In this document: one piece after another, positions 1 to 64,000 of the stretch
Layout of the letters: each line of letters begins with the position of its first letter
Numbering within the stretch: position 1 is the first letter of the stretch
NCBI GenBank assembly: GCA_964403585.1
Contig: CAYOFQ010000002.1
Span: 5,667-69,666, forward strand
Length of the DNA: 64,000 nucleotides
Direction of reading: 5' to 3'
DNA from: an uncultured Gammaproteobacteria bacterium
Lineage (GTDB): Bacteria > Patescibacteriota > Microgenomatia > JALYQM01
Made by a program: the position numbers and the translations under genes
Notes under the pieces: generated by a model
Databases searched by the model: none
What the model saw: the letters and a program-made list of their open reading frames with translations, nothing else
What the model was told of the DNA's origin: nothing

Positions 1-2155
1 CAATACATTGTTTATATAATTCCGCACGCTCCAACTCAGGAATATATCTCCACTCTCTGTATTCAACACCCTCAAAATACTTATCAACTTCGTTATATCG
101 CTGCATCATTTTTTCAATAAGAAGCTCAATCGGCTGCATAGGTTGCTGATGTACTTCAGATGTGTATTCAGAAATTGCCTTCTTCAAAGCCAAGGCAACT
201 CCAATATAATCAACTACTATGCCAGCTTCTTTATCTTTATATCTTCTATTAACTCGGGTAATTGCCTGCATCAAGGTATAACCTTTAATCGGCTTATCTA
301 TGTAAATTGTATGCAAATGAGGAACATCAAATCCCGTTAACCACATGTCACAGACAATAACTATTTTGAGTTTATCATCAGGATTTTTAAATCTCTTTTC
401 CAATTCTTTGTTACTCAATTCGTCTTGAATTTTTCCTTTATAATCGCTATTACTAGAAATAACAATTGCCATCTCAGGAGCTAAAGGTAAATCCTTCATA
501 ATATTATAAAGATCAACGGCTATCTTTCGAGTCATCGTTACAACCATTGCCTTACCTTCAAGTTTTCTATGTACAAAATGGTATATAATATCCTTTGCAA
601 CTCGTCTCAACCTATCATCCGCACCCACTAAACGCTCTAATTCGCTAAATTTCTTTTTTAATGTTTCCTTCACTTCTTCGGGATGTTCCGAAAAATAATC
701 ATCAAAATCTTCATTGATAAATTCATTCGCGAAATGAAGTGGAATTAACCGGCTATCATAAAAAATTGGAACCGTAGTCTGGTCACGCTCTGAACGATCA
801 ATAGTATATCTGCTAACAACCTTCCCAAACACGAGCTGAGTATTTCTATCGCTAAAAGCTATCGGAGTACCTGTTATACCTAAGAAAGAGGCATTCGGAG
901 CAGCAGTACGGATATTACCTGCGTAATCAGCATATTGAGAACGATGAGCTTCATCTGCTATTACAATTAGATTAGCTCGATCCGTAATCTTATGGTCAAA
1001 ATCAAACTTCTGGATAGTCGTAAAAAGTATTTCGGAACCAGGATAGGACAATTTCTCTTTTAAATCCTCAACGGTAACAGCAATTTTCGAACCTATAAAA
1101 CCTGAACGTAAAAAAGTCTTATACAATTGCTGATCTAAATCATTTCGATCAGTCAAAAATAACAGCATGGGACCAGAAAGTTCATCAAGTTGTCGCACCT
1201 TATTGGTATAAAAAACCATTGACAAGGATTTTCCACTACCTTGAGTATGCCAATAAACACCAATCTTTTTGTTACCTTTCACCGAATCAAGAGTTTGCTT
1301 AATCGTCCTATTAACTCCAAAGTACTGATGATACATGCACATTTTTTTTGTGTATTTTGTAGCATCTTTTTCTGCATCAGCTTCGAATACAATGAAGTAA
1401 TGAATAATATCAAGCAAATGATCTTTATTAAATATACCCTTAGTCAATACCTCCAGCTGATATTTATCTTCATTATTCTCTTCTTCACTTTCGATCCCGT
1501 CCCAAGGCACAAAGAAATCCCATGAGGAAGAAACCGTTCCATGTTTCGCCTTAAAAGAGTCACTAGCTACTAAAACTTGGTTAAAATAGAAGATTTTAGG
1601 AATATCCTGCTTATACTTCTCATGCAGTTGAGTAAAGGCATCAACAATTGTAGCATTAGGATCTGTAGGATTTTTCAATTCATAAATAGCGATAGGTAGA
1701 CCATTAATAAACACAACAACATCTGGCCGTCTTGTTTTCTCAACACCTTGCACAGAAAATTGATTTACAACTAAGAACTCATTATTAAACAAGTTTTTAA
1801 AATCAATCAATTTAACATATTCATTTTTAGTATCTCCAGCTTTATTCCTAAAATGAACTTCGATTCCTTTAATTATCCACTCGTAGGCTTCTTTATTTCC
1901 AAGCTCAATATCTACGTGATGAAATCTCATAAGCAGTTGCACAACTTCGTAAATTTTTTCTTCTGGAATTGACGGATTAATCCGTATAAGCGACCGAGTC
2001 AATCGTGATTTTAGAATTACATCACGATAATCCTCCCGCTCAGGTGCAACCCCTCCAGGAGCAATATCAGGCCCATATGCATACTCATACCCAAGCTGCT
2101 TAAACCAACCTAATAATGGCTGTTCAGACAATGTATCTTCATTCAACTTACTCAT
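1..2155 (-). CDS. hsdR: Type I restriction enzyme R subunit HsdR (partial; C-terminus lies beyond window start)
   Basis: Minus-strand frame is open from ATG at 2155 to the window edge. There is no stop, so it is absent from the ORF track. My own translation gives N-terminus MSKLNEDTLSEQPLLGWFKQLGYEY (HsdR N-terminal domain), Walker A HTQGSGKSLSMVFY near 1200-1260 and a DEAH box IVIADEAHRS near 930-960. The ATG sits 2 nt after the hsdS stop. Confidence 0.85.
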   Translation of the reverse strand, partial: MSKLNEDTLSEQPLLGWFKQLGYEYAYGPDIAPGGVAPEREDYRDVILKSRLTRSLIRINPSIPEEKIYEVVQLLMRFHHVDIELGNKEAYEWIIKGIEVHFRNKAGDTKNEYVKLIDFKNLFNNEFLVVNQFSVQGVEKTRRPDVVVFINGLPIAIYELKNPTDPNATIVDAFTQLHEKYKQDIPKIFYFNQVLVASDSFKAKHGTVSSSWDFFVPWDGIESEEENNEDKYQLEVLTKGIFNKDHLLDIIHYFIVFEADAEKDATKYTKKMCMYHQYFGVNRTIKQTLDSVKGNKKIGVYWHTQGSGKSLSMVFYTNKVRQLDELSGPMLLFLTDRNDLDQQLYKTFLRSGFIGSKIAVTVEDLKEKLSYPGSEILFTTIQKFDFDHKITDRANLIVIADEAHRSQYADYAGNIRTAAPNASFLGITGTPIAFSDRNTQLVFGKVVSRYTIDRSERDQTTVPIFYDSRLIPLHFANEFINEDFDDYFSEHPEEVKETLKKKFSELERLVGADDRLRRVAKDIIYHFVHRKLEGKAMVVTMTRKIAVDLYNIMKDLPLAPEMAIVISSNSDYKGKIQDELSNKELEKRFKNPDDKLKIVIVCDMWLTGFDVPHLHTIYIDKPIKGYTLMQAITRVNRRYKDKEAGIVVDYIGVALALKKAISEYTSEVHQQPMQPIELLIEKMMQRYNEVDKYFEGVEYREWRYIPELERAELYKQCI

Positions 2156-2156
2156 A

Positions 2157-3326
2157 CTAAACATCTAGTTCCCCTCTTAACAACTTAGGCAGCAAGATGT
2201 CTTTCAATGAAATTAATTCATTATTTTCAACTTCTAACAGTTGAATCTTATGTTCTATACCTCCTGCAATTATTTCAAACTTTGAGATTAACTCTTCTGG
2301 AGGTAATATAACCTTTATATTTTCTAATTCACTTTTAGTAACAGCAGCAAAGATAGAACCAGATCCAAAACTATCTTCTTTTTTAAATACATTTCTTAGT
2401 TGGTAAAACAGAAAACTCTGGCTACCATTTTTATTTCGAACAGATGCTAGGCCTCGACCTAAGGACAACTCTCTATCAGCAATGTTCAGTCTTCCAACAG
2501 GGGCACGCACACTCAATAAAATATCTCCTTTTGCAGCTTTTCTCGGATTATTTGTACAGAAAATTTTATGAGTAGGATAACGCCGTCCAAAATAAGTAAC
2601 TCCCTGATGAAAAGGAAGACCCTTACCTTCTATGTTATAGTCTTCAGATGGTGGAGATTGACCCATTATAATATCTGCTACTTCAGCAAGAGTAGTTAAC
2701 CTCCACGTAGACTCAGACAAGACCTTATTACCTTGAATCATAAACCATTCTTTATAAACTAATTGGGCAACAAGTTCCAGCTTTTCTACAATTTTATTAT
2801 TTAGTACGATTTTTTCATCTAGTCTTGAAATTATCGAAGATATTTTAGACTGTATTCTCAAATTTTCAGGATACTTAATCAATATTTGCCTCAACTCAGC
2901 TTGCCTTATTCCTTCTGCAGCAGTTCCGCTCAATCTCTTAAGTAATTCATGTCTCCCCTCAGCTCCCTGAAGGTAATAGTATAAGTACTTAGGATCCAAT
3001 TTAGTTTTATCAGTCCTTAGTCCAAATAGCCTTTGGCTTAAAACAAGATCTTTTTTTTCAGCTAAATAATATATCTCACCTAAAGGCGCTTCTGATGTTA
3101 ACAAAATATCCCCTGCTTCAAGCTTTTCAGGCATCCACTTCTCATATAAATCCGAACTAACATACCTTATATCATCATGATTGACTATTCTACCTGTCTT
3201 AATATTTTTAGCAGATATCGCTGGAATGCCTTTACTCGACCAATCACCTCCTAATTTTTTAGGAGTTAAACCTCTATGATCAATTATCAATTCCATTAGA
3301 TTATCAAGTCTATCTTGTTTCCACAT
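2157..3326 (-). CDS. hsdS: Type I restriction-modification specificity subunit HsdS
   Basis: 389 aa with two target-recognition-domain halves. C-terminal conserved helix ISLKDILLPKLLRGELDV is typical of HsdS. It is positioned between hsdM and hsdR on the same strand. Confidence 0.85.
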   Translation of the reverse strand: MWKQDRLDNLMELIIDHRGLTPKKLGGDWSSKGIPAISAKNIKTGRIVNHDDIRYVSSDLYEKWMPEKLEAGDILLTSEAPLGEIYYLAEKKDLVLSQRLFGLRTDKTKLDPKYLYYYLQGAEGRHELLKRLSGTAAEGIRQAELRQILIKYPENLRIQSKISSIISRLDEKIVLNNKIVEKLELVAQLVYKEWFMIQGNKVLSESTWRLTTLAEVADIIMGQSPPSEDYNIEGKGLPFHQGVTYFGRRYPTHKIFCTNNPRKAAKGDILLSVRAPVGRLNIADRELSLGRGLASVRNKNGSQSFLFYQLRNVFKKEDSFGSGSIFAAVTKSELENIKVILPPEELISKFEIIAGGIEHKIQLLEVENNELISLKDILLPKLLRGELDV

Positions 3327-3401
3327 ATACTAAACCCTTATTAAATTTGACTTATATCCACATTTTGCATATAATTAACATATAACGATGACTGGATAAG
3401 C

Positions 3402-3914
3402 CTAAGGTTTCGACCGACCGCTGATGCCAGTCGTTTTTTTGACATATTTTAAGCTCATTTTGAGCTTATCCAACGTTACTATATATTGAGCATACTTTCT
3501 CAATAAACTGGAATAATGCCTATTAGGCGTAATTACCTTCAAAAGCTTATTCTTACCAACTAAATGCTCAACTAAACAGTGAAAATCTCCATCATTAGAT
3601 ACAATTATCGCCTTTTCATAGTTTTCAAGCTCAATCATAGTATGTAAAACAAGCTCAGCATCAACATTCCCCTTCACAACTCCAGTTTTCAAAGTTAAGG
3701 TAGGCTTCAAAATGACTATATACCCCATCTCTTGTAAATGTGTATAAAGCTTTTCATTATCAGCTTTAAATCCGATAAAAACAAATGCTTTTTCGATCTT
3801 ATATTTATTTTTTAGATACTGACGAAACTTTCGCCAATCCAATTCCCAACCTTCAGATCGAACTCCTAAATTGAGATTTTGGCTATCTATAAATGCATAA
3901 TTCTCTTTACTCAT
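3402..3914 (-). CDS. NYN/LabA-like (PIN-fold) predicted nuclease inserted in the R-M operon
   Basis: 170 aa. Motifs AFIDSQNL (N-terminal Asp) and DAELVLHTM...IIVSNDGDFHCLVEHL match the NYN-domain acidic core. Its start overlaps the hsdM stop (3911-3914). Confidence 0.65.
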   Translation of the reverse strand: MSKENYAFIDSQNLNLGVRSEGWELDWRKFRQYLKNKYKIEKAFVFIGFKADNEKLYTHLQEMGYIVILKPTLTLKTGVVKGNVDAELVLHTMIELENYEKAIIVSNDGDFHCLVEHLVGKNKLLKVITPNRHYSSLLRKYAQYIVTLDKLKMSLKYVKKTTGISGRSKP

Positions 3915-5704
3915 AACTCAAATCCTAAAGTTTTCAAATTCTTTCGTATCTCTTCTTCTAGTTGTCTCGATTTAGCAAAGTCAGCAGATAAACTCTTCGT
4001 CAACTCCGACATTTTTTCTTCATATGAAATACCGTCATCTTCTTCCTCCGCAATCTCAACATATCTCCCTGGAGTCAACACATAACCATTTTCAGCAATC
4101 TCAGAAAGAGTTACTGATTTACAGAACCCAGCTACGTTCTCATAAGTACCCACTTCACCTCTCCAAGCTCTCACAGTATCAGCAATCTTCTTAATTTGCT
4201 CATCATTAAATATCACTTGCTTCCTCGAAATTTGCTCGAATAGATCCTTGGCATCAATAAACAACGTTTCTCCAGCTCTATTTCGAAACCTTCCAGAAAC
4301 TTTATTCTTAGTCATAAACCACAAAGAAACAGGGAGTGAAACATTATAAAATAGTTTAGGAGGGCAAGCGATAATAATATCAATAAGGTCATCATCGATC
4401 ATCTTCTTACGGATTTCCCCTTCTTTACCACCTACAGCTAATGCCCCGTTAGCCATAACAAAACCAGCCATACCATTGGGAGTTAAATGATGCAAAAAAT
4501 GTTGAATCCACATAAAGTTAGCATTACCGGATGGAGGCGTTCCATATTGAATTCTCGGATCTTTTTCATCTAGTCGATCAGGGTTCCACTCAGCATTAAA
4601 AGGAGGGTTACAAATTTCGAGATCTACCTTTAAGTCGGAAAATTTGTCATCATAATAAGTATTTCCAAGTTCAATCTTTCCATAAATGCCTCTAATCGCT
4701 AAGTTCATTTTACATAACTTAAGAGTAGTTTGATTACTTTCTTGACCATAAATCGCAATCTTTGTAGGGTCTTTATGATGTTCTCGTAAAAATTTACTCG
4801 ACTGAACAAACATACCACCCGATCCACACGCAAAATCCGCAACTCTACTATTTTCAAAAGGTTCAAGCACTTCGACCAAAACCTTAACTATTGAGCGAGC
4901 AGTAAAAAATTCACCTCCACGCTTACCTTCTTCTGAAGCAAACTGACCTAAGAAATATTCGTAAACCCTACCCAATAAATCTTTTTCTTTTTCAATGTCG
5001 TGATCAAAGTTAATTCTAGAAAATATATTTACCAATTCTCCGAGGATGTGACTGTCAAGGCCCACACGAACGTAACTTTTGGGAAGTACCCCAGTAAGCT
5101 GTTCAGGATTATCTTTTTCTATAGCATCCATAGCTTCATCAATGTATTTCGCGATATCACTTGAAGTAGCCTTTGAACGCAAGTATTCCCATCGAGCAAT
5201 TTCTGGTATAAAGAAAATTCCTTTACTTTTATACAAGTCTTTTTCCTCTAGCATTTTCTCTCTTATTTGAGGATCCGGAACATACTCAGGTCTACTAGAA
5301 TCAGCCATAAATTCGACTAATTCATCCCGCCTTTGATAATAAGTGTCGGTAATGTATTTAAGGAATATAAGGCCCAAAACAATATGCTTATAATCGGAGG
5401 CATCAATTGAGCCACGCAGCTTATCTGCAGCGGACCAAAGATCATTCTCAAAATTTATATCTTTGTCCTTATTGATCTCTTGAGTAAGTCTTTTTGCCAT
5501 TTTGGCTGTTTCTAACTGAGCAACACTCACTCTAGATTGAAGTTCACTTGGCAAAGTATCCACTCGAATAAGGTATTTCTTACCTACCTCTTTGATTAGC
5601 ACCTCTCCAGCCTGTATTTTACCTTGTAACTGTTTTTGTATAGCTTGTCGCGACACACCAAGTATCCGTGCAAGGTCATTAATGGTGATATATTTTTCTT
5701 CCAT
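3911..5704 (-). CDS. hsdM: Type I R-M N6-adenine DNA methyltransferase HsdM with extra N-terminal HTH domain
   Basis: 597 aa. HsdM_N-like region NDLWSAADKLRGSIDASDYKHIVLGLIFLKYI, motif I FACGSGGMF and motif IV NPPF (EICNPPFNAEW). The first ~85 aa, ITINDLARILGVSRQAIQKQLQ, form a MerR/excisionase-type helix-turn-helix that canonical HsdM lacks. Confidence 0.9.
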   Translation of the reverse strand: MEEKYITINDLARILGVSRQAIQKQLQGKIQAGEVLIKEVGKKYLIRVDTLPSELQSRVSVAQLETAKMAKRLTQEINKDKDINFENDLWSAADKLRGSIDASDYKHIVLGLIFLKYITDTYYQRRDELVEFMADSSRPEYVPDPQIREKMLEEKDLYKSKGIFFIPEIARWEYLRSKATSSDIAKYIDEAMDAIEKDNPEQLTGVLPKSYVRVGLDSHILGELVNIFSRINFDHDIEKEKDLLGRVYEYFLGQFASEEGKRGGEFFTARSIVKVLVEVLEPFENSRVADFACGSGGMFVQSSKFLREHHKDPTKIAIYGQESNQTTLKLCKMNLAIRGIYGKIELGNTYYDDKFSDLKVDLEICNPPFNAEWNPDRLDEKDPRIQYGTPPSGNANFMWIQHFLHHLTPNGMAGFVMANGALAVGGKEGEIRKKMIDDDLIDIIIACPPKLFYNVSLPVSLWFMTKNKVSGRFRNRAGETLFIDAKDLFEQISRKQVIFNDEQIKKIADTVRAWRGEVGTYENVAGFCKSVTLSEIAENGYVLTPGRYVEIAEEEDDGISYEEKMSELTKSLSADFAKSRQLEEEIRKNLKTLGFEL

Positions 5705-5744
5705 GACAATATCGTAACATATTAAAATAGAAAGTCAAGTTGCA

Positions 5745-5768
5745 ATATGACAACAAAAGTTGTCATAT
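5745..5768. promoter_or_regulatory. Perfect palindrome ATATGACAAC-aaaa-GTTGTCATAT immediately upstream of the hsdM promoter (candidate operator)
   Basis: 10-bp inverted arms ~40 bp upstream of the hsdM ATG. Minus-strand -35/-10-like TTGACT...TAATAT/TACGAT lie between the palindrome and the ATG. It is a plausible binding site for the HsdM N-terminal HTH. Confidence 0.4.
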
Positions 5769-5776
5769 GAATATCA

Positions 5777-6469
5777 CTATTCGTCCACTCTCACCTCGTT
5801 CACCACATCATAATATGCATGCAAATACGAATTCTCCAACACCTCGCACTTCACCAACCGCAACGGTCGCACCTTCAACAAATCCACCTGCGTATGAAGC
5901 GACTCTCCATCCACCAACGTCGACGTATCCTTACCACCCACCAACACCGCCGCAATCACCACCGAAACATGATCAATCAGTCCTCGCCGCACCCATTCCG
6001 CATTCAACGTTCCTCCCGACTGAATCGTAATCCGATCCACCCTATACTCACGCTTAAGTTTCTCCATTAACCCAGCCAAATCCACTTCACCGTCATAAAA
6101 TAGAATCTCAATATTCGAATATTCCTGCTTCACCTTAAAAGCCGGATGATTTTTATTCGTCGTCACCAAATACAACGTCTTCACCCACTGCGCCAAATAC
6201 GCCACACCCTTTTCATTTAAATGAGGCTTATTATCCAGGATAATAAAACTACAATCAATTTTCTTCGGCGGAGTCGTTCGCTCATTCACCCCAATCTTCG
6301 CCATCACCCGCCCTGTATTTAACGAAAACAAATCCGTCTGCTTCTCCAAGTCATAGTACTGCTGTAACCCTTCCTTAACCCCCACAATCCGCTTAAAATC
6401 CTTATCTACATCCAACTCGTCTACATCCCCGGTGGAAATCTTTCCATCCATGTGATACACAATAATCAT
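5777..6469 (-). CDS. Dihydrofolate reductase-like / RibD C-terminal domain family protein
   Basis: 230 aa. C-terminal ITIQSGGTLNAEWVRRGLIDHVSVVIAAVLVGG resembles the RibD_C NADPH-binding core. Confidence 0.55.
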   Translation of the reverse strand: MIIVYHMDGKISTGDVDELDVDKDFKRIVGVKEGLQQYYDLEKQTDLFSLNTGRVMAKIGVNERTTPPKKIDCSFIILDNKPHLNEKGVAYLAQWVKTLYLVTTNKNHPAFKVKQEYSNIEILFYDGEVDLAGLMEKLKREYRVDRITIQSGGTLNAEWVRRGLIDHVSVVIAAVLVGGKDTSTLVDGESLHTQVDLLKVRPLRLVKCEVLENSYLHAYYDVVNEVRVDE

Positions 6470-6493
6470 TACTACACGTAAGAAAGGTCATAT

Positions 6494-6997
6494 ATGGAAG
6501 AAACATCCCCTATCGGTGAAATAAAAGGTACCCCAAAAGACGAACGAGGCGAACTACAGACCAATGGAGTATGGAAATTAACCGAAACGTCATCATTCGT
6601 AGAACCGGCAACCCCGGATAATCCGGATCATCGAACCCACAATGTAACAAAAACAACCTTCACCGTCGAAGGCCCAAATGATGAAGTATATAAAGTAACC
6701 AACACCAACGATCGTATCGATGTAGAAGGACCGGGGTACAACAGAACCGACGAAGTTATTACCAATACCGGTATCACTCGCAATAGCGAAGACTGGTTAC
6801 CATTCCAGATTGCCAACCAGCTCATTGATCGTGGTGACGCATTTAATCGAAGCAATCGGAATCAACTGGTAAGAACATTAGATACAATTGGCTCAAACTA
6901 CCAACAAGCAGTCGCAAAAGCAACTGAGAGCGGTGACCGCCTTGCTGCTATTCAAACCGCTGTTGATCAAGCTAAGGATTTTACCGACCAGCTATAA
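6494..6997 (+). CDS. Hypothetical protein
   Basis: 167-aa ORF, no recognised domain, followed by an intrinsic terminator. Confidence 0.5.
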   Translation: MEETSPIGEIKGTPKDERGELQTNGVWKLTETSSFVEPATPDNPDHRTHNVTKTTFTVEGPNDEVYKVTNTNDRIDVEGPGYNRTDEVITNTGITRNSEDWLPFQIANQLIDRGDAFNRSNRNQLVRTLDTIGSNYQQAVAKATESGDRLAAIQTAVDQAKDFTDQL

Positions 6998-7023
6998 AAA
7001 ATAAAATTCAAAGTGTAATAATA

Positions 7024-7054
7024 AAAAAGAGCCGTAATGGCTCTTTTTTATTTT
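7024..7054. terminator. Rho-independent terminator (bidirectional position between convergent genes)
   Basis: aaaaAGAGCCgtaatGGCTCTtttttatttt: a GC hairpin flanked by A-run and T-run. Confidence 0.65.
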
Positions 7055-7066
7055 ACGATAATTAGG

Positions 7067-7861
7067 TTAAAAAATCTTTAAGTAACAATATACCACAATC
7101 ACACTGGCTACCACCAGCAATCCCACCATCGCCAACGGAACCACCGCTTCAGCATTCCCTGTACGCAAATCTAAAAACAACGTCGCCACAATACTACTCC
7201 CCATCAATACCGAAAATACCAGCCACGGCGCGGCAAACACATACCCTAAGGTTTTCTTTCGCCATAACAAAACGCCTATTAGTATCATCGCCGACAACAC
7301 TAACGACAAATCTATAACCTGAATAGGATTCACCCATAACCCGGCCGTTGCAATACTTTTTGGTAGATCTCCAGAGATCAGCGCCGGAATAATCTCAGAC
7401 AACCACAGCAAGGCAAATAACCCTCCCGTAAGCATCAGCAAAACACTCGCTCCGCGGAATCTCTTACCCACAACACTTTTGGCCAAGATAGCCAGATCCT
7501 GACCCAATAACCCAACTATCACGCTGTACGCAGATAAACCCAAAATAGCTACATACACTAAGAATAAATAATTGAAATGCACAAAAAAGGCATAGATCAA
7601 AAACGCGTAAATAAAATACAGCAGCGTACCCAACCACACCAGCCAAGCCGCAACAGATTTCTTAGTGAGAAAATACGTACTAACAAGCAACACCGGCACC
7701 GCCAACAAATTCCCAATATCCTGCCCCACCGCCTGCATCGCCCAGTTCGCCGATTCCTGCGCATACGTAACCGGATCAAAAATACCCAGTAAACTCGACA
7801 GCAAAACTAACGCGCCAATAAGCACCGAACAAAAAATCCAAACTTTAGATACCGAATGCAT
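7067..7861 (-). CDS. Polytopic membrane protein (about 8 TM), unknown function
   Basis: 264 aa, highly hydrophobic with multiple predicted TM helices. Confidence 0.55.
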   Translation of the reverse strand: MHSVSKVWIFCSVLIGALVLLSSLLGIFDPVTYAQESANWAMQAVGQDIGNLLAVPVLLVSTYFLTKKSVAAWLVWLGTLLYFIYAFLIYAFFVHFNYLFLVYVAILGLSAYSVIVGLLGQDLAILAKSVVGKRFRGASVLLMLTGGLFALLWLSEIIPALISGDLPKSIATAGLWVNPIQVIDLSLVLSAMILIGVLLWRKKTLGYVFAAPWLVFSVLMGSSIVATLFLDLRTGNAEAVVPLAMVGLLVVASVIVVYCYLKIF

Positions 7862-7913
7862 ACCAACATGATAGCGTATTCTAAATTAAATACTGTGATC
7901 TGGATAAAATGAT

Positions 7914-8021
7914 TCATTGGGGAAACAGAGAGATAACCGAACCTATAAACATAAAAATGCCAAAAAACAACAGCGACAAGCCGCCAAGCTTTAACTTCTT
8001 ACTCCATACGTTCTTTTTCAT
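7914..8021 (-). CDS. Small membrane peptide (35 aa) MKKNVWSKKLKLGGLSLLFFGIFMFIGSVISLFPQ
   Basis: Not in ORF track (too short). Perfect SD AGGAGGTGA 5 nt before the ATG at 8021, one TM helix, stop TGA at 7914-7916. Confidence 0.35.
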   Translation of the reverse strand: MKKNVWSKKLKLGGLSLLFFGIFMFIGSVISLFPQ

Positions 8022-8035
8022 GATTTCACCTCCTG

Positions 8036-8072
8036 GTAGAGCGCAGATTGCGCTGCATAGCTACGCTCTACC
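8036..8072. terminator. Stem-loop (9-bp stem GGTAGAGCG/CGCTCTACC with a nested inner hairpin) downstream of lipoprotein gene
   Basis: Inverted repeat read directly. It lies 3' of the minus-strand gene 8098-8403. Confidence 0.4.
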
Positions 8073-8097
8073 ATAGTTCATTTGAATCCAGTTTAGG

Positions 8098-8403
8098 CTA
8101 GGGTGATGCTGCCGGGGGCGGCGCTGGCCGGTGAATGGTGCAATAGTCTTCCCCTTTCAGATTGTAGGTTGTCATGATCGGAACTGAAAAGTCACCTACT
8201 TTAATCGAACTAGTTTTCACTAACCACGTCGCCGGACAATCCTCCTCGCCTTCTCCCAAAATCCCTGAAAAGGTTTGTTCGTCTTGAGCGCACCCGTTCG
8301 GGTGGCAGTAGACTCCCTTCCAGGTCAGGGATGATCCATCACATGCGGCCAAAGCCAACGCAGCAAGAAGGCCCAAAAGTACCAGGGATAGACCCCGAAA
8401 CAT
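8098..8403 (-). CDS. Small Cys-rich lipoprotein (GC-rich, compositionally atypical)
   Basis: 101 aa. Signal peptide with lipobox LAAC and 6 Cys. Local GC is clearly higher than the flanks. Confidence 0.6.
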   Translation of the reverse strand: MFRGLSLVLLGLLAALALAACDGSSLTWKGVYCHPNGCAQDEQTFSGILGEGEEDCPATWLVKTSSIKVGDFSVPIMTTYNLKGEDYCTIHRPAPPPAASP

Positions 8404-8606
8404 CGCACGCTCCTGTGCTAAAAGGATCCAAAGTCTGCCCAGAAAATGAGCTAAAATGTTAACTCGCTTACTGAGCAGACCTTGAGTAATTATGAAGTGA
8501 ATTCCTGTGTTATCTCTCTGTTAAAGAACTTGCCGAATGGTGAATTCAGCCCGGTAATTATACTACAAAATTAACAAAAGTAAAATACTATAGGATATCA
8601 AAGAAG
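8404..8606 (-). promoter_or_regulatory. Promoter-leader module copy L4 (CCTATAGTA box, TATAAT, leader with TTTAACAGAGAG and AGCTCATTTT motifs)
   Basis: Minus strand reads atatCCTATAGTAttTTACTT-N-gtagTATAAT, then a ~140-nt leader containing cTTTAACAgAGAg. It is homologous to the leaders at 23905, 25181, 29160 and 18404. Confidence 0.45.
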
Positions 8607-8609
8607 AGG

Positions 8610-9038
8610 TTATGCCACATGCTTCTTCATATACTCATATGCCGACCTGATTATCGATTCCAAAACCGCCAAATCCACATCCGAAAGCTTATTAATATAC
8701 AAACATCCACCCATTCCGCTACCGCTCGTTTTATGTTTGCCTAATTTCTCCAAAGCCGGATTATCGTGATTCCCTTGCAACACATACAACGTTAAGTTCT
8801 GCTTCCGCGGCGAAAACCCCACCAACATCCAATCCCCTTCCTGAGCACTTCGTTCGGATTTATAATGATACTTTCCAAACCCTACAATACTCGTTCCCCA
8901 CATCACCGCTTTTTCTCCGGTAACTTTTTTGAACATTTCCAACAGCGCCAACGCATCTTCACGCTTCTGCTGCGGCTCAACGGAATTCAAAAACTCTTTT
9001 GGATCTTGATCGGTAATTTTCGTTTTAGGTTCGGCCAT
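8610..9038 (-). CDS. DUF1801 (YdhG-like) family protein
   Basis: 142 aa with DUF1801 core GKYHYKSERS...LGKHKTSGSGMGGCLYINKLSDVD. A paralog lies at 14774-15205. Confidence 0.6.
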   Translation of the reverse strand: MAEPKTKITDQDPKEFLNSVEPQQKREDALALLEMFKKVTGEKAVMWGTSIVGFGKYHYKSERSAQEGDWMLVGFSPRKQNLTLYVLQGNHDNPALEKLGKHKTSGSGMGGCLYINKLSDVDLAVLESIIRSAYEYMKKHVA

Positions 9039-9057
9039 AGGTTGATTATATCAAACC

Positions 9058-10053
9058 TTACGGAAACAAGGTTTCAAACGAAGGACTATGCTCGAGGATT
9101 TCTCGCAGAAAAATATTCTTGGCAAAACGGTCAACTATTCCGGCAGCCGTATCCGTCAGTTCATCAGGCAATCGTCGCATCGTTATGCGTTGGTACATCG
9201 GATGAATCAGCGCGAAACCGTATTCAACAGTTCTCACCGCCAAATTACTAAAACCCATTTCCCGGCATTTCGAACGCAACTGTGCTTTATGTTCACGTAC
9301 AAGCCACTTTGGATCCTCTGTCGGATGTATCGATTGCAGCGCGTTATAGTAGTTTGGTATAGCCAACCGACCATCCAATTCCGCCCCGTTAATATCATCA
9401 TCAATCTGAGCCAACATCGTTGTGTAATGCAACCCCACCAGCGCCCGGCGAGTCCGTGTCACATCGCTACCTGCATCGAAGAAAACTGAATATTTAGCCA
9501 CCATCTCTTCAAAATTTCGCGGCATCTGAGCAAAGTTAAAACCAACTTCTTCTAATACCTGCGGACTCAGTAAAGACAAACAAAACGCCTCATACATAGC
9601 CACATCACAATGGACATGTTGCAGCTGTTGCTCCGGTGTCAGTTCACCTTGGTAGGTTGACAGAAACAAACTATCCCGGGAAAAATGACCAAAAGCAACA
9701 TCAGCTTCTCCACACGGCACTGCCGCAAATTTTTCAAAATACCGTTTGTGCAAACGTTGAGACATCTCTACTAATGCATCTCGATGATCTGTAGCACCGA
9801 CAGCTTTACGCTCAGCCGGTCGGCCAACATCAATATAGTCATTCAAGGCCGTCAGAGCCACCAAATACGCATCCAAGCCGCGCACCCTCTCGGCGATAGT
9901 ACCCTGCAAATAATCGGGGAATAAACATTCCACTGCCGAAACAATCGTCGCCGTCGTTACGGGCAAAGTTAACCCAGGTTCTTTTCGCTTCTCAGCGGCC
10001 ACAACCCGTCCAACTTCAATAAAAGAACTCACACCTTCAGAGAAACTTGCCAT
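9058..10053 (-). CDS. Isoprenoid-synthase-fold protein (terpene synthase / prenyl-diphosphate synthase-like, degenerate Asp-rich motifs)
   Basis: The track ORF extends to 10149, but that would overlap the divergent P450 start. The internal ATG at 10053 (MASFSEGVSS) is preceded by TATAAT 9 nt upstream (leaderless). Asp-rich motifs LNDYIDVGRPAERK (~aa 70) and AQIDDDINGAELD (~aa 220) sit at FARM/SARM-like or DDxxD/NSE-like spacing. Confidence 0.35.
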   Translation of the reverse strand: MASFSEGVSSFIEVGRVVAAEKRKEPGLTLPVTTATIVSAVECLFPDYLQGTIAERVRGLDAYLVALTALNDYIDVGRPAERKAVGATDHRDALVEMSQRLHKRYFEKFAAVPCGEADVAFGHFSRDSLFLSTYQGELTPEQQLQHVHCDVAMYEAFCLSLLSPQVLEEVGFNFAQMPRNFEEMVAKYSVFFDAGSDVTRTRRALVGLHYTTMLAQIDDDINGAELDGRLAIPNYYNALQSIHPTEDPKWLVREHKAQLRSKCREMGFSNLAVRTVEYGFALIHPMYQRITMRRLPDELTDTAAGIVDRFAKNIFLREILEHSPSFETLFP

Positions 10054-10115
10054 ATCGCGAATTATACCATTACTAAGCAAAAAAGCATAAATATGATACA
10101 ATCCGTTCTTAATAT

Positions 10116-11567
10116 ATGAACGAATTAGTTCGGGAAATTGGATATGCACTCCACAGCAGGATAGCGGTGGAAACCCGCCGCGCCCTGGCGCCTAATCAAA
10201 CTCCGGGGCCTCGGAAACTTAATCCGCTACTCGGATGTTTACCGGAAGTCAGCACAGGACTTCTTGAATATATAGATACCGTCGCGCATCAGTTTCCTGA
10301 AATAGCGTTCTATCATGCCGGCGCTGCTATCTGTCAGGTTACCGATCCTGGGTTGGTGCGGCAAGTGTTGGCAGTGCAGCACGAAAAAACCCAGGCCATA
10401 GTTTTCCCGCGCACGGCCATGCGTTCCACCTTAGGCGAAGGAGTATTATTTAGCCAGGGCACCAAATGGCGCAACTCCCGCGAAGCAATGCAACCACAAT
10501 TTCATCACGGGAAACTGGAAAATTTCGCCGATATTGTCCACTCGGTATTGGATGAAACAGTCGACCAACTCAAATCATACCAAGAAACCGGCGCTACCTT
10601 TGACCTTAACAACGCCATGTCCGAAATGACTTTAAAAATCGTTCTGCGATCACTCTTTTGTCAGGACCTACCGCTGCAGGATTACCGTTCCATCATCGAC
10701 TTCACTATTAGATACAACGAGCTTTTTGTAGATACCCTCACTAAATCTCCTCTCTCACTTGTCAATCTGTTACTGGACAACAAATGGGACAAAAACGTCC
10801 GCAAGCTTCACGATATCGTCGAACAGGCAGATATCATTTTCGACCGGCTTATCGATCACCACCTCGAATATCCGCCCGGAACCTTTGACGACCTCTTATC
10901 ACTATTTATGAATATTCAATTTGAAGGACAACCAAACACACGAGAACAAGTCAAAAACGAAATCCGCACCTTCATACTCGCCGGGCACGACACCTCTGCG
11001 CGAGGTTTAACCTGGCTCTGGTACAACCTTTCTCAAAAACCGGAATGTATCGCCAAACTAACAGGTGAATTACAAGCCACCGGTAAAAACGCGCGCGAAT
11101 TAGGTCCGCATGATCTCAGAGAACTTCCGTACCACCGTGCCACCATTGAAGAAAGCCTGCGACTACACCCGCCTTCTTGGGTAAATTTACGCATGGCCAA
11201 AGAAAACCTGGCCCTAAAAAGTTCGAGCGGTAAGGATTATTTCGTCCCGCGGGGTACATACATTATTGTCAGTCCGTATGGCACCCACCGCAGCCCTGCG
11301 TATTGGGAAAATGCCGAACAATTCAATCCGGAAAGATTTCTTCTGCCGAATAGAAAAACAATCCACCCCGGCGCCTTCTTTCCGTTTGGCGGCGGTCCTC
11401 GTCATTGCATTGGCCAGGGCTTTGCTATGACGGAAATGCAGTTAGCAGTAGCACGACTTAATTCCGAATTTGCTATTCAAATAATTACCGGAGAAGTTGA
11501 ACCAATGGCCTCACTTGTGCTTCGAGCTAAAAACCCCATTATGGCTAAAGTAACACAAAAAGAATAA
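10116..11567 (+). CDS. Cytochrome P450 monooxygenase
   Basis: 483 aa. Heme-binding loop FPFGGGPRHCIGQGFA, I-helix AGHDTSA, ExxR motif ESLRLHPP and an N-terminal PGPRKLNPLLG. Confidence 0.9.
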   Translation: MNELVREIGYALHSRIAVETRRALAPNQTPGPRKLNPLLGCLPEVSTGLLEYIDTVAHQFPEIAFYHAGAAICQVTDPGLVRQVLAVQHEKTQAIVFPRTAMRSTLGEGVLFSQGTKWRNSREAMQPQFHHGKLENFADIVHSVLDETVDQLKSYQETGATFDLNNAMSEMTLKIVLRSLFCQDLPLQDYRSIIDFTIRYNELFVDTLTKSPLSLVNLLLDNKWDKNVRKLHDIVEQADIIFDRLIDHHLEYPPGTFDDLLSLFMNIQFEGQPNTREQVKNEIRTFILAGHDTSARGLTWLWYNLSQKPECIAKLTGELQATGKNARELGPHDLRELPYHRATIEESLRLHPPSWVNLRMAKENLALKSSSGKDYFVPRGTYIIVSPYGTHRSPAYWENAEQFNPERFLLPNRKTIHPGAFFPFGGGPRHCIGQGFAMTEMQLAVARLNSEFAIQIITGEVEPMASLVLRAKNPIMAKVTQKE

Positions 11568-11611
11568 CTCACCACTACTTAACTGGATTCTTCTTTGTTA
11601 TTATTAAATCG

Positions 11612-14203
11612 ATGCTTAAGCGACTGCTCACTTTTCTACTGCTTCTATCACTCTCGATATTTATTTTTCCGGGCAAAGTCCACGCGGCGTATTCCCTTGC
11701 TGGAAGCAACTCCTTCACCGGAACCAGCAGCGTCGCCATGCCAATTACAGATTTACAAATTAGTGGCACCGGTACCGAACCAATCAATGTAAAACTATTA
11801 GTTACCAGTGGAACACTTTCCATGTCTACCACCACCGGACTTACCTTCGATGGCAGCTCCAGCGGTTCTACAATCTATTTCAGCGGAACACTTACCAATA
11901 TCAATAACGCCTTAGCAACACTCACCTACACCAGAGCTTCAACCGGAACTGATACACTCGAAGTGTCACTGGTCCCGCGCGGTGAAGTTTTTTTTACAGA
12001 CAATAACCACTTATATAAATTTATCTCCGGAACCATCACCGCCAACAGTGCCCGTACCTCAGCCGCAGCACAAACCGCATACGGGGCCACCGGCTATCTT
12101 GCCACTATCACCTCCCAAGCCGAAAACGATTTCGTTGCAAACCGTCTCCAGGGTGATGGGTGGATCGGTGGCAGCGACGCCACTTCTGAAGGCACTTGGA
12201 AATGGATCACTGGACCTGAAACCGACACAACCTTCTGGTCTGGCGCATCAGGTGGAAGCACCGTAGGTGGCAATTACGCCAACTGGGCCTCCGGCGAACC
12301 AAATGACTGGGGTGGCAACGAAGACTGTATCCAGTTTTATATCACCAGCCGCAACTGGAACGATCTACCTTGCACTGGAAACACCCTTTCCGGGTATGTT
12401 GTCGAGTTTGGAGCACCGGGAGATCTACCCAGTGTCGTCGCCAAAAATATTTCTATCACTACCAGTAACGCACCAACCGTGAACACCTTCAGCCCTCTGG
12501 ATAACGCTACTAATATTTCCACCACCTCCAACCTTACATTGACGTTTAATCAAACTATCACTAAAGGTACGGGGAATATTCTCATTAAAAAAACTTCCGA
12601 CAACTCCACCGTTGAAACCATCGATGTCACCAGCTCGCAGGTTACCGGCCAAAGCACCAGCACTATTACTATCGACCCAAACACTACACTCGATGAAAAC
12701 ACCTCCTATTACATCACTATCCCAAATACCGCTTTTAAAAATGGCAGCAACGCGTTTTATACCGGCATCTCCACAACTACTGGCTGGAATTTTACCACCG
12801 GAGATTTCACTAACCCCGGCTTAAGCAGCATAACTGCCACATCAATTTCTAATTCCGGAGCAACTATCACCTGGGCGTCTACCGAGAGTTCGTCATCCCG
12901 GGTAACCTACGGACTCACGACATCATACGGCACTCAAACCTCCGAAACAGATACCTCTCCACGCGTCACATCTCATTCAGTTGCATTAACCGGTTTACTC
13001 GCCTGCACGACCTATCATTACACTGTCACATCACGCGATGCTTCCTCAAATAGCAGCACTTCCTCAGATAATTCATTTACTACCACCGGCTGTGAGGCTA
13101 GCCAAACTCCAGTCGACACCAACACCGAAACCATAACTACAACAACCGGCGGAACAACTACTCTTGAGGAAAACAACAACGAACTGACCGTCCAGGCACC
13201 GGGCAATTTCACTACTGCCGCATCGTCGGTTGTAATCCAAATCAAAGCAGTCGAAAGTTCACCGGTATTAAGTGCAACCGGTAAACCAACCGAAGTCCCC
13301 TTACCGGTCGGCAATATCGTCTTCGATGTTAAAGCCATTATTAATGGAACAACCGTGTTAGATTCATTTGATCAACCGGTCACGATCACCTACCACTATA
13401 CCGATGCAGATATCGTTGGCATCAAAGAAGAAACGCTCAGACTGTATCATTACCACAATAACACCTGGGAAGAACTCGACTCCTGTTATGTTAACCAGAC
13501 TACCAACACCATTTCCTGCACCACCGACAGTTTCTCAATTTTCGCGCTGTTTGGGAAATCCATCAACAGCCCAACCGCTCAAGTTGCTACAACCAACAAC
13601 GGTCCGGCCACATGCGGCTCATCCGTTCCGTCTACGCCCACACTATTTCAAATTGACGCAGCTCAAACCCAAGCCAAGGTATACCTCTCACCCGTTAGTA
13701 ATCCGGTTACCAACTACTTTATTTCCTACGGATACTCACCAAACGAAGAACGCTTTGGCACCTTCACCAACCTAAACCAGTCTACGGGAGTTCTTTCATA
13801 CACCGTCAACTTTTTAAGTGCCAACACCACCTACTATTTCAAACTACGCGCCTACAACGACTGCATGCCGGGCAATTGGAGTAACGAGATGAAGATCACC
13901 ACCCATAAACGCTTATCCGGCAGCACCGTGTACTATAAAAACTCACCCACACACACGCTCTCGGTTTTCCCCAGCCCGCTCAAAAACATTCCCTCCGTTC
14001 TCATATCGCAAAACAACACCTCCCGCATTCTCGGAGCTACAACCGGCACTACCTGTGAATATACTGTCCAATCGGGTGATTCACTCTGGACCATTGCATC
14101 CCAAAAACTCGGTGCCGGCTGGAAATACCAATCGATCATGGAGCAAAACAATTTAAATTCTACTTTCTTGAAGACAGGCTCCGTCTTAAGAATTGGCTGT
14201 TAA
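11612..14203 (+). CDS. Large secreted surface protein with C-type lectin, Ig-like/FN3 and C-terminal LysM domains
   Basis: 863 aa with signal peptide MLKRLLTFLLLLSLSIFIFPGKVHA. CTLD core is WIGGSD...EGTWKW...GEPND...EDC. The FN3-like segment is ATITWASTESSSSRVTYG...YHYTVTSRD. LysM is YTVQSGDSLWTIASQKLG...GSVLRI. Confidence 0.75.
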   Translation: MLKRLLTFLLLLSLSIFIFPGKVHAAYSLAGSNSFTGTSSVAMPITDLQISGTGTEPINVKLLVTSGTLSMSTTTGLTFDGSSSGSTIYFSGTLTNINNALATLTYTRASTGTDTLEVSLVPRGEVFFTDNNHLYKFISGTITANSARTSAAAQTAYGATGYLATITSQAENDFVANRLQGDGWIGGSDATSEGTWKWITGPETDTTFWSGASGGSTVGGNYANWASGEPNDWGGNEDCIQFYITSRNWNDLPCTGNTLSGYVVEFGAPGDLPSVVAKNISITTSNAPTVNTFSPLDNATNISTTSNLTLTFNQTITKGTGNILIKKTSDNSTVETIDVTSSQVTGQSTSTITIDPNTTLDENTSYYITIPNTAFKNGSNAFYTGISTTTGWNFTTGDFTNPGLSSITATSISNSGATITWASTESSSSRVTYGLTTSYGTQTSETDTSPRVTSHSVALTGLLACTTYHYTVTSRDASSNSSTSSDNSFTTTGCEASQTPVDTNTETITTTTGGTTTLEENNNELTVQAPGNFTTAASSVVIQIKAVESSPVLSATGKPTEVPLPVGNIVFDVKAIINGTTVLDSFDQPVTITYHYTDADIVGIKEETLRLYHYHNNTWEELDSCYVNQTTNTISCTTDSFSIFALFGKSINSPTAQVATTNNGPATCGSSVPSTPTLFQIDAAQTQAKVYLSPVSNPVTNYFISYGYSPNEERFGTFTNLNQSTGVLSYTVNFLSANTTYYFKLRAYNDCMPGNWSNEMKITTHKRLSGSTVYYKNSPTHTLSVFPSPLKNIPSVLISQNNTSRILGATTGTTCEYTVQSGDSLWTIASQKLGAGWKYQSIMEQNNLNSTFLKTGSVLRIGC

Positions 14204-14755
14204 TACTTTAAAAGTAATGCTTGTTCTCATCGCAGTAGTTTGTTCTACCTTAATTCTCTCGAGCCGTATCTTATCCGCATCGAGGTTATCTAACAATCGA
14301 AGTCCTTTGCCAATCAAAACCGGCATAATATCTACCGACAATTCATCACATAATCCCGCATTGAGACATTGTCGGATCGTATCCGGCCCACCGATTACCT
14401 GAACCATTTTTTCTCCGGCAGCTTTCCTTGCTTTTGCCACAGCACTTTCAATACCATCCGAAACAAACGTTACGCTCAGTCGACCATTTCCTTGAGGATA
14501 CTTTTCAGGAGGAGTATGCGTTAAAATAAACAGCGGAACCTGAAATTCATAATCATCATTAATCCATTCAAACGGATCGGCCATTTCATATACATGCCTG
14601 CCCATTACCACTGCACCGGTGTTTGCAATCATCTCTTGGAATGAATGAACAGTATGCAACTCTTCAAAGTCAGTATACAGTCTATCTACACTGCCGTTAC
14701 TGTCCTGAACAAATCCGTCCAGTGACATCGTCATACCTGCAACTACTTTACTCAT
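14186..14755 (-). CDS. Dihydrofolate reductase family protein (RibD_C domain)
   Basis: 189 aa. MSLDGFV...VMGRHVYE...PLFILTHT...VIGGPDTIRQCLNAGLCDEL..VLIGKGLRL. Confidence 0.7.
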   Translation of the reverse strand: MSKVVAGMTMSLDGFVQDSNGSVDRLYTDFEELHTVHSFQEMIANTGAVVMGRHVYEMADPFEWINDDYEFQVPLFILTHTPPEKYPQGNGRLSVTFVSDGIESAVAKARKAAGEKMVQVIGGPDTIRQCLNAGLCDELSVDIMPVLIGKGLRLLDNLDADKIRLERIKVEQTTAMRTSITFKVLTANS

Positions 14756-14773
14756 AGAGGAATTATACCAAAG

Positions 14774-15205
14774 TTAGGATTTCCACAATATGCGGTCAAT
14801 CGGACCTTTTTGGGACTGTAACTTTATATTCTCATACGACTGCCGCACAATTTGTTCAAGTACTGTCATATCAACATCGCTAAGTCGTTTAATATAAATA
14901 CAATATCCGGTAAGAGTGTGCTTCCCCAACTTCGCCAGTAACACCGAATAACGTGCAGTCCCATCCATCAGGTAAATAGTAATCTTCCCTTTGCGTGGAT
15001 AAAAACCAATCACCAGAGCATCACCTTCCCGGCCACTGTCATATTTGTAATGATACGTATCGAAACCGAGAGTTCCTTCATTCCATTTTTGCGGGATATG
15101 TCCACTTATTCGCTGCATCATCGCCAGTAATTTATGACTGTCTTCAATAGTTTGCGCATCGGTAAGTGAATCAATATAATCTGCAACTGAGCTGTCAGAT
15201 TTCAT
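14774..15205 (-). CDS. DUF1801 family protein (paralog of 8610-9038)
   Basis: 143 aa. GFDTYHYKYDSGREGDALVIGFYPRK...LGKHTLTGYCIYIKRLSDVD. Confidence 0.6.
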   Translation of the reverse strand: MKSDSSVADYIDSLTDAQTIEDSHKLLAMMQRISGHIPQKWNEGTLGFDTYHYKYDSGREGDALVIGFYPRKGKITIYLMDGTARYSVLLAKLGKHTLTGYCIYIKRLSDVDMTVLEQIVRQSYENIKLQSQKGPIDRILWKS

Positions 15206-15395
15206 GTATTAGTTTTCCTTTCGTGTCATACTTCATCCACGGTTTCGCCAATTTTCCCGCCACAAAATATCCCGTCTTTAGTTTAGTTGCATCCCTGCGA
15301 TACCATTTCCAATACCCTTCACGTTTTCCATCTTTAAGCTTTCCTATTGCATGAATTGATCCATCTGAATAATACGTAACACTGGAAATCTTCAT
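15195..15395 (-). CDS. MORN-repeat (YwqK-like) small protein
   Basis: 66 aa. YYSDGSIHAIGKLKDGKREGYWKWY is a MORN repeat variant. Start and stop overlap the neighbours, so it is part of the operon. Confidence 0.5.
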   Translation of the reverse strand: MKISSVTYYSDGSIHAIGKLKDGKREGYWKWYRRDATKLKTGYFVAGKLAKPWMKYDTKGKLIHEI

Positions 15396-16000
15396 AAGAC
15401 ATTGTATCTGATATGTGTCACAAAGCTGGTTCCACTCACTTCAATTGGTTCAAGTTTAAGATTAGGCACTCCTTCGAAAAGTCGTGACCCTGTTCCGATC
15501 GTTACCGGCACAATATGTAACCACAGTTCATCAATAAATCCGCCGGCCAAATATTGATTTATCGTGCTCGCGCCTCCCATAATCTTAACATTCCTATTCC
15601 CGACAGCCTCTTTAGCCTGTGTGAGAGCCGACTCAATACCATCAGTTACAAAGAAAAATGTCGTTCCACCTTCCATATTAATCGGTGCACGCGCTTTATG
15701 AGAAAGCACAAACACCGGAGCATGGTACGGAGGATCGTCACCCCACCACCCCTTCCATTCAGGATTATCACGTCTGTCACGAGGCCCAAACATGTTACTC
15801 CCCATAATAAACGCACCCGCATCAAGAATAGCGTCAATTTCTTTGGTATGTTTATGCTTTTCGGGTTCGGCAAACATCCAGCGATCAAGTAAATCGGCGT
15901 CAAAATTATCTCCAAACGGGTGTTCAAAACTCTGGTTCACACCGGCGCCAAACCCGTCCAAAAAAATAGTCAACCCTGCAGTAACTTTTGTTTTATTCAT
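15392..16000 (-). CDS. Dihydrofolate reductase family protein (RibD_C domain), second paralog
   Basis: The track ORF runs to 16051. The likely start is MNKTKV at 16000, which overlaps the upstream stop by ATGA. Motifs FLDGFGAG..., VFVLSHK..., IMGGASTINQYLAGGFIDELWLHIVPVTIGTGSRLF. Confidence 0.7.
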   Translation of the reverse strand: MNKTKVTAGLTIFLDGFGAGVNQSFEHPFGDNFDADLLDRWMFAEPEKHKHTKEIDAILDAGAFIMGSNMFGPRDRRDNPEWKGWWGDDPPYHAPVFVLSHKARAPINMEGGTTFFFVTDGIESALTQAKEAVGNRNVKIMGGASTINQYLAGGFIDELWLHIVPVTIGTGSRLFEGVPNLKLEPIEVSGTSFVTHIRYNVL

Positions 16001-16440
16001 AATTCTTGAGCTAGCCCAATGAGAATTCCTTCGGGTCCACGGATATAACAAAGCCGATACGAATGCTCATATTGGACCACTTCACCAACTAGCTGTGCAC
16101 CTTTCTTCTGAAGTCTTGTTAAAGTATCGTCGATATCCTGTACAGTAAACATAACCCGCAAGTAACCAAGCGCATTTACTGGAGCATTCCGATGATCGGC
16201 AATAACAGACGGAGCAATAAAACGCGAAAGCTCCAGGCGACTATGCCCGTCCGGGGTAACCATCATCGCAATCTCTACTCGCTGATTACCCAAACCCGTC
16301 ACTCTTCCGGCCCATTCACCTTCTACCATACCGCGTCCTTCCAGTGTCAGACCGAGTTCGGTAAAAAAGGCAATCGCCTCATCGAGAGACTCCACAACAA
16401 TACCGACGTTATCCATCCGTTTCAAGTTAGATGCGCTCAT
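15997..16440 (-). CDS. VOC/glyoxalase family protein
   Basis: 147 aa. MDNVGIVVESLDEAIAFFTELG...GPEGILIGLAQ is glyoxalase/bleomycin-resistance-like. Confidence 0.65.
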   Translation of the reverse strand: MSASNLKRMDNVGIVVESLDEAIAFFTELGLTLEGRGMVEGEWAGRVTGLGNQRVEIAMMVTPDGHSRLELSRFIAPSVIADHRNAPVNALGYLRVMFTVQDIDDTLTRLQKKGAQLVGEVVQYEHSYRLCYIRGPEGILIGLAQEL

Positions 16441-16811
16441 CCTTCTACCTCTACCTGAAATCCGCCATACGCCATTCGCTTCATATCTACAGGCATCTCA
16501 AAATCTTTAAAATCCATCTGTCCCATTTCCTCCATAACCTTAGCATTCACTTCATCACGATGTTCTTTTGAGTTAAAAACAATAAACGAAAACCAGACGT
16601 TCTCATCACCACTGGCACCCATAACTTCCGGAAAAGCACGTGACTTCTCATCACCCATTTCCTGAGGAGCAAGTTCACTGCCACGGCATTCATAGTACTC
16701 CAGCGCACCATGCTTCATCCACGACTCCTTACCCATTTCAGCCATTTTCTTGTAGTCCTCCTCTTTACCCTTAGGAACAACCAGTACAAATCCGTCTACA
16801 TATTTTGCCAT
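16437..16811 (-). CDS. DUF1428 family protein
   Basis: 124 aa. MAKYVDGFVLVVPKGK...LEYYECRGSEL. Confidence 0.55.
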   Translation of the reverse strand: MAKYVDGFVLVVPKGKEEDYKKMAEMGKESWMKHGALEYYECRGSELAPQEMGDEKSRAFPEVMGASGDENVWFSFIVFNSKEHRDEVNAKVMEEMGQMDFKDFEMPVDMKRMAYGGFQVEVEG

Positions 16812-16845
16812 ATAAAATTCCTTCCTTTTACTAATAAAATATATT

Positions 16846-17331
16846 TTATTCTGAAACCGGACTCCAATTTTTAATATTCTTCATCAATTCCCTACACTCA
16901 TCTCGCAACACTCCGCCAGCAACCGAAATACTTCTGCCATCAAAGGTAACTAATCGCTTACCATGCTCCTCGGCATGATAATCTCTCAACTCATACGGAT
17001 TCGGCTGAACATCTTCTTTGTAAGCACCAAAAACAATCCGGGACACCCCGGACCATCCTGCACAACCAAGACACATCGAACATGATTCTAACGTTGAATA
17101 GAGAGTACACCCGGATAAGTCTAAACTACCAAGTTTTTGGCATGCATTGCGTAAACACTCAGTCTCACCATGAGCAGAGGGATCTTTCTTAGGCCAAACT
17201 AAACTCCATCCGGTAGAAATAACGTCGTCACCCTTTACAAGAATAGCTCCAATCGGCGCACCTCCCGCAGCCTGTGACTTCTTCGCTTCCTCAATAGCTA
17301 ATCTAACATAGTATTCATACTTGTCATTCAT
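16846..17331 (-). CDS. Cytidine/deoxycytidylate-type nucleoside deaminase (zinc-binding)
   Basis: 161 aa. HGETECL and ESCSMC zinc ligands (HxE...PCxxC). TATAAT 7 nt before the ATG (leaderless). Confidence 0.75.
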   Translation of the reverse strand: MNDKYEYYVRLAIEEAKKSQAAGGAPIGAILVKGDDVISTGWSLVWPKKDPSAHGETECLRNACQKLGSLDLSGCTLYSTLESCSMCLGCAGWSGVSRIVFGAYKEDVQPNPYELRDYHAEEHGKRLVTFDGRSISVAGGVLRDECRELMKNIKNWSPVSE

Positions 17332-17372
17332 AATGTAATTATATCGTAGTTGGAAGATTTGAGATAATACTA

Positions 17373-17400
17373 AAAAAGGGCTTCATAAAGCCCTTAAAAA
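17373..17400. terminator. Bidirectional intrinsic terminator aaaaAAGGGCTTcataAAGCCCTTaaaaa
   Basis: 8-bp GC-containing stem with A-run and T-run on both sides. It abuts the direct repeat at 17403. Confidence 0.6.
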
Positions 17401-17402
17401 TC

Positions 17403-17418
17403 TGCTCCCCGACTGGGA
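17403..17418. repeat. Direct repeat of the tRNA-Asn 3' end (TGCTCCCCGACTGGGA vs TGCTCCCCGACTAGGA at 18403-18418), att-like
   Basis: 15 of 16 positions are identical and in the same orientation, 1 kb downstream of the tRNA 3' end. Confidence 0.55.
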
Positions 17419-17455
17419 CGTTATTCGGACTGAGATGTACTTGAGAAATTATTTT

Positions 17456-17519
17456 TTATAGTTTGTTTCGGCTTCTATTTGCCTCATCAGATAGAGATAA
17501 CTCTATGACAAACTACAAC
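17456..17519 (-). ncRNA. Hammerhead ribozyme, type III (helices I and II closed, III open)
   Basis: Minus-strand RNA GUAGUUUG-UC|AUAGAG-UUAU-CUCUAU-CUGAUGA-GGC-AAAUAGAA-GCC-GAAAC-AAACUAU. All invariant core nucleotides are present (CUGAUGA, GAAA, GUC cleavage triplet). Helix I is 6 bp with a UUAU loop, helix II 3 bp, helix III at least 8 bp. Predicted cleavage is after the C complementary to plus 17507. Confidence 0.75.
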
Positions 17520-17713
17520 ACGAGGAAATTATGAAACTATACTTAAAGCAAAAAACTAATTCTTCGACTTTCGTCAAAGCAAGTCTTATGCAATGAGCAT
17601 ATGTTCATCGCTTCCTCGTACTGTAGTTTGTATAAAACCCTTCGATTGTTTCGCGCAATGCGCAAGTACAATTCTTTAGTCGGGAGGGCCAAAGACAAAA
17701 CTTTCAGATGCGA

Positions 17714-18094
17714 CTACTCCGCCCAGGGATCGAAATCAGTTTCGGTAAGTTCTACCACTCGCGGATGCTTCTGCAGCTCGGCAAGTTCGACCTCCGAAAC
17801 GTTTTCGAAGAAACATCCTGCATAAGAGACAACCATTTGGTCATCCCTCATCTGGTTGAGCTCAACAATCGCGTCGGGATAGAGCGGCTGCTCCATTCCA
17901 CCGTGATTTATGAACCACTGCTTCTTACCTTCGGCTACAGCCTCGGCGGGAGTTAACGATCGCGGCACGATGATCCAGCCGTGGCCACAAATCAAGGCTC
18001 CAGCATTGAGCGGGAACTCGTCTTCGAATCGCGAGATCACACAACCCCAATAATTTTTGCCGGCGGTCTGATTGGCGATGTTCGATGCGTTCAT
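17714..18094 (-). CDS. Hypothetical protein (GC-rich, compositionally atypical), cargo of the tRNA-associated mini-island
   Basis: 126 aa, no signal peptide, GC about 50% versus about 35% for the flanks. It is preceded by promoter-leader module L5. Confidence 0.5.
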   Translation of the reverse strand: MNASNIANQTAGKNYWGCVISRFEDEFPLNAGALICGHGWIIVPRSLTPAEAVAEGKKQWFINHGGMEQPLYPDAIVELNQMRDDQMVVSYAGCFFENVSEVELAELQKHPRVVELTETDFDPWAE

Positions 18095-18404
18095 TATTTT
18101 TCCCTTTCTTAGCTAAGACTGCTTGCAGCGAAAGTGCTACCGCTTTGTCTTAAAAGACCCTTAATACATTCGAATTTAATCAAATGCATAAAGGGTCTTT
18201 CATTACTAAGAAAGAAGATAAACTACATATTTTGAGGAAGATATAAGCTAAAAAGCTAATCCTCGTGTTGTAAAAGAACACTTATGAGCTCAATTGAGCT
18301 CAATCTTAATTACATTCATAAGTTCAATTTGAGCTTAGAGTATAACTAAGATATGTTTATTATATCACAAAATAGGGAAAAAGTAAATTACTATAGGTTA
18401 TTTG
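18095..18404 (-). promoter_or_regulatory. Promoter-leader module copy L5 (CCTATAGTA box, TATAAT, perfect GAGCTCAATTGAGCTC palindrome, TTTTACAACACGAGG box, structured 3' leader)
   Basis: Minus strand reads aaCCTATAGTAatTTACTT...gaTATAAT, then a leader with the 16-bp perfect palindrome at 18286-18301 and two strong hairpins before the RBS. It begins 1 nt after the tRNA 3' end. Confidence 0.45.
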
Positions 18405-18681
18405 CTCCCCGACTAGGATTCGAACCTAGAACCTTCTCGTTACATGAACCCCACAAGTTTCCTAGTGGCATGGACTATCTCATCACCATACTTAAAAAGC
18501 ACAGGTGTCAGGCGTATAGTCTCTGAACCTTCAATACGCAAGAAGCGTAAAGCTTGGCTGCGGATTACCATAATCTTTCGATCGTAGGCTTCCCGACAGT
18601 TAACCCAATTTTCACTTCAGGATTTCTCCAGAAGGCTGCATCAATCTACAGCGAGCCGCTCTACCGTTGAGCTATCAGGGA
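18405..18681 (-). tRNA. tRNA-Asn(GUU) interrupted by a group I intron (exons 18648-18681 and 18405-18442)
   Basis: 5' half UCCCUGA-UA-GCUCAACGGUAGAGC-G-GCUCG-CUGU. 3' half UAACGAGA-AGGUU-CUAGGUUCGAAUCCUAG-UCGGGGA-G. The acceptor stems pair (UCCCUGA/UCGGGGA). Spliced anticodon loop is CUGUUAA, class I variable loop, discriminator G73, no encoded CCA. Confidence 0.65.
18443..18647 (-). ncRNA. Group I intron (IC3-like, Azoarcus/cyanobacterial tRNA-intron type), 205 nt, no ORF
   Basis: 5' exon ends in U. IGS GCAG pairs with the exon CUGU. P2 is CUUC-U-GGA-GAAA-UCC-U-GAAG. The core shows extended identity to the Azoarcus pre-tRNA-Ile intron as recalled from memory (UAUGGUAAUCCGCAGCCAAGCUU...UUGAAGGUUCAGAGACUAUACGCC...CACCU). 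The intron ends with omega-G (CAUG|UAACGAG). Confidence 0.65.
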
Positions 18682-18684
18682 ATA

Positions 18685-19401
18685 TTAACTTTTACCGTGC
18701 TTTAAGCACGATGCATCCTGAATTCTATCACCAAAAACAGCAGAAATCCACCCCATAATTTGACGCTGTATATCTGAGCAACTGAACCTAATAGAAAACA
18801 CTCCATAAGAGTGTATATTTTTTCTAATTTTCTGTGAATCAATCTTATTTTTTACTATATAAGTTTTATGGAATTTAGCCTTAGAAATACCCGTTAGTTG
18901 AGACCAAAATTCCCTTGCAGCTTCTATATCTAAACCTTCATGAATCCAAAGTGCACCTCTAAATCTATCTTCAGGGACCTTCGCAAATTGCCGTAACCAG
19001 CCCATCATAAACTCGATTATCCGAGGATCAGAATTTGCGATACCTCCCTTCCCATCGGCTTTATCACCTTCACCCAAATAAATAGCGATACCTGCCAACA
19101 ACCTGTCCCTTTCAGAAATCGCACCTAGTTCATTTTTTGCATGTAAAAATATTTGCTGAGTTTTATTAATTCTGTAGGAACGTTTATTTTCAGCTGCAGC
19201 AAGAGAACCCTTTTTTTGACCGTTAATTTTTGTAGTAATAAGCCGGTTTCTCTGTTCATCAGTTAATACTATATCCCTACACCAACGACTTAATGTGTCT
19301 TTAGAAACTTTAACCTGTAATAAAATCTCATTATAAGAAAGACCTTTACTTCTTAATTTCTGAGCAATAATTCGTTCTTCCAATTTCCCTGAATAACCCA
19401 T
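18685..19401 (-). CDS. HTH-domain protein, possible LAGLIDADG-like endonuclease fold (uncertain)
   Basis: 238 aa. N-terminal HTH (RSKGLSYNEILLQVKVSKDTLSRWCRDI). Segment ERDRLLAGIAIYLGEGDKADGKG loosely resembles a LAGLIDADG motif. It ends 4 nt before the intron-containing tRNA. Confidence 0.3.
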   Translation of the reverse strand: MGYSGKLEERIIAQKLRSKGLSYNEILLQVKVSKDTLSRWCRDIVLTDEQRNRLITTKINGQKKGSLAAAENKRSYRINKTQQIFLHAKNELGAISERDRLLAGIAIYLGEGDKADGKGGIANSDPRIIEFMMGWLRQFAKVPEDRFRGALWIHEGLDIEAAREFWSQLTGISKAKFHKTYIVKNKIDSQKIRKNIHSYGVFSIRFSCSDIQRQIMGWISAVFGDRIQDASCLKHGKS

Positions 19402-19504
19402 GTCTATTTTATAAGATACGAAACAAGGATATACAAGTATATATTTCTAGATCCACTATTTGATAATTGCATCTAAATCCTAATTATTGCTAAAGTAAAA
19501 GAAG

Positions 19505-20206
19505 ATGAAAAACTCTTTTAATGTCAAATTTGCGCTAACCGCCATCGCAGTGGCTTTAATCCTCACCGGATTGGTTTTCACCGAAGTACTCCAGAGCAAT
19601 GCTAAAAAAGAATACCTCCGTAAAGCCGAAATTCAGCGCAAACTCGAAGACACCGCCCCCGCTCTTCTCCAGAAAGGCATCGATAAAATCCTCGGCGCTC
19701 AAGAGTTGAGCTTTTCAATGACCGAAACCTTCAGTGCTTTTGGCTGCGAATATACCACCATTTATGAAGGCCGGATTAAGGATGGCGAACAATACGCCAA
19801 AAATAACGTCAAATACGATAATAACGCCGTATTAAAAGATATCTGTCCCACTCAGTATAACGAAGTTATGTCCAATCTGTCAGGCGAACACTATTGGAAC
19901 ACCGCCAGTGATTCATACGAATATTCACCCGTCGACCAGCCAACCGAGTACCGCCAGCAGTTCTTCCGGGAAAATGTCGTCAACGCCAGTATTCAGGAAG
20001 TCTATGAAAACCCCACCAATATCCTGATGCGTACCAAATATACCAAAGACGACCAGGTCACCACGTACACCATAACTATAAACAAGCAAACCGAATCAAT
20101 TCAGAAAATTACCTTTACCCGCTCGGGCGATTCATCGCTCACCTCGGATACCGGTGACATCATCTTCATCTACGATGTCGACGAAGTTGCCCCGGCCCGG
20201 GGATAA
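19505..20206 (+). CDS. Hypothetical membrane-anchored protein
   Basis: 233 aa with an N-terminal TM anchor (ALTAIAVALILTGLVF). No recognised domain. Confidence 0.5.
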   Translation: MKNSFNVKFALTAIAVALILTGLVFTEVLQSNAKKEYLRKAEIQRKLEDTAPALLQKGIDKILGAQELSFSMTETFSAFGCEYTTIYEGRIKDGEQYAKNNVKYDNNAVLKDICPTQYNEVMSNLSGEHYWNTASDSYEYSPVDQPTEYRQQFFRENVVNASIQEVYENPTNILMRTKYTKDDQVTTYTITINKQTESIQKITFTRSGDSSLTSDTGDIIFIYDVDEVAPARG

Positions 20207-20524
20207 TTAACTGTTCTTAATTTTTTCTTCAATGTGATCCATTGTTTGTAAAAAAGCTTTTTCGATATCAATGTTGTAGCGCTTTGAAAGCACCAACACA
20301 CACCACAAACAATCTGCCAGCTCATGGGCCAATCGCTCATCTATATTTTCAAGTTTACGCACACCCTCTTTCGCCATGATTACTTCCATTAATTCACCAA
20401 TATCCGCCACAAACCCTTCCATAATATTGAGGTTAGTCCACGGAGTCCCCGACCGTTTTAACTCCAACTCCGAATACTTCTCCCGAATCTCAATCGCCCG
20501 CGCAGCTAAATCTTTAATGTCCAT
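20207..20524 (-). CDS. MazG-like nucleotide pyrophosphohydrolase
   Basis: 105 aa. EGFVADIGELMEV and ELADCLWCVLVLS match the MazG/YpjD EExxE/D motifs. SD AGGAGG 4 nt before the ATG. Confidence 0.65.
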   Translation of the reverse strand: MDIKDLAARAIEIREKYSELELKRSGTPWTNLNIMEGFVADIGELMEVIMAKEGVRKLENIDERLAHELADCLWCVLVLSKRYNIDIEKAFLQTMDHIEEKIKNS

Positions 20525-20625
20525 ATGCCTCCTATAAAAAATGAGAGCTATCTGCTAGATAACTCTCATTGTACTACGCTATAGAATGTTCAGTCTCCTG
20601 GAAATATTTTCCTGAGCTTAGGTTA

Positions 20626-20711
20626 TTCAGCGACATTCTTTGCCATACCTTAGCGGCAAAGCATAGGTTTAAAGGCTGAGACAAAGTCGAAGCGTTAACC
20701 GTGTCGCTGAA
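20626..20711. repeat. Conserved structured intergenic element, copy X1 (10-bp outer inverted repeat TTCAGCGACA/TGTCGCTGAA, inner hairpin CTTTGCCataccttagcGGCAAAG)
   Basis: Homologous to 63721-63833, sharing TTCTyTGCCATACCTT...GGCArAGCA.AG.TTTAAA.GC...cGTGTCG. It lies between the rpoD stop and the mazG-like start. Confidence 0.5.
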
Positions 20712-20732
20712 TACCCAAGCGAAGGGAAGAAC

Positions 20733-21872
20733 TTAATCTATATAATCTTTCAATTTTTTAGATCGGCTCGGATGACGCAACTTCCGCAGCGCCTTCGCCT
20801 CAATCTGACGAATACGTTCTCGAGTCACACCAAATTCCTTTCCAACCTCTTCCAGCGTTCGGGATTTACCGTCAATCAACCCAAACCGCATCTCAATAAT
20901 CTTGCGCTCACGATCAGTTAACGTAGATAAGACTTCCCAAATATGTTCACGCAATAAACCATGTGCAGCTTCGTCTTCCGGCAACGGCTCGTTGGCTTGC
21001 ACGAAATCTCCCAGGAAGCTGTCCTCATCCTCTCCAACCGGTTTTTCCAGAGAAGCCGGCTCTTGAGACACCTTAATAATCTCACGGGCCTTCTCGGGCT
21101 CTATACCCATTACTTTGGCCACTTCCTCTGGCGTTGGCTCACGACCCAGGTCCTGCATCATCTTACGTGATGTACGAACAAACCGGTTGATCGTTTCCAC
21201 CATATGCACCGGAATACGAATAACACGAGCCTGGTCAGCAATCGCACGGGTAATCGCCTGACGAATCCACCACGTCGCATACGTAGAGAATTTGTATCCG
21301 CGTCGCCAGTCATATTTTTCAACCGCACGAGCCAAACCAATATTTCCCTCCTGAACCAAATCCATCAAACTCATACCACGACCAACATATTTTTTGGCAA
21401 TTGAAACTACCAAGCGTAAGTTAGCTTCAACCAGTCGGTCATATGCTCGCTTATCTCCCTTTTCCACTTTCTTCGCCAAATCAATTTCCTGTTCAAAAGA
21501 CAACAGCGGAATGCGTCCGATCTCACGCAGGTACATACGTACCGGATCGGTTACAAAACCCTCATCAACCGTTGAAAGCACTTCCAGTTCTTTCTCAAGT
21601 TCCGAAGTACTCTTAACCGTATCTCCAGCCACTTCACTGGAAGTCTCAAACACATCAATCGACTCGGTGAGTAACTTGAGATACAAATTATCTAAGTCTT
21701 CTATGAAATATTCAGGCTGAGTATAGATTTCGAGAATATCATCCTGAGTAACAAAACCTTGCTTTTTACCTTTTTCAAGTAACTTCTTAATCATTCCGTT
21801 AACCACTTTAGGGTTAAGCACGGGAACGTCTTTGGTAACCTCGGCAGCAGGTGCTGCAGCAGTACTAGACAT
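20733..21872 (-). CDS. rpoD: RNA polymerase sigma factor RpoD/SigA
   Basis: Regions 2-4 are present ([61 protein letters not shown]). The track ORF is extended to 21938. The likely start is MSSTAAAP at 21872, with AAGGAG 7 nt upstream. Confidence 0.9.
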
Positions 21873-21946
21873 GCAATACTCCTTCTTTCGGTATCCCCAG
21901 AGAAAAAAGACAAAAAAATGAATTCTCCAGGAATCCAATCACTAAA

Positions 21947-23866
21947 TTACAGCTTTTGCAATTTGCTCAAGCGTACAACAAGCATATCAACTTGCTGTTG
22001 TAAATGCGATATCTCGTCAGCCGTTCCTGAAAGCTCATTTTGCTTGATCTCAAGCGAAAGTACGCGCATTTGCTCGCGGATCATCATTTCTTTCAGGTTT
22101 TTAATAGTCAGGAACAATTCGCTACGCAACGCTTCGTCGCCTTCGGGCTCAATATCAATCAGGAAAATTTCATCAATGATTGGAATAATATCGCTCGTAG
22201 CACCTGCTATAAAATCCTGTACAAAACTCTCGGGATTAGCTATAAAGAAATCGACAAAATGAGTATACACCTCTTTGACCTTTTTGTCATCTATATCCTC
22301 TATCTTCAGCTTTTTCTCAATCCCCTGGACCGGCAGATGCAGGCGCATCAAAAGGGAGATAAAGTACCACTCCATCCGACCTTTTTTTGCCTGGTAGTCC
22401 ACTGCATACCGGTCAACCTCTTTCTGCTTCGCCCGGTTGGACAATTCTTCCAAACTGACAGTTTTAGGAAGCACCGGCCTGGTGGCCTTCGACTGTAGAA
22501 CCACCTTAGCAGAGTCCTTAACTTTCCCTGAATCACCAACTGATACACTTTGTCCTAGTTTAATCAACTCTACCTCTGAAATACCTAAATGAGTACTCAA
22601 TTTCTGGAGATAATGCGACCGTATAATCATATCCTTAATTCGCGAAAGCTGAGGCATTACCTCCCGTATGAAGTCACGCTTACCCACCGCATCCTTCACA
22701 TCGTACCGCTTCATGCCGCTTTGAATTATATAGTCGTAATACGGAACAGCCTGCTCCACTGCATCAATCCAGTTTTGAACTCCCTTACGGATGCATTCAT
22801 CCGGATCCTTACCGTTTTTTATTTGTATAACTTTTATCTCCATTCCCTTCTCTTCAGCCAAATAGATAGCCTTTCTCATTGCCATGTCCCCAGCCTTGTC
22901 CGCATCAAAACACAACAGCAAACGATTACATAATTTCCCCAGCATGGTAATCTGCTCTTCCGTTAAAGCTGACCCTTTTACTGCACACACATTCTTTACA
23001 CCGACACGGAAAGAAGACAGCATATCCATTTCACCTTCCACCAAAATAGCCTCACCTTTACGTCGGATAAACTCCTTCGCCTGGTAAAAGCCAAATAGAA
23101 ACTCCCGCTTATGGAAAATAGCTGTCTCCGCCGAGTTAATATATTTGGCAGTCTTATCCGTACCCAACACACGCCCGGCAAAACCTACTACCTGACCTGC
23201 TTTATCAAACAAAGGGAACATCACCCGTCCACGAAACATATCATAAAATCCGATACCTTTATCACTCTTAACACCCAATCCACCGGCAATAATTTCTTCT
23301 ATTGTAAAACCCTTCTTAAGTAAAAAATTTCCCAAACCATCCCAGCTCTTTGCCGAATACCCCAGCTGAAACAGCTCCGCCACATCATTCTTATCGGCCT
23401 TACCAGCCACAGGAATACTCTCACCAACCACCACACCCCGCTTCTCCAAATAATCCCGGGCTTCCTGCCCAACTTCATGCTTCACCAGCAAAAAATGATA
23501 GTACGCTACTGCCGCATCATGCATTTCATACAAACGTTCCCGTAAATCATTCTCCTGCCGGGACTGTTTACTCTCGATCTTCTGTATCTCTACTCCGGCT
23601 TCATCTGCCAATACTTTTACCGCTTCCGGAAACGTTAGTCCATCATGTTGCATCACAAAAGTGAACAAATCTCCGGATACTCCGCATCCGAAACATTTAA
23701 ATATCTGTCTATCAGGTGAAACATTGAATGAAGGAGAATTCTCTCCATGAAAGGGACACAAACCGGTAAAGTTTCGCCCTGCTTTTTTAAGTTGTATACT
23801 GCGCCCAATATAGTCAACAATATCTATCTTGTCTTTTATCTGTCGGATCTCGGTCTCGCTTGCCAT
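21947..23866 (-). CDS. dnaG: DNA primase DnaG
   Basis: 639 aa. Zinc-binding CPFHGENSPSFNVSPDRQIFKCFGCGVSGD, Toprim EGEMDMLS...DAD, and dnaG-rpoD operon order. TATAAT-like TAATAT 6 nt before the ATG. Confidence 0.9.
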   Translation of the reverse strand: MASETEIRQIKDKIDIVDYIGRSIQLKKAGRNFTGLCPFHGENSPSFNVSPDRQIFKCFGCGVSGDLFTFVMQHDGLTFPEAVKVLADEAGVEIQKIESKQSRQENDLRERLYEMHDAAVAYYHFLLVKHEVGQEARDYLEKRGVVVGESIPVAGKADKNDVAELFQLGYSAKSWDGLGNFLLKKGFTIEEIIAGGLGVKSDKGIGFYDMFRGRVMFPLFDKAGQVVGFAGRVLGTDKTAKYINSAETAIFHKREFLFGFYQAKEFIRRKGEAILVEGEMDMLSSFRVGVKNVCAVKGSALTEEQITMLGKLCNRLLLCFDADKAGDMAMRKAIYLAEEKGMEIKVIQIKNGKDPDECIRKGVQNWIDAVEQAVPYYDYIIQSGMKRYDVKDAVGKRDFIREVMPQLSRIKDMIIRSHYLQKLSTHLGISEVELIKLGQSVSVGDSGKVKDSAKVVLQSKATRPVLPKTVSLEELSNRAKQKEVDRYAVDYQAKKGRMEWYFISLLMRLHLPVQGIEKKLKIEDIDDKKVKEVYTHFVDFFIANPESFVQDFIAGATSDIIPIIDEIFLIDIEPEGDEALRSELFLTIKNLKEMMIREQMRVLSLEIKQNELSGTADEISHLQQQVDMLVVRLSKLQKL

Positions 23867-23904
23867 ACCCCAATATTACCAGAAAACAGTTAACACAAAA
23901 ATAT

Positions 23905-24268
23905 CCTATAGTATTTGACTATTGGATATTTAGGAGTATAATAGATAGTGCCTCCAAAAGGCTATTTACCTCAACTGAGGTAGACAAGCTCAAAAGAGGC
24001 GCGAGCTCAAGCTCAACTTGAGTTCACAGTACTTTAACAAGAGAACATGCAAAATAAGCTAAAACACTTCCCCAACCCGGTAACCTACAGGATTTTGAGC
24101 TCAATTGAGCTAGATTGAACTCAGTATCCTGTAGTTTGCTCGGGTAATCAAGGAGGTGTAAACACCTACCCGAAAGTGACAAATCGTCACCGCAAATTGC
24201 AATCGAGGTCGTATGCCTCAGGATGACTTATTCAGTAGTAGCCGTTTTAAAACAACAAGGACAACACA
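23905..24268 (+). promoter_or_regulatory. Promoter-leader module copy L1 (CCTATAGTA-TTGACT-N16-TATAAT, about 320-nt leader)
   Basis: Box 23905-23913, -35 at 23915-23920, -10 at 23937-23942. The leader has hairpin GCCTccaaaAGGC, stem CUCAAGcucaaCUUGAG, the TTTAACAAGAGAAC box (~24013-24026) and GAGCTCAATTGAGCTa (24097-24112). RBS AAGGA before the ATG. Confidence 0.5.
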
Positions 24269-24958
24269 ATGCCAACCCAACTCCGCTACCTGCTCGCCGC
24301 CATCTTGCTCGCGCTCGTCGTCGTTCTGCCCGCGGCTGCACAACCCTCAACACCCCCCGCAAACCCAGAGCCGACCACGATCGAGCTGAAACCGGCCTCG
24401 AAGACCATCACCGTAACCGTTCCCGCCAACGCAACGTTCGAGCAACGCCATGCCCTTATTAAGGCTGCCGCGCCTCAGAACGAGCTCGTTCGGATCCACC
24501 TCGTGATCGACAAGACGCTGGCTCCCAAGCCCGCCATCACGACCGCCGAGGCCAACCCGATCGCTGCATCCCACGCTGTCAGCTACACTATGCAGTGGAA
24601 CCGGCCGGTGTTCAACAACTACAGCAGTGCTACGCCTGAAGACTTGTCGCCCACGCTCACGTTCAATGTGTACACCGATACCGTAGGGCTCTCGCTCTAC
24701 AGCTGGATCAACTACAAGAACATCGAGCGCGGGGAGAGTGAATTTTACGTCGATTTCGACTTCGTTAACGTCACTGTCACCGGATCCGGCTCAATCCAGC
24801 TACATCTACCCACATATACCCCCAAGGCAGGATATGAGCAGGACGCTCAGTTCAATGCGTATCTCGGCGAGTACACCACTAACGGCTGGCTGAAGCAATC
24901 AACCATCCACTTCTACTCGCACGTCAAGCACATTTACTCGCCCGTCGCCCTTAGTTAG
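24269..24958 (+). CDS. Secreted hypothetical protein (GC-rich, about 60% GC)
   Basis: 229 aa. Signal peptide MPTQLRYLLAAILLALVVVLPAAA. Its composition is strongly atypical for this genome. Confidence 0.6.
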   Translation: MPTQLRYLLAAILLALVVVLPAAAQPSTPPANPEPTTIELKPASKTITVTVPANATFEQRHALIKAAAPQNELVRIHLVIDKTLAPKPAITTAEANPIAASHAVSYTMQWNRPVFNNYSSATPEDLSPTLTFNVYTDTVGLSLYSWINYKNIERGESEFYVDFDFVNVTVTGSGSIQLHLPTYTPKAGYEQDAQFNAYLGEYTTNGWLKQSTIHFYSHVKHIYSPVALS

Positions 24959-24977
24959 CAGCTTATCCGAGGCAGTT

Positions 24978-25006
24978 GAGCCACGCACACACGCTTACGC
25001 GTGGCT
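24978..25006 (+). terminator. GC-rich hairpin GAGCCACGC-N11-GCGTGGCTC (terminator-like, no T-run)
   Basis: Perfect 9-bp stem 20 nt after the stop of 24269-24958. Confidence 0.4.
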
Positions 25007-25180
25007 CAGCTCCTCGCAGGAGAAACCAAATGGAGTTTACTAAGCCCTTGAGTCTTGAACTCATTCGTAGCGTATTTCCCTATTTAGCCTCAACCTGTAC
25101 ATGTTCTCTTGTCCCATTTTAACCTCAAATAAGCTCAAATCTTATCCAAGCTCAATTTTAGCCTAAATATAACGAAATAA

Positions 25181-25671
25181 TAACCTATAGTATTGACATA
25201 TAGGACAAAATATGGTAATATACAAGATGCCTCACCGAGGCTACCAGTTCAAATAGAACCGTCTAGACTCAGTTGAGGCTAGGAAGAGAGCGCAAGCTCA
25301 ACTTCCGCACCTTAACAAGAGTGCTTAGCAACAAGTCAGAGTTACACGCTCGGCTAGCACAAATGAGCTCACGCTCATCCGCTATCCAATGGGCAACTAC
25401 CTCTGAAATAGCAACATTTTTTGAAACCAAATCCTCTTTCTCCCATTACAGCGGAATTCTGGACCTCATAATTGAGATTCGGTATTCCGCTGCAATGAAG
25501 ATTGAGTAAACTCCTTAGTTTGGAGAGCTCCTTGAACGCAAGTTCAAGAACTTCGTTATAGATCCAGCGGCCCGAGACCCTTCTCAACGACGCAAGTCGA
25601 AAAGATATAGGTCATATTTCCGCGCGGACTTTTCGACAAGTTTACAAGCAACCGAACAAGGAGCAAACACA
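25181..25671 (+). promoter_or_regulatory. Promoter-leader module copy L2 (CCTATAGTA-TTGACA-N17-TGgTAATAT, about 445-nt leader)
   Basis: -35 at 25193-25198 and extended -10 at 25213-25221. The leader has hairpin GCCTCaccGAGGC, GAGCGCAAGCTCAACTT and the CCTTAACAAGAGTGC box (~25300-25314). Confidence 0.5.
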
Positions 25672-26514
25672 ATGGAAACCCTCAACCGCAACCGCACCAA
25701 GCTCATCATCGCCGCCATCGCCATCATTTTCGCCATCTCTGCGCTTCCGCTGGCTGACTATTACTTCGGTACCAAGGTCACACCAATGACCAGCTACCAG
25801 CAGCCGACCGCCGCCCCGACCGCGGCCGCCCAGCCGACTAACGATCCCGTTGGTACCCCCAGCGAGAACGACCACAGCCTGCTGAAGGTGGCCTTCGACG
25901 ACGAGCCGATCACCGTGATCACCCCGACCGAGACCATCTCCTACGAGTTGGATCTCCTCCGGCTCTTCAACTACCAGCACGGTGACGTGTTCACAGGCAA
26001 TGATGACATCAGCGTTTCAATGGAAACTTTGGACGGCGACCCTGCCACAACAATCGTGTTCGACACCAGCTCAGACCAGCTCGGCGCCACCGACCTCGAC
26101 AAGCACACCACCACCTTCGGCAAAGGCCTCGCCATCAACAAGAGCGACCACTCGATCCACGCTGACGGCGGTGCTGTGATCACCTTCACCCTGACGACCT
26201 CGACCTTCGTGTCTGACGTTCAGGTTGTCGACCTGGATCGCGGCGCTATGCGAGTTGTTGGCCTAGATGAGAAAGGCAATGAAGTTTTCCGGCAGAGCAT
26301 GAGCCCCGACGCTCAGTTGATCAAGACGATGGCTGTCAACACGACGGTCAAAACGCTGATCATCCGGGTCAAGGACAGCTTTGTGTTGTTGCCACACTTC
26401 CGTGCCTTCTCCTCCGGCGAGCTGCGCGCCTTCTGGCTGCCGAAAACCCTCGGTGAGTGCACCAGCACCGCCGAAGAGGCCGCGCAATACCCCGATAAGC
26501 CGAGCTGCAACTAG
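25672..26514 (+). CDS. Membrane-anchored hypothetical protein (GC-rich)
   Basis: 280 aa. N-terminal TM LIIAAIAIIFAISALPLA, then a Pro/Ala/Thr linker and a beta-rich domain. About 60% GC. Confidence 0.55.
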   Translation: METLNRNRTKLIIAAIAIIFAISALPLADYYFGTKVTPMTSYQQPTAAPTAAAQPTNDPVGTPSENDHSLLKVAFDDEPITVITPTETISYELDLLRLFNYQHGDVFTGNDDISVSMETLDGDPATTIVFDTSSDQLGATDLDKHTTTFGKGLAINKSDHSIHADGGAVITFTLTTSTFVSDVQVVDLDRGAMRVVGLDEKGNEVFRQSMSPDAQLIKTMAVNTTVKTLIIRVKDSFVLLPHFRAFSSGELRAFWLPKTLGECTSTAEEAAQYPDKPSCN

Positions 26515-26751
26515 CAGTTCACTCGCCCTTCGGACTAACCGCCGCCAAGATGGAGCACGCGCTCACCACCACGCCGAGTGCGTGTTCCATCTACAATTGA
26601 TTTCAAAATGTTACGAAAAAATAGAAAGGAAGAAAGACAATGAAGAATCTAAAGCGTTTTAGCTTTACCATTTTTCCCCCGTCCGCCCGAATTTTCTAGC
26701 TATCTGCACTCTTGTTACCGATTTTACTTATCCCCAATTAACGTATATTTA

Positions 26752-28896
26752 TTACCTACCAAATTTAGCATTCTTTAGTGCTAACGGAACATATTGTTTA
26801 TACTCGTCATTCTGAGGTTGGCCACCGCTGCTTGGAGTAGTAACCATATCCATCAATTGCGCCAATATTCCCAAGGTATAATCAACAACCTCCGCTTGAT
26901 CATAGACTCCCTGATCACCTTTTAACGGCGCATTAGGATTACGTGCATTCGAAAAATCTGGTGCTCGAACCGAACCATTCTCAGGGTACGTCATCGCATC
27001 ACCTTGCCCATTCTTAATTCGACCTCGCCCCCATAGACGAAGCAACACTTCATCCATAACACTTTTATTAATTGCCTGATGATCTAATGCCAATAAATGC
27101 CCCAATTCGTGCATTAAGGAGTGAAAAGTTTCCATACAACTCCGAGTTACAACCAAAATACCGTATGGACGCATCGCATCTGCCGAGTCAAACCCCTTAG
27201 CCATAATATAACTATTTCCGCACGATGCGTTATCCTCAACCACAATAACAATAATATCTGCACCCAACTCTTTTCGTTTACGCTGCACATTTTCATCTTG
27301 TTGTACTTTATCGCGAATTTGCTGCAATGATTCCTTTGTTTCATCAAAACTAAGCGTACCTGGACGATCTACTGCGCCGAGTGAATGAACACGACCATTA
27401 ATTCCGTCACGGGCAAAGCCCTCGTTAATTTCAGCAGTAGCAATATTAAAACCACCCAAAAAACCCGGATGCGTTGCTGATACCTTAGCACTTGGAATAA
27501 CAGCCCACTGAATTATACGATCATTAGTTACACCAAACTCAGGATTAAAGGAAGTATCCACTCCCTGAGGAACAGATTGAACCTGCGGAGATCCGGAAGC
27601 TGGAGGAATATCTGCATCAATTTCAGGTTCCAGTTGTCGTGGTGGACGCTCTTCAACAGCAACAACATCTGTTTGGCCGGGGACACCTTCCAAAATGTAG
27701 GTAGTGCCATCTGCAGCCACAACTTTTCCTGCATTAATCGAACCGTCGGGATTAGTATCAATGTAGGCCGCCGTGCCTTCAACACCATTGACAGTACCCG
27801 TTAATATACCGGTACCTGTTAATGCAGCAGTTGAGGTTAAAGGTTCCGAGATTCGGGTACGCAACTCTTCCCCAAATGGATTTATTGCTACAGTACCATC
27901 CTTAAGAGCATTTTCATCGACTTGCACAATAGCTCTCCGTGTTGCTGCAGAACTAAGTGGAGGCAAAGCTCGACTCACAGTATTTAATACATCACCCGAA
28001 ACATCTTGGAACAGCGGCGGATATACATAATCCAACTGCTTATTAACCGCAAAAACTCCTGCAACTATAGACAGTACTAAGGTTGCAGAAATGATAGGTA
28101 TTGTCCACGATCGAATCTTCTCTCTAATTCTATTGGACTCATCAGATTCAAAAACAGCATGCTCAAATGCATAACGCAAATAGACACGCTCCTTAAAGTC
28201 CTCCTCTGATTCACCCGGCATGCGCTGTATGTACTCTGGCTCAGTTAAGTTCCCTCGTCCTTTTTTATTTTTTGACGCATTAGACCAAGACTCTTTAACT
28301 AAAGCAGCAACTATATCTCGAGAATCCTTTGGCTCAAGCAATCTCCCTTCTTTTACAGCTTTAATTTCATTCTTAGAATACTTAAGTCGAGTCTTTCCAT
28401 CTAATTTAATTCGCTCTTCATCCTGTTCAAGGAAATCTTCTTCAACAAAAGAAAACAGTTCTAATGCCATACGTTTTCTTATCTCTTGTAACATGAAACG
28501 CTCTTCATCTTTTAAAGTCTGGGTACTGTGTCCATCGACCAATTCGGACCGAACTTCGGGATCCAGTGCTACTGCTGGTCGAGAAACATTATCGATCCAA
28601 CCCGCCAGCGCGACATAAGATTCAACTACTTCCTTAAAGCTAGATAGCTTCTCCTCAGCGAATAAATCTATTTCAAATCTACCGAAGTTATTAAGTACAA
28701 AACCGGAGTCAGTTACCTGTACAAACATACCAACTCGATCTAATATTTGAGAAATACTTTCTTGATTATCTATGTGTGAATTCCGTTCAACATAGTTACG
28801 ACCTACCCGGTCCACATACTCAAGTGTACGCGTCCCAAGATGCTTCGCTGATTCGGCTATACGGTGAGGTACTCCTCCACTATTTTCGACAGACAT
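26752..28896 (-). CDS. Membrane-anchored zinc metalloprotease, metzincin-like (HELGHLLALDH)
   Basis: The track ORF runs to 28995. The likely start is MSVENSGG at 28896, with TATAAT 9 nt upstream. About 300-aa cytoplasmic N-domain, TM IPIISATLVLSIVAGVFAV, and an extracellular domain with HExxHxxAxxH plus a downstream SVMD Met-turn candidate. Confidence 0.7.
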   Translation of the reverse strand: MSVENSGGVPHRIAESAKHLGTRTLEYVDRVGRNYVERNSHIDNQESISQILDRVGMFVQVTDSGFVLNNFGRFEIDLFAEEKLSSFKEVVESYVALAGWIDNVSRPAVALDPEVRSELVDGHSTQTLKDEERFMLQEIRKRMALELFSFVEEDFLEQDEERIKLDGKTRLKYSKNEIKAVKEGRLLEPKDSRDIVAALVKESWSNASKNKKGRGNLTEPEYIQRMPGESEEDFKERVYLRYAFEHAVFESDESNRIREKIRSWTIPIISATLVLSIVAGVFAVNKQLDYVYPPLFQDVSGDVLNTVSRALPPLSSAATRRAIVQVDENALKDGTVAINPFGEELRTRISEPLTSTAALTGTGILTGTVNGVEGTAAYIDTNPDGSINAGKVVAADGTTYILEGVPGQTDVVAVEERPPRQLEPEIDADIPPASGSPQVQSVPQGVDTSFNPEFGVTNDRIIQWAVIPSAKVSATHPGFLGGFNIATAEINEGFARDGINGRVHSLGAVDRPGTLSFDETKESLQQIRDKVQQDENVQRKRKELGADIIVIVVEDNASCGNSYIMAKGFDSADAMRPYGILVVTRSCMETFHSLMHELGHLLALDHQAINKSVMDEVLLRLWGRGRIKNGQGDAMTYPENGSVRAPDFSNARNPNAPLKGDQGVYDQAEVVDYTLGILAQLMDMVTTPSSGGQPQNDEYKQYVPLALKNAKFGR

Positions 28897-29159
28897 AGGC
28901 CGGTGAATTATAACATTTACTATAAGATAAGTAAATGATCTACATATAACCTGACGAAAAAGAGATATTAATCGGACAAAGGGTTGACAATTCACTAAAT
29001 GTATAGTAGAGTTTATAGGTCATAATACCCTAACTCAAGGGCCGCTTCACTACTGCTGCTCCAGCCTTAACAAGGCGAATCAGCAATTTTGGTAATACCC
29101 GAATAAAATACGAAACTAATAAATCCGAAGTGAAGACAGGAAAACGCCTTTTGATAAGA

Positions 29160-29676
29160 CCTATAGTGTTGACTATTATGACAAAATGTGGTATTATGAT
29201 GCTACCTTAAATGAGCTTAGGCTCAAAATGAGTTAAAAAGCGCTTTTAAGGTAAGTACATTTACAAGAGAGCAATAGCAAAAGTCTACAGTAGTCTGGAT
29301 GCCTACGGTACCGGTTTACCCGCCCCGTTAAGCAATATCCTCCCGCCTGTAGCATTCCGATACTAAACAATTCCCTTCACTACCTACGAACAGTGGAATT
29401 CTGCGAATAAGTAATCTTGTTCCCGGGATTCCACTGCTCAGTAGGAAAAATAGTGAAAGGAGGATGTTCCTACAACGACCACGTACGTCGTGAGCAGTTT
29501 ACATAGCAGGCTGGTCAAGTCCTATCGACATGGGAATGTCCAATCCGACAAGGTAGAGTGTGGCAAGTATCCACATCTATCAGCGTTGGTGCGGAATATA
29601 CCATGAAAGCAGGAGGAGATCTTCTGTCCGCCCGTCGTATCTCATATCGGCCGATAGAACTGAAGGATGTGCAACC
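29160..29676 (+). promoter_or_regulatory. Promoter-leader module copy L3 (CCTATAGTG-TTGACT-N17-TGgTATTAT, about 470-nt leader)
   Basis: -35 at 29169-29174 and extended -10 at 29189-29197. The leader has AAAAGCGCUUUU, the CATTTACAAGAGAGC box (~29245-29260), a 9-bp inverted repeat CAGTGGAAT/ATTCCACTG (29392-29440) and RBS GAAGGA. Confidence 0.5.
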
Positions 29677-30939
29677 ATGCGTAACAAACGCAACAACCGT
29701 AACCCTTTGCGGAACCCGTGGTTCCGCCGGACGAGCATCGCGATTCTCGTCGCGTTGGCGCTCGCCAACACCTTTCAGTGGGTGACTCTGGCGTCAGCTG
29801 CCGGGCACTTTAACTTTGAGGTGATCCGCAGGGATGAGAAGGGCTGGGAAGTTCGCGTCACCAACCCCGGGTGCCCCGAGGGTTGGAACTACAAGACGAA
29901 GAACTTGAGCGGCTCGTGGGAAGACGGGGATAACGGGGAAACAGCGCGCGCCTGGTGCGAGCGTGAAGTTCCCGATCCCAAGGATCCGACCAAGACCATC
30001 AAGGAGAAGTGCTGGGAGAGTTCGAAGTGGGTGGATAACCCCAACACGAAATCGCCCACGCGCGACCCCAACGTGCCCACCCGGACGCCGCGCCCCACGG
30101 TCGACTGCCCGCTCTGCACCGAAACGCCGACGGAGGAGGAGAAGACCGCCACGCCGACCGAGGAGGAGAAGACCGCCACGCCGACCGAGGTGGAAAAAAC
30201 CACCACGGCCACACCTCCCGGCGGCGGCGACACGGCTACCCCCCAGCGTACGGCGACCAGCACTTCCACAAGCACAAGCAACACGGCCACGCCGACCCGC
30301 CGCCCGCCCGGTGGTGGTGACAACCCGACCGCAACGACCATCGTGACGACCTACCTAGACGCCCGCGTCCTCGCGGCTTGCCGCGCGGATACCGGCCTGG
30401 GGGCTGACGTCGACCTCTATGTGTCGCCCAACCTGGCGAAAGCCTATAACCTCGGCGACAGCGTCAGCATCTACGCCCAGTACAGCGGCGGCACCGAGAT
30501 CGTGGTCGTGACGAAAGTTGGCTCAACGGACGACGGCTCGATCCACTACCGCGGTACGCTGCAGAGCGCGCGCAACGAGGTTCACTTCCTCAGCGTGGAG
30601 TTCGACAAGGTGTACAGCGTCAATGTCATCCCGTTCTGCATCACCGCCAGCACCGCCACCGTCGGCACCAGCGCCACCAAGACCCGCACGCCGGTCATTC
30701 CCCGCCAGGAAGGCTCAATCACACCCAACGCCGGCTTCGCAGCCGACGTTGACATGGCAGCGCTCCTGGCCGAAAACCCCACGATCGGGATGGTCGCCGT
30801 GAACGTGTTCGATCCCGAACACGCCTACGACCTGGCCTACCTGGCCGGAGCATTGATCAGCGCGCTGCTGGCAATCCTCCTCACCTGGTACGACCGCCAG
30901 CTCGCCGCCGCCAAGCCCCGCCGCCGCGTGACCGCCTAG
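29677..30939 (+). CDS. Secreted Thr/Pro-rich repeat protein with C-terminal hydrophobic anchor (GC-rich, about 62% GC)
   Basis: The track ORF starts at 29560. The likely start is MRNKRNNRNPLRNPWFRRTSIAILVALALA (signal/anchor). It contains TPTEEEKTA repeats. The C-terminus is a TM segment plus KPRRRVTA. Confidence 0.6.
   Translation: MRNKRNNRNPLRNPWFRRTSIAILVALALANTFQWVTLASAAGHFNFEVIRRDEKGWEVRVTNPGCPEGWNYKTKNLSGSWEDGDNGETARAWCEREVPDPKDPTKTIKEKCWESSKWVDNPNTKSPTRDPNVPTRTPRPTVDCPLCTETPTEEEKTATPTEEEKTATPTEVEKTTTATPPGGGDTATPQRTATSTSTSTSNTATPTRRPPGGGDNPTATTIVTTYLDARVLAACRADTGLGADVDLYVSPNLAKAYNLGDSVSIYAQYSGGTEIVVVTKVGSTDDGSIHYRGTLQSARNEVHFLSVEFDKVYSVNVIPFCITASTATVGTSATKTRTPVIPRQEGSITPNAGFAADVDMAALLAENPTIGMVAVNVFDPEHAYDLAYLAGALISALLAILLTWYDRQLAAAKPRRRVTA
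30124..30205 (+). repeat. Tandem 27-bp coding repeat x3 (ACGCCGACCGAGGAGGAGAAGACCGCC) encoding TPTEEEKTA
   Basis: Direct tandem copies read in the sequence; the third copy is diverged. Confidence 0.7.
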
Positions 30940-31243
30940 TATCGGAAACCACTCACATCGGACGTCGTAAGATTTCCATAGCCGCAAGGTGATGTGAGTG
31001 TTATCCTGGCTTCCAGCCGAGTAAAACTGATGCCGTCTTCGAGACGTCATAAAGATACTCGGCTGGGACCAGGCGCTAGAAGCAATAGTAGAGAGGAATT
31101 CCTCAAGTCGATTGGGGTAATCCCAAACTTCTTGACCTTCTCGCACCGCTATTGCTCTCTGTTTCCGCTTGATTTTAAGTTCAAGAATTTGAAGTCAGAC
31201 AGAAACAAATTAAAAGTAAATGTGTTAAAATAAAGTTACTATA

Positions 31244-33103
31244 ATGAATATAGAAACAATGGATATAAATCACCATAACGACATCTATTTCAATAATAAC
31301 CTCAATATCCCCGGCGAATCACTGCAAGGCCGTGGAGTTATCGTGCCTGACCGAAAAGCCGACCCACTACCTAAGGATGAAAAAACACGCGCCATCGAAG
31401 AAGAAAGCCGTACCCGTATTGACAGCATCTTAGACAGAGCTGACGATTTAACTGCAGCCAAGGACTATTACCAATTCGGTAAACGCAAAGGCCAGGTTCG
31501 TTCAGCTCGCTTGAATATGCAAGGAAGACAAGCAATCTCAGGTAAAGATGGGTATACCGAAAAACTAAAAGGCACCTCAATTGATGCAATCTTTCAAGAT
31601 TACAGATACTTGAACGAACGTTTAACTGGCGAACTTAATGACGAAAATTCAGAAATTGAGATCGAATACACTGTTGAAGAAAGAGCCATCATGCGCTCAA
31701 TGCGTGAAGCTGCTTATCTCCAATTGCAGTATCGGGTGCAGGACATCTTGAAAAAGCAATCACCTGAAATGCATGACGCGTGGCTGCAAAATATGTACAG
31801 CCTCTCACACGACGCCCAGGGCAACAAAGTTGATCACATTTCAATGAGAGAAATTTATCTCGATGAAGCACGAGCATTTATTAAAGCGGGAATCGACGTT
31901 AATACCGTTAAACCAATCGAGATCGCACCACGAGAAGAAAAAACTAAATGGCAAAAAGCAGCAAATTTCTTAATGCAAAAAGCTAATGGTTTTATGCGTA
32001 TAGCAGGATTGTTATCACCGGCAACAGCTATTATCCCTCCTGCAGAATACACTCCCCCAATAACCAGTTCAATAGTTGTTGATCGACCAACTCCACCAAG
32101 TCCAATCACCAAGGATAATCCAACTCGCGGTTTGAATTACTTCAATGCCCAACCACAAGCCACCGAAGCTCCTGCAGCACCGGAAAATTTCACGACCAGC
32201 AGTATTGGTAAAAATAGAGCCGAACCGTCTCCAACACCTGAGGTCGTACCAACAACCCTTGCCACCCCCGAGCCGGTTATTACAAGAACCGAACCGACAG
32301 CCAAAACAGAAACACTACCTCCTCAGGAACCATTCACTATTGGCAGAGGCACAGATAAATTAAGATTAATGGAGGTTGGAAATGAGCAAACCGCACCACA
32401 AATACGCTGCGAAATTCCTGCACTTGACGTCCGTTTCGGATTTAAGCCACGACTCTGGGATCCAGAAGAAATACCAAACCCGCTGAATCAGGAGTATAAC
32501 GCCGTAGCTCAACTATCAGTCAATGGAGATATGCTAACAGATTTCCATGACCAATTCTATCCGATGAAGGCCGATCCGGCAGATACAAAACATAATCCTC
32601 CGTGGCCGAAAGACGTAGCTACGTTCCAGAAATTTCAACAGGAACATGACGAAAAAGATATAATCTGGTGGGAAGCCGAACAAACCTGGTTAATAGCCAA
32701 TAACGGTGAATGGCTACGAAGAGTATTCGACGGAGAAACATCCAAGAAACCGTTAAAAACGGTACAAGAAATTGAAGATACCATTGCACAAACCAACGGC
32801 ACACGCTTCACATGCGAACAAACCATAGACGGCAAGAAAGTAGTAAGAACAGGTACCATAAAAACATTCCACTTGGATGAAGATGCCACAACCGATTATT
32901 ATGCCGATAAGTCGCGCCTTCTTGAACTAATTAAAGCTAAATATGGGAATGGCGCAGTACCTGAAAGCAGCTGGAATAATTTATATGCCACCTATTGTGG
33001 CTTACGACCTAAAGACGCACCTGAAGCCACTAAGGCTAATGAAAGATTACCTTGGTCAGCCTGGATGTACGCAACCGTCTTTATGTTTGACGATCAAGCA
33101 TAA
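31244..33103 (+). CDS. Hypothetical protein (619 aa) with central Pro/Thr-rich linker
   Basis: Long ORF with normal (AT-rich) composition and no recognised domain. Confidence 0.5.
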   Translation: MNIETMDINHHNDIYFNNNLNIPGESLQGRGVIVPDRKADPLPKDEKTRAIEEESRTRIDSILDRADDLTAAKDYYQFGKRKGQVRSARLNMQGRQAISGKDGYTEKLKGTSIDAIFQDYRYLNERLTGELNDENSEIEIEYTVEERAIMRSMREAAYLQLQYRVQDILKKQSPEMHDAWLQNMYSLSHDAQGNKVDHISMREIYLDEARAFIKAGIDVNTVKPIEIAPREEKTKWQKAANFLMQKANGFMRIAGLLSPATAIIPPAEYTPPITSSIVVDRPTPPSPITKDNPTRGLNYFNAQPQATEAPAAPENFTTSSIGKNRAEPSPTPEVVPTTLATPEPVITRTEPTAKTETLPPQEPFTIGRGTDKLRLMEVGNEQTAPQIRCEIPALDVRFGFKPRLWDPEEIPNPLNQEYNAVAQLSVNGDMLTDFHDQFYPMKADPADTKHNPPWPKDVATFQKFQQEHDEKDIIWWEAEQTWLIANNGEWLRRVFDGETSKKPLKTVQEIEDTIAQTNGTRFTCEQTIDGKKVVRTGTIKTFHLDEDATTDYYADKSRLLELIKAKYGNGAVPESSWNNLYATYCGLRPKDAPEATKANERLPWSAWMYATVFMFDDQA

Positions 33104-33121
33104 TTCCTTATTCTATTTGAG

Positions 33122-33208
33122 CGGAGAGGGAGGGATTCGAACCCTCGATACCCTTGCGAGTATATTGTCTTTCCAGGACAACGCACTAGTCCACTATGCG
33201 ACCTCTCC
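33122..33208 (-). tRNA. tRNA-Ser(GGA)
   Basis: GGAGAGG acceptor, anticodon arm UUGUC-CUGGAAA-GACAA, long variable arm UAUAC...GUAUC, T-arm GAGGGUUCGAAUCCCUC, discriminator G. Confidence 0.85.
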
Positions 33209-33342
33209 TTAAAATAACTGGGTTGTATCAATAACTATCTGCTTTGATACAAGCCAGGTATTTTAACTGTGGGGTCGTCCTGTAAGGGCGACCTCTCCAA
33301 ACATGCTCCTTATTCTAACACAGATTCAACTGAAAATCTCAC

Positions 33343-33825
33343 CTAGTACAACTTTCGCTCATAAGTAATAACCGGCGTTGTGGAAATAAAAACTTCCGGT
33401 ACACCCTCTTGCCCTAAATTCTCCCCCACCCGCCGTACTCCGTCTATCGTGTGGTCTACAATCCGTCGAGCGACATATTTACTTGTCTGCCACGGATGAG
33501 CATCAAAACAACATGCTAACTCGTAAGCTCTATGTACCAATCGCCCGGTCTTACTCTCGGCGTTTTTACCATAGAAAGCAGTCATACCCCAGGTAAACGC
33601 TGCGCCACCAACATTAATTGCCATTGCCCCTATAGTCGCTGTCCTGGCATCAACCAGATTAAGTGCTGCAGCACCCGCCCAAACCGCATTTTGACCATAT
33701 CCGACTAAACGGACAGGGACATGTGCTGCAAAAAGTATTTTACGCTCATGGCGTTGAAGAAATCCTGCAACCCGTTCTTTTACAGGAGTAAGGAGGTCTA
33801 AATTGTCACGATACTGCTCTAACAT
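33343..33825 (-). CDS. Hypothetical protein
   Basis: 160-aa ORF, no recognised domain. Confidence 0.4.
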   Translation of the reverse strand: MLEQYRDNLDLLTPVKERVAGFLQRHERKILFAAHVPVRLVGYGQNAVWAGAAALNLVDARTATIGAMAINVGGAAFTWGMTAFYGKNAESKTGRLVHRAYELACCFDAHPWQTSKYVARRIVDHTIDGVRRVGENLGQEGVPEVFISTTPVITYERKLY

Positions 33826-33925
33826 AAGGGTAAATTATACCATCCCGGAAAACAAATACGAAGTTCGACAATCCTGACAAAATTGTCATGGACTCCGTTC
33901 CGCATACACATAACAATAGCAGCAT

Positions 33926-36397
33926 ATGCACCAACTCTTCAAACCCCGCATTATAATCTATTGTGTTCTTTTTGCTTCAATGTTGACCATGCCAACACTG
34001 ATTCACCAACCACCGACCGCTGATGCCCACGTCATCAAGTACCCGATTATCCTAATCCCCGGCTTTGCCGGGACTACCCTGAGTACCTCCGACCTGGGTA
34101 CGGTATACGAAGGTGACGACGGGCACGGCGGTATATTTGAACACCACTACCTCGCCAATGAGCAAGTTTGGATTAATACATCCGAAGCAGCCAACCCGGG
34201 TGAAGACGATTATTTTGACGCGCTAAAGATGAAGCCTGACGGCCAAACGCCAGAATCTAATCTATATCCCCGGTTTCCCGTACCAGAAGTCTACCAACCC
34301 ACACTCGAATACTTCCGAACCAAAGGCTATCGTGACGGGAGAGACCTTTTTACTTTTGCCTACGATTGGCGCAGAGATATACGTATAAACAATGACCAGC
34401 TCGACGACCTCATCACCTATGCCAAACAAAGAACCGGACTACCGAAAGTTAATATAATAGCTCATTCCATGGGAGGACTGTTAATTAGACACTATATTAC
34501 CGACGCAACCAAAGCACAAAACATCTTCCGCGCAGTGACACTTGGCACACCGTATCTTGGTTCTCCCGAATTTCTCAAGTGGATGGGCTATGGAGGGTGC
34601 CTGACCAATCTCAACACAGGAGCTCCGTGTATTGGCATACCCGCTTCGGAAACCAAAGATATCGTCCAAAATTTCATTTCCGGCTACCAACTACTTCCTT
34701 CTCAAAAATATTATGATTTTTACGACGGGCACGACGCACAACATCCACGACCGTTTAAAGACACACGAGATATAGATACAAATGGAATCACTGGCGAACT
34801 AAGCTATCTCCAAGTAAAGGAATTATTAACAAACACTGGATATAATACCGCTCTTTTTACACCTGCCGAAGAACTGCATCAGCAAATAGATACAACTCTC
34901 CCAGTAATACTTGGTGGACAATTAACACTCATCGTAGGATCAGGTCAGGCAACTATTGGGCAAATTGAAGAACGTAATGTAGTGAACGTAGGGAATATTG
35001 CAATCAATAAACGCGACATTCACATGATCAACGGCGACGGCTCGGTACCACTTTTTAGCGCATCATTAGACGACAGCACCAACGGTCACCTGCTAACCGG
35101 GAATGCCCAAGTATTTTACACTAAACAAAACCACAATCAACTCCCTCAGGACAGTAATACCTTGGGATTGATTAATCATATATTTACGGGCAATCCCGGA
35201 GACACATACACCAATCCCGCTATTACGACACAACCGTTCCCACTCAATGGATGGTTAGTCTCAGTACATTCTCCGGTAACGCTGGACTTATATGATGAAA
35301 ATGGACTACTCACCGGAACCTCAAGCACAAACATAGAAACTGCTATTCCAAACACGTATTACGACACGGTAGACGACACTAAATATATTTGGGTAGATAA
35401 CATTTCCAACTACTACCTAAAATTCAAAGCCACAAGCGCAGGATCATTTGACCTAAAAATTCGTGAATACAACAACAATCAAATAGTCCAAGCCATCTTA
35501 TATAAAGATATTCCACTAACACAAAACACCATTGTTCAAAGTAGACTTAATACAGATAATTTCATGATACCCATACTGCAGATAGATGCCGACGGCGACG
35601 GAACATGGGAGAGTCTCGTTGATCCGACCGAAACCACTCATGAACACATTGACAACCTCCCACCCACCACTCAGATCACCGTTTCCGGCGAGCAAGGGAA
35701 TCAAGGTTGGTATAAAGACACTGCAACCATCCAATTAGCCGCTGAAGACAACCAAGGAGGCTCAGGAGGGGTAAAAATACACTACTCGGTGAATCAGGAA
35801 CCGATGAAGCAGTACAGCACTCCTTTTCAAATTTCCTCAGAGGGAGTCTCTACTTTAACCTACTATTCCGAAGATCAGGTCGGCAATACAGAAACGCTGA
35901 AAGAGCAACAAATAAAAATCGATCGTACCGCACCTGAAGTACAGGTGATGTTTATCAGCAATCAACTGGTCACGGAAATTGTAGGTAAAGACAATCTAAC
36001 CCCTGTGTCTACAGTGAAAAATACTGACCAAGTAGTAGTAACCGACGAGGCAGGTAATACCACCTCCATAAAACATCAAGCTAAAATAAACAAAGATCAA
36101 ACTAAAATCGAATTAACCACCATCTCATATAATGGCCAAGTATTCTCCCTGACTCCTAATCGATACGAATCCACGTATGAGACACAAAGCGGTACCGATC
36201 CCCTCAAGGAACTAGAACAAAAAATCAGTATTAAAGGTGAAGAAAAACTAACCGCACACTACTCTCAAAAGAAATACAAGACAGTTATTAAAGATAAAAA
36301 CCGCCAAGACAAAAAACAAAGCTATGAGGTGGAAGGCCTACAAACTATTATTCTCGGCACCAATAAAGGAGTAGTTTATACTAGTCTAAACATATGA
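33926..36397 (+). CDS. Secreted alpha/beta-hydrolase lipase/acyltransferase (LCAT/PGAP1-like) with C-terminal Ig-like (chitobiase C-terminal-like) domains
   Basis: 823 aa. Signal peptide, PIILIPGFAGT oxyanion region, nucleophile elbow AHSMGG (GxSxG), and C-terminal repeats TTQITVSGEQGNQGWYKD...VKIHYSVNQEP. Confidence 0.7.
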   Translation: MHQLFKPRIIIYCVLFASMLTMPTLIHQPPTADAHVIKYPIILIPGFAGTTLSTSDLGTVYEGDDGHGGIFEHHYLANEQVWINTSEAANPGEDDYFDALKMKPDGQTPESNLYPRFPVPEVYQPTLEYFRTKGYRDGRDLFTFAYDWRRDIRINNDQLDDLITYAKQRTGLPKVNIIAHSMGGLLIRHYITDATKAQNIFRAVTLGTPYLGSPEFLKWMGYGGCLTNLNTGAPCIGIPASETKDIVQNFISGYQLLPSQKYYDFYDGHDAQHPRPFKDTRDIDTNGITGELSYLQVKELLTNTGYNTALFTPAEELHQQIDTTLPVILGGQLTLIVGSGQATIGQIEERNVVNVGNIAINKRDIHMINGDGSVPLFSASLDDSTNGHLLTGNAQVFYTKQNHNQLPQDSNTLGLINHIFTGNPGDTYTNPAITTQPFPLNGWLVSVHSPVTLDLYDENGLLTGTSSTNIETAIPNTYYDTVDDTKYIWVDNISNYYLKFKATSAGSFDLKIREYNNNQIVQAILYKDIPLTQNTIVQSRLNTDNFMIPILQIDADGDGTWESLVDPTETTHEHIDNLPPTTQITVSGEQGNQGWYKDTATIQLAAEDNQGGSGGVKIHYSVNQEPMKQYSTPFQISSEGVSTLTYYSEDQVGNTETLKEQQIKIDRTAPEVQVMFISNQLVTEIVGKDNLTPVSTVKNTDQVVVTDEAGNTTSIKHQAKINKDQTKIELTTISYNGQVFSLTPNRYESTYETQSGTDPLKELEQKISIKGEEKLTAHYSQKKYKTVIKDKNRQDKKQSYEVEGLQTIILGTNKGVVYTSLNI

Positions 36398-36651
36398 AAG
36401 TTACCAAGCATCTTCCAATTGTATTCGCAAGTATTGTAATCTGGCTCTTTTCACTTGTAACTCAAGCATACATAGATATGGCGGTATTTAAACACGCACC
36501 GGTCTTCCCTGCTCCCACATGTTCAGGAACCGGCTACCCTATTGCCTTGTGCAGCAGCAACGGCACCATAACCATTATCGTATGCCTTTTAAATATTACT
36601 CTTATTTTTGGAATACTTTCCCTTATTCGGTGGATCTATAATACGAAATAA
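36394..36651 (+). CDS. Small membrane protein (85 aa)
   Basis: ATGA overlap with the upstream gene. Two hydrophobic helices. Confidence 0.4.
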   Translation: MKVTKHLPIVFASIVIWLFSLVTQAYIDMAVFKHAPVFPAPTCSGTGYPIALCSSNGTITIIVCLLNITLIFGILSLIRWIYNTK

Positions 36652-36654
36652 CAG

Positions 36655-36738
36655 CGGAGAGGGTGGGATTCGAACCCACGAGGCTCATCACCTAGACGTG
36701 TTCGAGACGTCCGCACTCGGCCACTATGCGACCTCTCC
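36655..36738 (-). tRNA. tRNA-Ser(CGA)
   Basis: GGAGAGG acceptor, anticodon arm GACGU-CUCGAAC-ACGUC, long variable arm, T-arm GUGGGUUCGAAUCCCAC. The 3' half is identical to tRNA-Ser(UGA) at 41983. Confidence 0.85.
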
Positions 36739-36837
36739 TTAATATATCTTGTTCATACCTACTGGAGCCTGATAGGCATGAACAAGATATATTATCGTGA
36801 GCGTCGTCCTGTAGGGACGACCTCTAGCCCATTCTAG

Positions 36838-36910
36838 TGCACTCGACAGGAGTCGAACCTGTAACCGTCAGCTCCGCAAGCTGATGCTCTATCCATTAAG
36901 CTACGAGTGC
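36838..36910 (-). tRNA. tRNA-Arg (anticodon read as GCG)
   Basis: GCACUCG acceptor, D-arm GCUUAAUGGAUAGAGC, anticodon arm UCAGC-UUGCGGA-GCUGA, T-arm ACAGGUUCGACUCCUGU, discriminator A. The GCG anticodon assignment is tentative. Confidence 0.65.
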
Positions 36911-36981
36911 CCATCTTTCATGCCTAAGCACAAAACTACCGTCATATTATAACGCACAAAGCCATTTCGCACAATTGAAGA

Positions 36982-37530
36982 TTATTGAGCGGTTTTCTCA
37001 AGAGGAAACTTCTTCGACACCCATTCTGCAGCCCGATCCACCGCTGAAGTATCCTTGCTGTCTTTCAGGATCAACCGTGTTCCAATTACCTGCTCGATTT
37101 GCTCCCGGGTAGCCGGCTCTCGCAACAATAAGTATATTGACCCGGGGAGACTGGCTTTAGTTCGCGCCACCATAATATCATTACCCCAGCGTTTCTCGAA
37201 CCAGTAGTACAGAAGATCCGGCCAGGCATAAAAGTGATTCCCGTTCTTAATTCCTGTCGTAAAAATTTCATTATCAATATCGTCAGGCGGAACGGTATAC
37301 AATACGTACACCAGAAAAACAAACGCAATCACTACGGCAATGACCAGGAACTCCCGCATAAAAAACAGGATCACAATAGATAAAATTGCCATAATAGTCA
37401 CTGTAGTGAAAAAATCTTTATCACGCTTTTTAAATGGGCGTGAAGGAGATCGCCATTGTAAAAGTAACTTTTTTTCTTCCTCAGGAACAATAGCTACCGT
37501 TGGTTGAGAGGAAACAGAAGAAGTGTCCAT
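36982..37530 (-). CDS. Membrane protein, unknown function
   Basis: 182 aa with two adjacent TM helices (AILSIVILFFMREFLVIAVVIAFVFLVYVLY). Confidence 0.45.
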   Translation of the reverse strand: MDTSSVSSQPTVAIVPEEEKKLLLQWRSPSRPFKKRDKDFFTTVTIMAILSIVILFFMREFLVIAVVIAFVFLVYVLYTVPPDDIDNEIFTTGIKNGNHFYAWPDLLYYWFEKRWGNDIMVARTKASLPGSIYLLLREPATREQIEQVIGTRLILKDSKDTSAVDRAAEWVSKKFPLEKTAQ

Positions 37531-37595
37531 AAGCGAATAAAAAGGATTATACTGAACACAGAATATCAGATGTGCGTAATAATGCGCAAGAGCTA

Positions 37596-39419
37596 TTATC
37601 CAAAAGTAAATGCAAAAACCTGAACACGATCATCTAAAAACTCTAATTCAATAGTCGCATCCGTCCATTCGGCAAAGGTAGCCAAATTGTATAACTTGGC
37701 AGCTTTCACCAGAAGTGAATTATCCCGAACGTCTTTACTGACATTTTTCTTATTAGTCCCCGTAACAGTGATCTTCACTCGCTTCCCATTTACCAATACT
37801 GTCTTAGGTTGTCCGTTCCCCTGACAATATTCACCTGTACAAACAAGCGAATCATCACCGGACGCAATAGGTACACTCACCCCGTCCGACATTACTAAAT
37901 TAATCTCTTTACCAATAAAATGGTAACGGAGTGTACTCCCCTTCTCTGCTTCAGCGTATTCAGGAGTTATTTTCCATCTCCCTCCTAAACTATACTGACT
38001 TGCCGACAAATCGTATCGCAATGAATAAGTGGAAAATGAATCCCGAACAACGCTTTCTTTTGACCTAAATTGCTCTTCATCTAATCGTGCGTAACCAACA
38101 TATGTCTCTGGACTAATATCCCGATCTACCACAACACCCGCTTCCTTAGTAAGTTCATAATCTGCCTGCACACCCCGCTCTGCCAATAATAACTGGATCG
38201 CCCGTTCCATATTCTCATAATCACCTTCTCCAAAATGATAGCGCCGGATTCTTCCCTGTGCATCAATCAGGTAATGTGCCGGCCAGTAATGGTTTTCATA
38301 CGCCCGCCAGGTACCAAAGTCATTATCCATCACCACCGGATACGTCAAACCAAAATCAGCAATTGCTTTCTCTACATTTTCCTGAACCTTTTCAAACGCA
38401 AATTCAGGCGAATGCACACCAATAACGGTGAAACCTTTATCTTTATATTTCTTATGCCAATCCTCAATATACGGCAATGTACGAATACAGTTAATACAGC
38501 TGTAGGTCCAAAAATCCACTAAAACAACGTTTCCCTGTAATGCTTTAAGTGTAAAAGGTTCCGGAGTATTCAACCATTTGGTTGGCTTTACAAACTCGGG
38601 AGCCGGACCGACATCTCTCAACAGAGTAGCGCTATCAAAACGGATATCACGTTGTGGAGTTCCCGGATTCTCACGAAGCTGCTGTAATTGACCCACAACC
38701 TCGCTACTCGATTCATACGAAGCTAAGGGGGTTAATACCCAACTCGGTAAACGCTGTACAATAAAAGTCTGAAAACGGCGGTCAATATTGAACACCAAAG
38801 CTAAAGCTGCCAGGATCATTACCACGCCAAAGAATTGTTGGATTCGCCCGGAATATTTATTAAGCAAACGGAAGCGACTTAATATCTCTTTACCACCATA
38901 CGCAATCATCAACAGCACCGAAGCGGATCCGCAAACATATGCAAAGGTTATCAAAACTGCCTCAATAGTTACTGACTGAGTCGCCACCAAAGTAATAACC
39001 GCCGCCAGTATTGGCCCTGCGCAGGGAACCCACAATAAACCGACTGTCAATCCAATCACTACCCCACCCCAAAATCCCGTCCGCTGTCCGACACTTCCCA
39101 CCTGCCCGCTCAACCGGGAAAAAACCCGCTCCGTGAACTGTGAAAAATACGGTACCACCATGGATAAACCAAACATAAATATTAGAACAATGGAAAGATT
39201 CCGCAGCAAATCCGGCGGCAAATTAAAACGATCTACTAATGCGGTTAAACCCAATGTAAAAAACGTAAAGCTGAAAATAAGTCCGAGGATAACCCCCAAC
39301 GGACGACGCGAACCACCAACAACAGTTGAAGATAGAACAATCGGTAAAATTGGCAATACACACGGTGTTAAAGCAGTAACAAATCCGGAAACAAAGGCAA
39401 AAATGAGAAGAAGTGCCAT
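37596..39419 (-). CDS. CcdA/DsbD-family cytochrome-c-biogenesis/disulfide-reductase membrane domain fused to TlpA-like thioredoxin domain
   Basis: 607 aa. N-terminal TM core ALTPCVLPILPIVLSS (DsbD/CcdA Cys). Thioredoxin fold VVLVDFWTYSCINCIRTLPYI (CxxC). C-terminal about 200-aa beta-rich domain. Confidence 0.7.
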   Translation of the reverse strand: MALLLIFAFVSGFVTALTPCVLPILPIVLSSTVVGGSRRPLGVILGLIFSFTFFTLGLTALVDRFNLPPDLLRNLSIVLIFMFGLSMVVPYFSQFTERVFSRLSGQVGSVGQRTGFWGGVVIGLTVGLLWVPCAGPILAAVITLVATQSVTIEAVLITFAYVCGSASVLLMIAYGGKEILSRFRLLNKYSGRIQQFFGVVMILAALALVFNIDRRFQTFIVQRLPSWVLTPLASYESSSEVVGQLQQLRENPGTPQRDIRFDSATLLRDVGPAPEFVKPTKWLNTPEPFTLKALQGNVVLVDFWTYSCINCIRTLPYIEDWHKKYKDKGFTVIGVHSPEFAFEKVQENVEKAIADFGLTYPVVMDNDFGTWRAYENHYWPAHYLIDAQGRIRRYHFGEGDYENMERAIQLLLAERGVQADYELTKEAGVVVDRDISPETYVGYARLDEEQFRSKESVVRDSFSTYSLRYDLSASQYSLGGRWKITPEYAEAEKGSTLRYHFIGKEINLVMSDGVSVPIASGDDSLVCTGEYCQGNGQPKTVLVNGKRVKITVTGTNKKNVSKDVRDNSLLVKAAKLYNLATFAEWTDATIELEFLDDRVQVFAFTFG

Positions 39420-39518
39420 ACTTCAGTATAGCATAGTGCGGAGAGGATTGGGCGATATTTGAACTTTTCTAAGTCAATCCTCTTGTGCATAAAACAGAAA
39501 AATTCGTAAGATATTATT

Positions 39519-40343
39519 ATGGCTAAGAAAAAGGGTGTCCAAAAATATTTTATACACCTAATTATAGCAGTTATATTAATAACCGGACTATATATAACTA
39601 TCTTCCTAAACCTCATCACTCCTCGTCATTCTAATAATATTAGACCTCAAAAAAATATAATAAATACGCCTACTTCTTCGTTCAAGGCAACTATTCTACC
39701 TATACCGACTCATACACCATATCCAATCAAATATAAAACTTATATAAACAATAAATCTGGGTTTTCTATAAAATATCCAGAAGTTACAGAAGCACTTTGG
39801 ACAGGTTGTGACGTTAATTCACAATCTTCAGGGATGACTAGCGGAATAATTCCAACAAAGTTAATCGAAGATCCGTCTAATGACACTATTTACCTCACCG
39901 TCACAAAATACGCCCATGTAGATATGATAAAAACCGCAAACAGTATGGTTAATGATCCTACATCGTGTAAAGTTGAGGAGGTAAATTTAAACCTAGTAAA
40001 AAATGGATATACTCAAAAACCATACGGACCAAATTATCCTAAACATACAAAGTTCATCTATAAGCAGATCAATAACGATAAAGACTTATCAGCTTTCGCT
40101 CAAGAGGTATATGGGGACAAATGTAATAACATAACAAAAATTCCATCTAACGAACTTAAGGGTATTTACAATATAGAATTTAATAATAGAAACCCAGATA
40201 CCGGATGCTGGATAGGAGCTGTTATCCGCTTTATATATTCACCTAAAAACAGGTTAGCAGTTACTTGGATCTTAGGACATGAACCACCATATCAAATATA
40301 CGGGCAAGTCCACGAGCTAGAAGTTAACTTTTTACAACATTAA
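39519..40343 (+). CDS. Hypothetical secreted/membrane-anchored protein
   Basis: 274 aa with an N-terminal TM anchor. No recognised domain. Confidence 0.45.
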   Translation: MAKKKGVQKYFIHLIIAVILITGLYITIFLNLITPRHSNNIRPQKNIINTPTSSFKATILPIPTHTPYPIKYKTYINNKSGFSIKYPEVTEALWTGCDVNSQSSGMTSGIIPTKLIEDPSNDTIYLTVTKYAHVDMIKTANSMVNDPTSCKVEEVNLNLVKNGYTQKPYGPNYPKHTKFIYKQINNDKDLSAFAQEVYGDKCNNITKIPSNELKGIYNIEFNNRNPDTGCWIGAVIRFIYSPKNRLAVTWILGHEPPYQIYGQVHELEVNFLQH

Positions 40344-40400
40344 CCCTACATTTACAGATTCTGTAAAGACCTCTTCTGTTATAAACTTGAAGACTACTGG

Positions 40401-40491
40401 CGGAGAGGGAGGGATTCGAACCCTCGATACGGGTTTAGGCCCATATAATTTCTTAGCAGGAAATCGCTTTCGTCCACTCAGCCACCTCTCC
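40401..40491 (-). tRNA. tRNA-Ser(GCU)
   Basis: GGAGAGG acceptor, anticodon arm AUUUC-CUGCUAA-GAAAU, long variable arm, T-arm GAGGGUUCGAAUCCCUC. Confidence 0.85.
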
Positions 40492-40552
40492 AAAGGTAAC
40501 CTGGAAACTTGAGGAAGTATATCACAAAACAGGCAGAAAATTCTCCCCCATC

Positions 40553-41380
40553 TTACGCAACCCGGTGACGAAGCCGTTTGAACTTGAACAAAAACCAGAT
40601 AAAAGCCACATAATAGACCATAATTGCCAGTTTCATCACACTGAATTCACGGTCAATCCCTACCAAACCCTTAAGCAAGTGTCCCACCATCGTTTCATCA
40701 TCAGGCAGGAAATTCAGTGGTATCGGCACAATACTGGACAAGTGAATATCACCATAAACCTCAAACAACTCCCCCAGTCCCCGCTGCACCAGAGCAGCAC
40801 CCGTTACCACAATTAAAGCCTCTGTGGCCTTAAAAATTTTACGGATCGGGAATTTGGTATACAGGAAGAATATAGCCAACCCAATCACGCTTGCACCGGC
40901 AAATCCCAAAAGCAATCCGACAAAATTCTGGAAAAAGACCGAAAAAAGCGCCGTACTGGCAGTAAATAAAGCTATCTCCGCCCCTTCACGAATCACCATA
41001 AAAAAGACCGTAAAAAAGAGCGAAAAATCAAACGCGTCCGGTCGAACACGTCCGGTTACCGTCGAAATCTGGTCACTATCCTTCTTTTTGAGGCGACCAT
41101 GTAAAGACAAAACTAAATAAACAATAAAGAACCCGGAGAAGGTCATTAAGTATCCCTCAAGCATATCCGCATTGCGTTCAGTCAACACCCCTCTGGCGAG
41201 ATCTCCAAACACATAGGTAAGACTGGAAAGAACTAATGAAAAGATCATTCCCACCCCGGCTGCCCAATAAATCTCACGCTCTTTTTTTAATTCAAGTTTC
41301 CGCGAAATCCCAAGGAAAACACCGGTAATCAGAAAGGCTTCTAAAAATTCACGAAAAGCAACAAGTGCAATAATTAACAT
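40553..41380 (-). CDS. FTR1-family high-affinity iron permease
   Basis: 275 aa with 7 TM and two RExxE motifs (FREFLEAFL and IREGAEIAL). Confidence 0.75.
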   Translation of the reverse strand: MLIIALVAFREFLEAFLITGVFLGISRKLELKKEREIYWAAGVGMIFSLVLSSLTYVFGDLARGVLTERNADMLEGYLMTFSGFFIVYLVLSLHGRLKKKDSDQISTVTGRVRPDAFDFSLFFTVFFMVIREGAEIALFTASTALFSVFFQNFVGLLLGFAGASVIGLAIFFLYTKFPIRKIFKATEALIVVTGAALVQRGLGELFEVYGDIHLSSIVPIPLNFLPDDETMVGHLLKGLVGIDREFSVMKLAIMVYYVAFIWFLFKFKRLRHRVA

Positions 41381-41452
41381 AGATCAACACTATACTAAAA
41401 ATAATATTTTGTGTATTTACAAATAAAACCCGAAGTAGTATAGTAACCTTGC

Positions 41453-42019
41453 ATGAGAAATACTCGTAAAACGCCCAACACTACTTGTGCTTACTGCCAA
41501 ATTCCTTTCTATAAAAAACCTTCAGAAATAAAAAAATATAAGCACACCTTTTGTTCGACTAAATGCTATGGAAAGTTTAGTAGCCACCCCTTAACTTGCA
41601 TTATCTGCGGAAAAGAATACCCAAGAAAATTTCACAAAAAAACCTGTAGCCGCAGCTGCGCTAATAAGCACCGAAGTGGAATAAAATATAAAGTAAATCG
41701 ACCAAGAGACAAAGTCGCTTACTCAACAGGGCTTAAAATACGCTTATTATCTGAAAGAGGCTCATCATGCCAAAGATGTAATTTCCCAAAAACAGAAATT
41801 TTAATTGTTCACCATAAAGACAGGGATAGGACCAACAACAACCTGAAAAATTTGGAGCTTATTTGCCCAAACTGTCATGCTGAAGAACACTATCTAGAAA
41901 AAAACTGGCTAAAAAGATATAATGTTCAGGAATTTAAAGAAAAGCTCCTTTTGAAAGAATCTGCTTACTTTATCTATCGTACGGAGAGGTCGCCTAGTGG
42001 TTTATGGCAGAAGTCTTGA
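41453..42019 (+). CDS. HNH endonuclease with N-terminal Cys-rich zinc ribbon
   Basis: HNH core ILIVHHKDRDRTNNNLKNLELICPNCHAEEH, plus multiple CxxC pairs N-terminally. The ORF's last ~12 codons run into the tRNA-Ser(UGA) gene, so the true C-terminus may be slightly shorter. Confidence 0.65.
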   Translation: MRNTRKTPNTTCAYCQIPFYKKPSEIKKYKHTFCSTKCYGKFSSHPLTCIICGKEYPRKFHKKTCSRSCANKHRSGIKYKVNRPRDKVAYSTGLKIRLLSERGSSCQRCNFPKTEILIVHHKDRDRTNNNLKNLELICPNCHAEEHYLEKNWLKRYNVQEFKEKLLLKESAYFIYRTERSPSGLWQKS

Positions 42020-42069
42020 AAACTTCCAGGTGATGAGCCTCGTGGGTTCGAATCCCACCCTCTCCGCCA
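41983..42069 (+). tRNA. tRNA-Ser(UGA), CCA encoded
   Basis: GGAGAGG acceptor, anticodon arm GAAGU-CUUGAAA-ACUUC, long variable arm, T-arm GUGGGUUCGAAUCCCAC, 3' CCA present. Confidence 0.85.
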
Positions 42070-42089
42070 TAATTTGATACAATACTTCC

Positions 42090-42875
42090 ATGTCTCATGA
42101 ACTAGAAATCATACTCCGGGCAATCCAAGAAGCTTCAAAAATCCACCGCAAGTATTTTCAGGACCCTAATCTTACACATACGCCAAAAGGATTATCAGAC
42201 TCAGTTTCTCAGGCAGATCTCGAATCAGAAAAGATAATTCTAGACATACTTACTAAAGAATTCCCTGATTATTCCTTTTTCTCTGAAGAATCCGGACTCT
42301 CGGAAAATAAATCGAACAATCAGTGGATCATCGATCCAATGGACGGATCAAGTAACTTCAAGCTTGGTTTAACAGAAATCGGTATAACTATAGCCTTGCT
42401 ATCAGAAGGCCAAATAATAGCCGGAGCAGTTGCCGCGCCTTTACTAAACATTCTTGCTTATGCCGAAACAGGCGGGGGAACGTATCTTAATGGCACTAAA
42501 ATTACTCCTGACTCAACACCTCAAAGTAACATCATCTCCTTAATTGCCGGATACGCGGCTGTAGAAAGCCAAACCAAGGTTTGGACTGGATTACAAGGCA
42601 AAGTCAAACGGATTCTAATGCAATGGGCACCAACCATAGATTCCTTACTATTGCTTTCCGGTAAAACCGATGCCTTAATATCGTTGGACAACGAAATAGA
42701 AGATCAAGCCGCAGCGCTACTACTCTTCAAAGAGGCCGGATTCACTACCCGCACACTGGATAATAAAGACTATGATCTGAACGAATTTTCACTCCTATTA
42801 CCCAAAATGGTCATCTCCCGTAATGAGGATATAAGTAACAGATTAATAGCTGAAGTTAATCAAAGCCTGCAATGA
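42090..42875 (+). CDS. Inositol monophosphatase family protein
   Basis: 261 aa. IMPase motif WIIDPMDGSSNF and FFSEESG. Confidence 0.8.
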   Translation: MSHELEIILRAIQEASKIHRKYFQDPNLTHTPKGLSDSVSQADLESEKIILDILTKEFPDYSFFSEESGLSENKSNNQWIIDPMDGSSNFKLGLTEIGITIALLSEGQIIAGAVAAPLLNILAYAETGGGTYLNGTKITPDSTPQSNIISLIAGYAAVESQTKVWTGLQGKVKRILMQWAPTIDSLLLLSGKTDALISLDNEIEDQAAALLLFKEAGFTTRTLDNKDYDLNEFSLLLPKMVISRNEDISNRLIAEVNQSLQ

Positions 42876-43666
42876 AACTCCTTAATATCAACATCGGCAT
42901 CAAAATAGACAACACCCCAGAAATTGCTGAGTTCATCAAGCAAACGAATGCCGACATTGTCGCCGTTCAGGAAATAGTTCGCCACCTTGAACCTTCCGTA
43001 TATGACCAATATAAAACAAAAGAAGGCATTGAAAAGATCGTTAACAACGTCTATCCATATAAGTTCTTCGGTCCGCTCTGGGTAACGGAAGCATTTAGAA
43101 AAAACGGCAAAATTCACCGTGATTTTAACGGTATAATTGAGCAAGGAAATGAAATTCTATCCAAATTTCCCATCACCGAAGCAACCAATGAGCATTACTA
43201 CAAATCCTATTCCTACGCACTTGATTGGACCAATTGGGAAGCAGAAGACCATGGGCGCGCCGTTCAAATTGTTGAAATTACCGTCAACAACAAACCATTA
43301 CAAATACTCAACTTACACGGAATATGGACAAAAGATAAGCTTGGAGATCAGCGAACCGACGCCGAATGCGAATATATTATTTCAGCTGCTCAACGGAAAA
43401 AAATACCAACTATTATTACCGGCGACTTTAACTTACTCCCCCACTCTAACTCAATAAAAATCATAAACAGTGAGTACAATAACTTAATCAAAAAATTCAA
43501 CATCACCAGCACCCGTCCGGAATTTAAAGACAACATCGATATAGGAAACAACGTGGTAGACTATATTTTTATAAGCAAAGATATCATAGTAAACAGCTTT
43601 GAAGTCATCCAGACTAATATTTCCGATCATTTACCACTTCTTCTTGATTTCGAGATTGAACAATAG
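42872..43666 (+). CDS. Endonuclease/exonuclease/phosphatase (EEP) family protein
   Basis: 264 aa. DIVAVQEI, ITGDFNL and SDHLPL catalytic motifs. Start overlaps the upstream stop. Confidence 0.75.
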   Translation: MKLLNINIGIKIDNTPEIAEFIKQTNADIVAVQEIVRHLEPSVYDQYKTKEGIEKIVNNVYPYKFFGPLWVTEAFRKNGKIHRDFNGIIEQGNEILSKFPITEATNEHYYKSYSYALDWTNWEAEDHGRAVQIVEITVNNKPLQILNLHGIWTKDKLGDQRTDAECEYIISAAQRKKIPTIITGDFNLLPHSNSIKIINSEYNNLIKKFNITSTRPEFKDNIDIGNNVVDYIFISKDIIVNSFEVIQTNISDHLPLLLDFEIEQ

Positions 43667-43671
43667 CAAGG

Positions 43672-44103
43672 CTACTGAGCACCACCCCACGCCACCGCTT
43701 GCACCTGTTTATATTCCGCCTCTTTACGGTCTATCATGCCATCACCCAAACGGGCTAATGCCAACGCCCGATGTGGAGCTTTTTGCAAAGTCATATCCAT
43801 CGCATATACTTGCATCTCTCTATATGCAGCTCCCACCGCGGCTACCCGACACAGCGATTCAACCGAATGAGGATTTTCCGGAGTCACACTCGCCCGCAAA
43901 GCCATCGCCGCTTCCATTCGTGCTTTAGTAGTTTCCTCAGTCCGTCCGTCTACAGCTTCATCTTTTACAACCGCCACTAAATACGTTGCTTCCAAAGGAG
44001 TCGGATTAATAAACGTAATCGCATCGCGAACAAGCGGCGGTAATTCTTCGACAGGATTTGGTTGTTGAGCTTCTTCTTCACCCATAACAGAATTATAATC
44101 CAC
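43672..44103 (-). CDS. Hypothetical protein (GC-rich, leaderless, TATAGTA box at -35)
   Basis: 143 aa, about 58% GC. Upstream minus strand reads gcgTATAGTAtttcgtggatTATAATtctgttATG. Confidence 0.45.
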   Translation of the reverse strand: MDYNSVMGEEEAQQPNPVEELPPLVRDAITFINPTPLEATYLVAVVKDEAVDGRTEETTKARMEAAMALRASVTPENPHSVESLCRVAAVGAAYREMQVYAMDMTLQKAPHRALALARLGDGMIDRKEAEYKQVQAVAWGGAQ

Positions 44104-44145
44104 GAAATACTATACGCAATAGCTGCCGGTTGGTATTATTAAACC

Positions 44146-44898
44146 ATGAACCTCAAACGACTACTCTTTTTAACAGTAATCACCTCTCTTAGTTTTAGTG
44201 CCTTTCTTGGAATCGTAGTTTTTCTCTTTGGAACCTTAAGTGAAACCGAAGGTCGCATAATCGGAACAACTTTTTTTGTAGGAATTTATTCTCTATCCGG
44301 ACTTGCGAGTTTCTCTCTCTACGAAAAAAAGAAATATCAAATACTCGCTACAGCAAACATTACCTTCGCAGCGGCAAGCTTCTTTATGACCGAACTGGTT
44401 TTATGGGATATACTGGACTTTGAGGACATCTGGCGGGCGGTTGCTGCAGCCGGCGTAATCGCCTATGCACTGGCACATATTTCGCTAGTAATGTTGGTCA
44501 ATCCCAAAAGCAACGTCGTAAAAACAATTCAAGTAGTAACTGCTGCTGCGATTGCACTGGTTGCAGGAATACTGAATATCCTGCTTTTTGAGATGATCAG
44601 CACATATAATAATGATGGCATCATCAGATTACTTGGTGTGTGTGCAATTCTCTCCGCTACCGGCACTATTCTGGGACCACTCATCAACAAAACTATCAAA
44701 AATCCCCATGAACAATTTACGTTAAACACTACTCCATCAACAATTCACCGCAGTGTAGCAAGTACTACCATCACTGAAACCGATCTGGGAATTACTACGG
44801 TCAAACATGCCATTACCGGAGAAAAGTTTCACCTGTTCAAAGAAGTAGATCAGACCACCAACAAAACCGAATTATTTATTGAACCCATCAACCAATAG
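44146..44898 (+). CDS. Polytopic membrane protein, unknown function
   Basis: 250 aa with about 6 TM helices. Confidence 0.5.
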   Translation: MNLKRLLFLTVITSLSFSAFLGIVVFLFGTLSETEGRIIGTTFFVGIYSLSGLASFSLYEKKKYQILATANITFAAASFFMTELVLWDILDFEDIWRAVAAAGVIAYALAHISLVMLVNPKSNVVKTIQVVTAAAIALVAGILNILLFEMISTYNNDGIIRLLGVCAILSATGTILGPLINKTIKNPHEQFTLNTTPSTIHRSVASTTITETDLGITTVKHAITGEKFHLFKEVDQTTNKTELFIEPINQ

Positions 44899-44916
44899 CA
44901 CCTCAGAGACAAAACC

Positions 44917-45534
44917 TTGCCCACTTGGTATACTACCCGCATGAATGACTTACTCAAAAAACCGGAAATTAAATATGGATTAATCATTGGCCTCGCAGTT
45001 GCGGCCTACGTATATGCAGAATATTTGTTGGGATTCCATGGAAAGTACGCAGATTTCGGCCGCTATACAGGCTATGCCTCTACCTTAATACCCGTAATTG
45101 GATTATATTATGCCATGAAGAAAAAGAAGGCTGAATTAAATAATACGATATCCTTTAAAGAGGCCTTTATGACAGGGTTAATTGCTAGCGCTATTGCCGC
45201 CGCTATCATCTCCGGATTTTTCTACCTGTATAACACCAAAATAAACCCTACCTGGATAGATAAAGCGGTCGATTCCGCCCGCAAGGAAATGGTTAAGGAA
45301 AAAGTCGATCCAAAGAAAATTGAAGAAAATATTAAGGACTTAAAACAAATATACAGCCCCCAGACACAGCTTACTGCGGTATTTGTCGGTACCTTCATTA
45401 ATGGAATGATTCTCAGTCTCATTTTAGCCGCTGTTATGGCCAGAAAACGCAAAAAAACAGACGCAGCTACTCAAACCGAAGAAGTAAAAGAAATAGAAAC
45501 AACCAAAGAAATAAAAACTGAAGATAAATCATGA
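44917..45534 (+). CDS. Membrane protein (DUF4199-like), C-terminal Lys/Glu-rich tail
   Basis: 205 aa with 4 TM helices. Assignment is by topology only. Confidence 0.4.
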   Translation: MPTWYTTRMNDLLKKPEIKYGLIIGLAVAAYVYAEYLLGFHGKYADFGRYTGYASTLIPVIGLYYAMKKKKAELNNTISFKEAFMTGLIASAIAAAIISGFFYLYNTKINPTWIDKAVDSARKEMVKEKVDPKKIEENIKDLKQIYSPQTQLTAVFVGTFINGMILSLILAAVMARKRKKTDAATQTEEVKEIETTKEIKTEDKS

Positions 45535-46310
45535 ACAAAACAGTCCTGATCACAGGAGCTTCCGGTGGACTCGGCTATGCGTTCGCCAAGCTGTATGCTC
45601 AAAAGAACTACACACTTATTCTCACTGCTCGCAATCACCAACGATTAAATGACATTGCTGCAGAACTGCTGGCCCAACACCATGTTACAGTTATCACCAT
45701 TCCCAAAGATCTGTCACAGACCAACGCACCTCAAGAGATACATCAGGAGATCCAAAAAACTAACCACCAGGTTGACATACTTATTAATAACGCCGGATTC
45801 GGCAACTATGGAGAATTTGCCGATGTTGAGTGGTCGCGGCAGAGCAACCTGTTACAAGTGAACATCGTCGCGTTAACACACCTCACACACCTTATTAGTA
45901 GTGATATGAAGAAAAGAAACTCCGGTCAAATTCTAAATATTGCCTCAACAGCCGGATTCCTGCCTGGTCCACTGATGGCTACATATTATGCCAGTAAAGC
46001 CTATGTCGTATCGTTTTCCGAAGCCATCCATGAAGAATTAAAAAAATACGGCATTACGGTAACTTGCCTATGCCCGGGCGTCGTTAATACCGGTTTTGGC
46101 AAAAACGCCGGGGCGCAAAGTACCCGTTTATTTAATACCTTTCACCTTGAGCCGGACACAGTTGCCGAAATGGGATATACCGGACTGCAACAAAGAAAAA
46201 ATGTCGTAATTGTGAATTGGGTGAATAAATTCCTGATCACAGCCAGCAAATTCGTACCAATAACTCTTACGCTAAAGGCAGTACGCTATATCCAGGAAAG
46301 CAAAAATTAG
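45531..46310 (+). CDS. SDR-family short-chain dehydrogenase/reductase
   Basis: 259 aa. TGASGGLG NAD(P)-binding motif, NNAG, catalytic YxxxK (YYASKAY). Confidence 0.85.
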   Translation: MNKTVLITGASGGLGYAFAKLYAQKNYTLILTARNHQRLNDIAAELLAQHHVTVITIPKDLSQTNAPQEIHQEIQKTNHQVDILINNAGFGNYGEFADVEWSRQSNLLQVNIVALTHLTHLISSDMKKRNSGQILNIASTAGFLPGPLMATYYASKAYVVSFSEAIHEELKKYGITVTCLCPGVVNTGFGKNAGAQSTRLFNTFHLEPDTVAEMGYTGLQQRKNVVIVNWVNKFLITASKFVPITLTLKAVRYIQESKN

Positions 46311-47407
46311 CCAGTAGCCTGAAGAATAATTCCCTGTCCTTTTTTAGTAGTTAATACGAACGGAGCGTGGGAAATTTTTATCTTTTCCCGTAAACGATGT
46401 ATAAGTTGATCAAGTGCATCATCTGAATATTTGTCTTTCCACCCGTCTCCCCACACTACCCCGGCTAAAGCAGATCTGCTGATAAGCTCTCCTGCATGCA
46501 AAGTTAGATACCTGAAAATATCACCCTCTTGTCCCGTTAGCTCTTGAACTATTTTATTTTCCGCAACACTATATCCCTTAAGAACTAAATACCGGGATAG
46601 TAGCGGATTAAAAATCACTCCATCACAGGTAAAACCAAACTTTTCCAAGAATAACCTGTCTAAATAGGATCCACTTCCGGAGGCTAAAACTGCAACCTTG
46701 TCTTCGGGCAAATCAGTTAGGATGGATTCCAATCGTAACAATAGGGAATCCTGCTCAAGCAGATATGAAAGACTCCAGTCAGCCTGAGGATAATCTTTTC
46801 GTAAAAGATACAGTGATTTAATTAATCCGTCATGGCCACGACTCCACTCATAAATCTCCTTACTTTGCTCCAGTGTAAGCGAAAATGCATATCGCTCACT
46901 AAAGTTAGCAATCAGGCGAAGGGTATCATCAAAATCTAAATGGGTAAGCACAAACATCGACCGGGTCAAGCTCTTGTTACGCTTTTCTAATGCGGCATAG
47001 ACTGATTTAAGGTACGCGAGTGTTATGCATATAAATTTCATCTGTAAGGTCTCACGAACAGCATCAATTTCTGCGAATAAATCAGACACATCCTCACTGA
47101 GAGCCAAATCTACAACATAAACCGAGGGAGCTGAAGTTTCACACATTAACCGGACAAGTGATTCCATTTCTTCCCTGCTTTTTATCTTTACGGTAGTTAC
47201 ACGATAACTTCCACTCTCAGCGCGTAAAGCCTCACCAAGGGCATCGAAAACCACATTCTTACCCTCATCGGTCATGCTAATTATTGAACAGGGTTCCGCC
47301 TGCCGAATACGACTCAAAGCAAAATCCACGGCCTTCTGATGATGGTCGGTACACAGTTTTGGACCCGGTATTGCTTTTGGTATAGTCATAGCTCGTAATT
47401 GTATCAT
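46307..47407 (-). CDS. Transcriptional regulator with C-terminal OmpR/PhoB-type winged-helix DNA-binding domain and uncharacterised N-terminal domain
   Basis: 366 aa. The C-terminus LTGQEGDIFRYLTLHAGELISRSALAGVVWGDGWKDKYSDDALDQLIHRLREKI...FVLTTKKGQGIIL matches trans_reg_C. Confidence 0.6.
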   Translation of the reverse strand: MIQLRAMTIPKAIPGPKLCTDHHQKAVDFALSRIRQAEPCSIISMTDEGKNVVFDALGEALRAESGSYRVTTVKIKSREEMESLVRLMCETSAPSVYVVDLALSEDVSDLFAEIDAVRETLQMKFICITLAYLKSVYAALEKRNKSLTRSMFVLTHLDFDDTLRLIANFSERYAFSLTLEQSKEIYEWSRGHDGLIKSLYLLRKDYPQADWSLSYLLEQDSLLLRLESILTDLPEDKVAVLASGSGSYLDRLFLEKFGFTCDGVIFNPLLSRYLVLKGYSVAENKIVQELTGQEGDIFRYLTLHAGELISRSALAGVVWGDGWKDKYSDDALDQLIHRLREKIKISHAPFVLTTKKGQGIILQATG

Positions 47408-47409
47408 AG

Positions 47410-49164
47410 TTACCTGATCCCTACCCTTTCACGCACAAATAACTTTCTAAAACTATGATGTTCTTTAATATCCGGCAGCACGACAATAATCTCTGCATTG
47501 ACATCAAGATAGTCACCATTCGAAAAACCGTATTCACCTGATCGCGAGGGAGGCAAAGCTATCGGAGCAAGCAGTTGAATCCCTGCAAATGTTCGCTCAT
47601 GAAGAAATTGACTCCGGAACCAGGCACATGGATTCCGCTCTATACTGGAAAGCTGATCGGATTGACGTAAGTTTGACAACACAACCCCTGCGCCCGGTTT
47701 ATAAAGGAGCAAATTAGCCGTTACCCGGTACCGGTCTAAGTCAGTGTTAACCAGCCTATGGACAAGTACCGAAAAGTCTTTTTCCTCTTTAATCTGTGAA
47801 CGATACCGGATTCCATCTTTTGTAGCGCGTAAATAGTCAGGCAGTGAGTACAAAGCTGCCGGATCAAATAAAGACTTAAATGCCATCAAATAATGAGTAG
47901 CATTCGCATCAATCATCCCCTCACCTTGTACTAAACGATCAAGATTAATATCAAAGTCCGTTAAGTGCGCCTGCACACGCAGAGCGGCCTCTGGACCAAG
48001 AAGATCATGTAAATATGCATAGCGGGGATTCTCAGGATCGGCAAGAAAACCCGCCGCTAATTGGGCATAGTATTCAACCTGTTGCCGATACGGTTCTCGC
48101 CGTAAAAAAACTCGCGTTCCTGACTTTACTGAAGCATCAATCTGCCCTTTGCTCACCATATCCAACCCTGCATCAACCAATAGCAGTCTAAGGGAACTTT
48201 CCTTCCGCGCCGGATGAAGCATTTTCATTATCCGGATCTTGCGCTCCGTATCATAAACTACCCGATCTTCTTTTGTGCTGGCAACACGACTGCGCAATAC
48301 TTCCAGACTATACCTGTCATTAAGCACCGCCAGTAACGAAGAGAACCGGGTTAAATCATTCTTGTTGTCCCCCGGACCAAACCATCCGCCTTCTTCCAGC
48401 ACTGCGTCCTCTGAAAGTTCGAGCGACTGAATTATCTTTCCTAAACCGTGAAAGTTAGAATACACCAGCTGATGATACTCATGTGAGAATCTCTGTGTGT
48501 TCAATTCAGGATTACATACAATTGCCAGGTTAAGCATTAACGACTGCACTAATGCCGGATTATATTCAAAATCCCGCTGCACATACTCCTCGTCTCCACT
48601 AAGTAAGGCAAAATGTAATCGAGCTAAGCTAAAGAGATTATGGCAGGTATCAAAGAATATATACCGGTCCTGATCGGTTTTGAAGTTAAGACTGCTTAAA
48701 AAAGCTTCGGTAACCGGAGAGGTATACAGCATTCCCCGCAAAAACCGTTGAAAATGGTAATCCTCAGTCTCCACCAGCGGAAGTACTCCCGGCTTAATGG
48801 CCAATTCACGGGTAGCCAACAGACACGTCGCTTCGATCTCCCGTGAATGATAATATACCGGCTGAGCATCAGAAGTTTGCCGAGCGATCCGCTCAGCCAT
48901 TTGAAAGATATGTAGCCCTACCCCAGAATAATGATACAAACGGGCCAGCTGTGCCCGATCCTCAGGAAGCCCGATTAAATCTGCTAGATGTTCACAAAAT
49001 TCACTCCAGCGCGGGTCGGCATCCCTGCGCAATAGCACATCAAGCTGAGCCGGAGATTCTGTATGAATACGTTTTAACCGTACATGTGGAGCCAGTATCC
49101 CGGCTGCTATCTCTCGAGCATGAGCTTCAATATTCGAATAAGTGAGATCTTCCCCTGAACACAT
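47410..49164 (-). CDS. Large hypothetical protein (584 aa)
   Basis: Long ORF separated from the regulator gene by 3 nt. No recognised domain. Confidence 0.5.
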   Translation of the reverse strand: MCSGEDLTYSNIEAHAREIAAGILAPHVRLKRIHTESPAQLDVLLRRDADPRWSEFCEHLADLIGLPEDRAQLARLYHYSGVGLHIFQMAERIARQTSDAQPVYYHSREIEATCLLATRELAIKPGVLPLVETEDYHFQRFLRGMLYTSPVTEAFLSSLNFKTDQDRYIFFDTCHNLFSLARLHFALLSGDEEYVQRDFEYNPALVQSLMLNLAIVCNPELNTQRFSHEYHQLVYSNFHGLGKIIQSLELSEDAVLEEGGWFGPGDNKNDLTRFSSLLAVLNDRYSLEVLRSRVASTKEDRVVYDTERKIRIMKMLHPARKESSLRLLLVDAGLDMVSKGQIDASVKSGTRVFLRREPYRQQVEYYAQLAAGFLADPENPRYAYLHDLLGPEAALRVQAHLTDFDINLDRLVQGEGMIDANATHYLMAFKSLFDPAALYSLPDYLRATKDGIRYRSQIKEEKDFSVLVHRLVNTDLDRYRVTANLLLYKPGAGVVLSNLRQSDQLSSIERNPCAWFRSQFLHERTFAGIQLLAPIALPPSRSGEYGFSNGDYLDVNAEIIVVLPDIKEHHSFRKLFVRERVGIR

Positions 49165-49212
49165 AAGGCCTACAATAAAAATTATAGGCCATTATACCAC
49201 AAAAAGGTATTA

Positions 49213-50391
49213 TTAGGCTTGGAACTGTCCACCACGAACTGCAGTTATGCTGCCATTCTGGTGCTCTGTTACAGCGACAACCGGAATTATCCCATCAGGA
49301 AGAGTTCCATTCTTCTGCAAAGTTTTTGCTAACGCAGGCATTGTCAGTCCGGCTTGCTTTCCTGCTTTAGCAGTCGCAGCCAAAACAAATTCTGACTCTG
49401 TTAAGGCAGAAGAATCCGCCTGGACACCGGCAAGAACAGCCCGCAACCCTTCCAATCCGCTTGCATAACGCATCTCGGCAACTTGCGGATATAAGGGGAA
49501 CAGTGGCTGACCATCCTGATCAGGCACAACAACTTTTACAGTATCGTCAGAAGTTAATCCTTCTTTAGTATATTGTGCTACCAGCAATTCACCATGATCA
49601 CCCGGGAGAAATTCAATATCAACATTTTTACCTGCCCACTTAGCACGGACAATAGCTTTAACAACATCTCCTACTAATCCCTGCCGGGCATCATATTCTC
49701 CGCTGCGGGAGTTCATTTGAGCCAGATGACCACACCCTAAGTATTTAACCATTAAGTCAAGCACGGCATCCTGTGTTGCTCGTGTATCGCTAACACCCAT
49801 CTCATCCAAAACACGCGCAGGATCGTTAATAAGTTCAACTATCCATTGATCTGCATCAACCTGTGCAGCGCGGGCAACCACCGCTTCCGGTAAATCTTCT
49901 ACCGCAGCTAAATTATGCGCCATTTTCTGCGCAGCATGCATATCTGAATGGAGATACACACCGCCATTCTGCTCTATATCACCATCCACTACTTTCTGGA
50001 CCATCTCGGGAGTGAACACAGTACCGGTTAGATCTTCAGCAGTGCTGATCTTTACTGCAATAATACCTGCATCGCCGGCAGGAACATTAACACTCTCTTT
50101 TTTACGACGCCCGTCAATACAGCAAATTTCTGCAATCTCAGCTACTTTCTGTTCCGCAGCAGCTCTAAATCTATCCTCTGCAATTGCTTCGGGATTAGTC
50201 TCTATCTCACGTTGTGTAGATTGTTCTTGCATGACACCTCCTTGTCCTCCAATAGACTCACTACGGCCATCAGTTAATCCGACAACCCGCCGAGGCGGAA
50301 TTGGCCCTTGGTGCCCTCGCTGATCGTTTCCGGAATCGGGAGCAAATAAGCGCTGGTCCATCTCAATAGGCAAATAAATTTCTCTCGGCAT
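49213..50391 (-). CDS. Hypothetical protein (392 aa, moderately GC-rich)
   Basis: SD AAGGAG 8 nt before the ATG. Motifs CCIDGR, HSDMHAAQKMAH and GCGHLAQM are noted, but no family could be assigned. Confidence 0.5.
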   Translation of the reverse strand: MPREIYLPIEMDQRLFAPDSGNDQRGHQGPIPPRRVVGLTDGRSESIGGQGGVMQEQSTQREIETNPEAIAEDRFRAAAEQKVAEIAEICCIDGRRKKESVNVPAGDAGIIAVKISTAEDLTGTVFTPEMVQKVVDGDIEQNGGVYLHSDMHAAQKMAHNLAAVEDLPEAVVARAAQVDADQWIVELINDPARVLDEMGVSDTRATQDAVLDLMVKYLGCGHLAQMNSRSGEYDARQGLVGDVVKAIVRAKWAGKNVDIEFLPGDHGELLVAQYTKEGLTSDDTVKVVVPDQDGQPLFPLYPQVAEMRYASGLEGLRAVLAGVQADSSALTESEFVLAATAKAGKQAGLTMPALAKTLQKNGTLPDGIIPVVAVTEHQNGSITAVRGGQFQA

Positions 50392-50490
50392 AAGTATACT
50401 CCTTAAAAAACAAAAATATCAGAATCTGACAAAATCCTGATAATCTTGACCGAATATACTCCTTAAGCCTGATATTTACAAGCGACCGTT

Positions 50491-51198
50491 TTGAACACCT
50501 CCCCTTTTGCTATAATCAAACCAATGCTACTCGACCTACTCTTCCCCAAGCAGTGCCTCTCCTGTAATAAATACGGTTCCTACATCTGTGATAACTGTGC
50601 GGCCAAAATAACCCGTCATAATCAAACCTGCATTGTCTGTTATCACTACTCACCATTCGGTAAAACCCACCCTGAATGCCAAAAACACACGCCACTTAAT
50701 GGCGCCATCCTGACAACCGAATATAAGGAACTGACACGCCATGCCCTCCACCAGATAAAATACAAACTAAACTACGATATCCTGAGAGAGCTCTTACAAA
50801 AAACACTCGACTCAAAAAAGATAGCGCAATGCCTAATTCAGGAAGAAATAGAGCTCTGCACCGAAGTACCTATGCATCCTTATAAACAGAATCAGCGGGG
50901 ATTCAATCAGGCATTGCTCATGGCAAAATGGCTCGCCGGACATTACTCCATTTCCTACCGGTCGCTGCTAATCAAGAAACACAACACCCTGCCACAAATG
51001 AAACTATCCCGTGAAGAACGGATCTTCAACATCAAAAATGCATTTTTAGTAAAAGATCCTTCCCTGATAAACGGCAGAAACATACTATTTGTCGATGATG
51101 TCACAACGACCGCCTCAACACTCGAAGAGTGTGCTTCCATCGCAAAAAAAGCAGGAGCAGGAAAAGTTTGGGCCATCGTCATAGCCGCTCGGCGATAA
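50491..51198 (+). CDS. comF: ComF-family protein (zinc ribbon plus phosphoribosyltransferase domain)
   Basis: 235 aa. N-terminal CLSCNKYGSYICDNC. C-terminal PRTase signature ILFVDDVTTTASTLEECA. Confidence 0.7.
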   Translation: MNTSPFAIIKPMLLDLLFPKQCLSCNKYGSYICDNCAAKITRHNQTCIVCYHYSPFGKTHPECQKHTPLNGAILTTEYKELTRHALHQIKYKLNYDILRELLQKTLDSKKIAQCLIQEEIELCTEVPMHPYKQNQRGFNQALLMAKWLAGHYSISYRSLLIKKHNTLPQMKLSREERIFNIKNAFLVKDPSLINGRNILFVDDVTTTASTLEECASIAKKAGAGKVWAIVIAARR

Positions 51199-51231
51199 AT
51201 ATACATTTGACATTCAATCAAAAAGTGATCT

Positions 51232-52956
51232 ATGCTAATTACATCTATGAAATCTGCCCACCTCAAAGTAATTACCATAGCATTTTTAGTAACCGTCGGA
51301 ACCTGGGTAGCATTAATGGGCGCACGCGGTGCCAACCAGGTAGCCTTGCATGAAGTAAATAAACCTTCCATTATTGGAGCAGAACCCCAGATTAACGTAG
51401 CTGCAAAAATGGGTCCGCTCGTACCGAATCCCCGCCAGGAAACAGACGACCCGGCTATCTGGATCCACCCTACTAATCCCAGCAAAAGCTTCATGATTCT
51501 TTCAGATAAATATAAAGGAATGTTTGTCTTTGATTTTAATGGAAATCAAATTCAACAATTACAAGCTACAGATTGGAATTTATCCGGCAGAGTAAATAAC
51601 ATCGATCTGCGCAAAGGCTTTAAACTCGGCAATGAAACTGTTGATGTAGTCGCCGGAAATTTCCGCGATGCCGGTAAATTGGGTATGGCTAAAGTAAATC
51701 CGAATTGGGGCGGAACGGTAAAACCATTAGAAGTAATCCCGGGCACTCCAACCATTTCCAGTGCAAGTTATGGATTTACTCTATATAAGCGCAAATCCGA
51801 CGGCCAACTGTTTATGTTTGATCAACCTAAATCAAGCGCACCTATAAAGCAATGGAAAATTGACGGAAGCTCTGGAACAATTACAACGACCTTTGTGAGA
51901 GATGTAGCAACAATGGGAGTTGCCGAAGGATACGTCGCCGACGATGATGCCGGATTAGTATATTTCACTGAAGAAGGCACCGGCATTCATAAATATAATG
52001 CCGATCCGGATAATCCGGTTAAAACTCGCTTGAATCTTTTCGCTAACGGTTCAGATACCAAACCGGATCGCGAAGGGTTAACACTCTATGCCTGTAACGA
52101 CGGAACCGGTTACTTAATCCTCTCCAACCAGGGATACAGCAACTTTAAAGTATACAACCGTCAGGGCAATAATGAGCTGGTTAAAACTTTTACTGCAGAT
52201 AAATCCAAAGGCACCGATGGCTTGGATGTTACTGCCTATGCAGCACCCGGTTTCCCGAACGGATTTGCCATAATCCAAAACGATGCCTCTACAGCCGGCG
52301 GAGCGACCACAATGAGTTATTATGTCTATGATTGGGCATCAATCGCACAGTCGGATATGAAAATCTGCCCGAACGGTGGCGGTGGTGGACCAACTATTAA
52401 CCCGACACCGACTAACAACCCTACCCCAACCATCCATCCTACTCTTACAGCTAATCCAACCCCAACAGAAGACCCGTTTACACTCTGCGACAAAAACGCC
52501 TATTCCATCAACAATCCGGCCGGATGGAATTTCACCGAAGAGTGCTTACAAAGAGATAGTGTTATCTATCAAAACGATAACCGCTTTACCTTCTTCGGAG
52601 TACCAACAGACTACAATGAAATATCATATATAAAAACACCTAACAATGTCATCAAAGACAGCACAACCCTTAGCTGGTCAATTAATCTAACCAAAACTGC
52701 CGACGTCTACGTGTTCTACCGAAAAATCCCCGGCCAAACAGTACCGTCCTGGCTATCAACATACACCAAAGTAACCCCTGCTGGATACGCAGATCTACCG
52801 CAGCATATCTTAAGAAAAAATGAGTTAGGCTTAATTGGCGTATATGATATTTACAGGAAACGCTCAACACCCGGTAACGTCAGCTTCGGAGCAGCGTCAA
52901 CGTCCTCGGTAAACGCTTACTCCATGTACATCACAGCGATAAAAACCAATATCTAA
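51232..52956 (+). CDS. Beta-propeller phytase (3-phytase) with C-terminal extra domain
   Basis: 574 aa. Signal peptide. BPP motifs DDPAIWIHP, EGYVADDDAGLVYFTEE, GIHKY and REGLTLY. Pro/Thr linker, then an about 140-aa C-terminal domain. Confidence 0.75.
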   Translation: MLITSMKSAHLKVITIAFLVTVGTWVALMGARGANQVALHEVNKPSIIGAEPQINVAAKMGPLVPNPRQETDDPAIWIHPTNPSKSFMILSDKYKGMFVFDFNGNQIQQLQATDWNLSGRVNNIDLRKGFKLGNETVDVVAGNFRDAGKLGMAKVNPNWGGTVKPLEVIPGTPTISSASYGFTLYKRKSDGQLFMFDQPKSSAPIKQWKIDGSSGTITTTFVRDVATMGVAEGYVADDDAGLVYFTEEGTGIHKYNADPDNPVKTRLNLFANGSDTKPDREGLTLYACNDGTGYLILSNQGYSNFKVYNRQGNNELVKTFTADKSKGTDGLDVTAYAAPGFPNGFAIIQNDASTAGGATTMSYYVYDWASIAQSDMKICPNGGGGGPTINPTPTNNPTPTIHPTLTANPTPTEDPFTLCDKNAYSINNPAGWNFTEECLQRDSVIYQNDNRFTFFGVPTDYNEISYIKTPNNVIKDSTTLSWSINLTKTADVYVFYRKIPGQTVPSWLSTYTKVTPAGYADLPQHILRKNELGLIGVYDIYRKRSTPGNVSFGAASTSSVNAYSMYITAIKTNI

Positions 52957-52959
52957 AAA

Positions 52960-52986
52960 AGTCCCAACAACTGTTGGGACTTAATT
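52960..52986 (+). terminator. Intrinsic terminator aGTCCCAACaactGTTGGGACttaatt
   Basis: 8-bp GC-rich stem followed by a T-rich tract, 4 nt after the phytase stop. Confidence 0.5.
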
Positions 52987-53111
52987 GTGGACATCCATGA
53001 CGAAAGTAGCCGACAATGACGAAGTGGAGAATGAATTAGAGAATATAAATCAACTCAATAATAATTCCAACAAAAGATGAATAAACGATAGTAGTGTAGT
53101 AAAATCAAGCA

Positions 53112-54005
53112 ATGTCACACATAACAAAAACCTTAAGAACAGGAGAATGGATTCATATTGAAAATCCAGACGCAAAAGACATAACCTTTCTACATACACA
53201 ATTCCCTTTTATTCATTCAGTAAACTTAGAAGATATACAAGAATCTGTTATTCGTTCCAAACTTGATACCTATCATGACCATATATTCGTATCTTTAGCA
53301 GTTCCCATAGACTATACACCAGGCACAAGATTAGAATACCTTGAGTTAACAATAATTTTTAATAAAGATATAATCATTACAGTAACCAACTCAAAAAAAA
53401 ACACCTCCAGACTATTCGAAGATATCTATAAACCCCAAGAAAATCCAGCAATAAGTGCATATGAGTTAAGTAGAAGACTTTACGCAAAATCAAGTAACGT
53501 TATCGCTCACATGGGCAAAGCTGTAGCCGATATTGATTCTGATATTCTTAACACACGCTCAACTACTGTCATTAGAAAAATATCAATATTACAAAGAAAT
53601 CTTATATATTTTGCAACCACTTTAGATGCAGCCTTACCTATATTCGAAAAACTTGAAAACACAACACATTCATTTCTCCAAGAACAAATAAGCGATTATT
53701 GGGGAGACATTATTGATACACTCTACGAACAAAGAGATCTTCTAGACGATTATTACAATATTTTGAAGGAATTATCTAATTCCCATCAAATTATTCTAGA
53801 CTACCATACTAATCACGTTATTCATATTCTAACGATTATCTCAGTTATATTTTTACCCTTGAATTTAATTGCAGGTATTTACGGTATGAATTTTGATTTT
53901 TTGCCTGGTACACACTATCCATATGGGTTCACTTTCACTATTCTAAGCATGGTTTTAATTACAGTTATTACTTTTATTGTAATCAAATACAAGAAATGGT
54001 TATAA
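53112..54005 (+). CDS. corA: CorA-family Mg2+/Co2+ transporter
   Basis: 297 aa. Two C-terminal TM helices with YGMNF (GMN motif). Confidence 0.8.
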   Translation: MSHITKTLRTGEWIHIENPDAKDITFLHTQFPFIHSVNLEDIQESVIRSKLDTYHDHIFVSLAVPIDYTPGTRLEYLELTIIFNKDIIITVTNSKKNTSRLFEDIYKPQENPAISAYELSRRLYAKSSNVIAHMGKAVADIDSDILNTRSTTVIRKISILQRNLIYFATTLDAALPIFEKLENTTHSFLQEQISDYWGDIIDTLYEQRDLLDDYYNILKELSNSHQIILDYHTNHVIHILTIISVIFLPLNLIAGIYGMNFDFLPGTHYPYGFTFTILSMVLITVITFIVIKYKKWL

Positions 54006-54133
54006 CTGAAAGGTCGGTGGAGCAAGTGCGTAACCTGCATAATGTGATAAAGGCAGCCGCAACGCTCACACAATGCACATCAAACAACATAGCGTTCTGT
54101 GTGAGTATACTGCTTTCCCCTCAATTTTGTAGG

Positions 54134-54733
54134 CTATGGTTGTATGAAAGATGATGTCGAGAGAAGCAACATTATCCCTATGGTATTAAGTAAAAACGAT
54201 AAGACTATAAATTTGTACGTTCCCATTTTAGATATACCCATCAAACTAATCCCGATCTCATCAGGCAAAGGTGAAGCAATAATGAAAGCTCCAAGTACAG
54301 GTAATGTCCACATAAAATATTTTGTGTGCAGCACTCGATTACAGTAGGCACCTCCTAGTTTGTAATAAAAAAATTTAAGCTCATCAATGATGCTGTATTT
54401 GATGAAATGAAATATTGTAAGATCGCCAACAACCGCACCCACTCCAGCAATGATTGCAAGGATATAAAAAGGTAACTTTTCAGCAAGTACGAACAGAATT
54501 ACTGCACCAGTAGCAACGGTGAACGTAGATACAAATAATATACCCGCAATAAATGCTCCAATATAACCAAGCTCACCTAAACTAAGCAAAAACATGTGAA
54601 ATATTTCCAGGCGAGAGATAACAACAGCAACGATAACGCTGAGTGCAAAAATTGCCAAGTTCCGATAGTTAATACTCGTTTTTTTCAACTTTATTTTACG
54701 CATCCATATGATTAGTATATGACTAAGTTGCAC
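54134..54733 (-). CDS. Polytopic membrane protein, unknown function
   Basis: 199 aa with about 5 TM helices. Confidence 0.45.
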   Translation of the reverse strand: MQLSHILIIWMRKIKLKKTSINYRNLAIFALSVIVAVVISRLEIFHMFLLSLGELGYIGAFIAGILFVSTFTVATGAVILFVLAEKLPFYILAIIAGVGAVVGDLTIFHFIKYSIIDELKFFYYKLGGAYCNRVLHTKYFMWTLPVLGAFIIASPLPDEIGISLMGISKMGTYKFIVLSFLLNTIGIMLLLSTSSFIQP

Positions 54734-54998
54734 ATAAATTCACTAGTCAACCTAAAATTCAAACAGATCACGCACCTCAACACCCAATCGCACAGCAAGC
54801 TTTATCAAATACCACACCGTTGTATTCACATATCCATTTTCAATTTTAGCCGGGACCGAAGTGAAAAGTATTATCTTCTCTCAATAATCATTTACAGATG
54901 TGGAAAAGTTACCGGTCTACAAGACAAACCATTTATGACAAAAAATCAGGGGTTGGAACCAGTACTTTATCCAGTCCTATTAAGGTTTTTGATGCTTT

Positions 54999-55021
54999 AA
55001 AAACATCAAAAGAAAATGATG
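54999..55021 (-). terminator. Intrinsic terminator immediately 3' of ssrA (CAUCA-uuuucuuu-UGAUG-UUUUU)
   Basis: 5-bp stem plus a U5 run on the minus strand. A second overlapping hairpin gives it bidirectional character. Confidence 0.5.
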
Positions 55022-55455
55022 TGGAGATGCCGATCTATGAAATCGGGTCTGGAATCTGTAATTAAAAACATCTACATAGCATAGTCGGTACTTATATCTC
55101 GTACCACAACGATCCTACCGACAGGAGAAGTGATACAAAGGTCAAAGTCTTAAAGGATTACAGCGACCACCCCGAATCCTCGCATACAATCTTTGTTTAC
55201 GCCCTACTCCGCTCGATTGTAAAATCAGAATAGAACGTCCATTGTTTAGCTAAAGAAAAGTTTAGCCAAATGCAGGATAGCTAACGCCTGCTACAGCGTT
55301 ACCCAAGCCGAAGTTTGGGAACTTTGCAGCGATTTTGTCAGCTATTGATGTAGAAGAATCTGCATCTATATTTTAGTCCCGTTTTTACGACTCTTGAGAC
55401 CATCGTCGGCTATGCAGTTTTTAAAGAGCACATCCCATCGAAACAACACATCCCC
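55022..55455 (-). ncRNA. ssrA: tmRNA (SsrA)
   Basis: 5' end GGGGAUGUGUUGUUUCGAUGGGAUG matches the canonical GGGGcUGauucuggaUUCGAcGGGAu. 3' end ...CCGAU-UUCAUAG-AUCGG-CAUCUCC-A forms a T-arm and an acceptor strand pairing with the 5' GGGGAUG. A candidate tag ORF begins after the UAG at ...AAUAGCUGAC... and ends at the UAA inside hairpin GCUAAAcuuuucUUUAGC. It is divergent from smpB. Confidence 0.6.
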
Positions 55456-55910
55456 ATGAGATTTTATGTTAAGACTAGTGCTTAACAAGACTGAATTATA
55501 ACACATTTTAAGCCATTTTTCCAGTAAAATAAACCTGCCAAACCGCTAATAGCAGAGCAAAGCTTTAAACGCAAGCAGAGCGAAGCCTTAATCGTATCAC
55601 TGGCAAGCTCGACAAGAAGGGTATAATTACCCTGTTGACATACATACACTAATGATATAACATATAAATATACTTACAGTATAACAGTCATCACTCGCTG
55701 TAAGTGTTCCTTAAAAATTCCTTTTCTGATTTCGTCGCAGACCCCGGGATCATATAAAAAGGGCACAATACATGTCCTGTCAGTATCTCATTATAGGTGC
55801 CGCTAAATTGGATAAGGAATTTATGAATAAACCCGTCTTTGAAACATAAGGCGGGTTTATTTTTATGCAAAGCCTTTCTCCCTTTACCCCTACACTGGTA
55901 TAATACGCTC

Positions 55911-56354
55911 ATGAAATCACTCGTCTACAACAAACGAGCCAAATTCGACTATTTTCTGGAAGACAAATACGAGGCAGGTATGGTACTTACCGGAGGAGAA
56001 GTCAAATCGATCCGGGAAGGCCGTGCAAGCCTCCAGGATAGCTTTGTGCGGGTTAAAAATGGTGAGGCTTACCTATTGAATGCCTTTATTAATCCCTACA
56101 GCTTCGCCGATAACAGAAACCTCGATCCACGCCGGGAACGCAAACTGTTACTCCATAAAAAACAAATCAACGAACTGATGGCTAAAAGTAATGGCAAAAA
56201 TACCACCATAGTTCCCGTTTCTTTCTACAACAAGAACAACACCATTAAAGTAGAGATCGCCATTGGTAAAGGTAAGAAACAATACGATAAACGCGCCGCT
56301 ATCAAGAAACGCGACTTAGATAAAAAAATCCAGCAGGAAATGAGGATTAGATAG
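55911..56354 (+). CDS. smpB: SsrA-binding protein SmpB
   Basis: The track ORF starts at 55839. The likely start is MKSLVYNKRAKFDYFLEDKYEAGMVLTGGEVKS at 55911, with TATAAT 8 nt upstream (leaderless). C-terminal basic tail KKQYDKRAAIKKRDLDKK. Confidence 0.9.
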   Translation: MKSLVYNKRAKFDYFLEDKYEAGMVLTGGEVKSIREGRASLQDSFVRVKNGEAYLLNAFINPYSFADNRNLDPRRERKLLLHKKQINELMAKSNGKNTTIVPVSFYNKNNTIKVEIAIGKGKKQYDKRAAIKKRDLDKKIQQEMRIR

Positions 56355-56515
56355 CCACGCGAAGCTTACCATTTCATTTTATGAAGCCGAACTTCCGCCC
56401 TGGGGAACGTTTATGGCTAAAGAAAAGATCGTGGTGCGAAGGGCATTGAGAAAGAGCAACTGGAGCATGTGAGGCCATTAAAACGAAATGGTAAGCGAAG
56501 TGACAAAGAAGTTTA

Positions 56516-58576
56516 TTACTCTTTCTTCGTCACATTTTCCTTCAACTCCACCTTAAAAATCTTCTGCTTTGTCAAAACATATAATTGCTTTTGCGCAACA
56601 TCAATTAGAATATCACTCGCATCTTTAAACTCTGGTGAAGTATATGTCGACACATAACTGCCATCCTTTTTAGAAACCACTACCACCCGGGCATTCATCT
56701 CATCCAGAATATATAAAAAATCAATCTCAGCATCAGTCGCAACCGCCCGTACATTTGTCAAATCCCCCTCCACTCCTGATACACTAAAGGTATCCTCTTT
56801 TCCTGAGAACAATTTAATAATATCCCCACTCTTTTTTCCGATCCACACATTTCCGTCGATCGCAAAACTAACTGCATCAGACAAATCCACCGTCACATCT
56901 GATGAAATATAATTACGAACCGGACCGAAACCATTCCCTTCAGGAATGTATTTCCAGATCTGAGCTTTTCCCTGATCTAAAAGGTATAAATTCCCGCCAA
57001 ATAGCTGAACATCAGTCAAGGTGCCCCAAACATCCGCGGGCTCAAGTAATCGCACCACTTCTGAACTTTGCTCTTGAGTACGCACAATACCTTTTCTTGC
57101 ACTCACACCGTAAGTAACAGTCTTATCACCTTCTGCACCGATCAATCCATCTAAATCATTAGGGCCAATCACCGCTGAGGCTGACCGTGTTTCCGTTCCT
57201 ACCTGGTATACGGAATTATGCGCAACATCTGCGACCAGCAACGCTGTTCCGGTAAGCGCAAATCGTTCCCCCACCGCCTGAGCATTTACCGTCGACAAAT
57301 CAAAGTAAGGTGAAAGATCAGTTAATGCGTATGTTTTAGTAACAACTCCATACGCCGACTCAATATCCCGGGATAACTTTTGAACTTCCGGATCTTTAAG
57401 AGTAGCCTCATCGAATTGCGATATAACCCGTCGGGCTTCCTGGAGATAATTCTTAGCTCGCTCGGGATTCAACTCAGCATAGTAAAGCCCTTGTTTATAC
57501 GCTTCTTCAGCTTGCGGCAATATTTCACTTTTAAGAACTGCGGTTTGCTTCTGGTTCTTAAACCTGTTCTCGTAATCATGTCCAATAAAAATAAACCCTG
57601 CAAATAAAAGCAGGATCATACATCCTAAAATAAAAACTCGTCGTCGGGTAAAAAAACTGGTAATTTTCTTACCGGCAGCAGCAATCTTACCCCGCGCCGC
57701 AGAAGGAATAATTTTTGCACTAAACCCTCGAATCGAAGCTTCTGATGAAAACAATCGCTCCCGCTCGGGGACCGGACTAGACAACGCAGCATCAACAGCA
57801 AGCTCTTTCTCAACAAACTCCGGATCCTCAGTCAGGGGAAGAGGTGAAGTAACATCTTCCTCCCGGCTTTCAGCAAAAACGATACTCTCTTCCTCTATAG
57901 AAGGCACGGCATCCGAACCGACATAACATCCAACAATACAGCAACTCGGATGAGTTTGTATTGGTTCATTAAAATACTGGGCTAATTTGGAATACGCTAA
58001 TGCCGAATCTAATTCTTTTAAACTTCCTAAGGTCAAAGGAAAATGACTTGTATCAACAGAACGATTAAATAAGCACAAAGTATCATTGGGTTGAATATAT
58101 CCGGAGAGACTTACAGCCAGGCTGGATCCTGAAGAGTCATCCGTCTCAAACAAATTTCCAAAAGTAGCCTCACGGTATAACCTCATTCCTGTCATTCCCC
58201 CACACCGAACCGTATACAAAACACTGCCCCAAACCACACCTATACAAAGCGAAAAATCAATATTCTCAACATTACCATACTCAAGGATCTTCTTCTCAAT
58301 GAAAGCCTGAGTTTGACGAACACAGTCCAGTAAATGTCCATGAACAGATACACACTCTCCCTGATAATATAATCCTTCAAAAAAAGGAAACACTTCCCTC
58401 CCCATTTGATCTATCGGGAAAACTTCCGGATACGTTATACAAAACAAACCAAAGATTCTCCCATGTGAAGCCAAAACAGAACCGACAGGACTGGTCAGAG
58501 GTAATCCTTCTACATATGATCCGGGAGCCGAAGCCGAGCTAAAAACAAATGGCTGGAAATTGAGCAGAGTATCCAT
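56516..58576 (-). CDS. Large membrane-spanning hypothetical protein (cytoplasmic N-domain, 1 TM, extracellular beta-propeller-like C-domain)
   Basis: 686 aa. TM VFILGCMILLLFAGFIFIG near aa 300. No confident domain call. Confidence 0.5.
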   Translation of the reverse strand: MDTLLNFQPFVFSSASAPGSYVEGLPLTSPVGSVLASHGRIFGLFCITYPEVFPIDQMGREVFPFFEGLYYQGECVSVHGHLLDCVRQTQAFIEKKILEYGNVENIDFSLCIGVVWGSVLYTVRCGGMTGMRLYREATFGNLFETDDSSGSSLAVSLSGYIQPNDTLCLFNRSVDTSHFPLTLGSLKELDSALAYSKLAQYFNEPIQTHPSCCIVGCYVGSDAVPSIEEESIVFAESREEDVTSPLPLTEDPEFVEKELAVDAALSSPVPERERLFSSEASIRGFSAKIIPSAARGKIAAAGKKITSFFTRRRVFILGCMILLLFAGFIFIGHDYENRFKNQKQTAVLKSEILPQAEEAYKQGLYYAELNPERAKNYLQEARRVISQFDEATLKDPEVQKLSRDIESAYGVVTKTYALTDLSPYFDLSTVNAQAVGERFALTGTALLVADVAHNSVYQVGTETRSASAVIGPNDLDGLIGAEGDKTVTYGVSARKGIVRTQEQSSEVVRLLEPADVWGTLTDVQLFGGNLYLLDQGKAQIWKYIPEGNGFGPVRNYISSDVTVDLSDAVSFAIDGNVWIGKKSGDIIKLFSGKEDTFSVSGVEGDLTNVRAVATDAEIDFLYILDEMNARVVVVSKKDGSYVSTYTSPEFKDASDILIDVAQKQLYVLTKQKIFKVELKENVTKKE

Positions 58577-58619
58577 TACATAGAATATATCAGAAAAATG
58601 GAAGAAAGCGAAAGATCGA

Positions 58620-58856
58620 CTAGGACAAGAAAGACAACAGTGTCAAACCAAACAAACCAATCGCGCCTAATAGCAGAAACAAACTGATCACCACAAAAAC
58701 CGGCGCCAGCTGCGTCCTCAATACCCGATTCATCATTTGTACTTGGCGCATAATCAAAAACGTAAACCCTAAAACACCAAAAGAAACAACAGCAAAGATA
58801 ACCTTAATTAAAAGTATAAAAGCGGAATCAAAAGAAAAATCGGTAAAATTATCCAT
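58620..58856 (-). CDS. Small membrane protein (78 aa)
   Basis: Two TM helices. Separated from the upstream gene by 1 nt. Confidence 0.4.
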   Translation of the reverse strand: MDNFTDFSFDSAFILLIKVIFAVVSFGVLGFTFLIMRQVQMMNRVLRTQLAPVFVVISLFLLLGAIGLFGLTLLSFLS

Positions 58857-58857
58857 A

Positions 58858-59457
58858 TTAGTGCTCTTTCCTGCTAATTACTCCCCCATGCTCGGCAACA
58901 AGTTCACCAACCAGTCGGCTCACTTGATCAGGATACGGAATGTCATCAAACTCGATGTTGGTCATTTCCGCTGCGGTCTGTACAAAAACATCACCGTAAT
59001 TAAATGCCAGCTGAAACGCACCGGCTACTTCCGAACGGACATCCTGTATTTTAGTAAATTGGGCTTCTGCAAAGTTCTTGTTAAACAACCCCACAAAATC
59101 GACATCAATAATACGGTCATTAGTAATAATATTTACTGTAAAGAACCAAATCAGGAGACGCTCAAAACCATAAGCAAATACTAATAAATACCAGAAGATA
59201 AACATCGCGAAGCGCAACATGAGTGGAAGACTTTCATACATATTAGGTGCCAGATACAGTACCGCTCCTTGAGCAAAAAGTGGCACCAGCAGCATAGCAA
59301 AGACTCCCACGATCCAGGGTACATTAGTAATCTGATGCTTGCGAATCAGGAGATATAACTGCTCCCCTTCCTGTTGCTCGTTGAAGATCACTGAACGAGG
59401 CTGGACCAGGAACGCGGAGGTCAGAGTATTGTTATTGCGTGCTGCAGGTAAATGCAT
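58858..59457 (-). CDS. Bacterial PH-domain (bPH_2/YdbS-like) membrane protein
   Basis: 199 aa. Two N-terminal TM helices, then a beta-rich domain typical of bPH_2. Confidence 0.5.
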   Translation of the reverse strand: MHLPAARNNNTLTSAFLVQPRSVIFNEQQEGEQLYLLIRKHQITNVPWIVGVFAMLLVPLFAQGAVLYLAPNMYESLPLMLRFAMFIFWYLLVFAYGFERLLIWFFTVNIITNDRIIDVDFVGLFNKNFAEAQFTKIQDVRSEVAGAFQLAFNYGDVFVQTAAEMTNIEFDDIPYPDQVSRLVGELVAEHGGVISRKEH

Positions 59458-59510
59458 AGATATGAGTATATCAGTAACTATTATCTATTGTCTATGAGCT
59501 TTTTCCACGG

Positions 59511-61343
59511 TTATTTCTTCTCAATATTAAACAAGGCGCTCTGGATAAATAACTCACCCGGAGCACGCAGGTTAAACACTTGCTTAAATAAATCACCACT
59601 AATGGTTACTGTACCTTTATCAGTCTGGAAACTAACCTGATTAGTATATCCGCCATTAGCATATTGAGTAGAACCGATACCGGTAACGGAATTCACCGCA
59701 TCACCCCCAAGCTCCTGTTTTACCCGTTCAACCGACCAGGTATCACCGTTTGCTTTATCAGTCTGGGATACATGGGTAATGTTATTTCCGTCTTTCTTTA
59801 CCACCAGCACGGCATTCACAATATCGGCCATTTCTGATGAATTTAACCATGGATGCTTACGGGAACCACCACCACCGCGCGGCTTATACCAACCTTTATA
59901 AAACCAGGGGGAACCCGCAATCTTTTCATAGGCATCACCGGTCCAGCAACTCTGCGACCCGCACTTAGTATCCCACAACATCGGAGTGCTATGCCCTCGA
60001 CCTGAGTATGAATAAATCGCACCACCGGCAGTTGAAGCATAATAAGTCGTGATCATATCGTTAGAGGAGTTCGAAACAACGACCATACCTTTCGTTTCTT
60101 CCACTGCCTTATGCCATATGCTCGCTACCCCGCTGGTAGCCTTACTTGAGTTGTATACTTGACATGATTCAGTAATACAGATTGGTTTTGAAGCCACCAT
60201 TGCATAAGTACGGGCCGCAATAGCCTGAGCCTTCTGAGCTTCTAAATCCCACGATGAAGGCATCTCGGCAATACCCTTTAAGTAATTACCTTCAAAATCC
60301 AACGCTCCGGAACTGGTTTGAATTGTCGACGGAAAATCTCGCTTCTCAACACGGATATTCCCATAATACGCTTTAAGAATAGTTTCGTAATTTTGCCCGC
60401 TCTTAGCACGTCCTAAAGCGCCATACTGGCTCATTCCTTTGCGGTGTGGAGCTCCGAAAGAAAATGCTGCAAATGCCGGCGAGAAACCCGGATTATAGGT
60501 AGGGCTCGATGCTGCATCATCAGTCAAAGGGACATCCCCCACTGAAGACGTAAATGATCCGGTCTTCTCTGCTAATAATTGCTGTTGCCTGGCCGACAAA
60601 GCAGCAATCTGCGTCGATAAATCTGCCTGATACTTCTTTGCTTTAGCAATCTCTGCCTCATAAAAAGTTGCTTCTTTTGCAGTCTTCTCTTTTATTGAAG
60701 CCAGTCTGGAATTTTCTTTTTGTAAATCATTTTTAAGTTTCTCTGCGGTAGCCTTATCATCGTTGAGCGAACGCAACTCTGCACCAATACCTTTAATAAA
60801 TCGCTGATCTTCCTCAAGCGCCGCTTCTCTATAAGCAAGCCTTCTCGTTGCATCTCCTAATTCCGAACTTGAGAACAAAATCATTAACGGTGATGTACTT
60901 TTTGAGGTTATATAATAGGAATTTACCTTAGACTCAAACATATCCTGCTGTTCTTGCAGGCGTCCATCAGATTCTGCAATTGAGGTCTGCAGCCGTTTAA
61001 GTTCTTTTTGCTTCTGAGCTATTTGGCCTTCAACTTTTGTAATGGAATTCTTAACGCTATTAAGAGTGGTGGTTAAGCTGGTTAACTGCCCTTCCAAAGG
61101 CTTGGTAGCTTTTACTGAAGCTTCTCGGGCTGACTGCAATTCAGACAGCTTTTTTTCAATATCATCCAACTCATCAGCAAATACCAATGATAAAGAAGTG
61201 GAAGAGTGAATGAGTAAAGATAAACTGAGGATAAAAAGCAAAAAAGCTTTCATCCAAAAAGGTACACGCGAGAACATACTTTCATAATACCATACTAAAA
61301 TAAAGAGTACGCTAAACATCCGATTTACAATTAAGAAACACAT
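59511..61343 (-). CDS. SpoIID/LytB-domain protein with N-terminal coiled-coil
   Basis: Signal peptide (likely start MKAFLLFILSLSLL at 61253), about 230-aa coiled-coil, SpoIID/LytB core HRKGMSQYGA...AQKAQAIAARTYA, C-terminal beta domain. Confidence 0.65.
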   Translation of the reverse strand: MCFLIVNRMFSVLFILVWYYESMFSRVPFWMKAFLLFILSLSLLIHSSTSLSLVFADELDDIEKKLSELQSAREASVKATKPLEGQLTSLTTTLNSVKNSITKVEGQIAQKQKELKRLQTSIAESDGRLQEQQDMFESKVNSYYITSKSTSPLMILFSSSELGDATRRLAYREAALEEDQRFIKGIGAELRSLNDDKATAEKLKNDLQKENSRLASIKEKTAKEATFYEAEIAKAKKYQADLSTQIAALSARQQQLLAEKTGSFTSSVGDVPLTDDAASSPTYNPGFSPAFAAFSFGAPHRKGMSQYGALGRAKSGQNYETILKAYYGNIRVEKRDFPSTIQTSSGALDFEGNYLKGIAEMPSSWDLEAQKAQAIAARTYAMVASKPICITESCQVYNSSKATSGVASIWHKAVEETKGMVVVSNSSNDMITTYYASTAGGAIYSYSGRGHSTPMLWDTKCGSQSCWTGDAYEKIAGSPWFYKGWYKPRGGGGSRKHPWLNSSEMADIVNAVLVVKKDGNNITHVSQTDKANGDTWSVERVKQELGGDAVNSVTGIGSTQYANGGYTNQVSFQTDKGTVTISGDLFKQVFNLRAPGELFIQSALFNIEKK

Positions 61344-61363
61344 GCTTATGATAAAATAAACGT

Positions 61364-61786
61364 ATGAAGAAATGTTTAATTCTCATCCTCTTTTGTTTCT
61401 CATTTTTTGTTGCCCAGAATAGTATAGTTTTTGCCGCACCAACAGTCGAATGCAGCGCCACAATCAAGTGTCCTGCAGGTAAGTCGTGTGTTGGCTCATT
61501 TTGTGTTCAAGCTGCTCCCAGCCTACGCCCTGAATTCCAACAGGAAGGAGCCTTAACCTTTGCCGTCTCTCGATTCTTTACCTATTTATTGCCGGTTATC
61601 GGTATTCTCGGTTTCCTGCTTTTCCTCTGGTCGGGCTTCCAATTCCTGATGAGTAAAGGCGATCCTAAAGCCCTTGCCGCAGCTCAAGCGAGATTAACCT
61701 ATACCGCTATCGGATTGCTAATAATTTTCCTGGCATATAGTATTACAGCATACACAACCGGATTATTTGGATTGGTAACACCATGA
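61364..61786 (+). CDS. TrbC/VirB2-like pilin-family small membrane protein, paralog 1 of 5
   Basis: 140 aa. Signal peptide and Cys-rich short ectodomain. Two hydrophobic helices joined by the conserved turn WSGFQFLMSKGDPKALAAAQARLTYTAIG. Confidence 0.5.
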   Translation: MKKCLILILFCFSFFVAQNSIVFAAPTVECSATIKCPAGKSCVGSFCVQAAPSLRPEFQQEGALTFAVSRFFTYLLPVIGILGFLLFLWSGFQFLMSKGDPKALAAAQARLTYTAIGLLIIFLAYSITAYTTGLFGLVTP

Positions 61787-62205
61787 AAAAAGTATTTAAG
61801 AAAAGCTTTATCATCTCAATATTTGTATGTATCGGACTCTTGGGTATCAAAAATATTCAAGCTGCCAGCTCCGTTCCGGTTGCTACCTGCCAACCGATCC
61901 CGGGACAGGGAGTCTCCATTCAGGATTGTGCGAACGCTAACTTCCCAAAGGGTGCGCCCACTACGATCGGTGGTTGGGTTTCTACCATCTTAGGCCAGGT
62001 ATATACCATAGCGCTTGTCGTCATGCTCGCCTATTTAATCTGGGGTTCATATCGTTTTATGATGGCCGCCGGAGACCCCAAAGCCATTGCCGCAGCCAGA
62101 GCCCATCTGACGTGGGCAATCGCTGGTATGATCATCGTGTTTGTGGCATATTGGATATATCGTGTCATCAACGAACTGGCATTCTATGTATTCCAGGACA
62201 TTTAA
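61783..62205 (+). CDS. TrbC/VirB2-like pilin-family small membrane protein, paralog 2
   Basis: 140 aa. WGSYRFMMAAGDPKAIAAARAHLTWAIAG. ATGA overlap with paralog 1. Confidence 0.5.
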   Translation: MKKVFKKSFIISIFVCIGLLGIKNIQAASSVPVATCQPIPGQGVSIQDCANANFPKGAPTTIGGWVSTILGQVYTIALVVMLAYLIWGSYRFMMAAGDPKAIAAARAHLTWAIAGMIIVFVAYWIYRVINELAFYVFQDI

Positions 62206-62222
62206 TGGTACTATAAAAACAT

Positions 62223-62849
62223 ATGTATATATATAAATTGTTCTTAGATGTAATCGCAGCCGTAGCACCCCCTGAACCGGGAAGCAATACCCCAAGCAAT
62301 GAAGCCGGAAGCATTGTCGGACGAATTTTCCCTCCATTTCCCGGATTTAGCGGATCAATCAGTTTAACCAGATATTTTCTTACCTTATTCAATACAGCCC
62401 TCTATGTCGGCCTCGTCGCTGCTCTTATATATATAGTCTACGGAGCAATCAAATGGATTACCTCGGGCGGAGATATCAAAGCCCTCGCCGCAGCTCGCAA
62501 TACCATTACCCACGCTATAATGGGTGTTATCCTTCTTTCACTCGGCTTAGTCATGAGTCAGGTTGTCGGAACATTTGTCTCTCCCACACTCGACGACACT
62601 AATTCAAAGGCAGTATATATCTGCGGCTATGGCAGCCGCAAAGAACAATGCGATTTAAGTGGCATTCCACCATCAGAATGTTATCAGTCTATTACCTGTC
62701 ACCAAGTCTACTCACGTATTTTAAATGAAAAGGCCGACAAACTACAAATGAGCTACCCAAGCCAATACTGCTTCAGTGCCCAGGAATGCGACAAGGGCTG
62801 TAAACAAAATGAATTAATTAACACATATAAATATTGCCAGCCAATCTAA
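62223..62849 (+). CDS. TrbC/VirB2-like pilin-family protein, paralog 3, with extra Cys-rich C-terminal domain
   Basis: 208 aa. YGAIKWITSGGDIKALAAARNTITHAIMG, plus an about 80-aa C-terminal domain with 8 Cys. Confidence 0.45.
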   Translation: MYIYKLFLDVIAAVAPPEPGSNTPSNEAGSIVGRIFPPFPGFSGSISLTRYFLTLFNTALYVGLVAALIYIVYGAIKWITSGGDIKALAAARNTITHAIMGVILLSLGLVMSQVVGTFVSPTLDDTNSKAVYICGYGSRKEQCDLSGIPPSECYQSITCHQVYSRILNEKADKLQMSYPSQYCFSAQECDKGCKQNELINTYKYCQPI

Positions 62850-62853
62850 GAAT

Positions 62854-63204
62854 ATGAATAGTAAAAAATTACTTATCTTTTTCATACTGCTCACGGGGTT
62901 AATACCTACCCGGCTGGCTGAAGCGGCCGGGCTGGGAACCTTAAGTCCACCGACTGGTACAACTCTAGATCTGAATGCCAACGTTATCCGTTTTGTTAAT
63001 TTTGCTATCGGCAGCGGTACGGTTGTTTTTCTGTACATGTTTGTCCGTGGAGCGATTGAATGGACTATTTCCGAGGGAGATAAAATGAGGCTCGAAACCG
63101 CACGAAACCGCATGACCCAAGCCGCTATCGGACTACTGCTTTTAGGTACCTGTTTCGCAATCGCATCAATTGTGAGATCCTTAACCTATTCACGGGGATT
63201 TTAA
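62854..63204 (+). CDS. TrbC/VirB2-like pilin-family small membrane protein, paralog 4
   Basis: 116 aa. VRGAIEWTISEGDKMRLETARNRMTQAAIG. Confidence 0.45.
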   Translation: MNSKKLLIFFILLTGLIPTRLAEAAGLGTLSPPTGTTLDLNANVIRFVNFAIGSGTVVFLYMFVRGAIEWTISEGDKMRLETARNRMTQAAIGLLLLGTCFAIASIVRSLTYSRGF

Positions 63205-63262
63205 ACAATTTTGGAAAAAATATGGTATAATAAGTTGTCTTGAAGGGAGGTGAATTTAAAAC

Positions 63263-63646
63263 ATGTTCAAAAAAGCATATGCAAAATTAGTTGGTGTTTC
63301 ATCAGCAGCAACAGCGGTATTATCTTTGGCAACGGCTACATACGCTCAGGTAACCTTATCGTTCCCTACTACCAGCCAATACGGTTTCAACGATTTGCCA
63401 ACAGCTCTTAGCGGAGTCTTAAACCTCGTTTTCTTCTTTGCGTTAATCTTAGTTTTGATCTACCTCGTTTGGGGTGGTATCCAGTGGATCACATCCGGTG
63501 GAGACAAAGCAGGAACTGAAGCAGCTCGAGGTAAGATCACTGGCGCTATCGTCGGTATCATTATCGTTGCAGTAGCATTCGCAATCTTCCGATTGCTCAT
63601 GACATTCGTCGGTGCTACAAACTCTATCGTTATCACCAAACAATAA
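63263..63646 (+). CDS. TrbC/VirB2-like pilin-family small membrane protein, paralog 5
   Basis: 127 aa. SD GGAGG. WGGIQWITSGGDKAGTEAARGKITGAIVG. Followed by a strong terminator. Confidence 0.5.
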   Translation: MFKKAYAKLVGVSSAATAVLSLATATYAQVTLSFPTTSQYGFNDLPTALSGVLNLVFFFALILVLIYLVWGGIQWITSGGDKAGTEAARGKITGAIVGIIIVAVAFAIFRLLMTFVGATNSIVITKQ

Positions 63647-63672
63647 AACTCAAAAACAAAATAGAGTTAAAA

Positions 63673-63702
63673 ATACCGGTCTTTATGACCGGTATTTTTT
63701 TG
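63673..63702 (+). terminator. Rho-independent terminator ATACCGGTCtttatGACCGGTATttttttt
   Basis: Perfect 9-bp stem plus a T7 run, 25 nt after the last pilin-like gene. Confidence 0.8.
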
Positions 63703-63720
63703 CATAAAGTAATATTTTTT

Positions 63721-63833
63721 ACGAGTCATAAGTGTAAGACGACCTTCTCTGCCATACCTTGAACGGCAGAGCAGAGCTTTAAATGCCAATAAGTAAAGGC
63801 ATTAAGCGTGTCGTCTTACACTTATGACGAGTA
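63721..63833. repeat. Conserved structured intergenic element, copy X2 (19-bp outer inverted repeat, inner hairpin CTCTGCCataccttgaacGGCAGAG)
   Basis: Outer arms GTCATAAGTGTAAGACGAC/GTCGTCTTACACTTATGAC. The core is homologous to X1 at 20626-20711. Confidence 0.5.
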
Positions 63834-64000
63834 GGATTAATTTAAAGCGGTATCGTCACCGGCAACCAATAGGCAAAGAAAGCAAAATAGGCAATAAAAA
63901 ACAGTGCCGTTAATTTCCAGTCACAGTATTTGAAAAGATAATAGCAAGTTAAAAGCAAAATAAAAGGAAACGCCGGAACATAATAAAAAGAATATTGAAC

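What the first reader, a model, noticed from the sequence alone, without database searches (positions are those of the whole stretch)
20626..20711. Conserved ~85-nt structured repeat present at least twice (X1 here, X2 at 63721-63833)
Both copies have the same architecture: long outer inverted repeats (10 bp and 19 bp), and an inner hairpin CTyTGCCataccttRRNcGGCArAG with a nearly identical loop. The 3' half, AGCA.AG.TTTAAA.GC...GCGTGTCG, is also conserved.

Both copies sit just beyond gene ends (rpoD/mazG junction and the pilin cluster), where terminators would sit. This could be a novel small RNA, a REP/MITE-like element or a shared terminator module.
Basis: seen in the sequence. Interest (0 to 1): 0.55.

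Follow-up and report, generated by a model that had tools for sequence, protein, structure and literature searches.

The report
Small structured intergenic repeat family
A roughly 90-base DNA element that folds into a three-armed hairpin occurs three times in this 64-kb stretch of an ultrasmall (Patescibacteria) bacterium; it is missing from the same spots in close relatives, so it behaves like a small, lineage-specific dispersed repeat rather than a conserved regulatory RNA.

Summary
X1 (20625-20712) and X2 (63722-63831) share a 75-nt core (77% identical) that folds as a three-way junction, P1/P2/P3. P1 is unrelated in sequence between copies but perfectly paired. I found a third, decayed copy (X3, 55518-55606) between ssrA and smpB. 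An intact copy sits at the orthologous site in a relative (L034). Flanks are unrelated, so this is not a segmental duplication. No Rfam family matches. Exact-pattern scans of GTDB genomes, JGI metagenomes and viral contigs gave only chance hits, and phage and plasmid searches gave none. About 135 kb from related genomes holds no copy. In syntenic relatives the X2 site is empty: a 59-nt gap against 195 nt here. The three intact copies have 79 Watson-Crick pairs and no G-U pair. One intact copy lies in a probably untranscribed spacer between divergent promoters. My best reading (about 0.5) is a narrow-lineage, REP/MITE-like structured repeat gained and lost at the DNA level. It is atypical because its closing stems are not conserved in sequence. 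A functional 3'-UTR RNA remains possible (about 0.3), because X1 and X2 lie between a stop codon and an intrinsic terminator. Terminator and riboswitch readings are poorly supported. Interest is moderate to low.

The parts
20618..20719 (.). X1, an intact copy. P1 is 20625-20634 / 20703-20712, with an imperfect extension to about 20621 / 20716. P2 is 20638-20644 / 20655-20661, with loop ATACCTTAGC. P3 is 20666-20669 + 20672-20677 / 20691-20696 + 20697-20700. It starts 13-17 nt after the rpoD stop codon (20733, minus strand) and lies upstream of the MazG-like gene (20207-20524, minus).
   Evidence: gene context
63716..63835 (.). X2, an intact copy. P1 is 63725-63743 / 63810-63828 (19 bp perfect, plus imperfect outer pairs 63722 / 63831). 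P2 is 63747-63753 / 63765-63771, with loop ATACCTTGAAC. P3 is 63776-63779 + 63782-63787 / 63798-63803 + 63804-63807. It lies between the terminator of the last T4SS-pilin-like gene and the stop codon (63842-63844) of a convergent PMT-like membrane-protein gene.
55518..55606 (.). X3, a decayed copy in the same orientation as X1 and X2. It lies in the spacer between the divergent ssrA (tmRNA, 55019-55455, minus) and the smpB-side promoter. A deletion of about 39 nt relative to the intact orthologue in L034 removed the original left P1 arm. Only 18 of its 27 model pairs are Watson-Crick.
   Evidence: tmRNA; SmpB; promoters
20540..20570 (-). A canonical intrinsic terminator (14-bp stem plus T run) 47 nt downstream of X1 on the minus strand, immediately before the RBS and ATG of the MazG-like gene. 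It is a separate feature, not part of X1.
   Evidence: sequence
63669..63699 (.). A bidirectional intrinsic terminator (13-bp stem with an A run before and a T run after) between the pilin-like gene and X2. It is separate from X2. An equivalent terminator is present in relatives that lack X2.

Best explanation
X is a low-copy, lineage-restricted family of non-coding, structure-forming intergenic repeats in a Microgenomates-like Patescibacteria genome. It is the functional analogue of REP/BIME, ERIC or MITE-type small repeats.

Each copy has a conserved core of about 75 nt, made of two hairpins (P2 and P3) plus junction bases. A perfectly complementary stem (P1) closes the core, and its sequence is private to each copy.

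Copies are gained and lost at the DNA level in permissive intergenic gaps, either just after stop codons or between divergent promoters. They decay once damaged.

**Shown:** dispersal to unrelated loci; an empty site in syntenic relatives; a decayed copy beside an intact orthologue; pairing kept by double changes; absence from known RNA families.

**Inferred:**
- The unit is recognised or propagated as a folded single strand. Hairpin-dependent, single-stranded-DNA transposition, as in REP/RAYT or IS200/IS605 derivatives, is the nearest precedent. This would explain why structure is conserved but terminal sequence is not.
- Alternatively or additionally, intrastrand templated repair (quasi-palindrome correction) keeps the arms perfectly complementary.
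- Where a copy lies in a 3' UTR (X1, X2), the transcript will fold into the same three-way junction and probably impede 3' exonucleases, as REP elements do. I treat that as a by-product.
For: - **Dispersal.** There are three co-oriented copies in 64 kb, in unrelated contexts. Their flanks do not align. They are the only non-tRNA dispersed repeat found in the window.
- **Empty X2 site.** Syntenic relatives (L031/L032 = GCA_030154765.1 and GCA_030855825.1, and L033) keep the order phytase / ssrA-smpB / SpoIID / pilins / PMT but have no X in 20 kb. At the X2 site their gap is 59 nt, terminator only, against 195 nt here.
- **X1 is not conserved with rpoD.** rpoD relatives at 82-92% identity have other genes or 16-90 nt gaps after rpoD, and no X.
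- **Decay next to an intact orthologue.** X3 has a deletion of about 39 nt and 9 of 27 pairs not Watson-Crick (3 G-U wobbles and 6 mismatches). The orthologous copy in L034 is intact.
- **Probably untranscribed location.** X3 and X3b lie between two divergent promoters whose motifs recur in the relatives read (the TGTGTTATAAT extended -10 for ssrA; TTGACA-17-TATAAy on the other side). They are therefore probably not transcribed, yet X3b keeps the full fold.
- **No G-U pairs.** The three intact copies have 79 Watson-Crick pairs in 80 scored cells and no G-U pair. Folding is equally good on both strands and with DNA parameters. This fits DNA-level symmetry better than RNA-only selection.
- **Narrow range.** Exact core patterns gave only chance hits in GTDB species representatives, JGI metagenomes and IMG/VR. 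blastn against phages and plasmids found nothing. Rfam has no match.
Against: - The terminal stems are not conserved in sequence between copies (P1 10/20 identical against core 50/65). No known transposase-driven MITE behaves this way.
- A TA dinucleotide flanks X1 and X2 but not X3b. Because TA is self-complementary, it cannot be told apart from stem extension.
- No transposase, RAYT or other candidate mobilising gene is in the window. Pfam was run on 58 of the 63 selected ORFs, and stored Pfam tables covered four more.
- Copy number is known only for 64 kb. The rest of the genome could not be read.
- Double compensatory changes in P2 and P3 (12 of 27 pairs), the conserved loop motifs, and the placement of X1 and X2 between a stop codon and a terminator are equally what a selected RNA would show.
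- The empty site could be a deletion in the relatives rather than an insertion here.
Confidence: 0.5

Rival explanations
1. X is a functional structured RNA read on the minus strand. It would be a three-way-junction module placed in 3' UTRs between the stop codon and the intrinsic terminator. It could protect the upstream mRNA from 3'-to-5' decay, bind a protein, or be released with the terminator as a 3'-UTR-derived small RNA. A P2-loop / P3-loop contact (AGGU with ACUU) would stabilise the fold, as in purine-riboswitch-type junctions.
For: - X1 starts 13-17 nt after the rpoD stop and is followed 47 nt later by a terminator.
- X2 starts 10 nt after the stop of the PMT-like gene and is followed 20 nt later by a terminator. 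Both are therefore certainly transcribed on the minus strand.
- Pairing is kept through double changes in all three helices, including between species: 12 of 27 pairs changed on both sides, 93.5% of cells paired against 38-48% for slid controls.
- The P2 loop motif A-GGUAU and an ACUU in the otherwise variable P3 loop are present in all three intact copies (alignment). They pair with one G-U on the minus strand but would mismatch (C-A) on the plus strand.
- In the decayed X3, all three one-sided changes are G-U on the minus strand.
Against: - There is no G-U pair in 79 pairs of the intact copies.
- X3 and X3b lie upstream of both flanking promoters, and no promoter is predicted for any copy.
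- X is absent from orthologous 3' UTRs in close relatives.
- The loop-loop pairing shows no covariation, and 4-5 bp between two loops of 11-15 nt is expected by chance fairly often (my estimate).
- There are only four sequences, from two organisms.
Confidence: 0.3
2. X1 is the sensor domain of a riboswitch or attenuator that controls read-through of the terminator at 20570-20540 into the MazG-like nucleotide pyrophosphohydrolase gene.
For: - On the minus strand the order is X1, then a 47-nt linker, then a 14-bp terminator with a U run, then the RBS and ATG of the MazG-like gene. No promoter is predicted in between, so MazG expression needs read-through.
- The three-way junction with conserved junction bases resembles small aptamers.
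Against: - X2 is followed by a terminator and then the antisense of a pilin gene.
- X3 and X3b are followed by the ssrA promoter. Three of four copies therefore have no gene to regulate.
- Relatives that keep rpoD with a downstream MazG-like gene show a different arrangement (NUDIX gene in between), and X is not conserved with the gene.
- I could not identify a convincing alternative antiterminator pairing.
Confidence: 0.05
3. X is a shared, factor-independent transcription terminator module.
For: Very stable hairpins sit just beyond gene ends.
Against: - No T/U run follows P1 on either strand in any copy. The terminator scan does not call X.
- Separate canonical terminators sit next to X1 and X2, and they persist in relatives that lack X.
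- X3 and X3b are not at a gene end.
Confidence: 0.04
4. The similarity is chance, or the by-product of a larger segmental duplication.
For: None beyond the small number of copies.
Against: - Model matches have E-values from 1e-20 to 1e-29.
- Flanks are unrelated.
- There is a third copy, and a copy in another organism.
Confidence: 0.01

Closest known systems
REP/BIME elements of Enterobacteria and Pseudomonas, and their REPIN doublets mobilised by RAYT (Y1) transposases
   Same: - Short, non-coding, structure-forming repeats confined to intergenic regions, often between a stop codon and a terminator.
- Presence/absence between relatives.
- Structure matters more than exact sequence.
- When transcribed, they form stable 3' hairpins.
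   Different: - REPs are single imperfect palindromes of 20-40 nt with a conserved head (GTAG-type). They occur in hundreds of copies, and the arms are what is conserved.
- X is a three-way junction of about 90-115 nt in which the inner core is conserved and the closing arms are not.
- Copy number appears low.
- No RAYT was seen in the window.
Bacterial MITEs such as Correia/NEMIS (Neisseria), RUP (Streptococcus pneumoniae) and ERIC/IRU (reviewed in PMC3184786)
   Same: - Size of about 100-150 bp.
- Long terminal inverted complementarity, intergenic location and hairpin-forming transcripts.
- Insertion polymorphism.
- TA next to the ends of X1 and X2, as for TA-duplicating MITEs.
   Different: - MITE terminal inverted repeats are conserved across copies because a transposase binds them. 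X copies share only the innermost CGAC/GTCG.
- TA is absent at X3b.
- No parent insertion sequence (IS) was found.
IS200/IS605-derived palindrome-associated elements (PATEs), moved as single-stranded DNA by hairpin recognition
   Same: - Two conserved subterminal hairpins (here P2 and P3).
- No need for terminal inverted repeats or target duplications.
- Strand-specific orientation. All window copies are co-oriented on a stretch with uniform GC skew.
- A short motif (YGAC) lies immediately 5' of the conserved core on the minus strand in the three intact copies; the decayed X3 has TGAT.
   Different: - PATEs do not have complementary flanks. The P1 stem of X is unexplained by this model.
- No TnpA or TnpB gene was found.
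- With n = 3, co-orientation has p = 0.25 by chance.
- This is a resemblance in logic only, not a tested membership.
Three-way-junction aptamers with kissing loops (purine riboswitch class, Rfam RF00167)
   Same: - Architecture only: a P1 closing stem of free sequence and two hairpins of about 7 bp.
- Conserved junction bases, and a possible loop-loop contact.
   Different: - No sequence or model match.
- Not placed in 5' UTRs.
- P3 is bulged and longer.
- No associated gene set.

Membership tests
MITE (miniature inverted-repeat transposable element) | Terminal inverted repeats conserved in sequence among copies of the family | tested here: not met
   The P1 arms are ATTCAGCGAC (X1), GTCATAAGTGTAAGACGAC (X2) and CTTTGTGGTG (X3b). 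P1 columns are 9-10 of 19-20 identical, against 42-50 of 65-66 in the core.
MITE (miniature inverted-repeat transposable element) | Target-site duplication of fixed length flanking every copy | tested here: inconclusive
   TA flanks the repeats of X1 (20624-20625; 20712-20713 region) and X2 (63720-63721; 63832-63833). It does not flank X3b. TA is self-complementary, so it cannot be separated from stem extension.
MITE (miniature inverted-repeat transposable element) | A related autonomous IS with matching ends in the same genome or lineage | not testable with these tools
   No transposase domain was found among the ORFs covered: 58 of the 63 selected window ORFs by Pfam and four more by stored Pfam tables. 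The rest of the genome could not be fetched.
REP / REPIN | A 20-40 nt imperfect palindrome with conserved arm sequence, present in tens to hundreds of copies, with a cognate RAYT gene | tested here: not met
   The unit is a 90-115 nt three-way junction with non-conserved outer arms. There are 3 copies per 64 kb. No Y1 transposase domain is in the window. Genome-wide copy number is unknown.
Any Rfam 15 RNA family | Covariance-model score at or above the family's gathering threshold | tested here: not met
   No match overlaps X at gathering thresholds. With E up to 10 on the two loci, only hits to the neighbouring terminator hairpins and noise appeared.
Intrinsic (Rho-independent) terminator | A G+C-rich hairpin immediately followed by a U/T run | tested here: not met
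   P1 is followed by CCCAAG / AACCTA (X1) and TAGGAT / TAAAAA (X2). The scan calls only the adjacent separate terminators.
Riboswitch / cis-regulatory 5' leader | Located in the 5' UTR of the genes it controls, with a recurrent gene association | tested here: not met
   Only X1 has a downstream gene in either orientation. X2 faces a terminator and an antisense gene. X3 and X3b precede a promoter. The element is not conserved with rpoD or mazG in relatives.
Structured functional RNA in general | Pairing maintained by covariation, typically including G-U intermediates, on one defined strand | tested here: inconclusive
   12 of 27 pairs change on both sides, and 0 of 500 shuffles reach the observed value on four of the five measures (41 of 500 for further pair types). 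But the intact copies have no G-U pairs, and both strands fold equally well. There are only four sequences.

The most novel reading that the evidence does not exclude
X may be a previously undescribed kind of small element whose propagated unit is only the conserved two-hairpin core. In this reading, the perfectly complementary closing stem is generated anew at each insertion, for example by a snap-back or template-switch step, or by insertion at hairpin tips. Alternatively, X may be a new class of three-way-junction RNA with a loop-loop contact that Patescibacteria place in 3' UTRs. Either would be new for a phylum in which almost no non-coding elements are characterised.
Probability: 0.15. 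Interest if true: 0.65.

Novelty: new variant of a known kind. Interest (0 to 1): 0.38.

Why it matters
Patescibacteria genomes are tiny and gene-dense, and very few non-coding elements have been described in them. A dispersed structured repeat that comes and goes between close relatives shows that even these genomes carry selfish or co-opted intergenic DNA. It also gives a marker for strain-level genome dynamics.

The unusual anatomy (conserved core, private closing stem, no G-U pairs) is a concrete puzzle about how such elements are copied. If the closing stem is made during insertion, that would be a mechanism not covered by current MITE or REP models.

Practically, the covariance model built here could be used to annotate these elements and avoid mistaking them for terminators or small RNAs.

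Tried and rejected
- **Rfam.** I searched the whole window at gathering thresholds and both loci at E up to 10. Nothing overlapped X.
- **Pattern scan of GTDB genomes.** CCATACCTT-N6-14-GCANAGNTTTAAA gave 10 hits. All were chance, in coding sequence of unrelated taxa with no hairpin.
- **Pattern scan of JGI metagenomes.** One chance hit. An earlier viral scan gave 6 chance hits.
- **blastn against phages and plasmids.** Nothing.
- **Extending the source genome.** I tried via proteins at the window ends. Only short Logan contigs of the same strain came back, adding fewer than 100 new bases.
- **Orthologous X1.** I looked downstream of rpoD in relatives. It is absent and gene order differs. Two relatives had no retrievable DNA.
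- **The 175-nt ssrA-smpB spacer of L031.** I tested whether it is a diverged X. It has no model hit and does not fold better than shuffles (z = -1.1 to -1.4).
- **Insertion into a pre-existing hairpin.** I rejected this for X2, because the whole P1 plus core is missing from the empty site in L031.
- **Hammerhead, twister and other small ribozyme cores.** I compared them by eye. The junction strands (AC / UnUG / AAK on the minus strand) do not fit, and Rfam agrees.
- **Third copies of the P1 arm sequences.** I searched the window for copies that would indicate duplication from nearby flank. There are none.
- **A mobilising gene in the window.** None was found.

Full report
**1. The observation**

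They align over a core of about 75 nt:

CGAC-nTTCTyTGCC-ATACCTTnnn-GGCArAG-CAnAGsTTTAAAnGC...GCnTTAAsCGTGTCG

The core is 50/65 identical. The closing stems share only the innermost CGAC/GTCG, with 10/20 identical. The flanks do not align.

- X1's closing stem is 10 bp: 20625-20634 with 20703-20712.
- X2's is 19 bp perfect: 63725-63743 with 63810-63828. That sequence occurs nowhere else in the window.

Both copies fold far better than their shuffles, at z = -6.3 and -11.1. The conserved "3' half" is itself a bulged hairpin, so the element is a three-way junction:
- P1: free sequence, 10-22 bp.
- P2: 7 bp, with a conserved loop.
- P3: 4 + 6 bp, with a two-base bulge inside the conserved TTTAAA / TTAA.

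**2. More copies**

A covariance model built from the pair (R1) was run with filters off over the window. It found a third copy at 55518-55606 (23.4 bits, E = 2.6e-4). Its sequence GCAGAGCAAAGCTTTAAACGC is nearly identical to X2.

A three-sequence model (R2) found nothing further in the window. X3 lies between the tmRNA gene (55019-55455, minus) and smpB.

Fetching relatives through SmpB homologues gave L034, whose SmpB is 90% identical. L034 carries an intact copy at the same place and in the same orientation (60 bits, E = 2.7e-13; fold). The spacer alignment shows that the flanks are orthologous. It also shows that the window's X3 lost about 39 nt, including its original left P1 arm. X3 is therefore a decaying relic: 18 of its 27 model pairs are Watson-Crick.

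**3. Where it is not**

*Databases.* Rfam has nothing here. Exact core patterns gave only chance matches in one genome per GTDB species, in JGI metagenomes and in IMG/VR. These scans required exact matches to patterns drawn from X1 and X2, so diverged members would have been missed. blastn against phage and plasmid collections found nothing.

*Organism.* It is a Microgenomates-like member of Patescibacteria. Its rpoD is about 70% identical to Daviesbacteria and Curtissbacteria, with unnamed relatives at 82-92%.

*Relatives.* About 135 kb from relatives holds no copy.
- After rpoD, relatives have other genes or gaps of 16-90 nt.
- Two NCBI MAGs and one Logan contig (L031-L033; SmpB 87% identical) keep the local gene order phytase / ssrA-smpB / SpoIID / pilin cluster / PMT-like gene. 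At the X2 site they have only pilin stop, terminator, 6 nt and the PMT stop, a 59-nt gap against 195 nt here.
- Their ssrA-smpB spacer holds an unrelated, unstructured 175 nt.

X is therefore present or absent between close relatives.

**4. Context and strand**

All three window copies point the same way, on a stretch with uniformly negative GC skew.

Read on the minus strand:
- X1 begins 13-17 nt after the rpoD stop codon. A canonical terminator (20570-20540) follows 47 nt later and abuts the RBS of a MazG-like gene.
- X2 begins 10 nt after the stop codon of a PMT-like membrane protein. The bidirectional terminator 63699-63669 follows 20 nt later.

Both copies are therefore transcribed as 3' UTR. 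X3 and X3b, by contrast, sit between two divergent promoters whose motifs recur in the relatives read (the TGTGTTATAAT extended -10 for ssrA; TTGACA-17-TATAAy on the other side). They are probably not transcribed. No promoter is predicted for any copy.

**5. Structure statistics**

On the four-sequence alignment, 93.5% of cells are paired, against 31-48% for slid partners. Twelve of 27 pairs change on both sides. No shuffle (0 of 500) reaches the observed value on four of the five measures; 41 of 500 do for further pair types.

Between species, P2 changed from CUCUGCC/GGCAGAG to CUUUUUC/GAAAAAG. P3 changed from AUGCC/GGCAU to AUUCC/GGAAU.

The alignment was fitted to the model, and the sequences are few and related, so this shows maintained pairing, not its cause.

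The three intact copies have 79 Watson-Crick pairs and one C-C mismatch in 80 scored cells, with no G-U pair. Both strands fold equally well with RNA or DNA parameters. From my own knowledge, structured RNAs usually carry several percent G-U pairs. At 5-10%, zero in 79 has a probability of about 0.02 down to 0.0002.

This symmetry fits a constraint acting on DNA, through single-strand hairpins on either strand or quasi-palindrome correction. It fits RNA-only selection less well.

The only strand hints favour the minus strand:
- The three one-sided changes in the decayed X3 are G-U on that strand.
- A conserved AGGU in the P2 loop could pair with a conserved ACUU in the P3 loop, with one G-U.

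Neither hint is statistically strong.

**6. Interpretation**

The best fit is a lineage-restricted, structure-forming dispersed repeat that is gained, lost and degraded at the DNA level. It is akin in behaviour to REP/BIME, ERIC and MITEs (review: PMC3184786).

It fails the defining MITE test, because its terminal repeats are not conserved. It also fails the REP definition on size, architecture and conserved arms. It is therefore a variant, not a member of either.

The logic of hairpin-recognising single-strand transposition (IS200/IS605-type or RAYT) would accommodate three features: conserved inner hairpins, free terminal sequence, and co-orientation. But no such gene is in the window, and that model does not explain P1.

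A selected 3'-UTR RNA remains a serious rival. X1 and X2 are ideally placed for one, and the pairing is actively maintained.

The riboswitch reading is weak: X2, X3 and X3b have no gene to control, and X is not conserved with mazG. The terminator reading is also weak, with no U run and separate terminators nearby. Chance and segmental duplication are excluded.

**7. Limits**

- Only 64 kb of the source genome could be read. The Logan contigs of this strain are short and identical to the window.
- Genome-wide copy number, target preference and the mobilising function are therefore unknown.
- The direction of the X2 indel (insertion here, or deletion in the relatives) is inferred, not shown.

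Noticed in passing
window 55635-55866 (+); also L031:9752-9962, L034:325-532, L035:20-232: A conserved unit of about 190 nt has its own conserved TTGACA-17-TAtAAy promoter and an intrinsic terminator (about 55822-55866). It lies directly upstream of smpB (true ATG about 55911) and divergent from ssrA. RNAalifold on four relatives gives 57 pairs, including G-U pairs and 5 compensatory pairs. No Rfam family matches except terminator-like noise. It is a candidate unannotated small RNA next to the trans-translation genes. The 73-aa ORF at 55691-55912 (-) is probably spurious.
   Followed up: partly
window 18404-18681 (-): A tRNA-Asn(GTT) gene is interrupted by a 205-nt group I intron (Rfam Intron_gpI, 79.7 bits). 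A standard ARAGORN run missed the tRNA, which was found only with the intron option. This matches the recent description of group I introns in tRNA-Asn and tRNA-Asp genes of Patescibacteria (PMC13011429).
   Followed up: partly
window 1-64000: GC skew is very strong and uniformly negative (-0.12 to -0.27 in 8-kb windows) across the whole window, although genes are split about evenly between the strands. It recalls the strand composition disparity reported for a Microgenomates genome (PMC7143001, seen by title and abstract only).
   Followed up: no
window 20540-20570 (-) and 20525-20535: A strong intrinsic terminator ends 5 nt before the Shine-Dalgarno sequence of the MazG-like gene, and no promoter is predicted between rpoD and that gene. 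MazG expression seems to depend on terminator read-through.
   Followed up: partly
window 10116-11567 (+): A full-length cytochrome P450 (Pfam E = 1.9e-74), unusual for a reduced Patescibacteria genome. Nearby are three RibD_C-domain and two DUF1801 paralogues (5777-6469, 8610-9038, 14186-16051).
   Followed up: no
window 41453-42019 (+) and tRNA-Ser 41983-42069 (+): The 3' end of an ORF with an HNH endonuclease domain overlaps the start of a tRNA-Ser(TGA) gene. There are four tRNA-Ser genes in the window, and three of them share near-identical segments (repeat families D1 and D2).
   Followed up: no
window 2157-5704 (-); 61364-63646 (+): Type I restriction-modification genes hsdS and hsdM with a NYN-domain gene between them. 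Separately, a tandem cluster of five small T4SS-pilin-like (PF18895) genes, conserved in order in the relatives L031-L033.
   Followed up: no

Follow-up and report, generated by a model that had tools for sequence, protein, structure and literature searches.

Five candidate mRNA units in a 64-kb window, each with a boxA-like leader that pairs with its own trailer, suggest a protein-coding counterpart of the rRNA operon plan

The stretch of DNA analysed here (the window, 64,000 nucleotides) contains five loci, P1 to P5, that on balance are best explained as self-contained transcription units organized like a bacterial rRNA operon, each of which encloses a protein-coding gene instead of a structural RNA. 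In every unit, a leader strand next to a boxA-like element is perfectly complementary to a trailer beyond the gene, and comparison of the sequences indicates that this pairing covaries between copies. Nus factor binding, RNase III cleavage and termination at these units are predicted by analogy. No description of such a bracketed arrangement for protein-coding genes was found in the literature searched.

The promoter module that an earlier sequence-only reading had described in five copies is real: the sequence CCTATAGTR occurs five times in the window versus 0.50 expected, a number that none of 100 shuffles reached. In all five copies it lies 0-1 nt from a -35 element (TTGAC(T/A) or TTTACT), and a -10 element (TATAAT, TAATAT or TATTAT) is found 16-17 bp beyond the -35, making each a sigma-70-type promoter. 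On the forward strand, the P1 promoter (23905..23942) consists of CCTATAGTA (23905-23913), TTGACT (23915-23920) and TATAAT (23937-23942); that of P2 (25184..25221) of CCTATAGTA (25184-25192), TTGACA (25193-25198) and TAATAT with TG (25216-25221); and that of P3 (29160..29197) of CCTATAGTG (29160-29168), TTGACT (29169-29174) and TATTAT with TG (29192-29197). On the reverse strand, P4 (module 8509..8594) has CCTATAGTA (8594-8586), TTTACT (8584-8579) and TATAAT (8562-8557), and P5 (module 18260..18397) has CCTATAGTA (18397-18389), TTTACT (18387-18382) and a -10 ending at 18359. Two of the copy starts given earlier, 23905 and 29160, are correct, and the other three (8606, 18404 and 25181) are off by 3-12 nt. 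An extended -10 had been attributed to all copies; the scan called the TG in three of the four modules it covered, and P4, outside the scanned range, has no clear TG by eye. The P1 promoter core is identical in the orthologous locus L007 and the P2 promoter is conserved in the orthologous locus L080.

A second box, CTTTAACAAGAG and variants, is located 53-112 nt past the -35 in all five copies, and the end of a hairpin is located 2-4 nt to its 5′ side in all five, which bears out the stem-loop previously noted in each leader. P1 has a boxB-like hairpin GAGCTCAAG/CTTGAGTTC (24003..24025, forward) directly 5′ of the box GTACTTTAACA (24029-24039), which overlaps the leader strand ACAAGAGAACATG (24037-24049); this hairpin is kept in L007 with a different loop. 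P2 has a GGAAG/CTTCC hairpin (25282-25306), the box GCACCTTAACA (25307-25317) and the leader strand TAACAAGAGTGC (25313-25324), and P3 has a hairpin at 29204-29251, the box GTACATTTACA (29255-29265) and the leader strand AGAGAGCAATAGC (29266-29278), all on the forward strand. On the reverse strand, P4 has a hairpin with a G-U pair (8550-8532), the box GTTCTTTAACA (8529-8519) and a leader strand at 8522-8509, and P5 has hairpins including GAGCTCAATTGAGCTC (18302-18285), the box GTTCTTTTACA (18279-18269) and a leader strand at 18272-18260.

This second box, which the earlier reading left unplaced, reads as a boxA-like element. BoxA is the NusB/NusE site of rRNA operons, with the gamma-proteobacterial consensus GYTCTTTAANA (PMC5725501). 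The P4 box matches exactly, those of P1 and P5 have one mismatch, and those of P2 (two) and P3 (three) are poor fits; a caveat is that this consensus is gamma-proteobacterial, and the host has a short SigA of the Bacillota type. Positions C4 and T6, the double mutation of which abolishes SuhB recruitment to the suhB boxA of Escherichia coli (PMC5725501), are present in all five copies. The boxA 11-mer with one mismatch is not by itself enriched in the window (12 matches versus 13.8 expected), and the conservation of the box could in part simply mirror the leader-trailer helix. A SuhB-family gene is present in the window at 42090-42875; nusB, nusE, nusG and rho lie beyond the stretch covered, and there are no rRNA genes in the window or in the other loci examined.

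The leaders are approximately 150-475 nt long, and they fold much more stably than shuffles do, with z-scores of -7.0 and -6.9. They had been thought to become progressively GC-richer; instead, they are close to the GC content of the genome (0.32-0.46) and the jump in GC coincides with the orf. In P2, mean column identity reaches 86% for the leader (78% with blastn), where the enclosed protein is conserved to approximately 47-49% identity, and the core of promoter, hairpin and box is essentially invariant in an orthologue with 76% DnaG identity and approximately 30% identity of the enclosed protein. G-U pairs are present in the pre-box hairpins and in hairpins on the 3′ side. The Rfam search that had been proposed for the leaders found no covariance model match at gathering thresholds or at E<=1. 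The conserved core, the leader z-scores of about -7 and the covarying leader-trailer pairing support the earlier suggestion that the copies represent a common module dedicated to expression, the RNA leader of which is functional.

The leader strand of each unit, 12-14 nt long, begins within the 3′-terminal half of the box. It is perfectly complementary to that unit's own trailer, 141-208 nt beyond the stop codon. Non-cognate leaders and trailers are complementary over 5-10 nt, and none of 1000 trailer shuffles per unit reached the cognate length. The helix starts at box position 7-12 in every unit, leaving positions 1-6 unpaired, and its sequence differs among nine units; in all nine, box positions 1-6 are conserved though outside the helix, which implies a single-strand recognition element. 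Of inverted pairs with arms of 12 nt or more and a spacing of 250-3500 nt, the window has 22, and a boxA-like 5′ arm is seen in these five and in no others. A cognate trailer accompanies five of eight boxA-like matches in the window, versus none of 27 in 451 kb of unrelated viral DNA (both strands); one chance pseudo-bracket of 13 nt was found within coding DNA of locus L041.

The trailers on the forward strand are CATGTTCTCTTGT followed by CCCATTTTA in P1 (25100..25112, 13 nt), GCACTCTTGTTA followed by CCGATTTTA in P2 (26706..26717) and GCTATTGCTCTCT in P3 (31148..31160); those on the reverse strand are GTTATCTCTCTGTT in P4 (7937-7924) and TCCTCGTGTTGTA in P5 (17514..17526). The P4 trailer is in the 3′ end of a small orf (7914..8021, reverse) that is preceded by a Shine-Dalgarno (SD) site and encodes a hydrophobic peptide of 35 amino acids. 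Unconstrained minimum free energy (MFE) folds of whole transcripts (0.65-2 kb) contain the helix in four of five units, the exception being P5, which has a canonical terminator-like hairpin and T-run beyond its trailer (17395-17376). P1 also has a GC-rich 3′ hairpin without a U-tract, TGAGCCACGC...GCGTGGCTCA (24977..25008, forward), that is kept in L007 and in L080, where it has a G-U pair. The perfect helix cores are 12-16 nt and the extended duplexes, with gaps, approximately 17-20 pairs; none of these brackets has a helix as long as the RNase III-cleaved rRNA type (25-40 bp). The trailer complement of each box does not figure in the sequence-only reading.

The same bracket is found in the unrelated metagenome contigs L046 (16 nt), L051 (15 nt) and L072 (16 nt), with a T-run directly after the trailer in L051 and L072. 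The orthologous locus L080 is also bracketed, and its P2 trailer fits its own changed leader. The orthologous P1 unit of L007 has the promoter and the box, with no detectable trailer. The P2 trailer sequence recurs at the end of contig L081, and the P3 trailer sequence as the end of contig L076, which carries a 48% allele. Eleven contigs from sequencing runs SRR8857866-71 hold only the P1 or the P2 gene, and non-cargo genes of the source genome are absent from these six runs. These Logan contigs begin past the big leader hairpin and end 0-10 nt beyond the trailer, five of them at 25111-25115 (P1) and six at 26720-26727 (P2), and contigs of divergent alleles likewise end at the trailer. The ends of the SRR8857866-71 contigs could also be break points of the assembly graph.

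The five enclosed genes (cargos) are unrelated to each other; their orfs have an SD site in front and conserved homologues at the protein level, and a search of the enclosed sequences against Rfam found nothing, even at E<=1. On the forward strand, the P1 cargo (24269..24958) encodes 229 amino acids with a signal-peptide-like N-terminus (GC3 0.75), the P2 cargo (25672..26514) 280 amino acids that have a membrane anchor at the N-terminus (GC3 0.80), and the P3 cargo (29677..30939) 420 amino acids that include a signal sequence, a repeat rich in Thr and Pro, and an anchor at the C-terminus (GC3 0.84; 27-nt repeats at 30118-30198). On the reverse strand, the P4 cargo (8098..8403) encodes 101 amino acids with a lipoprotein-like LAAC lipobox, and the P5 cargo (17714..18094) is an orphan of 126 amino acids without a signal sequence. 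The earlier view that four of the five are secreted or membrane proteins agrees with the hydrophobic N-termini or lipobox seen by eye in the translations, and the metzincin-like protease recorded as a neighbour has a Reprolysin_3 match. The atypical composition of the cargos was likewise upheld (GC 0.53-0.65 and GC3 0.54-0.84, versus GC3 0.24-0.56 in 29 other orfs, with C-ending and G-ending codons both enriched), but P4 and P5 deviate only slightly (GC3 of 0.54 and 0.61), and the 38% GC assumed for the genome was not borne out (the window has approximately 43%).

Homology searches mark the cargos as lineage-restricted orphans: a word-index search found no homologue for P1, which has orthologues 30-36% identical in L007 and L080; P2 has three homologues among 1.84 billion representatives, and P3 has one, 48% identical. 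Cargo orfs are far more divergent than their own flanks. Alleles in which synonymous sites must be saturated still have a high GC3, which is thus maintained and not a relic of transfer; the cargo orfs diverge fast and yet are kept GC3-rich.

On the model of an rRNA operon, a strong promoter of the sigma-70/SigA type, in which a lineage-specific CCTATAGT box with a presumed binding partner lies flush to the -35, would drive each unit. The transcript opens with at least one hairpin, the last of which comes 2-4 nt before the boxA-like sequence G-Y-N-C-N-T-T-(A/T)-A-C. NusB and NusE (S10) would bind this element, as at rRNA leaders, CRISPR leaders and suhB, and with NusA, NusG and SuhB would turn RNA polymerase into a processive, Rho-resistant complex able to read through the hairpin-rich untranslated leader of 150-475 nt, the orf and a 3′ region of approximately 200 nt. 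BoxA is known to protect long untranslated CRISPR transcripts (PMC7665894). The leader strand, made up of the 3′ half of the box and the next 8-10 nt, is the perfect complement of the trailer; according to the rrnTAC model, in which the leader of an rRNA transcript is tethered until its trailer emerges (PMC10250234; bioRxiv 10.64898/2026.03.17.712431), it would be held at the RNA exit channel, pair with the emerging trailer and bracket the mRNA. Since the helix uses up part of the box and a U-rich stretch follows, its formation is likely to bring antitermination to a close. The 3′ end would then be set or shielded through termination, processing or both, and an mRNA with sealed ends may give high and stable expression of envelope and secreted proteins. 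Points against this rRNA operon-style interpretation are that the helices, at 12-17 bp, fall far below the 25-40 bp of rRNA operons and are short as substrates of RNase III, that the L007 unit has no detectable trailer, and that the MFE fold of P5 lacks the helix.

The pairing of 5′ and 3′ untranslated regions may instead be real but Nus-free, a strong promoter being combined with an RNA bracket that closes the mRNA for stability or translation, and the resemblance to boxA being coincidental or due to some other lineage-specific RNA-binding protein. This possibility deserves to be kept in view, doubtful as it is: the evidence for the helix serves it equally, the P2 and P3 boxes fit boxA poorly, and such pairing is documented for icaR of Staphylococcus aureus (PMC3868564) and hbs of Bacillus subtilis (PMC5737220). 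It does not account for the conservation of box positions 1-6 outside the helix in nine of nine units, or for the identity of this unpaired part with the first half of boxA, in which the critical C4 and T6 lie. Moreover, a hairpin and then a box straight after a strong promoter is the rRNA operon layout, and boxA is known to be required where leaders are long and untranslated. Ordinary strong promoters with the site of a common regulator, the remaining likeness being due to chance, would fit the CCTATAGT-TTGAC promoters without a boxA-like box that are also present in unrelated phage contigs, but this explanation is scarcely credible given a box in five of five copies, a unit-specific trailer in five of five that no shuffle matched in length, conservation of the arrangement in orthologues, and its independent recurrence in metagenome contigs.

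Two further explanations regard the units as DNA elements. The complementary arms might be inverted repeats at which a recombinase flips the orf relative to a fixed promoter, causing phase variation of surface proteins: each orf has inverted repeats of 12-14 bp around it with the promoter outside, and the cargos are surface or secreted, hypervariable proteins. Such inversion is unlikely because the approximately 50 orfs of the window contain no recombinase or invertase domain, the arms of different units differ beyond a core of approximately 7 nt and so provide no common recombinase site, the flanks are asymmetric (the 5′ half of boxA on one side, a U-rich stretch on the other), the associated hairpins contain strand-specific G-U pairs, and all contigs, from at least 10 samples, have a single orientation; the units were accordingly not classed as invertons. 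The sequence-only reading had proposed a platform for expression or capture of horizontally acquired genes, possibly an attI-like site carrying its own promoter; a mobile cassette with terminal inverted repeats is a related idea. The cargos do differ in codon usage from neighbours on either strand, they outdiverge their flanks in a way that exchange of alleles between conserved arms might produce, and contigs break at unit boundaries. Nevertheless, capture is improbable: the same approximately 50 orfs encode no integrase, recombinase or transposase domain, inspection by eye revealed no attC-like family, each unit comes with a promoter of its own, the P1 unit is at the same place beside dnaG in a distant relative (76% DnaG identity), and another relative preserves the tandem of P1 and P2 cargos. 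Recent acquisition also conflicts with cargo families confined to this lineage and with a GC3 that is still high in alleles sharing no more than 31-47% identity and so reflects an equilibrium, not recent import.

Known systems share parts of the arrangement. Integrons, like these units, use one promoter type (Pc) for diverse, unrelated and compositionally odd orfs, but the units have no intI, attI or attC-like repeats (the last judged by eye), one promoter per gene, and syntenic, vertically inherited loci; with no recombinase domain in the window they were not assigned to the integrons. In icaR, hbs and hok, the mRNA ends pair across the coding region and affect stability or translation; these are single-gene cases in which the SD region or cleavage sites are paired, whereas the units form a multi-copy family with a shared promoter and boxA-like anchor, and their SD sites are not in the pairing. 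The suhB 5′ untranslated region and CRISPR leaders likewise have a boxA-like motif in a non-rRNA leader and long untranslated RNA that would otherwise be exposed to Rho (PMC5725501, PMC7665894), but they lack a leader-trailer helix and do not come as five copies in 64 kb with one promoter type; the suhB boxA is less than 50 nt from the start codon and represses, whereas the boxes here are 100-400 nt upstream of the start codon. As in an intrinsic terminator, a U-rich tract comes after a helix at the point where contigs, which may represent transcripts, stop, and L051 and L072 have the canonical T-run right after the trailer; unlike in one, 0.55-1.9 kb and not 3-8 nt separate the arms, the 5′ arm would have to be tethered to the polymerase, and P3 and P5 have a weak U-tract. 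The rRNA operon, with its boxB-boxA-boxC leader and rrnTAC, differs in that its product is a structural RNA and not the mRNA of a secreted or membrane protein, its helix is 25-40 bp instead of 12-17 bp and lies 18-19 nt downstream of boxA (at boxC) instead of overlapping it, and a U-rich stretch after the trailer is peculiar to the units. The two have in common the order of strong promoter, hairpin and boxA, the pairing of a leader strand beside boxA with a trailer past the product, a helix that varies in sequence while pairing is kept, and a boxA 5′ half that is single-stranded.

The window is ordinary bacterial chromosome of about 43% GC, with dnaG-sigA, tRNA genes, a tmRNA gene with smpB, a type I restriction-modification system, a P450 and a phytase. 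The sequence-only reading had described five copies of a shared promoter and leader, and they are real: CCTATAGTR occurs at five sites against 0.50 expected in the window, a count reached by none of 100 shuffles. These sites mark five units, designated P1 (23905-23913), P2 (25184-25192) and P3 (29160-29168) on the plus strand and P4 (8594-8586) and P5 (18397-18389) on the minus strand; the locations first proposed were borne out, with three of the starts misplaced by 3-12 nt. The module is also more elaborate than was described. Every CCTATAGTR abuts a -35 element (TTGACT, TTGACA or TTTACT) with a -10 element 16-17 bp further on, and in all five units a CTTTAACAAGAG-type box, directly preceded by a hairpin, lies 53-112 nt past the -35. 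Candidate sixth modules at 3729 and 33629/33774 were dismissed as chance matches within coding DNA, and the CTTATAGTA of a protease promoter lies inside the spacer, which excludes it from membership. This metzincin-like protease gene (minus strand) has TTTACT-17-TATAAT at 28935-28907 (feature span 28899-28935) and appears nearly leaderless, with a likely ATG about 8 nt past the -10; the GTG at 28995 that is listed as its start is probably incorrect.

The box resembles boxA of rRNA (rrn) operons, for which the published consensus is GYTCTTTAANA (PMC5725501), and CTTTAACAA corresponds to the core of rrn boxA. Scored against this gamma-proteobacterial consensus, which may not be that of the host, the box has no mismatch in P4 (GTTCTTTAACA), one in P5 (GTTCTTTTACA) and in P1 (GTACTTTAACA), two in P2 (GCACCTTAACA) and three in P3 (GTACATTTACA). 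Positions C4 and T6 are kept in all five units; double mutation of these positions at E. coli suhB boxA abolishes SuhB recruitment (PMC5725501). The order of hairpin and box equals the boxB-boxA order of rrn leaders (PMC10250234). The degenerate 11-mer alone is not enriched within the window, so that the case for boxA is one of position and context rather than of counts. The heptamers GAGCTCA and AGCTCAA cluster in the leaders, for the most part within the hairpin that precedes the box, and also upstream of the P2 promoter (23987-24105, 25132-25155, 25295-25370 and, on the minus strand, 18285-18335), and often form a palindrome TGAGCTCA or GAGCTCAATTGAGCTC. Of the 16 occurrences of AGCTCAA on the plus strand of the window, seven fall between 23987 and 25295. 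SuhB is a component of the E. coli rrn antitermination complex, and a SuhB/inositol-monophosphatase family gene (42090-42875, plus strand) lies directly after a tRNA-Ser gene, with no boxA-like motif found upstream of it.

A leader-trailer bracket is a new finding that goes beyond the sequence-only reading. In all five units, a stretch that starts within the 3′ half of the box, or directly behind it, is complementary without a mismatch to a trailer 141-208 nt past the stop codon of the cargo ORF (P1c to P5c): 13 nt in P1 (leader 24037-24049, trailer 25100-25112), 12 nt in P2 (25313-25324, 26706-26717), 13 nt in P3 (29266-29278, 31148-31160), 14 nt in P4 (8522-8509, 7937-7924) and 13 nt in P5 (18272-18260, 17526-17514). 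Complementarity is 12-14 nt between cognate leaders and trailers versus 5-10 nt between non-cognate ones, and in each unit the cognate length was reached by none of 1000 trailer shuffles. Inverted pairs of 12 nt or more whose arms lie 250-3500 nt apart number 22 in the window, and among them exactly the five brackets start at a boxA-like motif. Of the eight boxA-like matches in the window, five have a cognate trailer, versus none of 27 in unrelated viral contigs (451 kb, both strands). In an alignment anchored on the box, the helix extends from position 7-12 to about 20-24 and leaves positions 1-6 unpaired. Its sequence is different in each unit and always matched by that unit's own trailer, a pattern of covariation among paralogues. 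Unconstrained minimum free energy folds of the full-length transcripts as predicted (0.65-2 kb) recovered the helix in P1-P4 and lacked it in P5. Moderately U-rich stretches (CCCATTTTA, CCGATTTTA and similar) lie 3′ of the trailer. An apparent bracket on the contig L041 was rejected as a chance match within coding sequence.

Four units, P1, P2, P4 and P5, have a short ORF (19-35 aa) preceded by a Shine-Dalgarno sequence after the 3′ hairpin and ahead of the trailer (25029-25121 and 26640-26699 on the plus strand, 8021-7914 and 17608-17543 on the minus strand). The ORF either stops no more than about 20 nt from the trailer or continues through it; in P3 the sole candidate starts with GTG and is doubtful. 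Two contigs of relatives, L080 and L081, conserve both the Shine-Dalgarno sequence and the ATG. Ribosomes translating these ORFs could compete with the pairing of leader and trailer.

The leaders appear to be functional RNA. Those of P2 and P3 fold with z scores of -7.0 and -6.9, pairing in the long P2 hairpin survives one double and four single substitutions, none of them disruptive, and G-U pairs, which are strand-specific, occur in the hairpins that precede the box and in those that follow the stop codon. The suggestion of a regulatory RNA family is favoured by the structured leaders and their covarying pairing, but Rfam searches of the leaders matched no family at gathering thresholds or even at E<=1. 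The leaders do not become progressively GC-richer, as had been thought; they are at genome GC, and GC rises at the ORF itself.

Relatives conserve the flanks of the units more than the cargos. In L007, a metagenome-assembled genome with 76% identical DnaG, the P1 unit is in the same place, divergent from dnaG. Its promoter, hairpin and box core show essentially no change, against 30-33% identity in the cargo protein, and a search of 9 kb gave no convincing trailer. The L080 contig retains the P1c-P2c tandem, with 86% identity in the P2 leader (mean column identity; 78% by blastn) versus 47-49% in the protein, and the changes in its leader are matched in its trailer. The P2c allele of L081 is 31-35% identical as protein between flanks that are 87-88% identical as DNA, and the contig ends at the same trailer; L076, with a P3c allele of 48% identity, likewise ends in the P3 trailer. 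A single metagenome scan with a pattern of promoter plus box, from which the bracket was left out, returned about ten unrelated contigs with the full anatomy (correctly spaced -10, hairpin, box, long leader and signal-peptide ORF). Cognate trailers of 15-16 nt in L046, L051 and L072, a length reached by none of 200 shuffles, are independent confirmations because the bracket was outside the search pattern; in L051 and L072 a T-run lies directly 3′ of the trailer. No rRNA was found downstream of the metagenome matches, and viral contigs scanned with the promoter pattern as a negative control yielded 24 loci, all of them lacking the box. In a different organism of 52% GC (L050:1992-2600), a CCTATAGT promoter and a box-like motif precede a small membrane ORF and fusA (EF-G); as this locus gave no trailer, its membership is uncertain.

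The cargo ORFs are compositionally atypical, as had been noticed: the GC content of third codon positions (GC3) is 0.75, 0.80 and 0.84 in P1c, P2c and P3c and 0.54 and 0.61 in P4c and P5c, versus 0.24-0.56 in 29 other ORFs of the window, and C-ending and G-ending codons are both enriched in them, unlike in neighbours on either strand. The cargos are not paralogues of one another, and Pfam assigned them no family, the sole match being to BACON, below threshold. In homology searches P1c and P5c gave no match, P3c gave one, and P2c gave three among 1.84 billion representatives; an AlphaFold model of P2c from four sequences (pLDDT 43) was left unused. Since the cargos are orphans in these searches, there is no sign of donors in high-GC taxa, and horizontal acquisition from such taxa, as the sequence-only reading proposed, finds no support. 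Divergent alleles (about 31-47% identical; L076, L080, L081 and L083) keep a GC3 of 0.72-0.78, and that of the L007 cargo is 0.48 versus 0.25-0.35 in its neighbours. High GC3 in alleles so strongly diverged indicates a composition that is maintained rather than a relic of transfer, for which candidate causes are selection on mRNA stability and GC-biased conversion during allele exchange via the conserved flanks. The related reading of the units as an attI-like capture platform, or as integrons, invertons or transposons, is argued against by the lack of recombinase, integrase and transposase domains in the approximately 50 ORFs of the window, the synteny of the units in relatives, the different arm sequences of different units and the single orientation seen. 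Codon third positions show a very strong strand asymmetry across the whole window (C3 0.17-0.42 and G3 0.05-0.17 in plus-strand genes, C3 0.06-0.16 and G3 0.18-0.43 in minus-strand genes), and GC skew is negative across nearly all 64 kb.

In six consecutive runs (SRR8857866-71), P1c and P2c are found on 11 short contigs that are 100% identical to the window. These contigs start just past the large leader hairpin, at 24128-24151 for P1 and at 25486-25496 for P2, with two P2 contigs at 25571 and 25624; they stop 0-10 nt past the trailer (P1 25111-25115, P2 26720-26727). Short non-cargo genes of the window's genome are absent from these six runs and present in four other runs, where contigs cross the units uninterrupted. 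Read most simply, the six runs would be RNA libraries with abundant cargo mRNAs that end at the trailer; alternatively, the contig ends may be breaks in the assembly graph. Several Logan contigs of these runs have unrelated or fold-back sequence at their ends (L085:1-127, L002:1-30, L086:1-9, L090:1103-1131), and such ends are an artefact type met with structured RNA templates.

The P5 promoter begins immediately after a tRNA gene (18400-18681, minus strand) with a group I intron (18443-18647; Rfam RF00028, 79.7 bits) in its anticodon loop; the anticodon, by eye, is GUU (Asn), and the orthologous tRNA genes of the relatives L007 and L008 have no intron, the blastn alignment being split at 18648/18442. 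A tmRNA gene of 437 nt (55019-55455, minus strand), found by Rfam and missed by ARAGORN, has an unusually long tag ending ...SYPAFG (by eye) and is adjoined by smpB (55839-56354, plus strand). Three small ORFs at 61364-63646 (plus strand) match PF18895 (T4SS_pilin), and the 378-aa SigA aligns over its full length with the short SigA of Bacillota (best PDB match 7ckq_F); together, these argue against the label 'Gammaproteobacteria' of L008.

From the observed promoter, hairpin with boxA-like element, unit-specific bracket, structured leader and conservation pattern, we infer, by analogy with rrn operons, steps of Nus loading, tethered pairing and end formation, for which there are precedents in the tethering mechanism of rrn operons (PMC10250234; bioRxiv 10.64898/2026.03.17.712431) and in boxA-protected CRISPR transcripts (PMC7665894). 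NusB/NusE would load on the box and make polymerase processive and Rho-resistant over the untranslated leader of 150-475 nt, and the tethered leader would pair with the emerging trailer. The helix overlaps the box and has a U-rich tract behind it, and for this reason its formation would probably end the antiterminated state, and would then define or protect the 3′ end to give a stable, closed mRNA. It is possible, if on balance doubtful, that the units are split, tethered terminators and maturation devices for mRNAs. If so, NusB/NusE on the 5′ half of the box would tether the leader to the antiterminating polymerase, at its RNA exit channel, until the newly transcribed, unit-specific trailer pairs with it; pairing would strip the box from NusB/NusE and, with the U-rich tract, end transcription or make a processing site, the product being an mRNA with sealed ends, and the short ORFs at or through the trailer could let ribosomes gate the pairing. 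The RNA looping of an antitermination complex, the logic of rRNA operons, would then have been copied in an uncultured lineage onto a family of surface-protein genes that are highly expressed, hypervariable and GC3-rich.

Antitermination by boxA and Nus factors, like the leader-trailer helix, counts as a hallmark of rRNA operons, and a literature search for the combination of boxA and leader-trailer pairing on protein-coding genes found no paper. BoxA outside rRNA operons has been found recently at suhB and CRISPR arrays (PMC5725501, PMC7665894). A multi-copy bracket of rrn style on protein genes would show RNA looping by the antitermination complex to be a general means of defining and protecting transcript ends, would offer a natural, portable design for high-expression cassettes with insulation built in, and would make the tethering model testable by simple compensatory mutants of leader and trailer; the finding also flags a link between the bracket, extreme local GC3 enrichment and the hypervariability of surface proteins. 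The five units are outside any described family, because their helix length and product type depart from the definition of an rrn operon and their Nus site is putative, and may best be viewed as a variant of the rrn plan, with an rrn-type boxA and leader-trailer architecture placed on mRNAs.

Follow-up and report, generated by a model that had tools for sequence, protein, structure and literature searches.

Five tandem VirB2-like pilin genes of a probable Patescibacteria-type type IV secretion system

The five tandem genes on the + strand at positions 61364-63646 of the window (the whole stretch of 64,000 nucleotides analysed here) very probably form a chromosomal array of VirB2-like pilins of the PF18895 family, serving a type IV secretion system (T4SS) of the Patescibacteria type that is related to the MPF-FATA conjugation machinery of monoderms. 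These ORFs exist exactly as given in the preliminary description of this DNA and encode proteins of 140, 140, 208, 116, and 127 aa (pilins 1 to 5). The locus is a further example of the arrays described in 2023-2025. Earlier publications already cover the protein family, its arrays, and the connection to VirB4, and the general picture of Patescibacteria T4SS arrays stays unchanged. What it adds is modest and concerns the stable one-to-one orthology of the five genes, the conservation of pilin 5 together with what appears to be its own promoter, and the neighbouring SpoIID/LytB and GT-C glycosyltransferase genes.

All five paralogs match the T4SS_pilin profile PF18895 (gathering cut-off, 26.6 bits), three of them above the curated cut-off (31.8, 32.5, and 29.8 bits for pilins 1, 2, and 5) and two below it (23.5 bits, E = 6e-5, for pilin 3 and only 15.2 bits, E = 0.023, for pilin 4). 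They are mutually homologous, with global identities to pilin 1 of 19-27% and pairwise local identities of 18-48%. Independent matches of all five proteins to the same Pfam family, together with positional orthologs in other genomes, indicate that the array is more than the product of chance. Furthermore, PF18895 is matched by 119 of 121 homologs, and NCBI entries from Patescibacteria and Microgenomates MAGs label homologs as 'pilin'. The VirB2/TrbC pilin-like topology initially proposed is therefore supported by the T4SS_pilin matches, by confident hairpin models, and by T4SS genes located beyond the window, so that both the pilin-profile similarity and the secretion genes on which this proposal depended were found.

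The Pfam TrbC profile (PF04956), which had been suggested as a check, matches none of the five paralogs at E ≤ 1, while six of the 121 family members do match it (best E-value, 3.9e-6) and one matches CagC. Comparison by hhalign of the family profile with VirB2 of A. tumefaciens (sequence from PDB 8cue) is not significant (E = 0.06, probability 0.9%), and the only match of the same profile among all PDB sequences, a flagellar M-ring protein, is at chance level (E = 1.1). Likewise, tblastn with pilin 2 and the PF04956-positive homolog P0054 against 72,556 plasmids gave zero matches, and fold searches were non-specific, as the query is a helical hairpin. At the sequence level, direct similarity to characterised pilins is weak. 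Like the TrbC/VirB2 pilins of diderms, such as A. tumefaciens VirB2 and F TraA, the proteins are nevertheless small, carry a leader peptide (in four of the five), place a short polar or charged loop between two hydrophobic helices, and are encoded together with a VirB4 ATPase; they differ from them not only by these profile results but also because the host is here a monoderm and several copies carry long Cys-rich extracellular extensions.

Hydropathy confirms two hydrophobic helices around a short polar loop in each of the five paralogs, and the helix-loop-helix hairpin is modelled with confidence by AlphaFold2 (pLDDT 94-97 for pilin 5 and 86-93 for pilin 3). A signal peptide had been attributed to every paralog; a signal-peptide-like N terminus is indeed present in four of them, but pilin 3 (MYIYKLFLDVIAAVAPPEP...) displays no N-terminal hydrophobic segment above threshold, as is the case for its closest orthologs, and is devoid of a canonical signal peptide. 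Similarly, the turn (W/Y)xxSGGD(P/I)KA(L/I)AAAR, put forward as a motif common to the five proteins, fits pilin 3 only when taken as written. The columns that are invariant in the alignment of the five paralogs are A25, G99, D100, A107, T112, and G117 (pilin 1 numbering), and this alignment defines a shared loop core consisting of G-D, an A six residues on, and then R or Q. The exposed ends are the most variable parts of the proteins. Type IV pilus (T4P) pilins are distinguished by a class III prepilin leader with a G/F-T-L-x-E processing site and by a single long N-terminal hydrophobic helix. Membership of that group was ruled out, the leaders being ordinary Sec-type ones, the helices two in number, and matches to T4P Pfam families zero.

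The absence of VirB4 and VirD4 from the window was correctly reported, none of the ORFs of at least 450 aa matching either family, but the machinery thereby presumed missing sits just past the window end, where a search of the downstream region, as had been recommended, retrieves a PrgI/VirB3-like gene, a TrsD-like gene, a VirB4 ATPase gene, two more pilin genes, and a gene for a polytopic membrane protein, in this order. A contig identical to the window (L002) extends through a PMT-like and a YfhO gene, which form a convergent pair of GT-C glycosyltransferase genes lying between the five-pilin array and the T4SS core, and enters the PrgI/VirB3-like gene at its position 11774, corresponding to window position about 67460, some 3.8 kb beyond pilin 5. 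Contig L014, which comes from the sample that also yielded L002 (SRR16481186), starts inside the same (CAGCCA)n repeat that ends L002 and carries the C-terminal 556 aa of the PrgI-like gene product followed by the TrsD-like protein, VirB4, the two pilins, and a protein of 509 aa in which a signal peptide is accompanied by several hydrophobic segments (about five TM). We infer the join of L002 to L014 from the low-complexity repeat, the shared sample, and synteny in relatives, rather than from a continuous read. Three related genomes have this gene order on single contigs, as seen in the loci L006 and L007 and, up to the ends of the loci, in L003/L004, and two further pilin genes lie directly 3' of VirB4 in every relative with a readable flank. 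The VirB4 of L014 belongs to the CD1110 family (NCBIfam NF045971, 389 bits for a cut-off of 325), and NF045975, an ATPase family of Mycoplasma ICEs, is matched by both this protein and the TrsD-like one; VirB4 moreover resembles the Mycoplasma ICE ATPase family Mbov_0397. Neither a VirD4-type coupling protein nor a relaxase was detected among the ORFs scanned or the precomputed gene calls of the examined stretches.

Patescibacteria represent a large share of uncultivated bacteria and are ultrasmall, host-dependent organisms living on other cells. According to Quinonero-Coronel et al. 2025 (PMC12102498), 441 arrays of 2-11 VirB2-like pilins occur in 383 Patescibacteria assemblies, with a mean within-array identity of 25% and an enrichment in Microgenomatia; tandem VirB2-like arrays are reported to be commonest in Microgenomatia and Saccharimonadia. 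An array is defined in PMC12102498 as 2-11 genes matching a pilin HMM (i-E < 0.001, >50% profile coverage), in tandem or with one non-pilin gene between them. Here, pilins 1, 2, 3, and 5 have E < 0.001 on PF18895 and span about 59-66 of its 71 profile positions, with pilin 4 (E = 0.023) placed between 3 and 5. A VirB4 of the Patescibacteria clade in the genome, usually nearby, is the other criterion given in that paper, and such a VirB4 is present through L014, by a join that is inferred and not read through. The locus shares with the published arrays the PF18895 family, tandem divergent copies (about 25% identity), a chromosomal position close to a cluster of PrgI/VirB3, TrsD, and VirB4 genes that is of MPF-FATA ancestry and lacks a neighbouring relaxase, and an apparently Microgenomatia-like lineage, in which arrays are reportedly most abundant. 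It departs from them in that the array is split, with five pilins before two convergent GT-C genes and two after VirB4, and has a divergent SpoIID/LytB gene at its side, and in that the five genes have stable one-to-one orthologs, pilin 5 being highly conserved and apparently provided with its own promoter; the split array, the divergent SpoIID/LytB gene, the stable orthology, and a separately promoted pilin were not found in the accessible portions of the array accounts PMC12102498, PMC10633639, and PMC12857230.

Pilin 1 (61364-61786, +) is preceded by a promoter-like site at 61324-61352 (+; TTTACA, 17 nt, TATGAT), identified by a consensus scan only with 10 of 12 matches; as the -10 element ends 11 nt (61353-61363) ahead of the ATG, the leader would be very short. 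The protein comprises a signal peptide, an N-terminal exposed segment with 4 Cys, and the two-helix hairpin with loop SKGDPKALAAAQ, and its orthologs in L006 and L003 share 65 and 64% identity with it, respectively. Pilin 2 (61783-62205, +) starts within an ATGA overlap with the pilin 1 stop, which suggests translational coupling of the two genes; it combines a signal peptide with a hairpin whose loop is AAGDPKAIAAAR, and its orthologs in the same two loci are 62 and 53% identical. Pilin 3 (62223-62849, +), whose hairpin loop is SGGDIKALAAAR, bears a C-terminal extension of ~75 aa (roughly 62625-62846). The additional 8-Cys domain that had been noticed in this protein is real insofar as exactly 8 Cys are present, all within the extension (residues about 135-206), and these are kept in the closest orthologs (P0024, P0020, and that of L006); the pLDDT of this domain reaches only 39-62 in AlphaFold2 models, so that no fold can be assigned. 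Pilin 4 (62854-63204, +), in which a signal peptide precedes a hairpin whose loop is SEGDKMRLETAR, is the most divergent copy but a clear paralog by alignment, and its positional orthologs in L006 and L003 are 69 and 41% identical to it. Pilins 1-4 look co-transcribed and in part translationally coupled.

Pilin 5 (63263-63646, +), which contains no Cys, forms its hairpin from residues 45-77 and 82-116 with loop SGGDKAGTEAARGK and is the most conserved copy, its orthologs being 94% identical in L006 and 71% identical in L003. Furthermore, about 30 of the metagenomic matches P0005-P0040 are pilin 5-type copies, with 62-88% identity. An internal promoter-like site (63202-63252, +) precedes the gene, with an extended -10 element TGgTATAAT at 63223-63231 found by consensus scan and a Shine-Dalgarno-like GGGAGGTG at 63245-63252; ATATGGTATAAT and GAAGGGAGGTGA are kept in the equivalent intergenic spacer of L006 and L003 despite the divergence of the flanking pilins. 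The highest conservation, the lack of Cys, and a conserved promoter and ribosome-binding site of its own suggest that pilin 5 may be the major subunit, a candidacy drawn from conservation and expression signals only, and in our reading pilins 1-4 would be minor or surface-decorating subunits. The strong terminator mentioned earlier after the block was retrieved as a bidirectional intrinsic-terminator-like hairpin at 63669-63699, with a 13-bp perfect stem flanked by an A-run and a T-run, and closes the pilin operon. An Rfam search gave no match in the pilin region.

The pattern of conservation bears on whether the array could be a repertoire for host-range or antigenic variation, in which interchangeable major pilins are expressed alternatively for different host surfaces, as has been proposed for the VirB2 paralogs of Bartonella and Anaplasma. 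Such a repertoire has been put forward for Patescibacteria arrays in PMC12102498, and would fit with the low within-array identity and with the variability of the exposed ends. However, the five paralogs have one-to-one positional orthologs in L006 and L003, with order and number kept save for one extra copy in L006, which indicates stable, differentiated roles rather than a fast-turnover repertoire; the apparent co-transcription and partial coupling of pilins 1-4 likewise speak against alternative expression, and recombination repeats or an invertible promoter were not found within 63640-64000. We consider this explanation unlikely.

Following the model of a T4SS pilin array, the pilins would be exported by Sec and cut by signal peptidase, as carried over from VirB2 and TraA pilins, paralog 3 being inserted without a cleavable leader, and would be held in the membrane as hairpins whose two ends point outwards while the conserved G-D...A-R loop lies on the cytoplasmic side. 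Powered by VirB4, the machine would then pull them out and polymerise them into a pilus or a short conduit, whose lumen would be lined by the loops and whose outside would be coated by the variable N- and C-terminal extensions, either Ser/Thr/Pro-rich or Cys-rich, to which the 8-Cys domain of pilin 3 would belong. If Southlakia epibionticum is taken as a guide, the probable function of this structure is contact or exchange with a host bacterium and not conjugation. S. epibionticum ML1 possesses an essential array of six pilins (Wang et al. 2023, PMC10633639), and it cannot grow on its host without the pilin array and the T4SS (PMC10633639; PMC12857230); this essentiality in one genetically tested species is what gives interest to the roles of the subunits. 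In Patescibacteria, these proteins have never been observed to form a pilus, such a structure being termed an 'intriguing possibility' in a 2025 review (PMC12857230), and no report of a lipid-containing extracellular T4SS filament in Patescibacteria was found in the literature examined.

Alternatively, the proteins may be VirB2-like components of a pilus-less T4SS that form or line a channel through the membrane and cell wall with no extended filament, as is presumed of the 'pilin-like conjugal transfer protein' that Mycoplasma ICEs encode. The CD1110-family VirB4 places the machinery in the monoderm MPF-FATA type, and these systems generally lack pili according to PMC12102498 and PMC10633639; moreover, the best NCBIfam match of the pilins is to the Mycoplasma ICE family NF045849 (Mbov_0395 family pilin-like conjugal transfer protein), with 41.3 bits for pilin 2 (cut-off 40), weak scores of 18.6, 13.1, and 19.8 bits for pilins 1, 4, and 5, and no match for pilin 3, and VirB4 and the TrsD-like protein match NF045975. 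Both systems have similar ATPases and monoderm hosts. On the other hand, the Mycoplasma protein belongs to a mobile element and serves conjugation, whereas seven chromosomal copies are present here with no relaxase or coupling protein match in the examined stretches, and a buried channel part would hardly be expected to occur as seven differentiated paralogs whose extracellular extensions are large, variable, and Cys-rich. A channel of this kind is conceivable, although we regard it as rather improbable.

Preceding the block, on the opposite strand and divergent from it, lies the SpoIID/LytB peptidoglycan-remodelling gene (59511-61343, -) already recognised in the first description, with 99.5 bits on TIGR02669 (cut-off 83.3) and a Pfam SpoIID match at E = 8e-16. 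Its immediate proximity could point to genes unrelated to secretion, either a holin-like or lysis/autolysis cassette or generic small membrane proteins, since holins, which are likewise small and have two or three TM helices, are encoded beside wall hydrolases. Yet none of the five paralogs matches any PHROGs family at E ≤ 0.01, all five match a T4SS pilin family, two more copies directly follow VirB4 in the relatives with a readable flank, and cleavable signal peptides, a feature foreign to holins, occur in four of the five; the lysis cassette was rejected on the PHROGs and signal-peptide results, and a role unrelated to secretion is highly improbable.

Within a secretion system, the SpoIID/LytB protein may be the enzyme that opens the cell wall. 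Its gene adjoins the array also in L003, L004, L006, L007, and two JGI contigs, and both this gene and the GT-C glycosyltransferase genes flank the array in the related genomes with readable flanks. One can imagine, albeit as a doubtful extension of the pilin array model, a heteromeric pilus with fixed roles, in which pilin 5 would be the major subunit, pilins 1-4 and the two post-VirB4 copies would be anciently differentiated minor subunits showing disulfide- or Ser/Thr/Pro-rich host-binding modules, SpoIID/LytB would take the place of the missing VirB1 in opening the wall, and O-glycosylation of the exposed pilin ends would fall to the PMT-like and YfhO GT-C enzymes. If true, no monoderm before this one would have had a multi-subunit, glycosylated T4SS pilus described. 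As a well-resolved example of the Microgenomatia type, the locus offers, through its differentiated paralogs, its conserved and separately promoted subunit, and its wall-remodelling and glycosyltransferase neighbours, testable predictions on subunit roles. The SpoIID/LytB protein itself has an N-terminal signal or anchor and a PcsB-like coiled coil, and its true start is probably the Met of MKAFLLF... at about 61253.

The five tandem plus-strand genes at 61364-63646 encode proteins of 140 aa (pilin 1, 61364-61786), 140 aa (pilin 2, 61783-62205), 208 aa (pilin 3, 62223-62849), 116 aa (pilin 4, 62854-63204), and 127 aa (pilin 5, 63263-63646), and the ORF listing agrees exactly with the span and sizes of the preliminary description. 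All five match the Pfam family T4SS_pilin (PF18895), with 31.8, 32.5, 23.5, 15.2, and 29.8 bits for paralogs 1 to 5 and a cut-off of 26.6 bits, and paralog 2 passes the NCBIfam model NF045849, which describes a pilin-like conjugal transfer protein known from Mycoplasma ICEs. When 5.8 billion proteins were searched with a profile, 337 relatives were retrieved at E <= 0.001; PF18895 is present in nearly all of the best 120 of them, among which the named relatives are 'pilin' entries of Patescibacteria or Microgenomates MAGs. The VirB2/TrbC pilin-like topology proposed beforehand is supported by these matches and by the hairpin that AlphaFold2 predicts for pilin 5 from a 121-sequence alignment (helix 45-77, a four-residue turn, helix 82-116; pLDDT 94-97), the helical core of pilin 3 being the same. 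The TrbC/VirB2 model named at that time (PF04956) matches only 6 of the 121 aligned family members, PF18895 being found in 119 and CagC in one. Direct comparison ties the five only weakly to characterised pilins: the family has no match among PDB sequences, the hhalign comparison with VirB2 of A. tumefaciens is not significant, and fold searches do not discriminate for a helical hairpin. The five proteins are therefore filed under PF18895 and described as VirB2-like rather than as PF04956 members.

The paralogs are divergent, with 19-27% global identity to paralog 1 in the alignment of the five. Its invariant columns include the G-D pair of the loop and, seven positions past the Asp, an Ala that R or Q follows; the turn motif first proposed, (W/Y)xxSGGD(P/I)KA(L/I)AAAR, fits only paralog 3 as written, and the other four fit a looser consensus. 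The hydropathy scan recovers the two expected hydrophobic helices in each protein as strongly hydrophobic segments separated by a polar loop. A signal peptide had been attributed to all five; paralogs 1, 2, 4, and 5 do have a signal-peptide-like N-terminus, and paralog 3 lacks one, an unusual N-terminus common to its nearest orthologs. The extra 8-Cys domain of paralog 3 corresponds to eight Cys residues, every one of them within a ~75-aa extension at the C-terminus and kept in close orthologs. Between the leader and helix 1, paralog 1 has four Cys and paralog 2 has two, and the exposed N-terminal segments of the pilins have a high content of Ser, Thr, and Pro. In VirB2-type F and T pili, the pilin ends face outward; were this orientation to carry over, the extensions would sit at outward-facing ends.

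The window itself contains no VirB4 or VirD4 family match among ORFs of at least 450 aa, as first noticed. The machinery that seemed to be missing sits just past the window end, most of its genes across a contig join that we infer. On L002, a Logan contig identical to the window and running past its end, the pilins are followed by convergent genes for a PMT-like GT-C glycosyltransferase of GT39/ArnT type and a YfhO homolog of GT-C type (together at L002 8156-11672, minus strand, window-equivalent about 63842-67400), and then by a plus-strand PrgI-like gene starting at L002 11774 (window about 67460, ~3.8 kb past pilin 5). Over its first 307 aa, the product shares 69% identity with an 823-aa protein, encoded in a related genome, whose N-terminal domain is PrgI (VirB3-like). 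A (CCACAG)n repeat ends L002 and opens L014, a 68.7-kb contig of the same sample, with an overlap of 25-29 nt. The hexanucleotide repeat, (CAGCCA)n at L002 12640-12696 and L014 1-30 (window-equivalent about 68330-68390), encodes Pro-Gln repeats within the PrgI/VirB3-like gene, and the short-read assembly broke there. L014 resumes this PrgI-like protein with its C-terminal 556 aa and goes on with a TrsD-like protein. The case for the join in this genome is strong. The search proposed for VirB4, VirB6, or VirD4 within 30 kb downstream leads to the VirB4 ATPase of L014 (P-loop_TraG and AAA_10 domains; CD1110 family NF045971, 389 bits for a cut-off of 325), which is 70-97% identical to proteins of Curtissbacteria, Roizmanbacteria, and other Microgenomates, a pattern suggestive of a Microgenomatia lineage. 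L014 also carries two further PF18895 pilins (201 and 112 aa) and a protein of 509 aa that combines a signal peptide and a start rich in Cys with about five hydrophobic TM segments. No relaxase or coupling-protein family was detected among the ORFs scanned or the precomputed gene calls for the regions covered. Unusually for a protein of VirB3-like type, the PrgI/VirB3-like product also contains a long coiled coil in its middle part and ends in a CarboxypepD_reg-like domain. VirB4 (L006 13704-15494 and homologs) is very strongly conserved across many Microgenomates MAGs, the neighbouring pilins and PrgI-like protein being far more divergent.

The full gene order lies on a single contig in two related loci (L006 and L007), and is found in L003 and L004 as far as these reach: a 686-aa protein, DUF5657, a bPH membrane protein, SpoIID, and five or six pilins on the left, then PMT-like, a second convergent gene, PrgI-like, TrsD-like, VirB4, two pilins, and a polytopic protein on the right. 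The left half also occurs on two JGI contigs. The PMT-like gene directly follows the array wherever the flank is readable; the second convergent gene is YfhO in the window genome and L006, and in L003, L004, and L007 it is an unmatched gene of 488-498 aa, accompanied by a plus-strand sulfatase gene. In L006, a sixth pilin-family gene (3481-4068, plus strand, 195 aa) heads the array, so that copy number differs by one among close relatives.

Paralogs 1 to 5 have one-to-one positional orthologs in L006 (65, 62, 67, 69, and 94% identity) and in L003 (64, 53, 41, 41, and 71%), with off-diagonal identities of 22-46%. It follows that the duplications are old and that the copies have been kept distinct, which argues for fixed, different roles of the pilins rather than for a rapidly changing repertoire. 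Pilin 5, which has no Cys, is by far the most conserved copy, and copies of its type make up about 30 of the metagenomic matches P0005-P0040. No other paralog has the extended -10 element and GGGAGG box that precede pilin 5; L006 and L003 keep both in intergenic spacers that have otherwise diverged. On these sequence features, pilin 5 is a candidate for the major subunit.

In this lineage, the array has kept the SpoIID/LytB and GT-C glycosyltransferase genes as neighbours, which is only a hint of functional coupling because the compared genomes are fairly close relatives. O-glycosylation of the pilins by the PMT-like or YfhO neighbours is a possibility because of the Ser-, Thr-, and Pro-rich exposed segments of the pilins. 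The gene reported before the pilin block is divergent (59511-61343, minus strand) and does encode a SpoIID/LytB protein, which has a coiled coil; its longest ORF has 610 aa, whereas its orthologs have 580-583 aa. The start is probably called too early, as an internal MKAFLLFILSLSLL... resembles a true signal peptide; a start near 61253 would leave a ~110-bp intergenic promoter region common to SpoIID and pilin 1. No Pfam family matches the 686-aa protein (56516-58576, minus strand), and its C-terminal end gives only a faint NHL-repeat-like match; all relatives keep it, at 67% identity, beside DUF5657 and the bPH membrane protein. A tmRNA gene (91 bits) adjoins smpB (55019-55455, minus strand, and 55911-56354, plus strand), and this pair directly precedes the conserved block from the 686-aa protein to SpoIID.

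The terminator described past the block is a perfect 13-bp stem with a T-run at 63669-63699, 3' of pilin 5. Between it and the convergent PMT-like gene lies an inverted repeat whose 24-nt arms enclose a 66-nt spacer (63720-63833). It folds very stably, at -58.4 kcal/mol (z = -9.6), and matches no Rfam family. From gene coordinates, the orthologous spacers of L006 and L003 are only ~55-60 nt, and the inverted repeat therefore looks like an insertion. It has a partial copy at 20631-20673 (84% over 44 nt) and an 18-nt match at 55552-55569, and is probably the element previously termed repeat X2.

The locus belongs to an already published kind of pilin array. Quinonero-Coronel et al. (2025; PMC12102498) applied PF18895, PF04956, and CONJScan profiles to 3,035 Patescibacteria genomes and report 441 arrays of 2-11 VirB2-like pilin genes each in 383 assemblies, mostly of Microgenomatia and Saccharimonadia, with a within-array identity averaging 25%. 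According to this work, the Patescibacteria VirB4 clade is related to the monoderm MPF-FATA class, TrsD and PrgI/VirB3 frequently adjoin VirB4, relaxases are few, and most pilin-bearing genomes lack VirB1, for which other glycosidases may substitute. The window locus agrees in every tested respect with this published picture, to which it adds stable orthologs, a candidate major subunit, surface modules, and conserved neighbours. In Southlakia epibionticum, epibiotic growth requires the T4SS and its pilin series, as Tn-seq showed (Wang et al. 2023; PMC10633639). A pilus in these monoderms is described as an 'intriguing possibility' in a 2025 review (PMC12857230), and we found no published demonstration of a filament built from such pilins in Patescibacteria.

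The remaining window is ordinary chromosome, with rpoD, dnaG, tRNAs, tmRNA, and smpB. Its G+C content varies from 34% to 54%, being low at 1-4 kb and high at 24-26 kb and 30-32 kb, which may reflect acquired segments. A group I intron (Rfam RF00028, 79.7 bits; 18451-18657, minus strand) lies within a tRNA gene; its flanks (~18700 and 18400), once joined, give a tRNA in ARAGORN with the 5' half TCCCTGATAGCTCAACGGTAGAGC and a 3' half ending in GGTTCGAATCCTAGTCGGGGAGCA, the splice points being uncertain and the anticodon not fixed. A full-length cytochrome P450 (10116-11567, plus strand; Pfam E = 2e-74) occurs in this otherwise Patescibacteria-like host. An 863-aa predicted surface protein (11612-14203, plus strand) with C-type lectin, Big_5, fn3, purple-acid-phosphatase N, and LysM domains is a candidate adhesin. 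At 37596-39419 (minus strand), a DsbD-type membrane domain fused to AhpC/Redoxin and thioredoxin-like domains constitutes an extracytoplasmic thiol-redox system, which could serve the Cys-rich pilin extensions. Type I restriction-modification genes occupy 2157-5704 on the minus strand (HsdS, 2157-3326; HsdM, 3911-5704).
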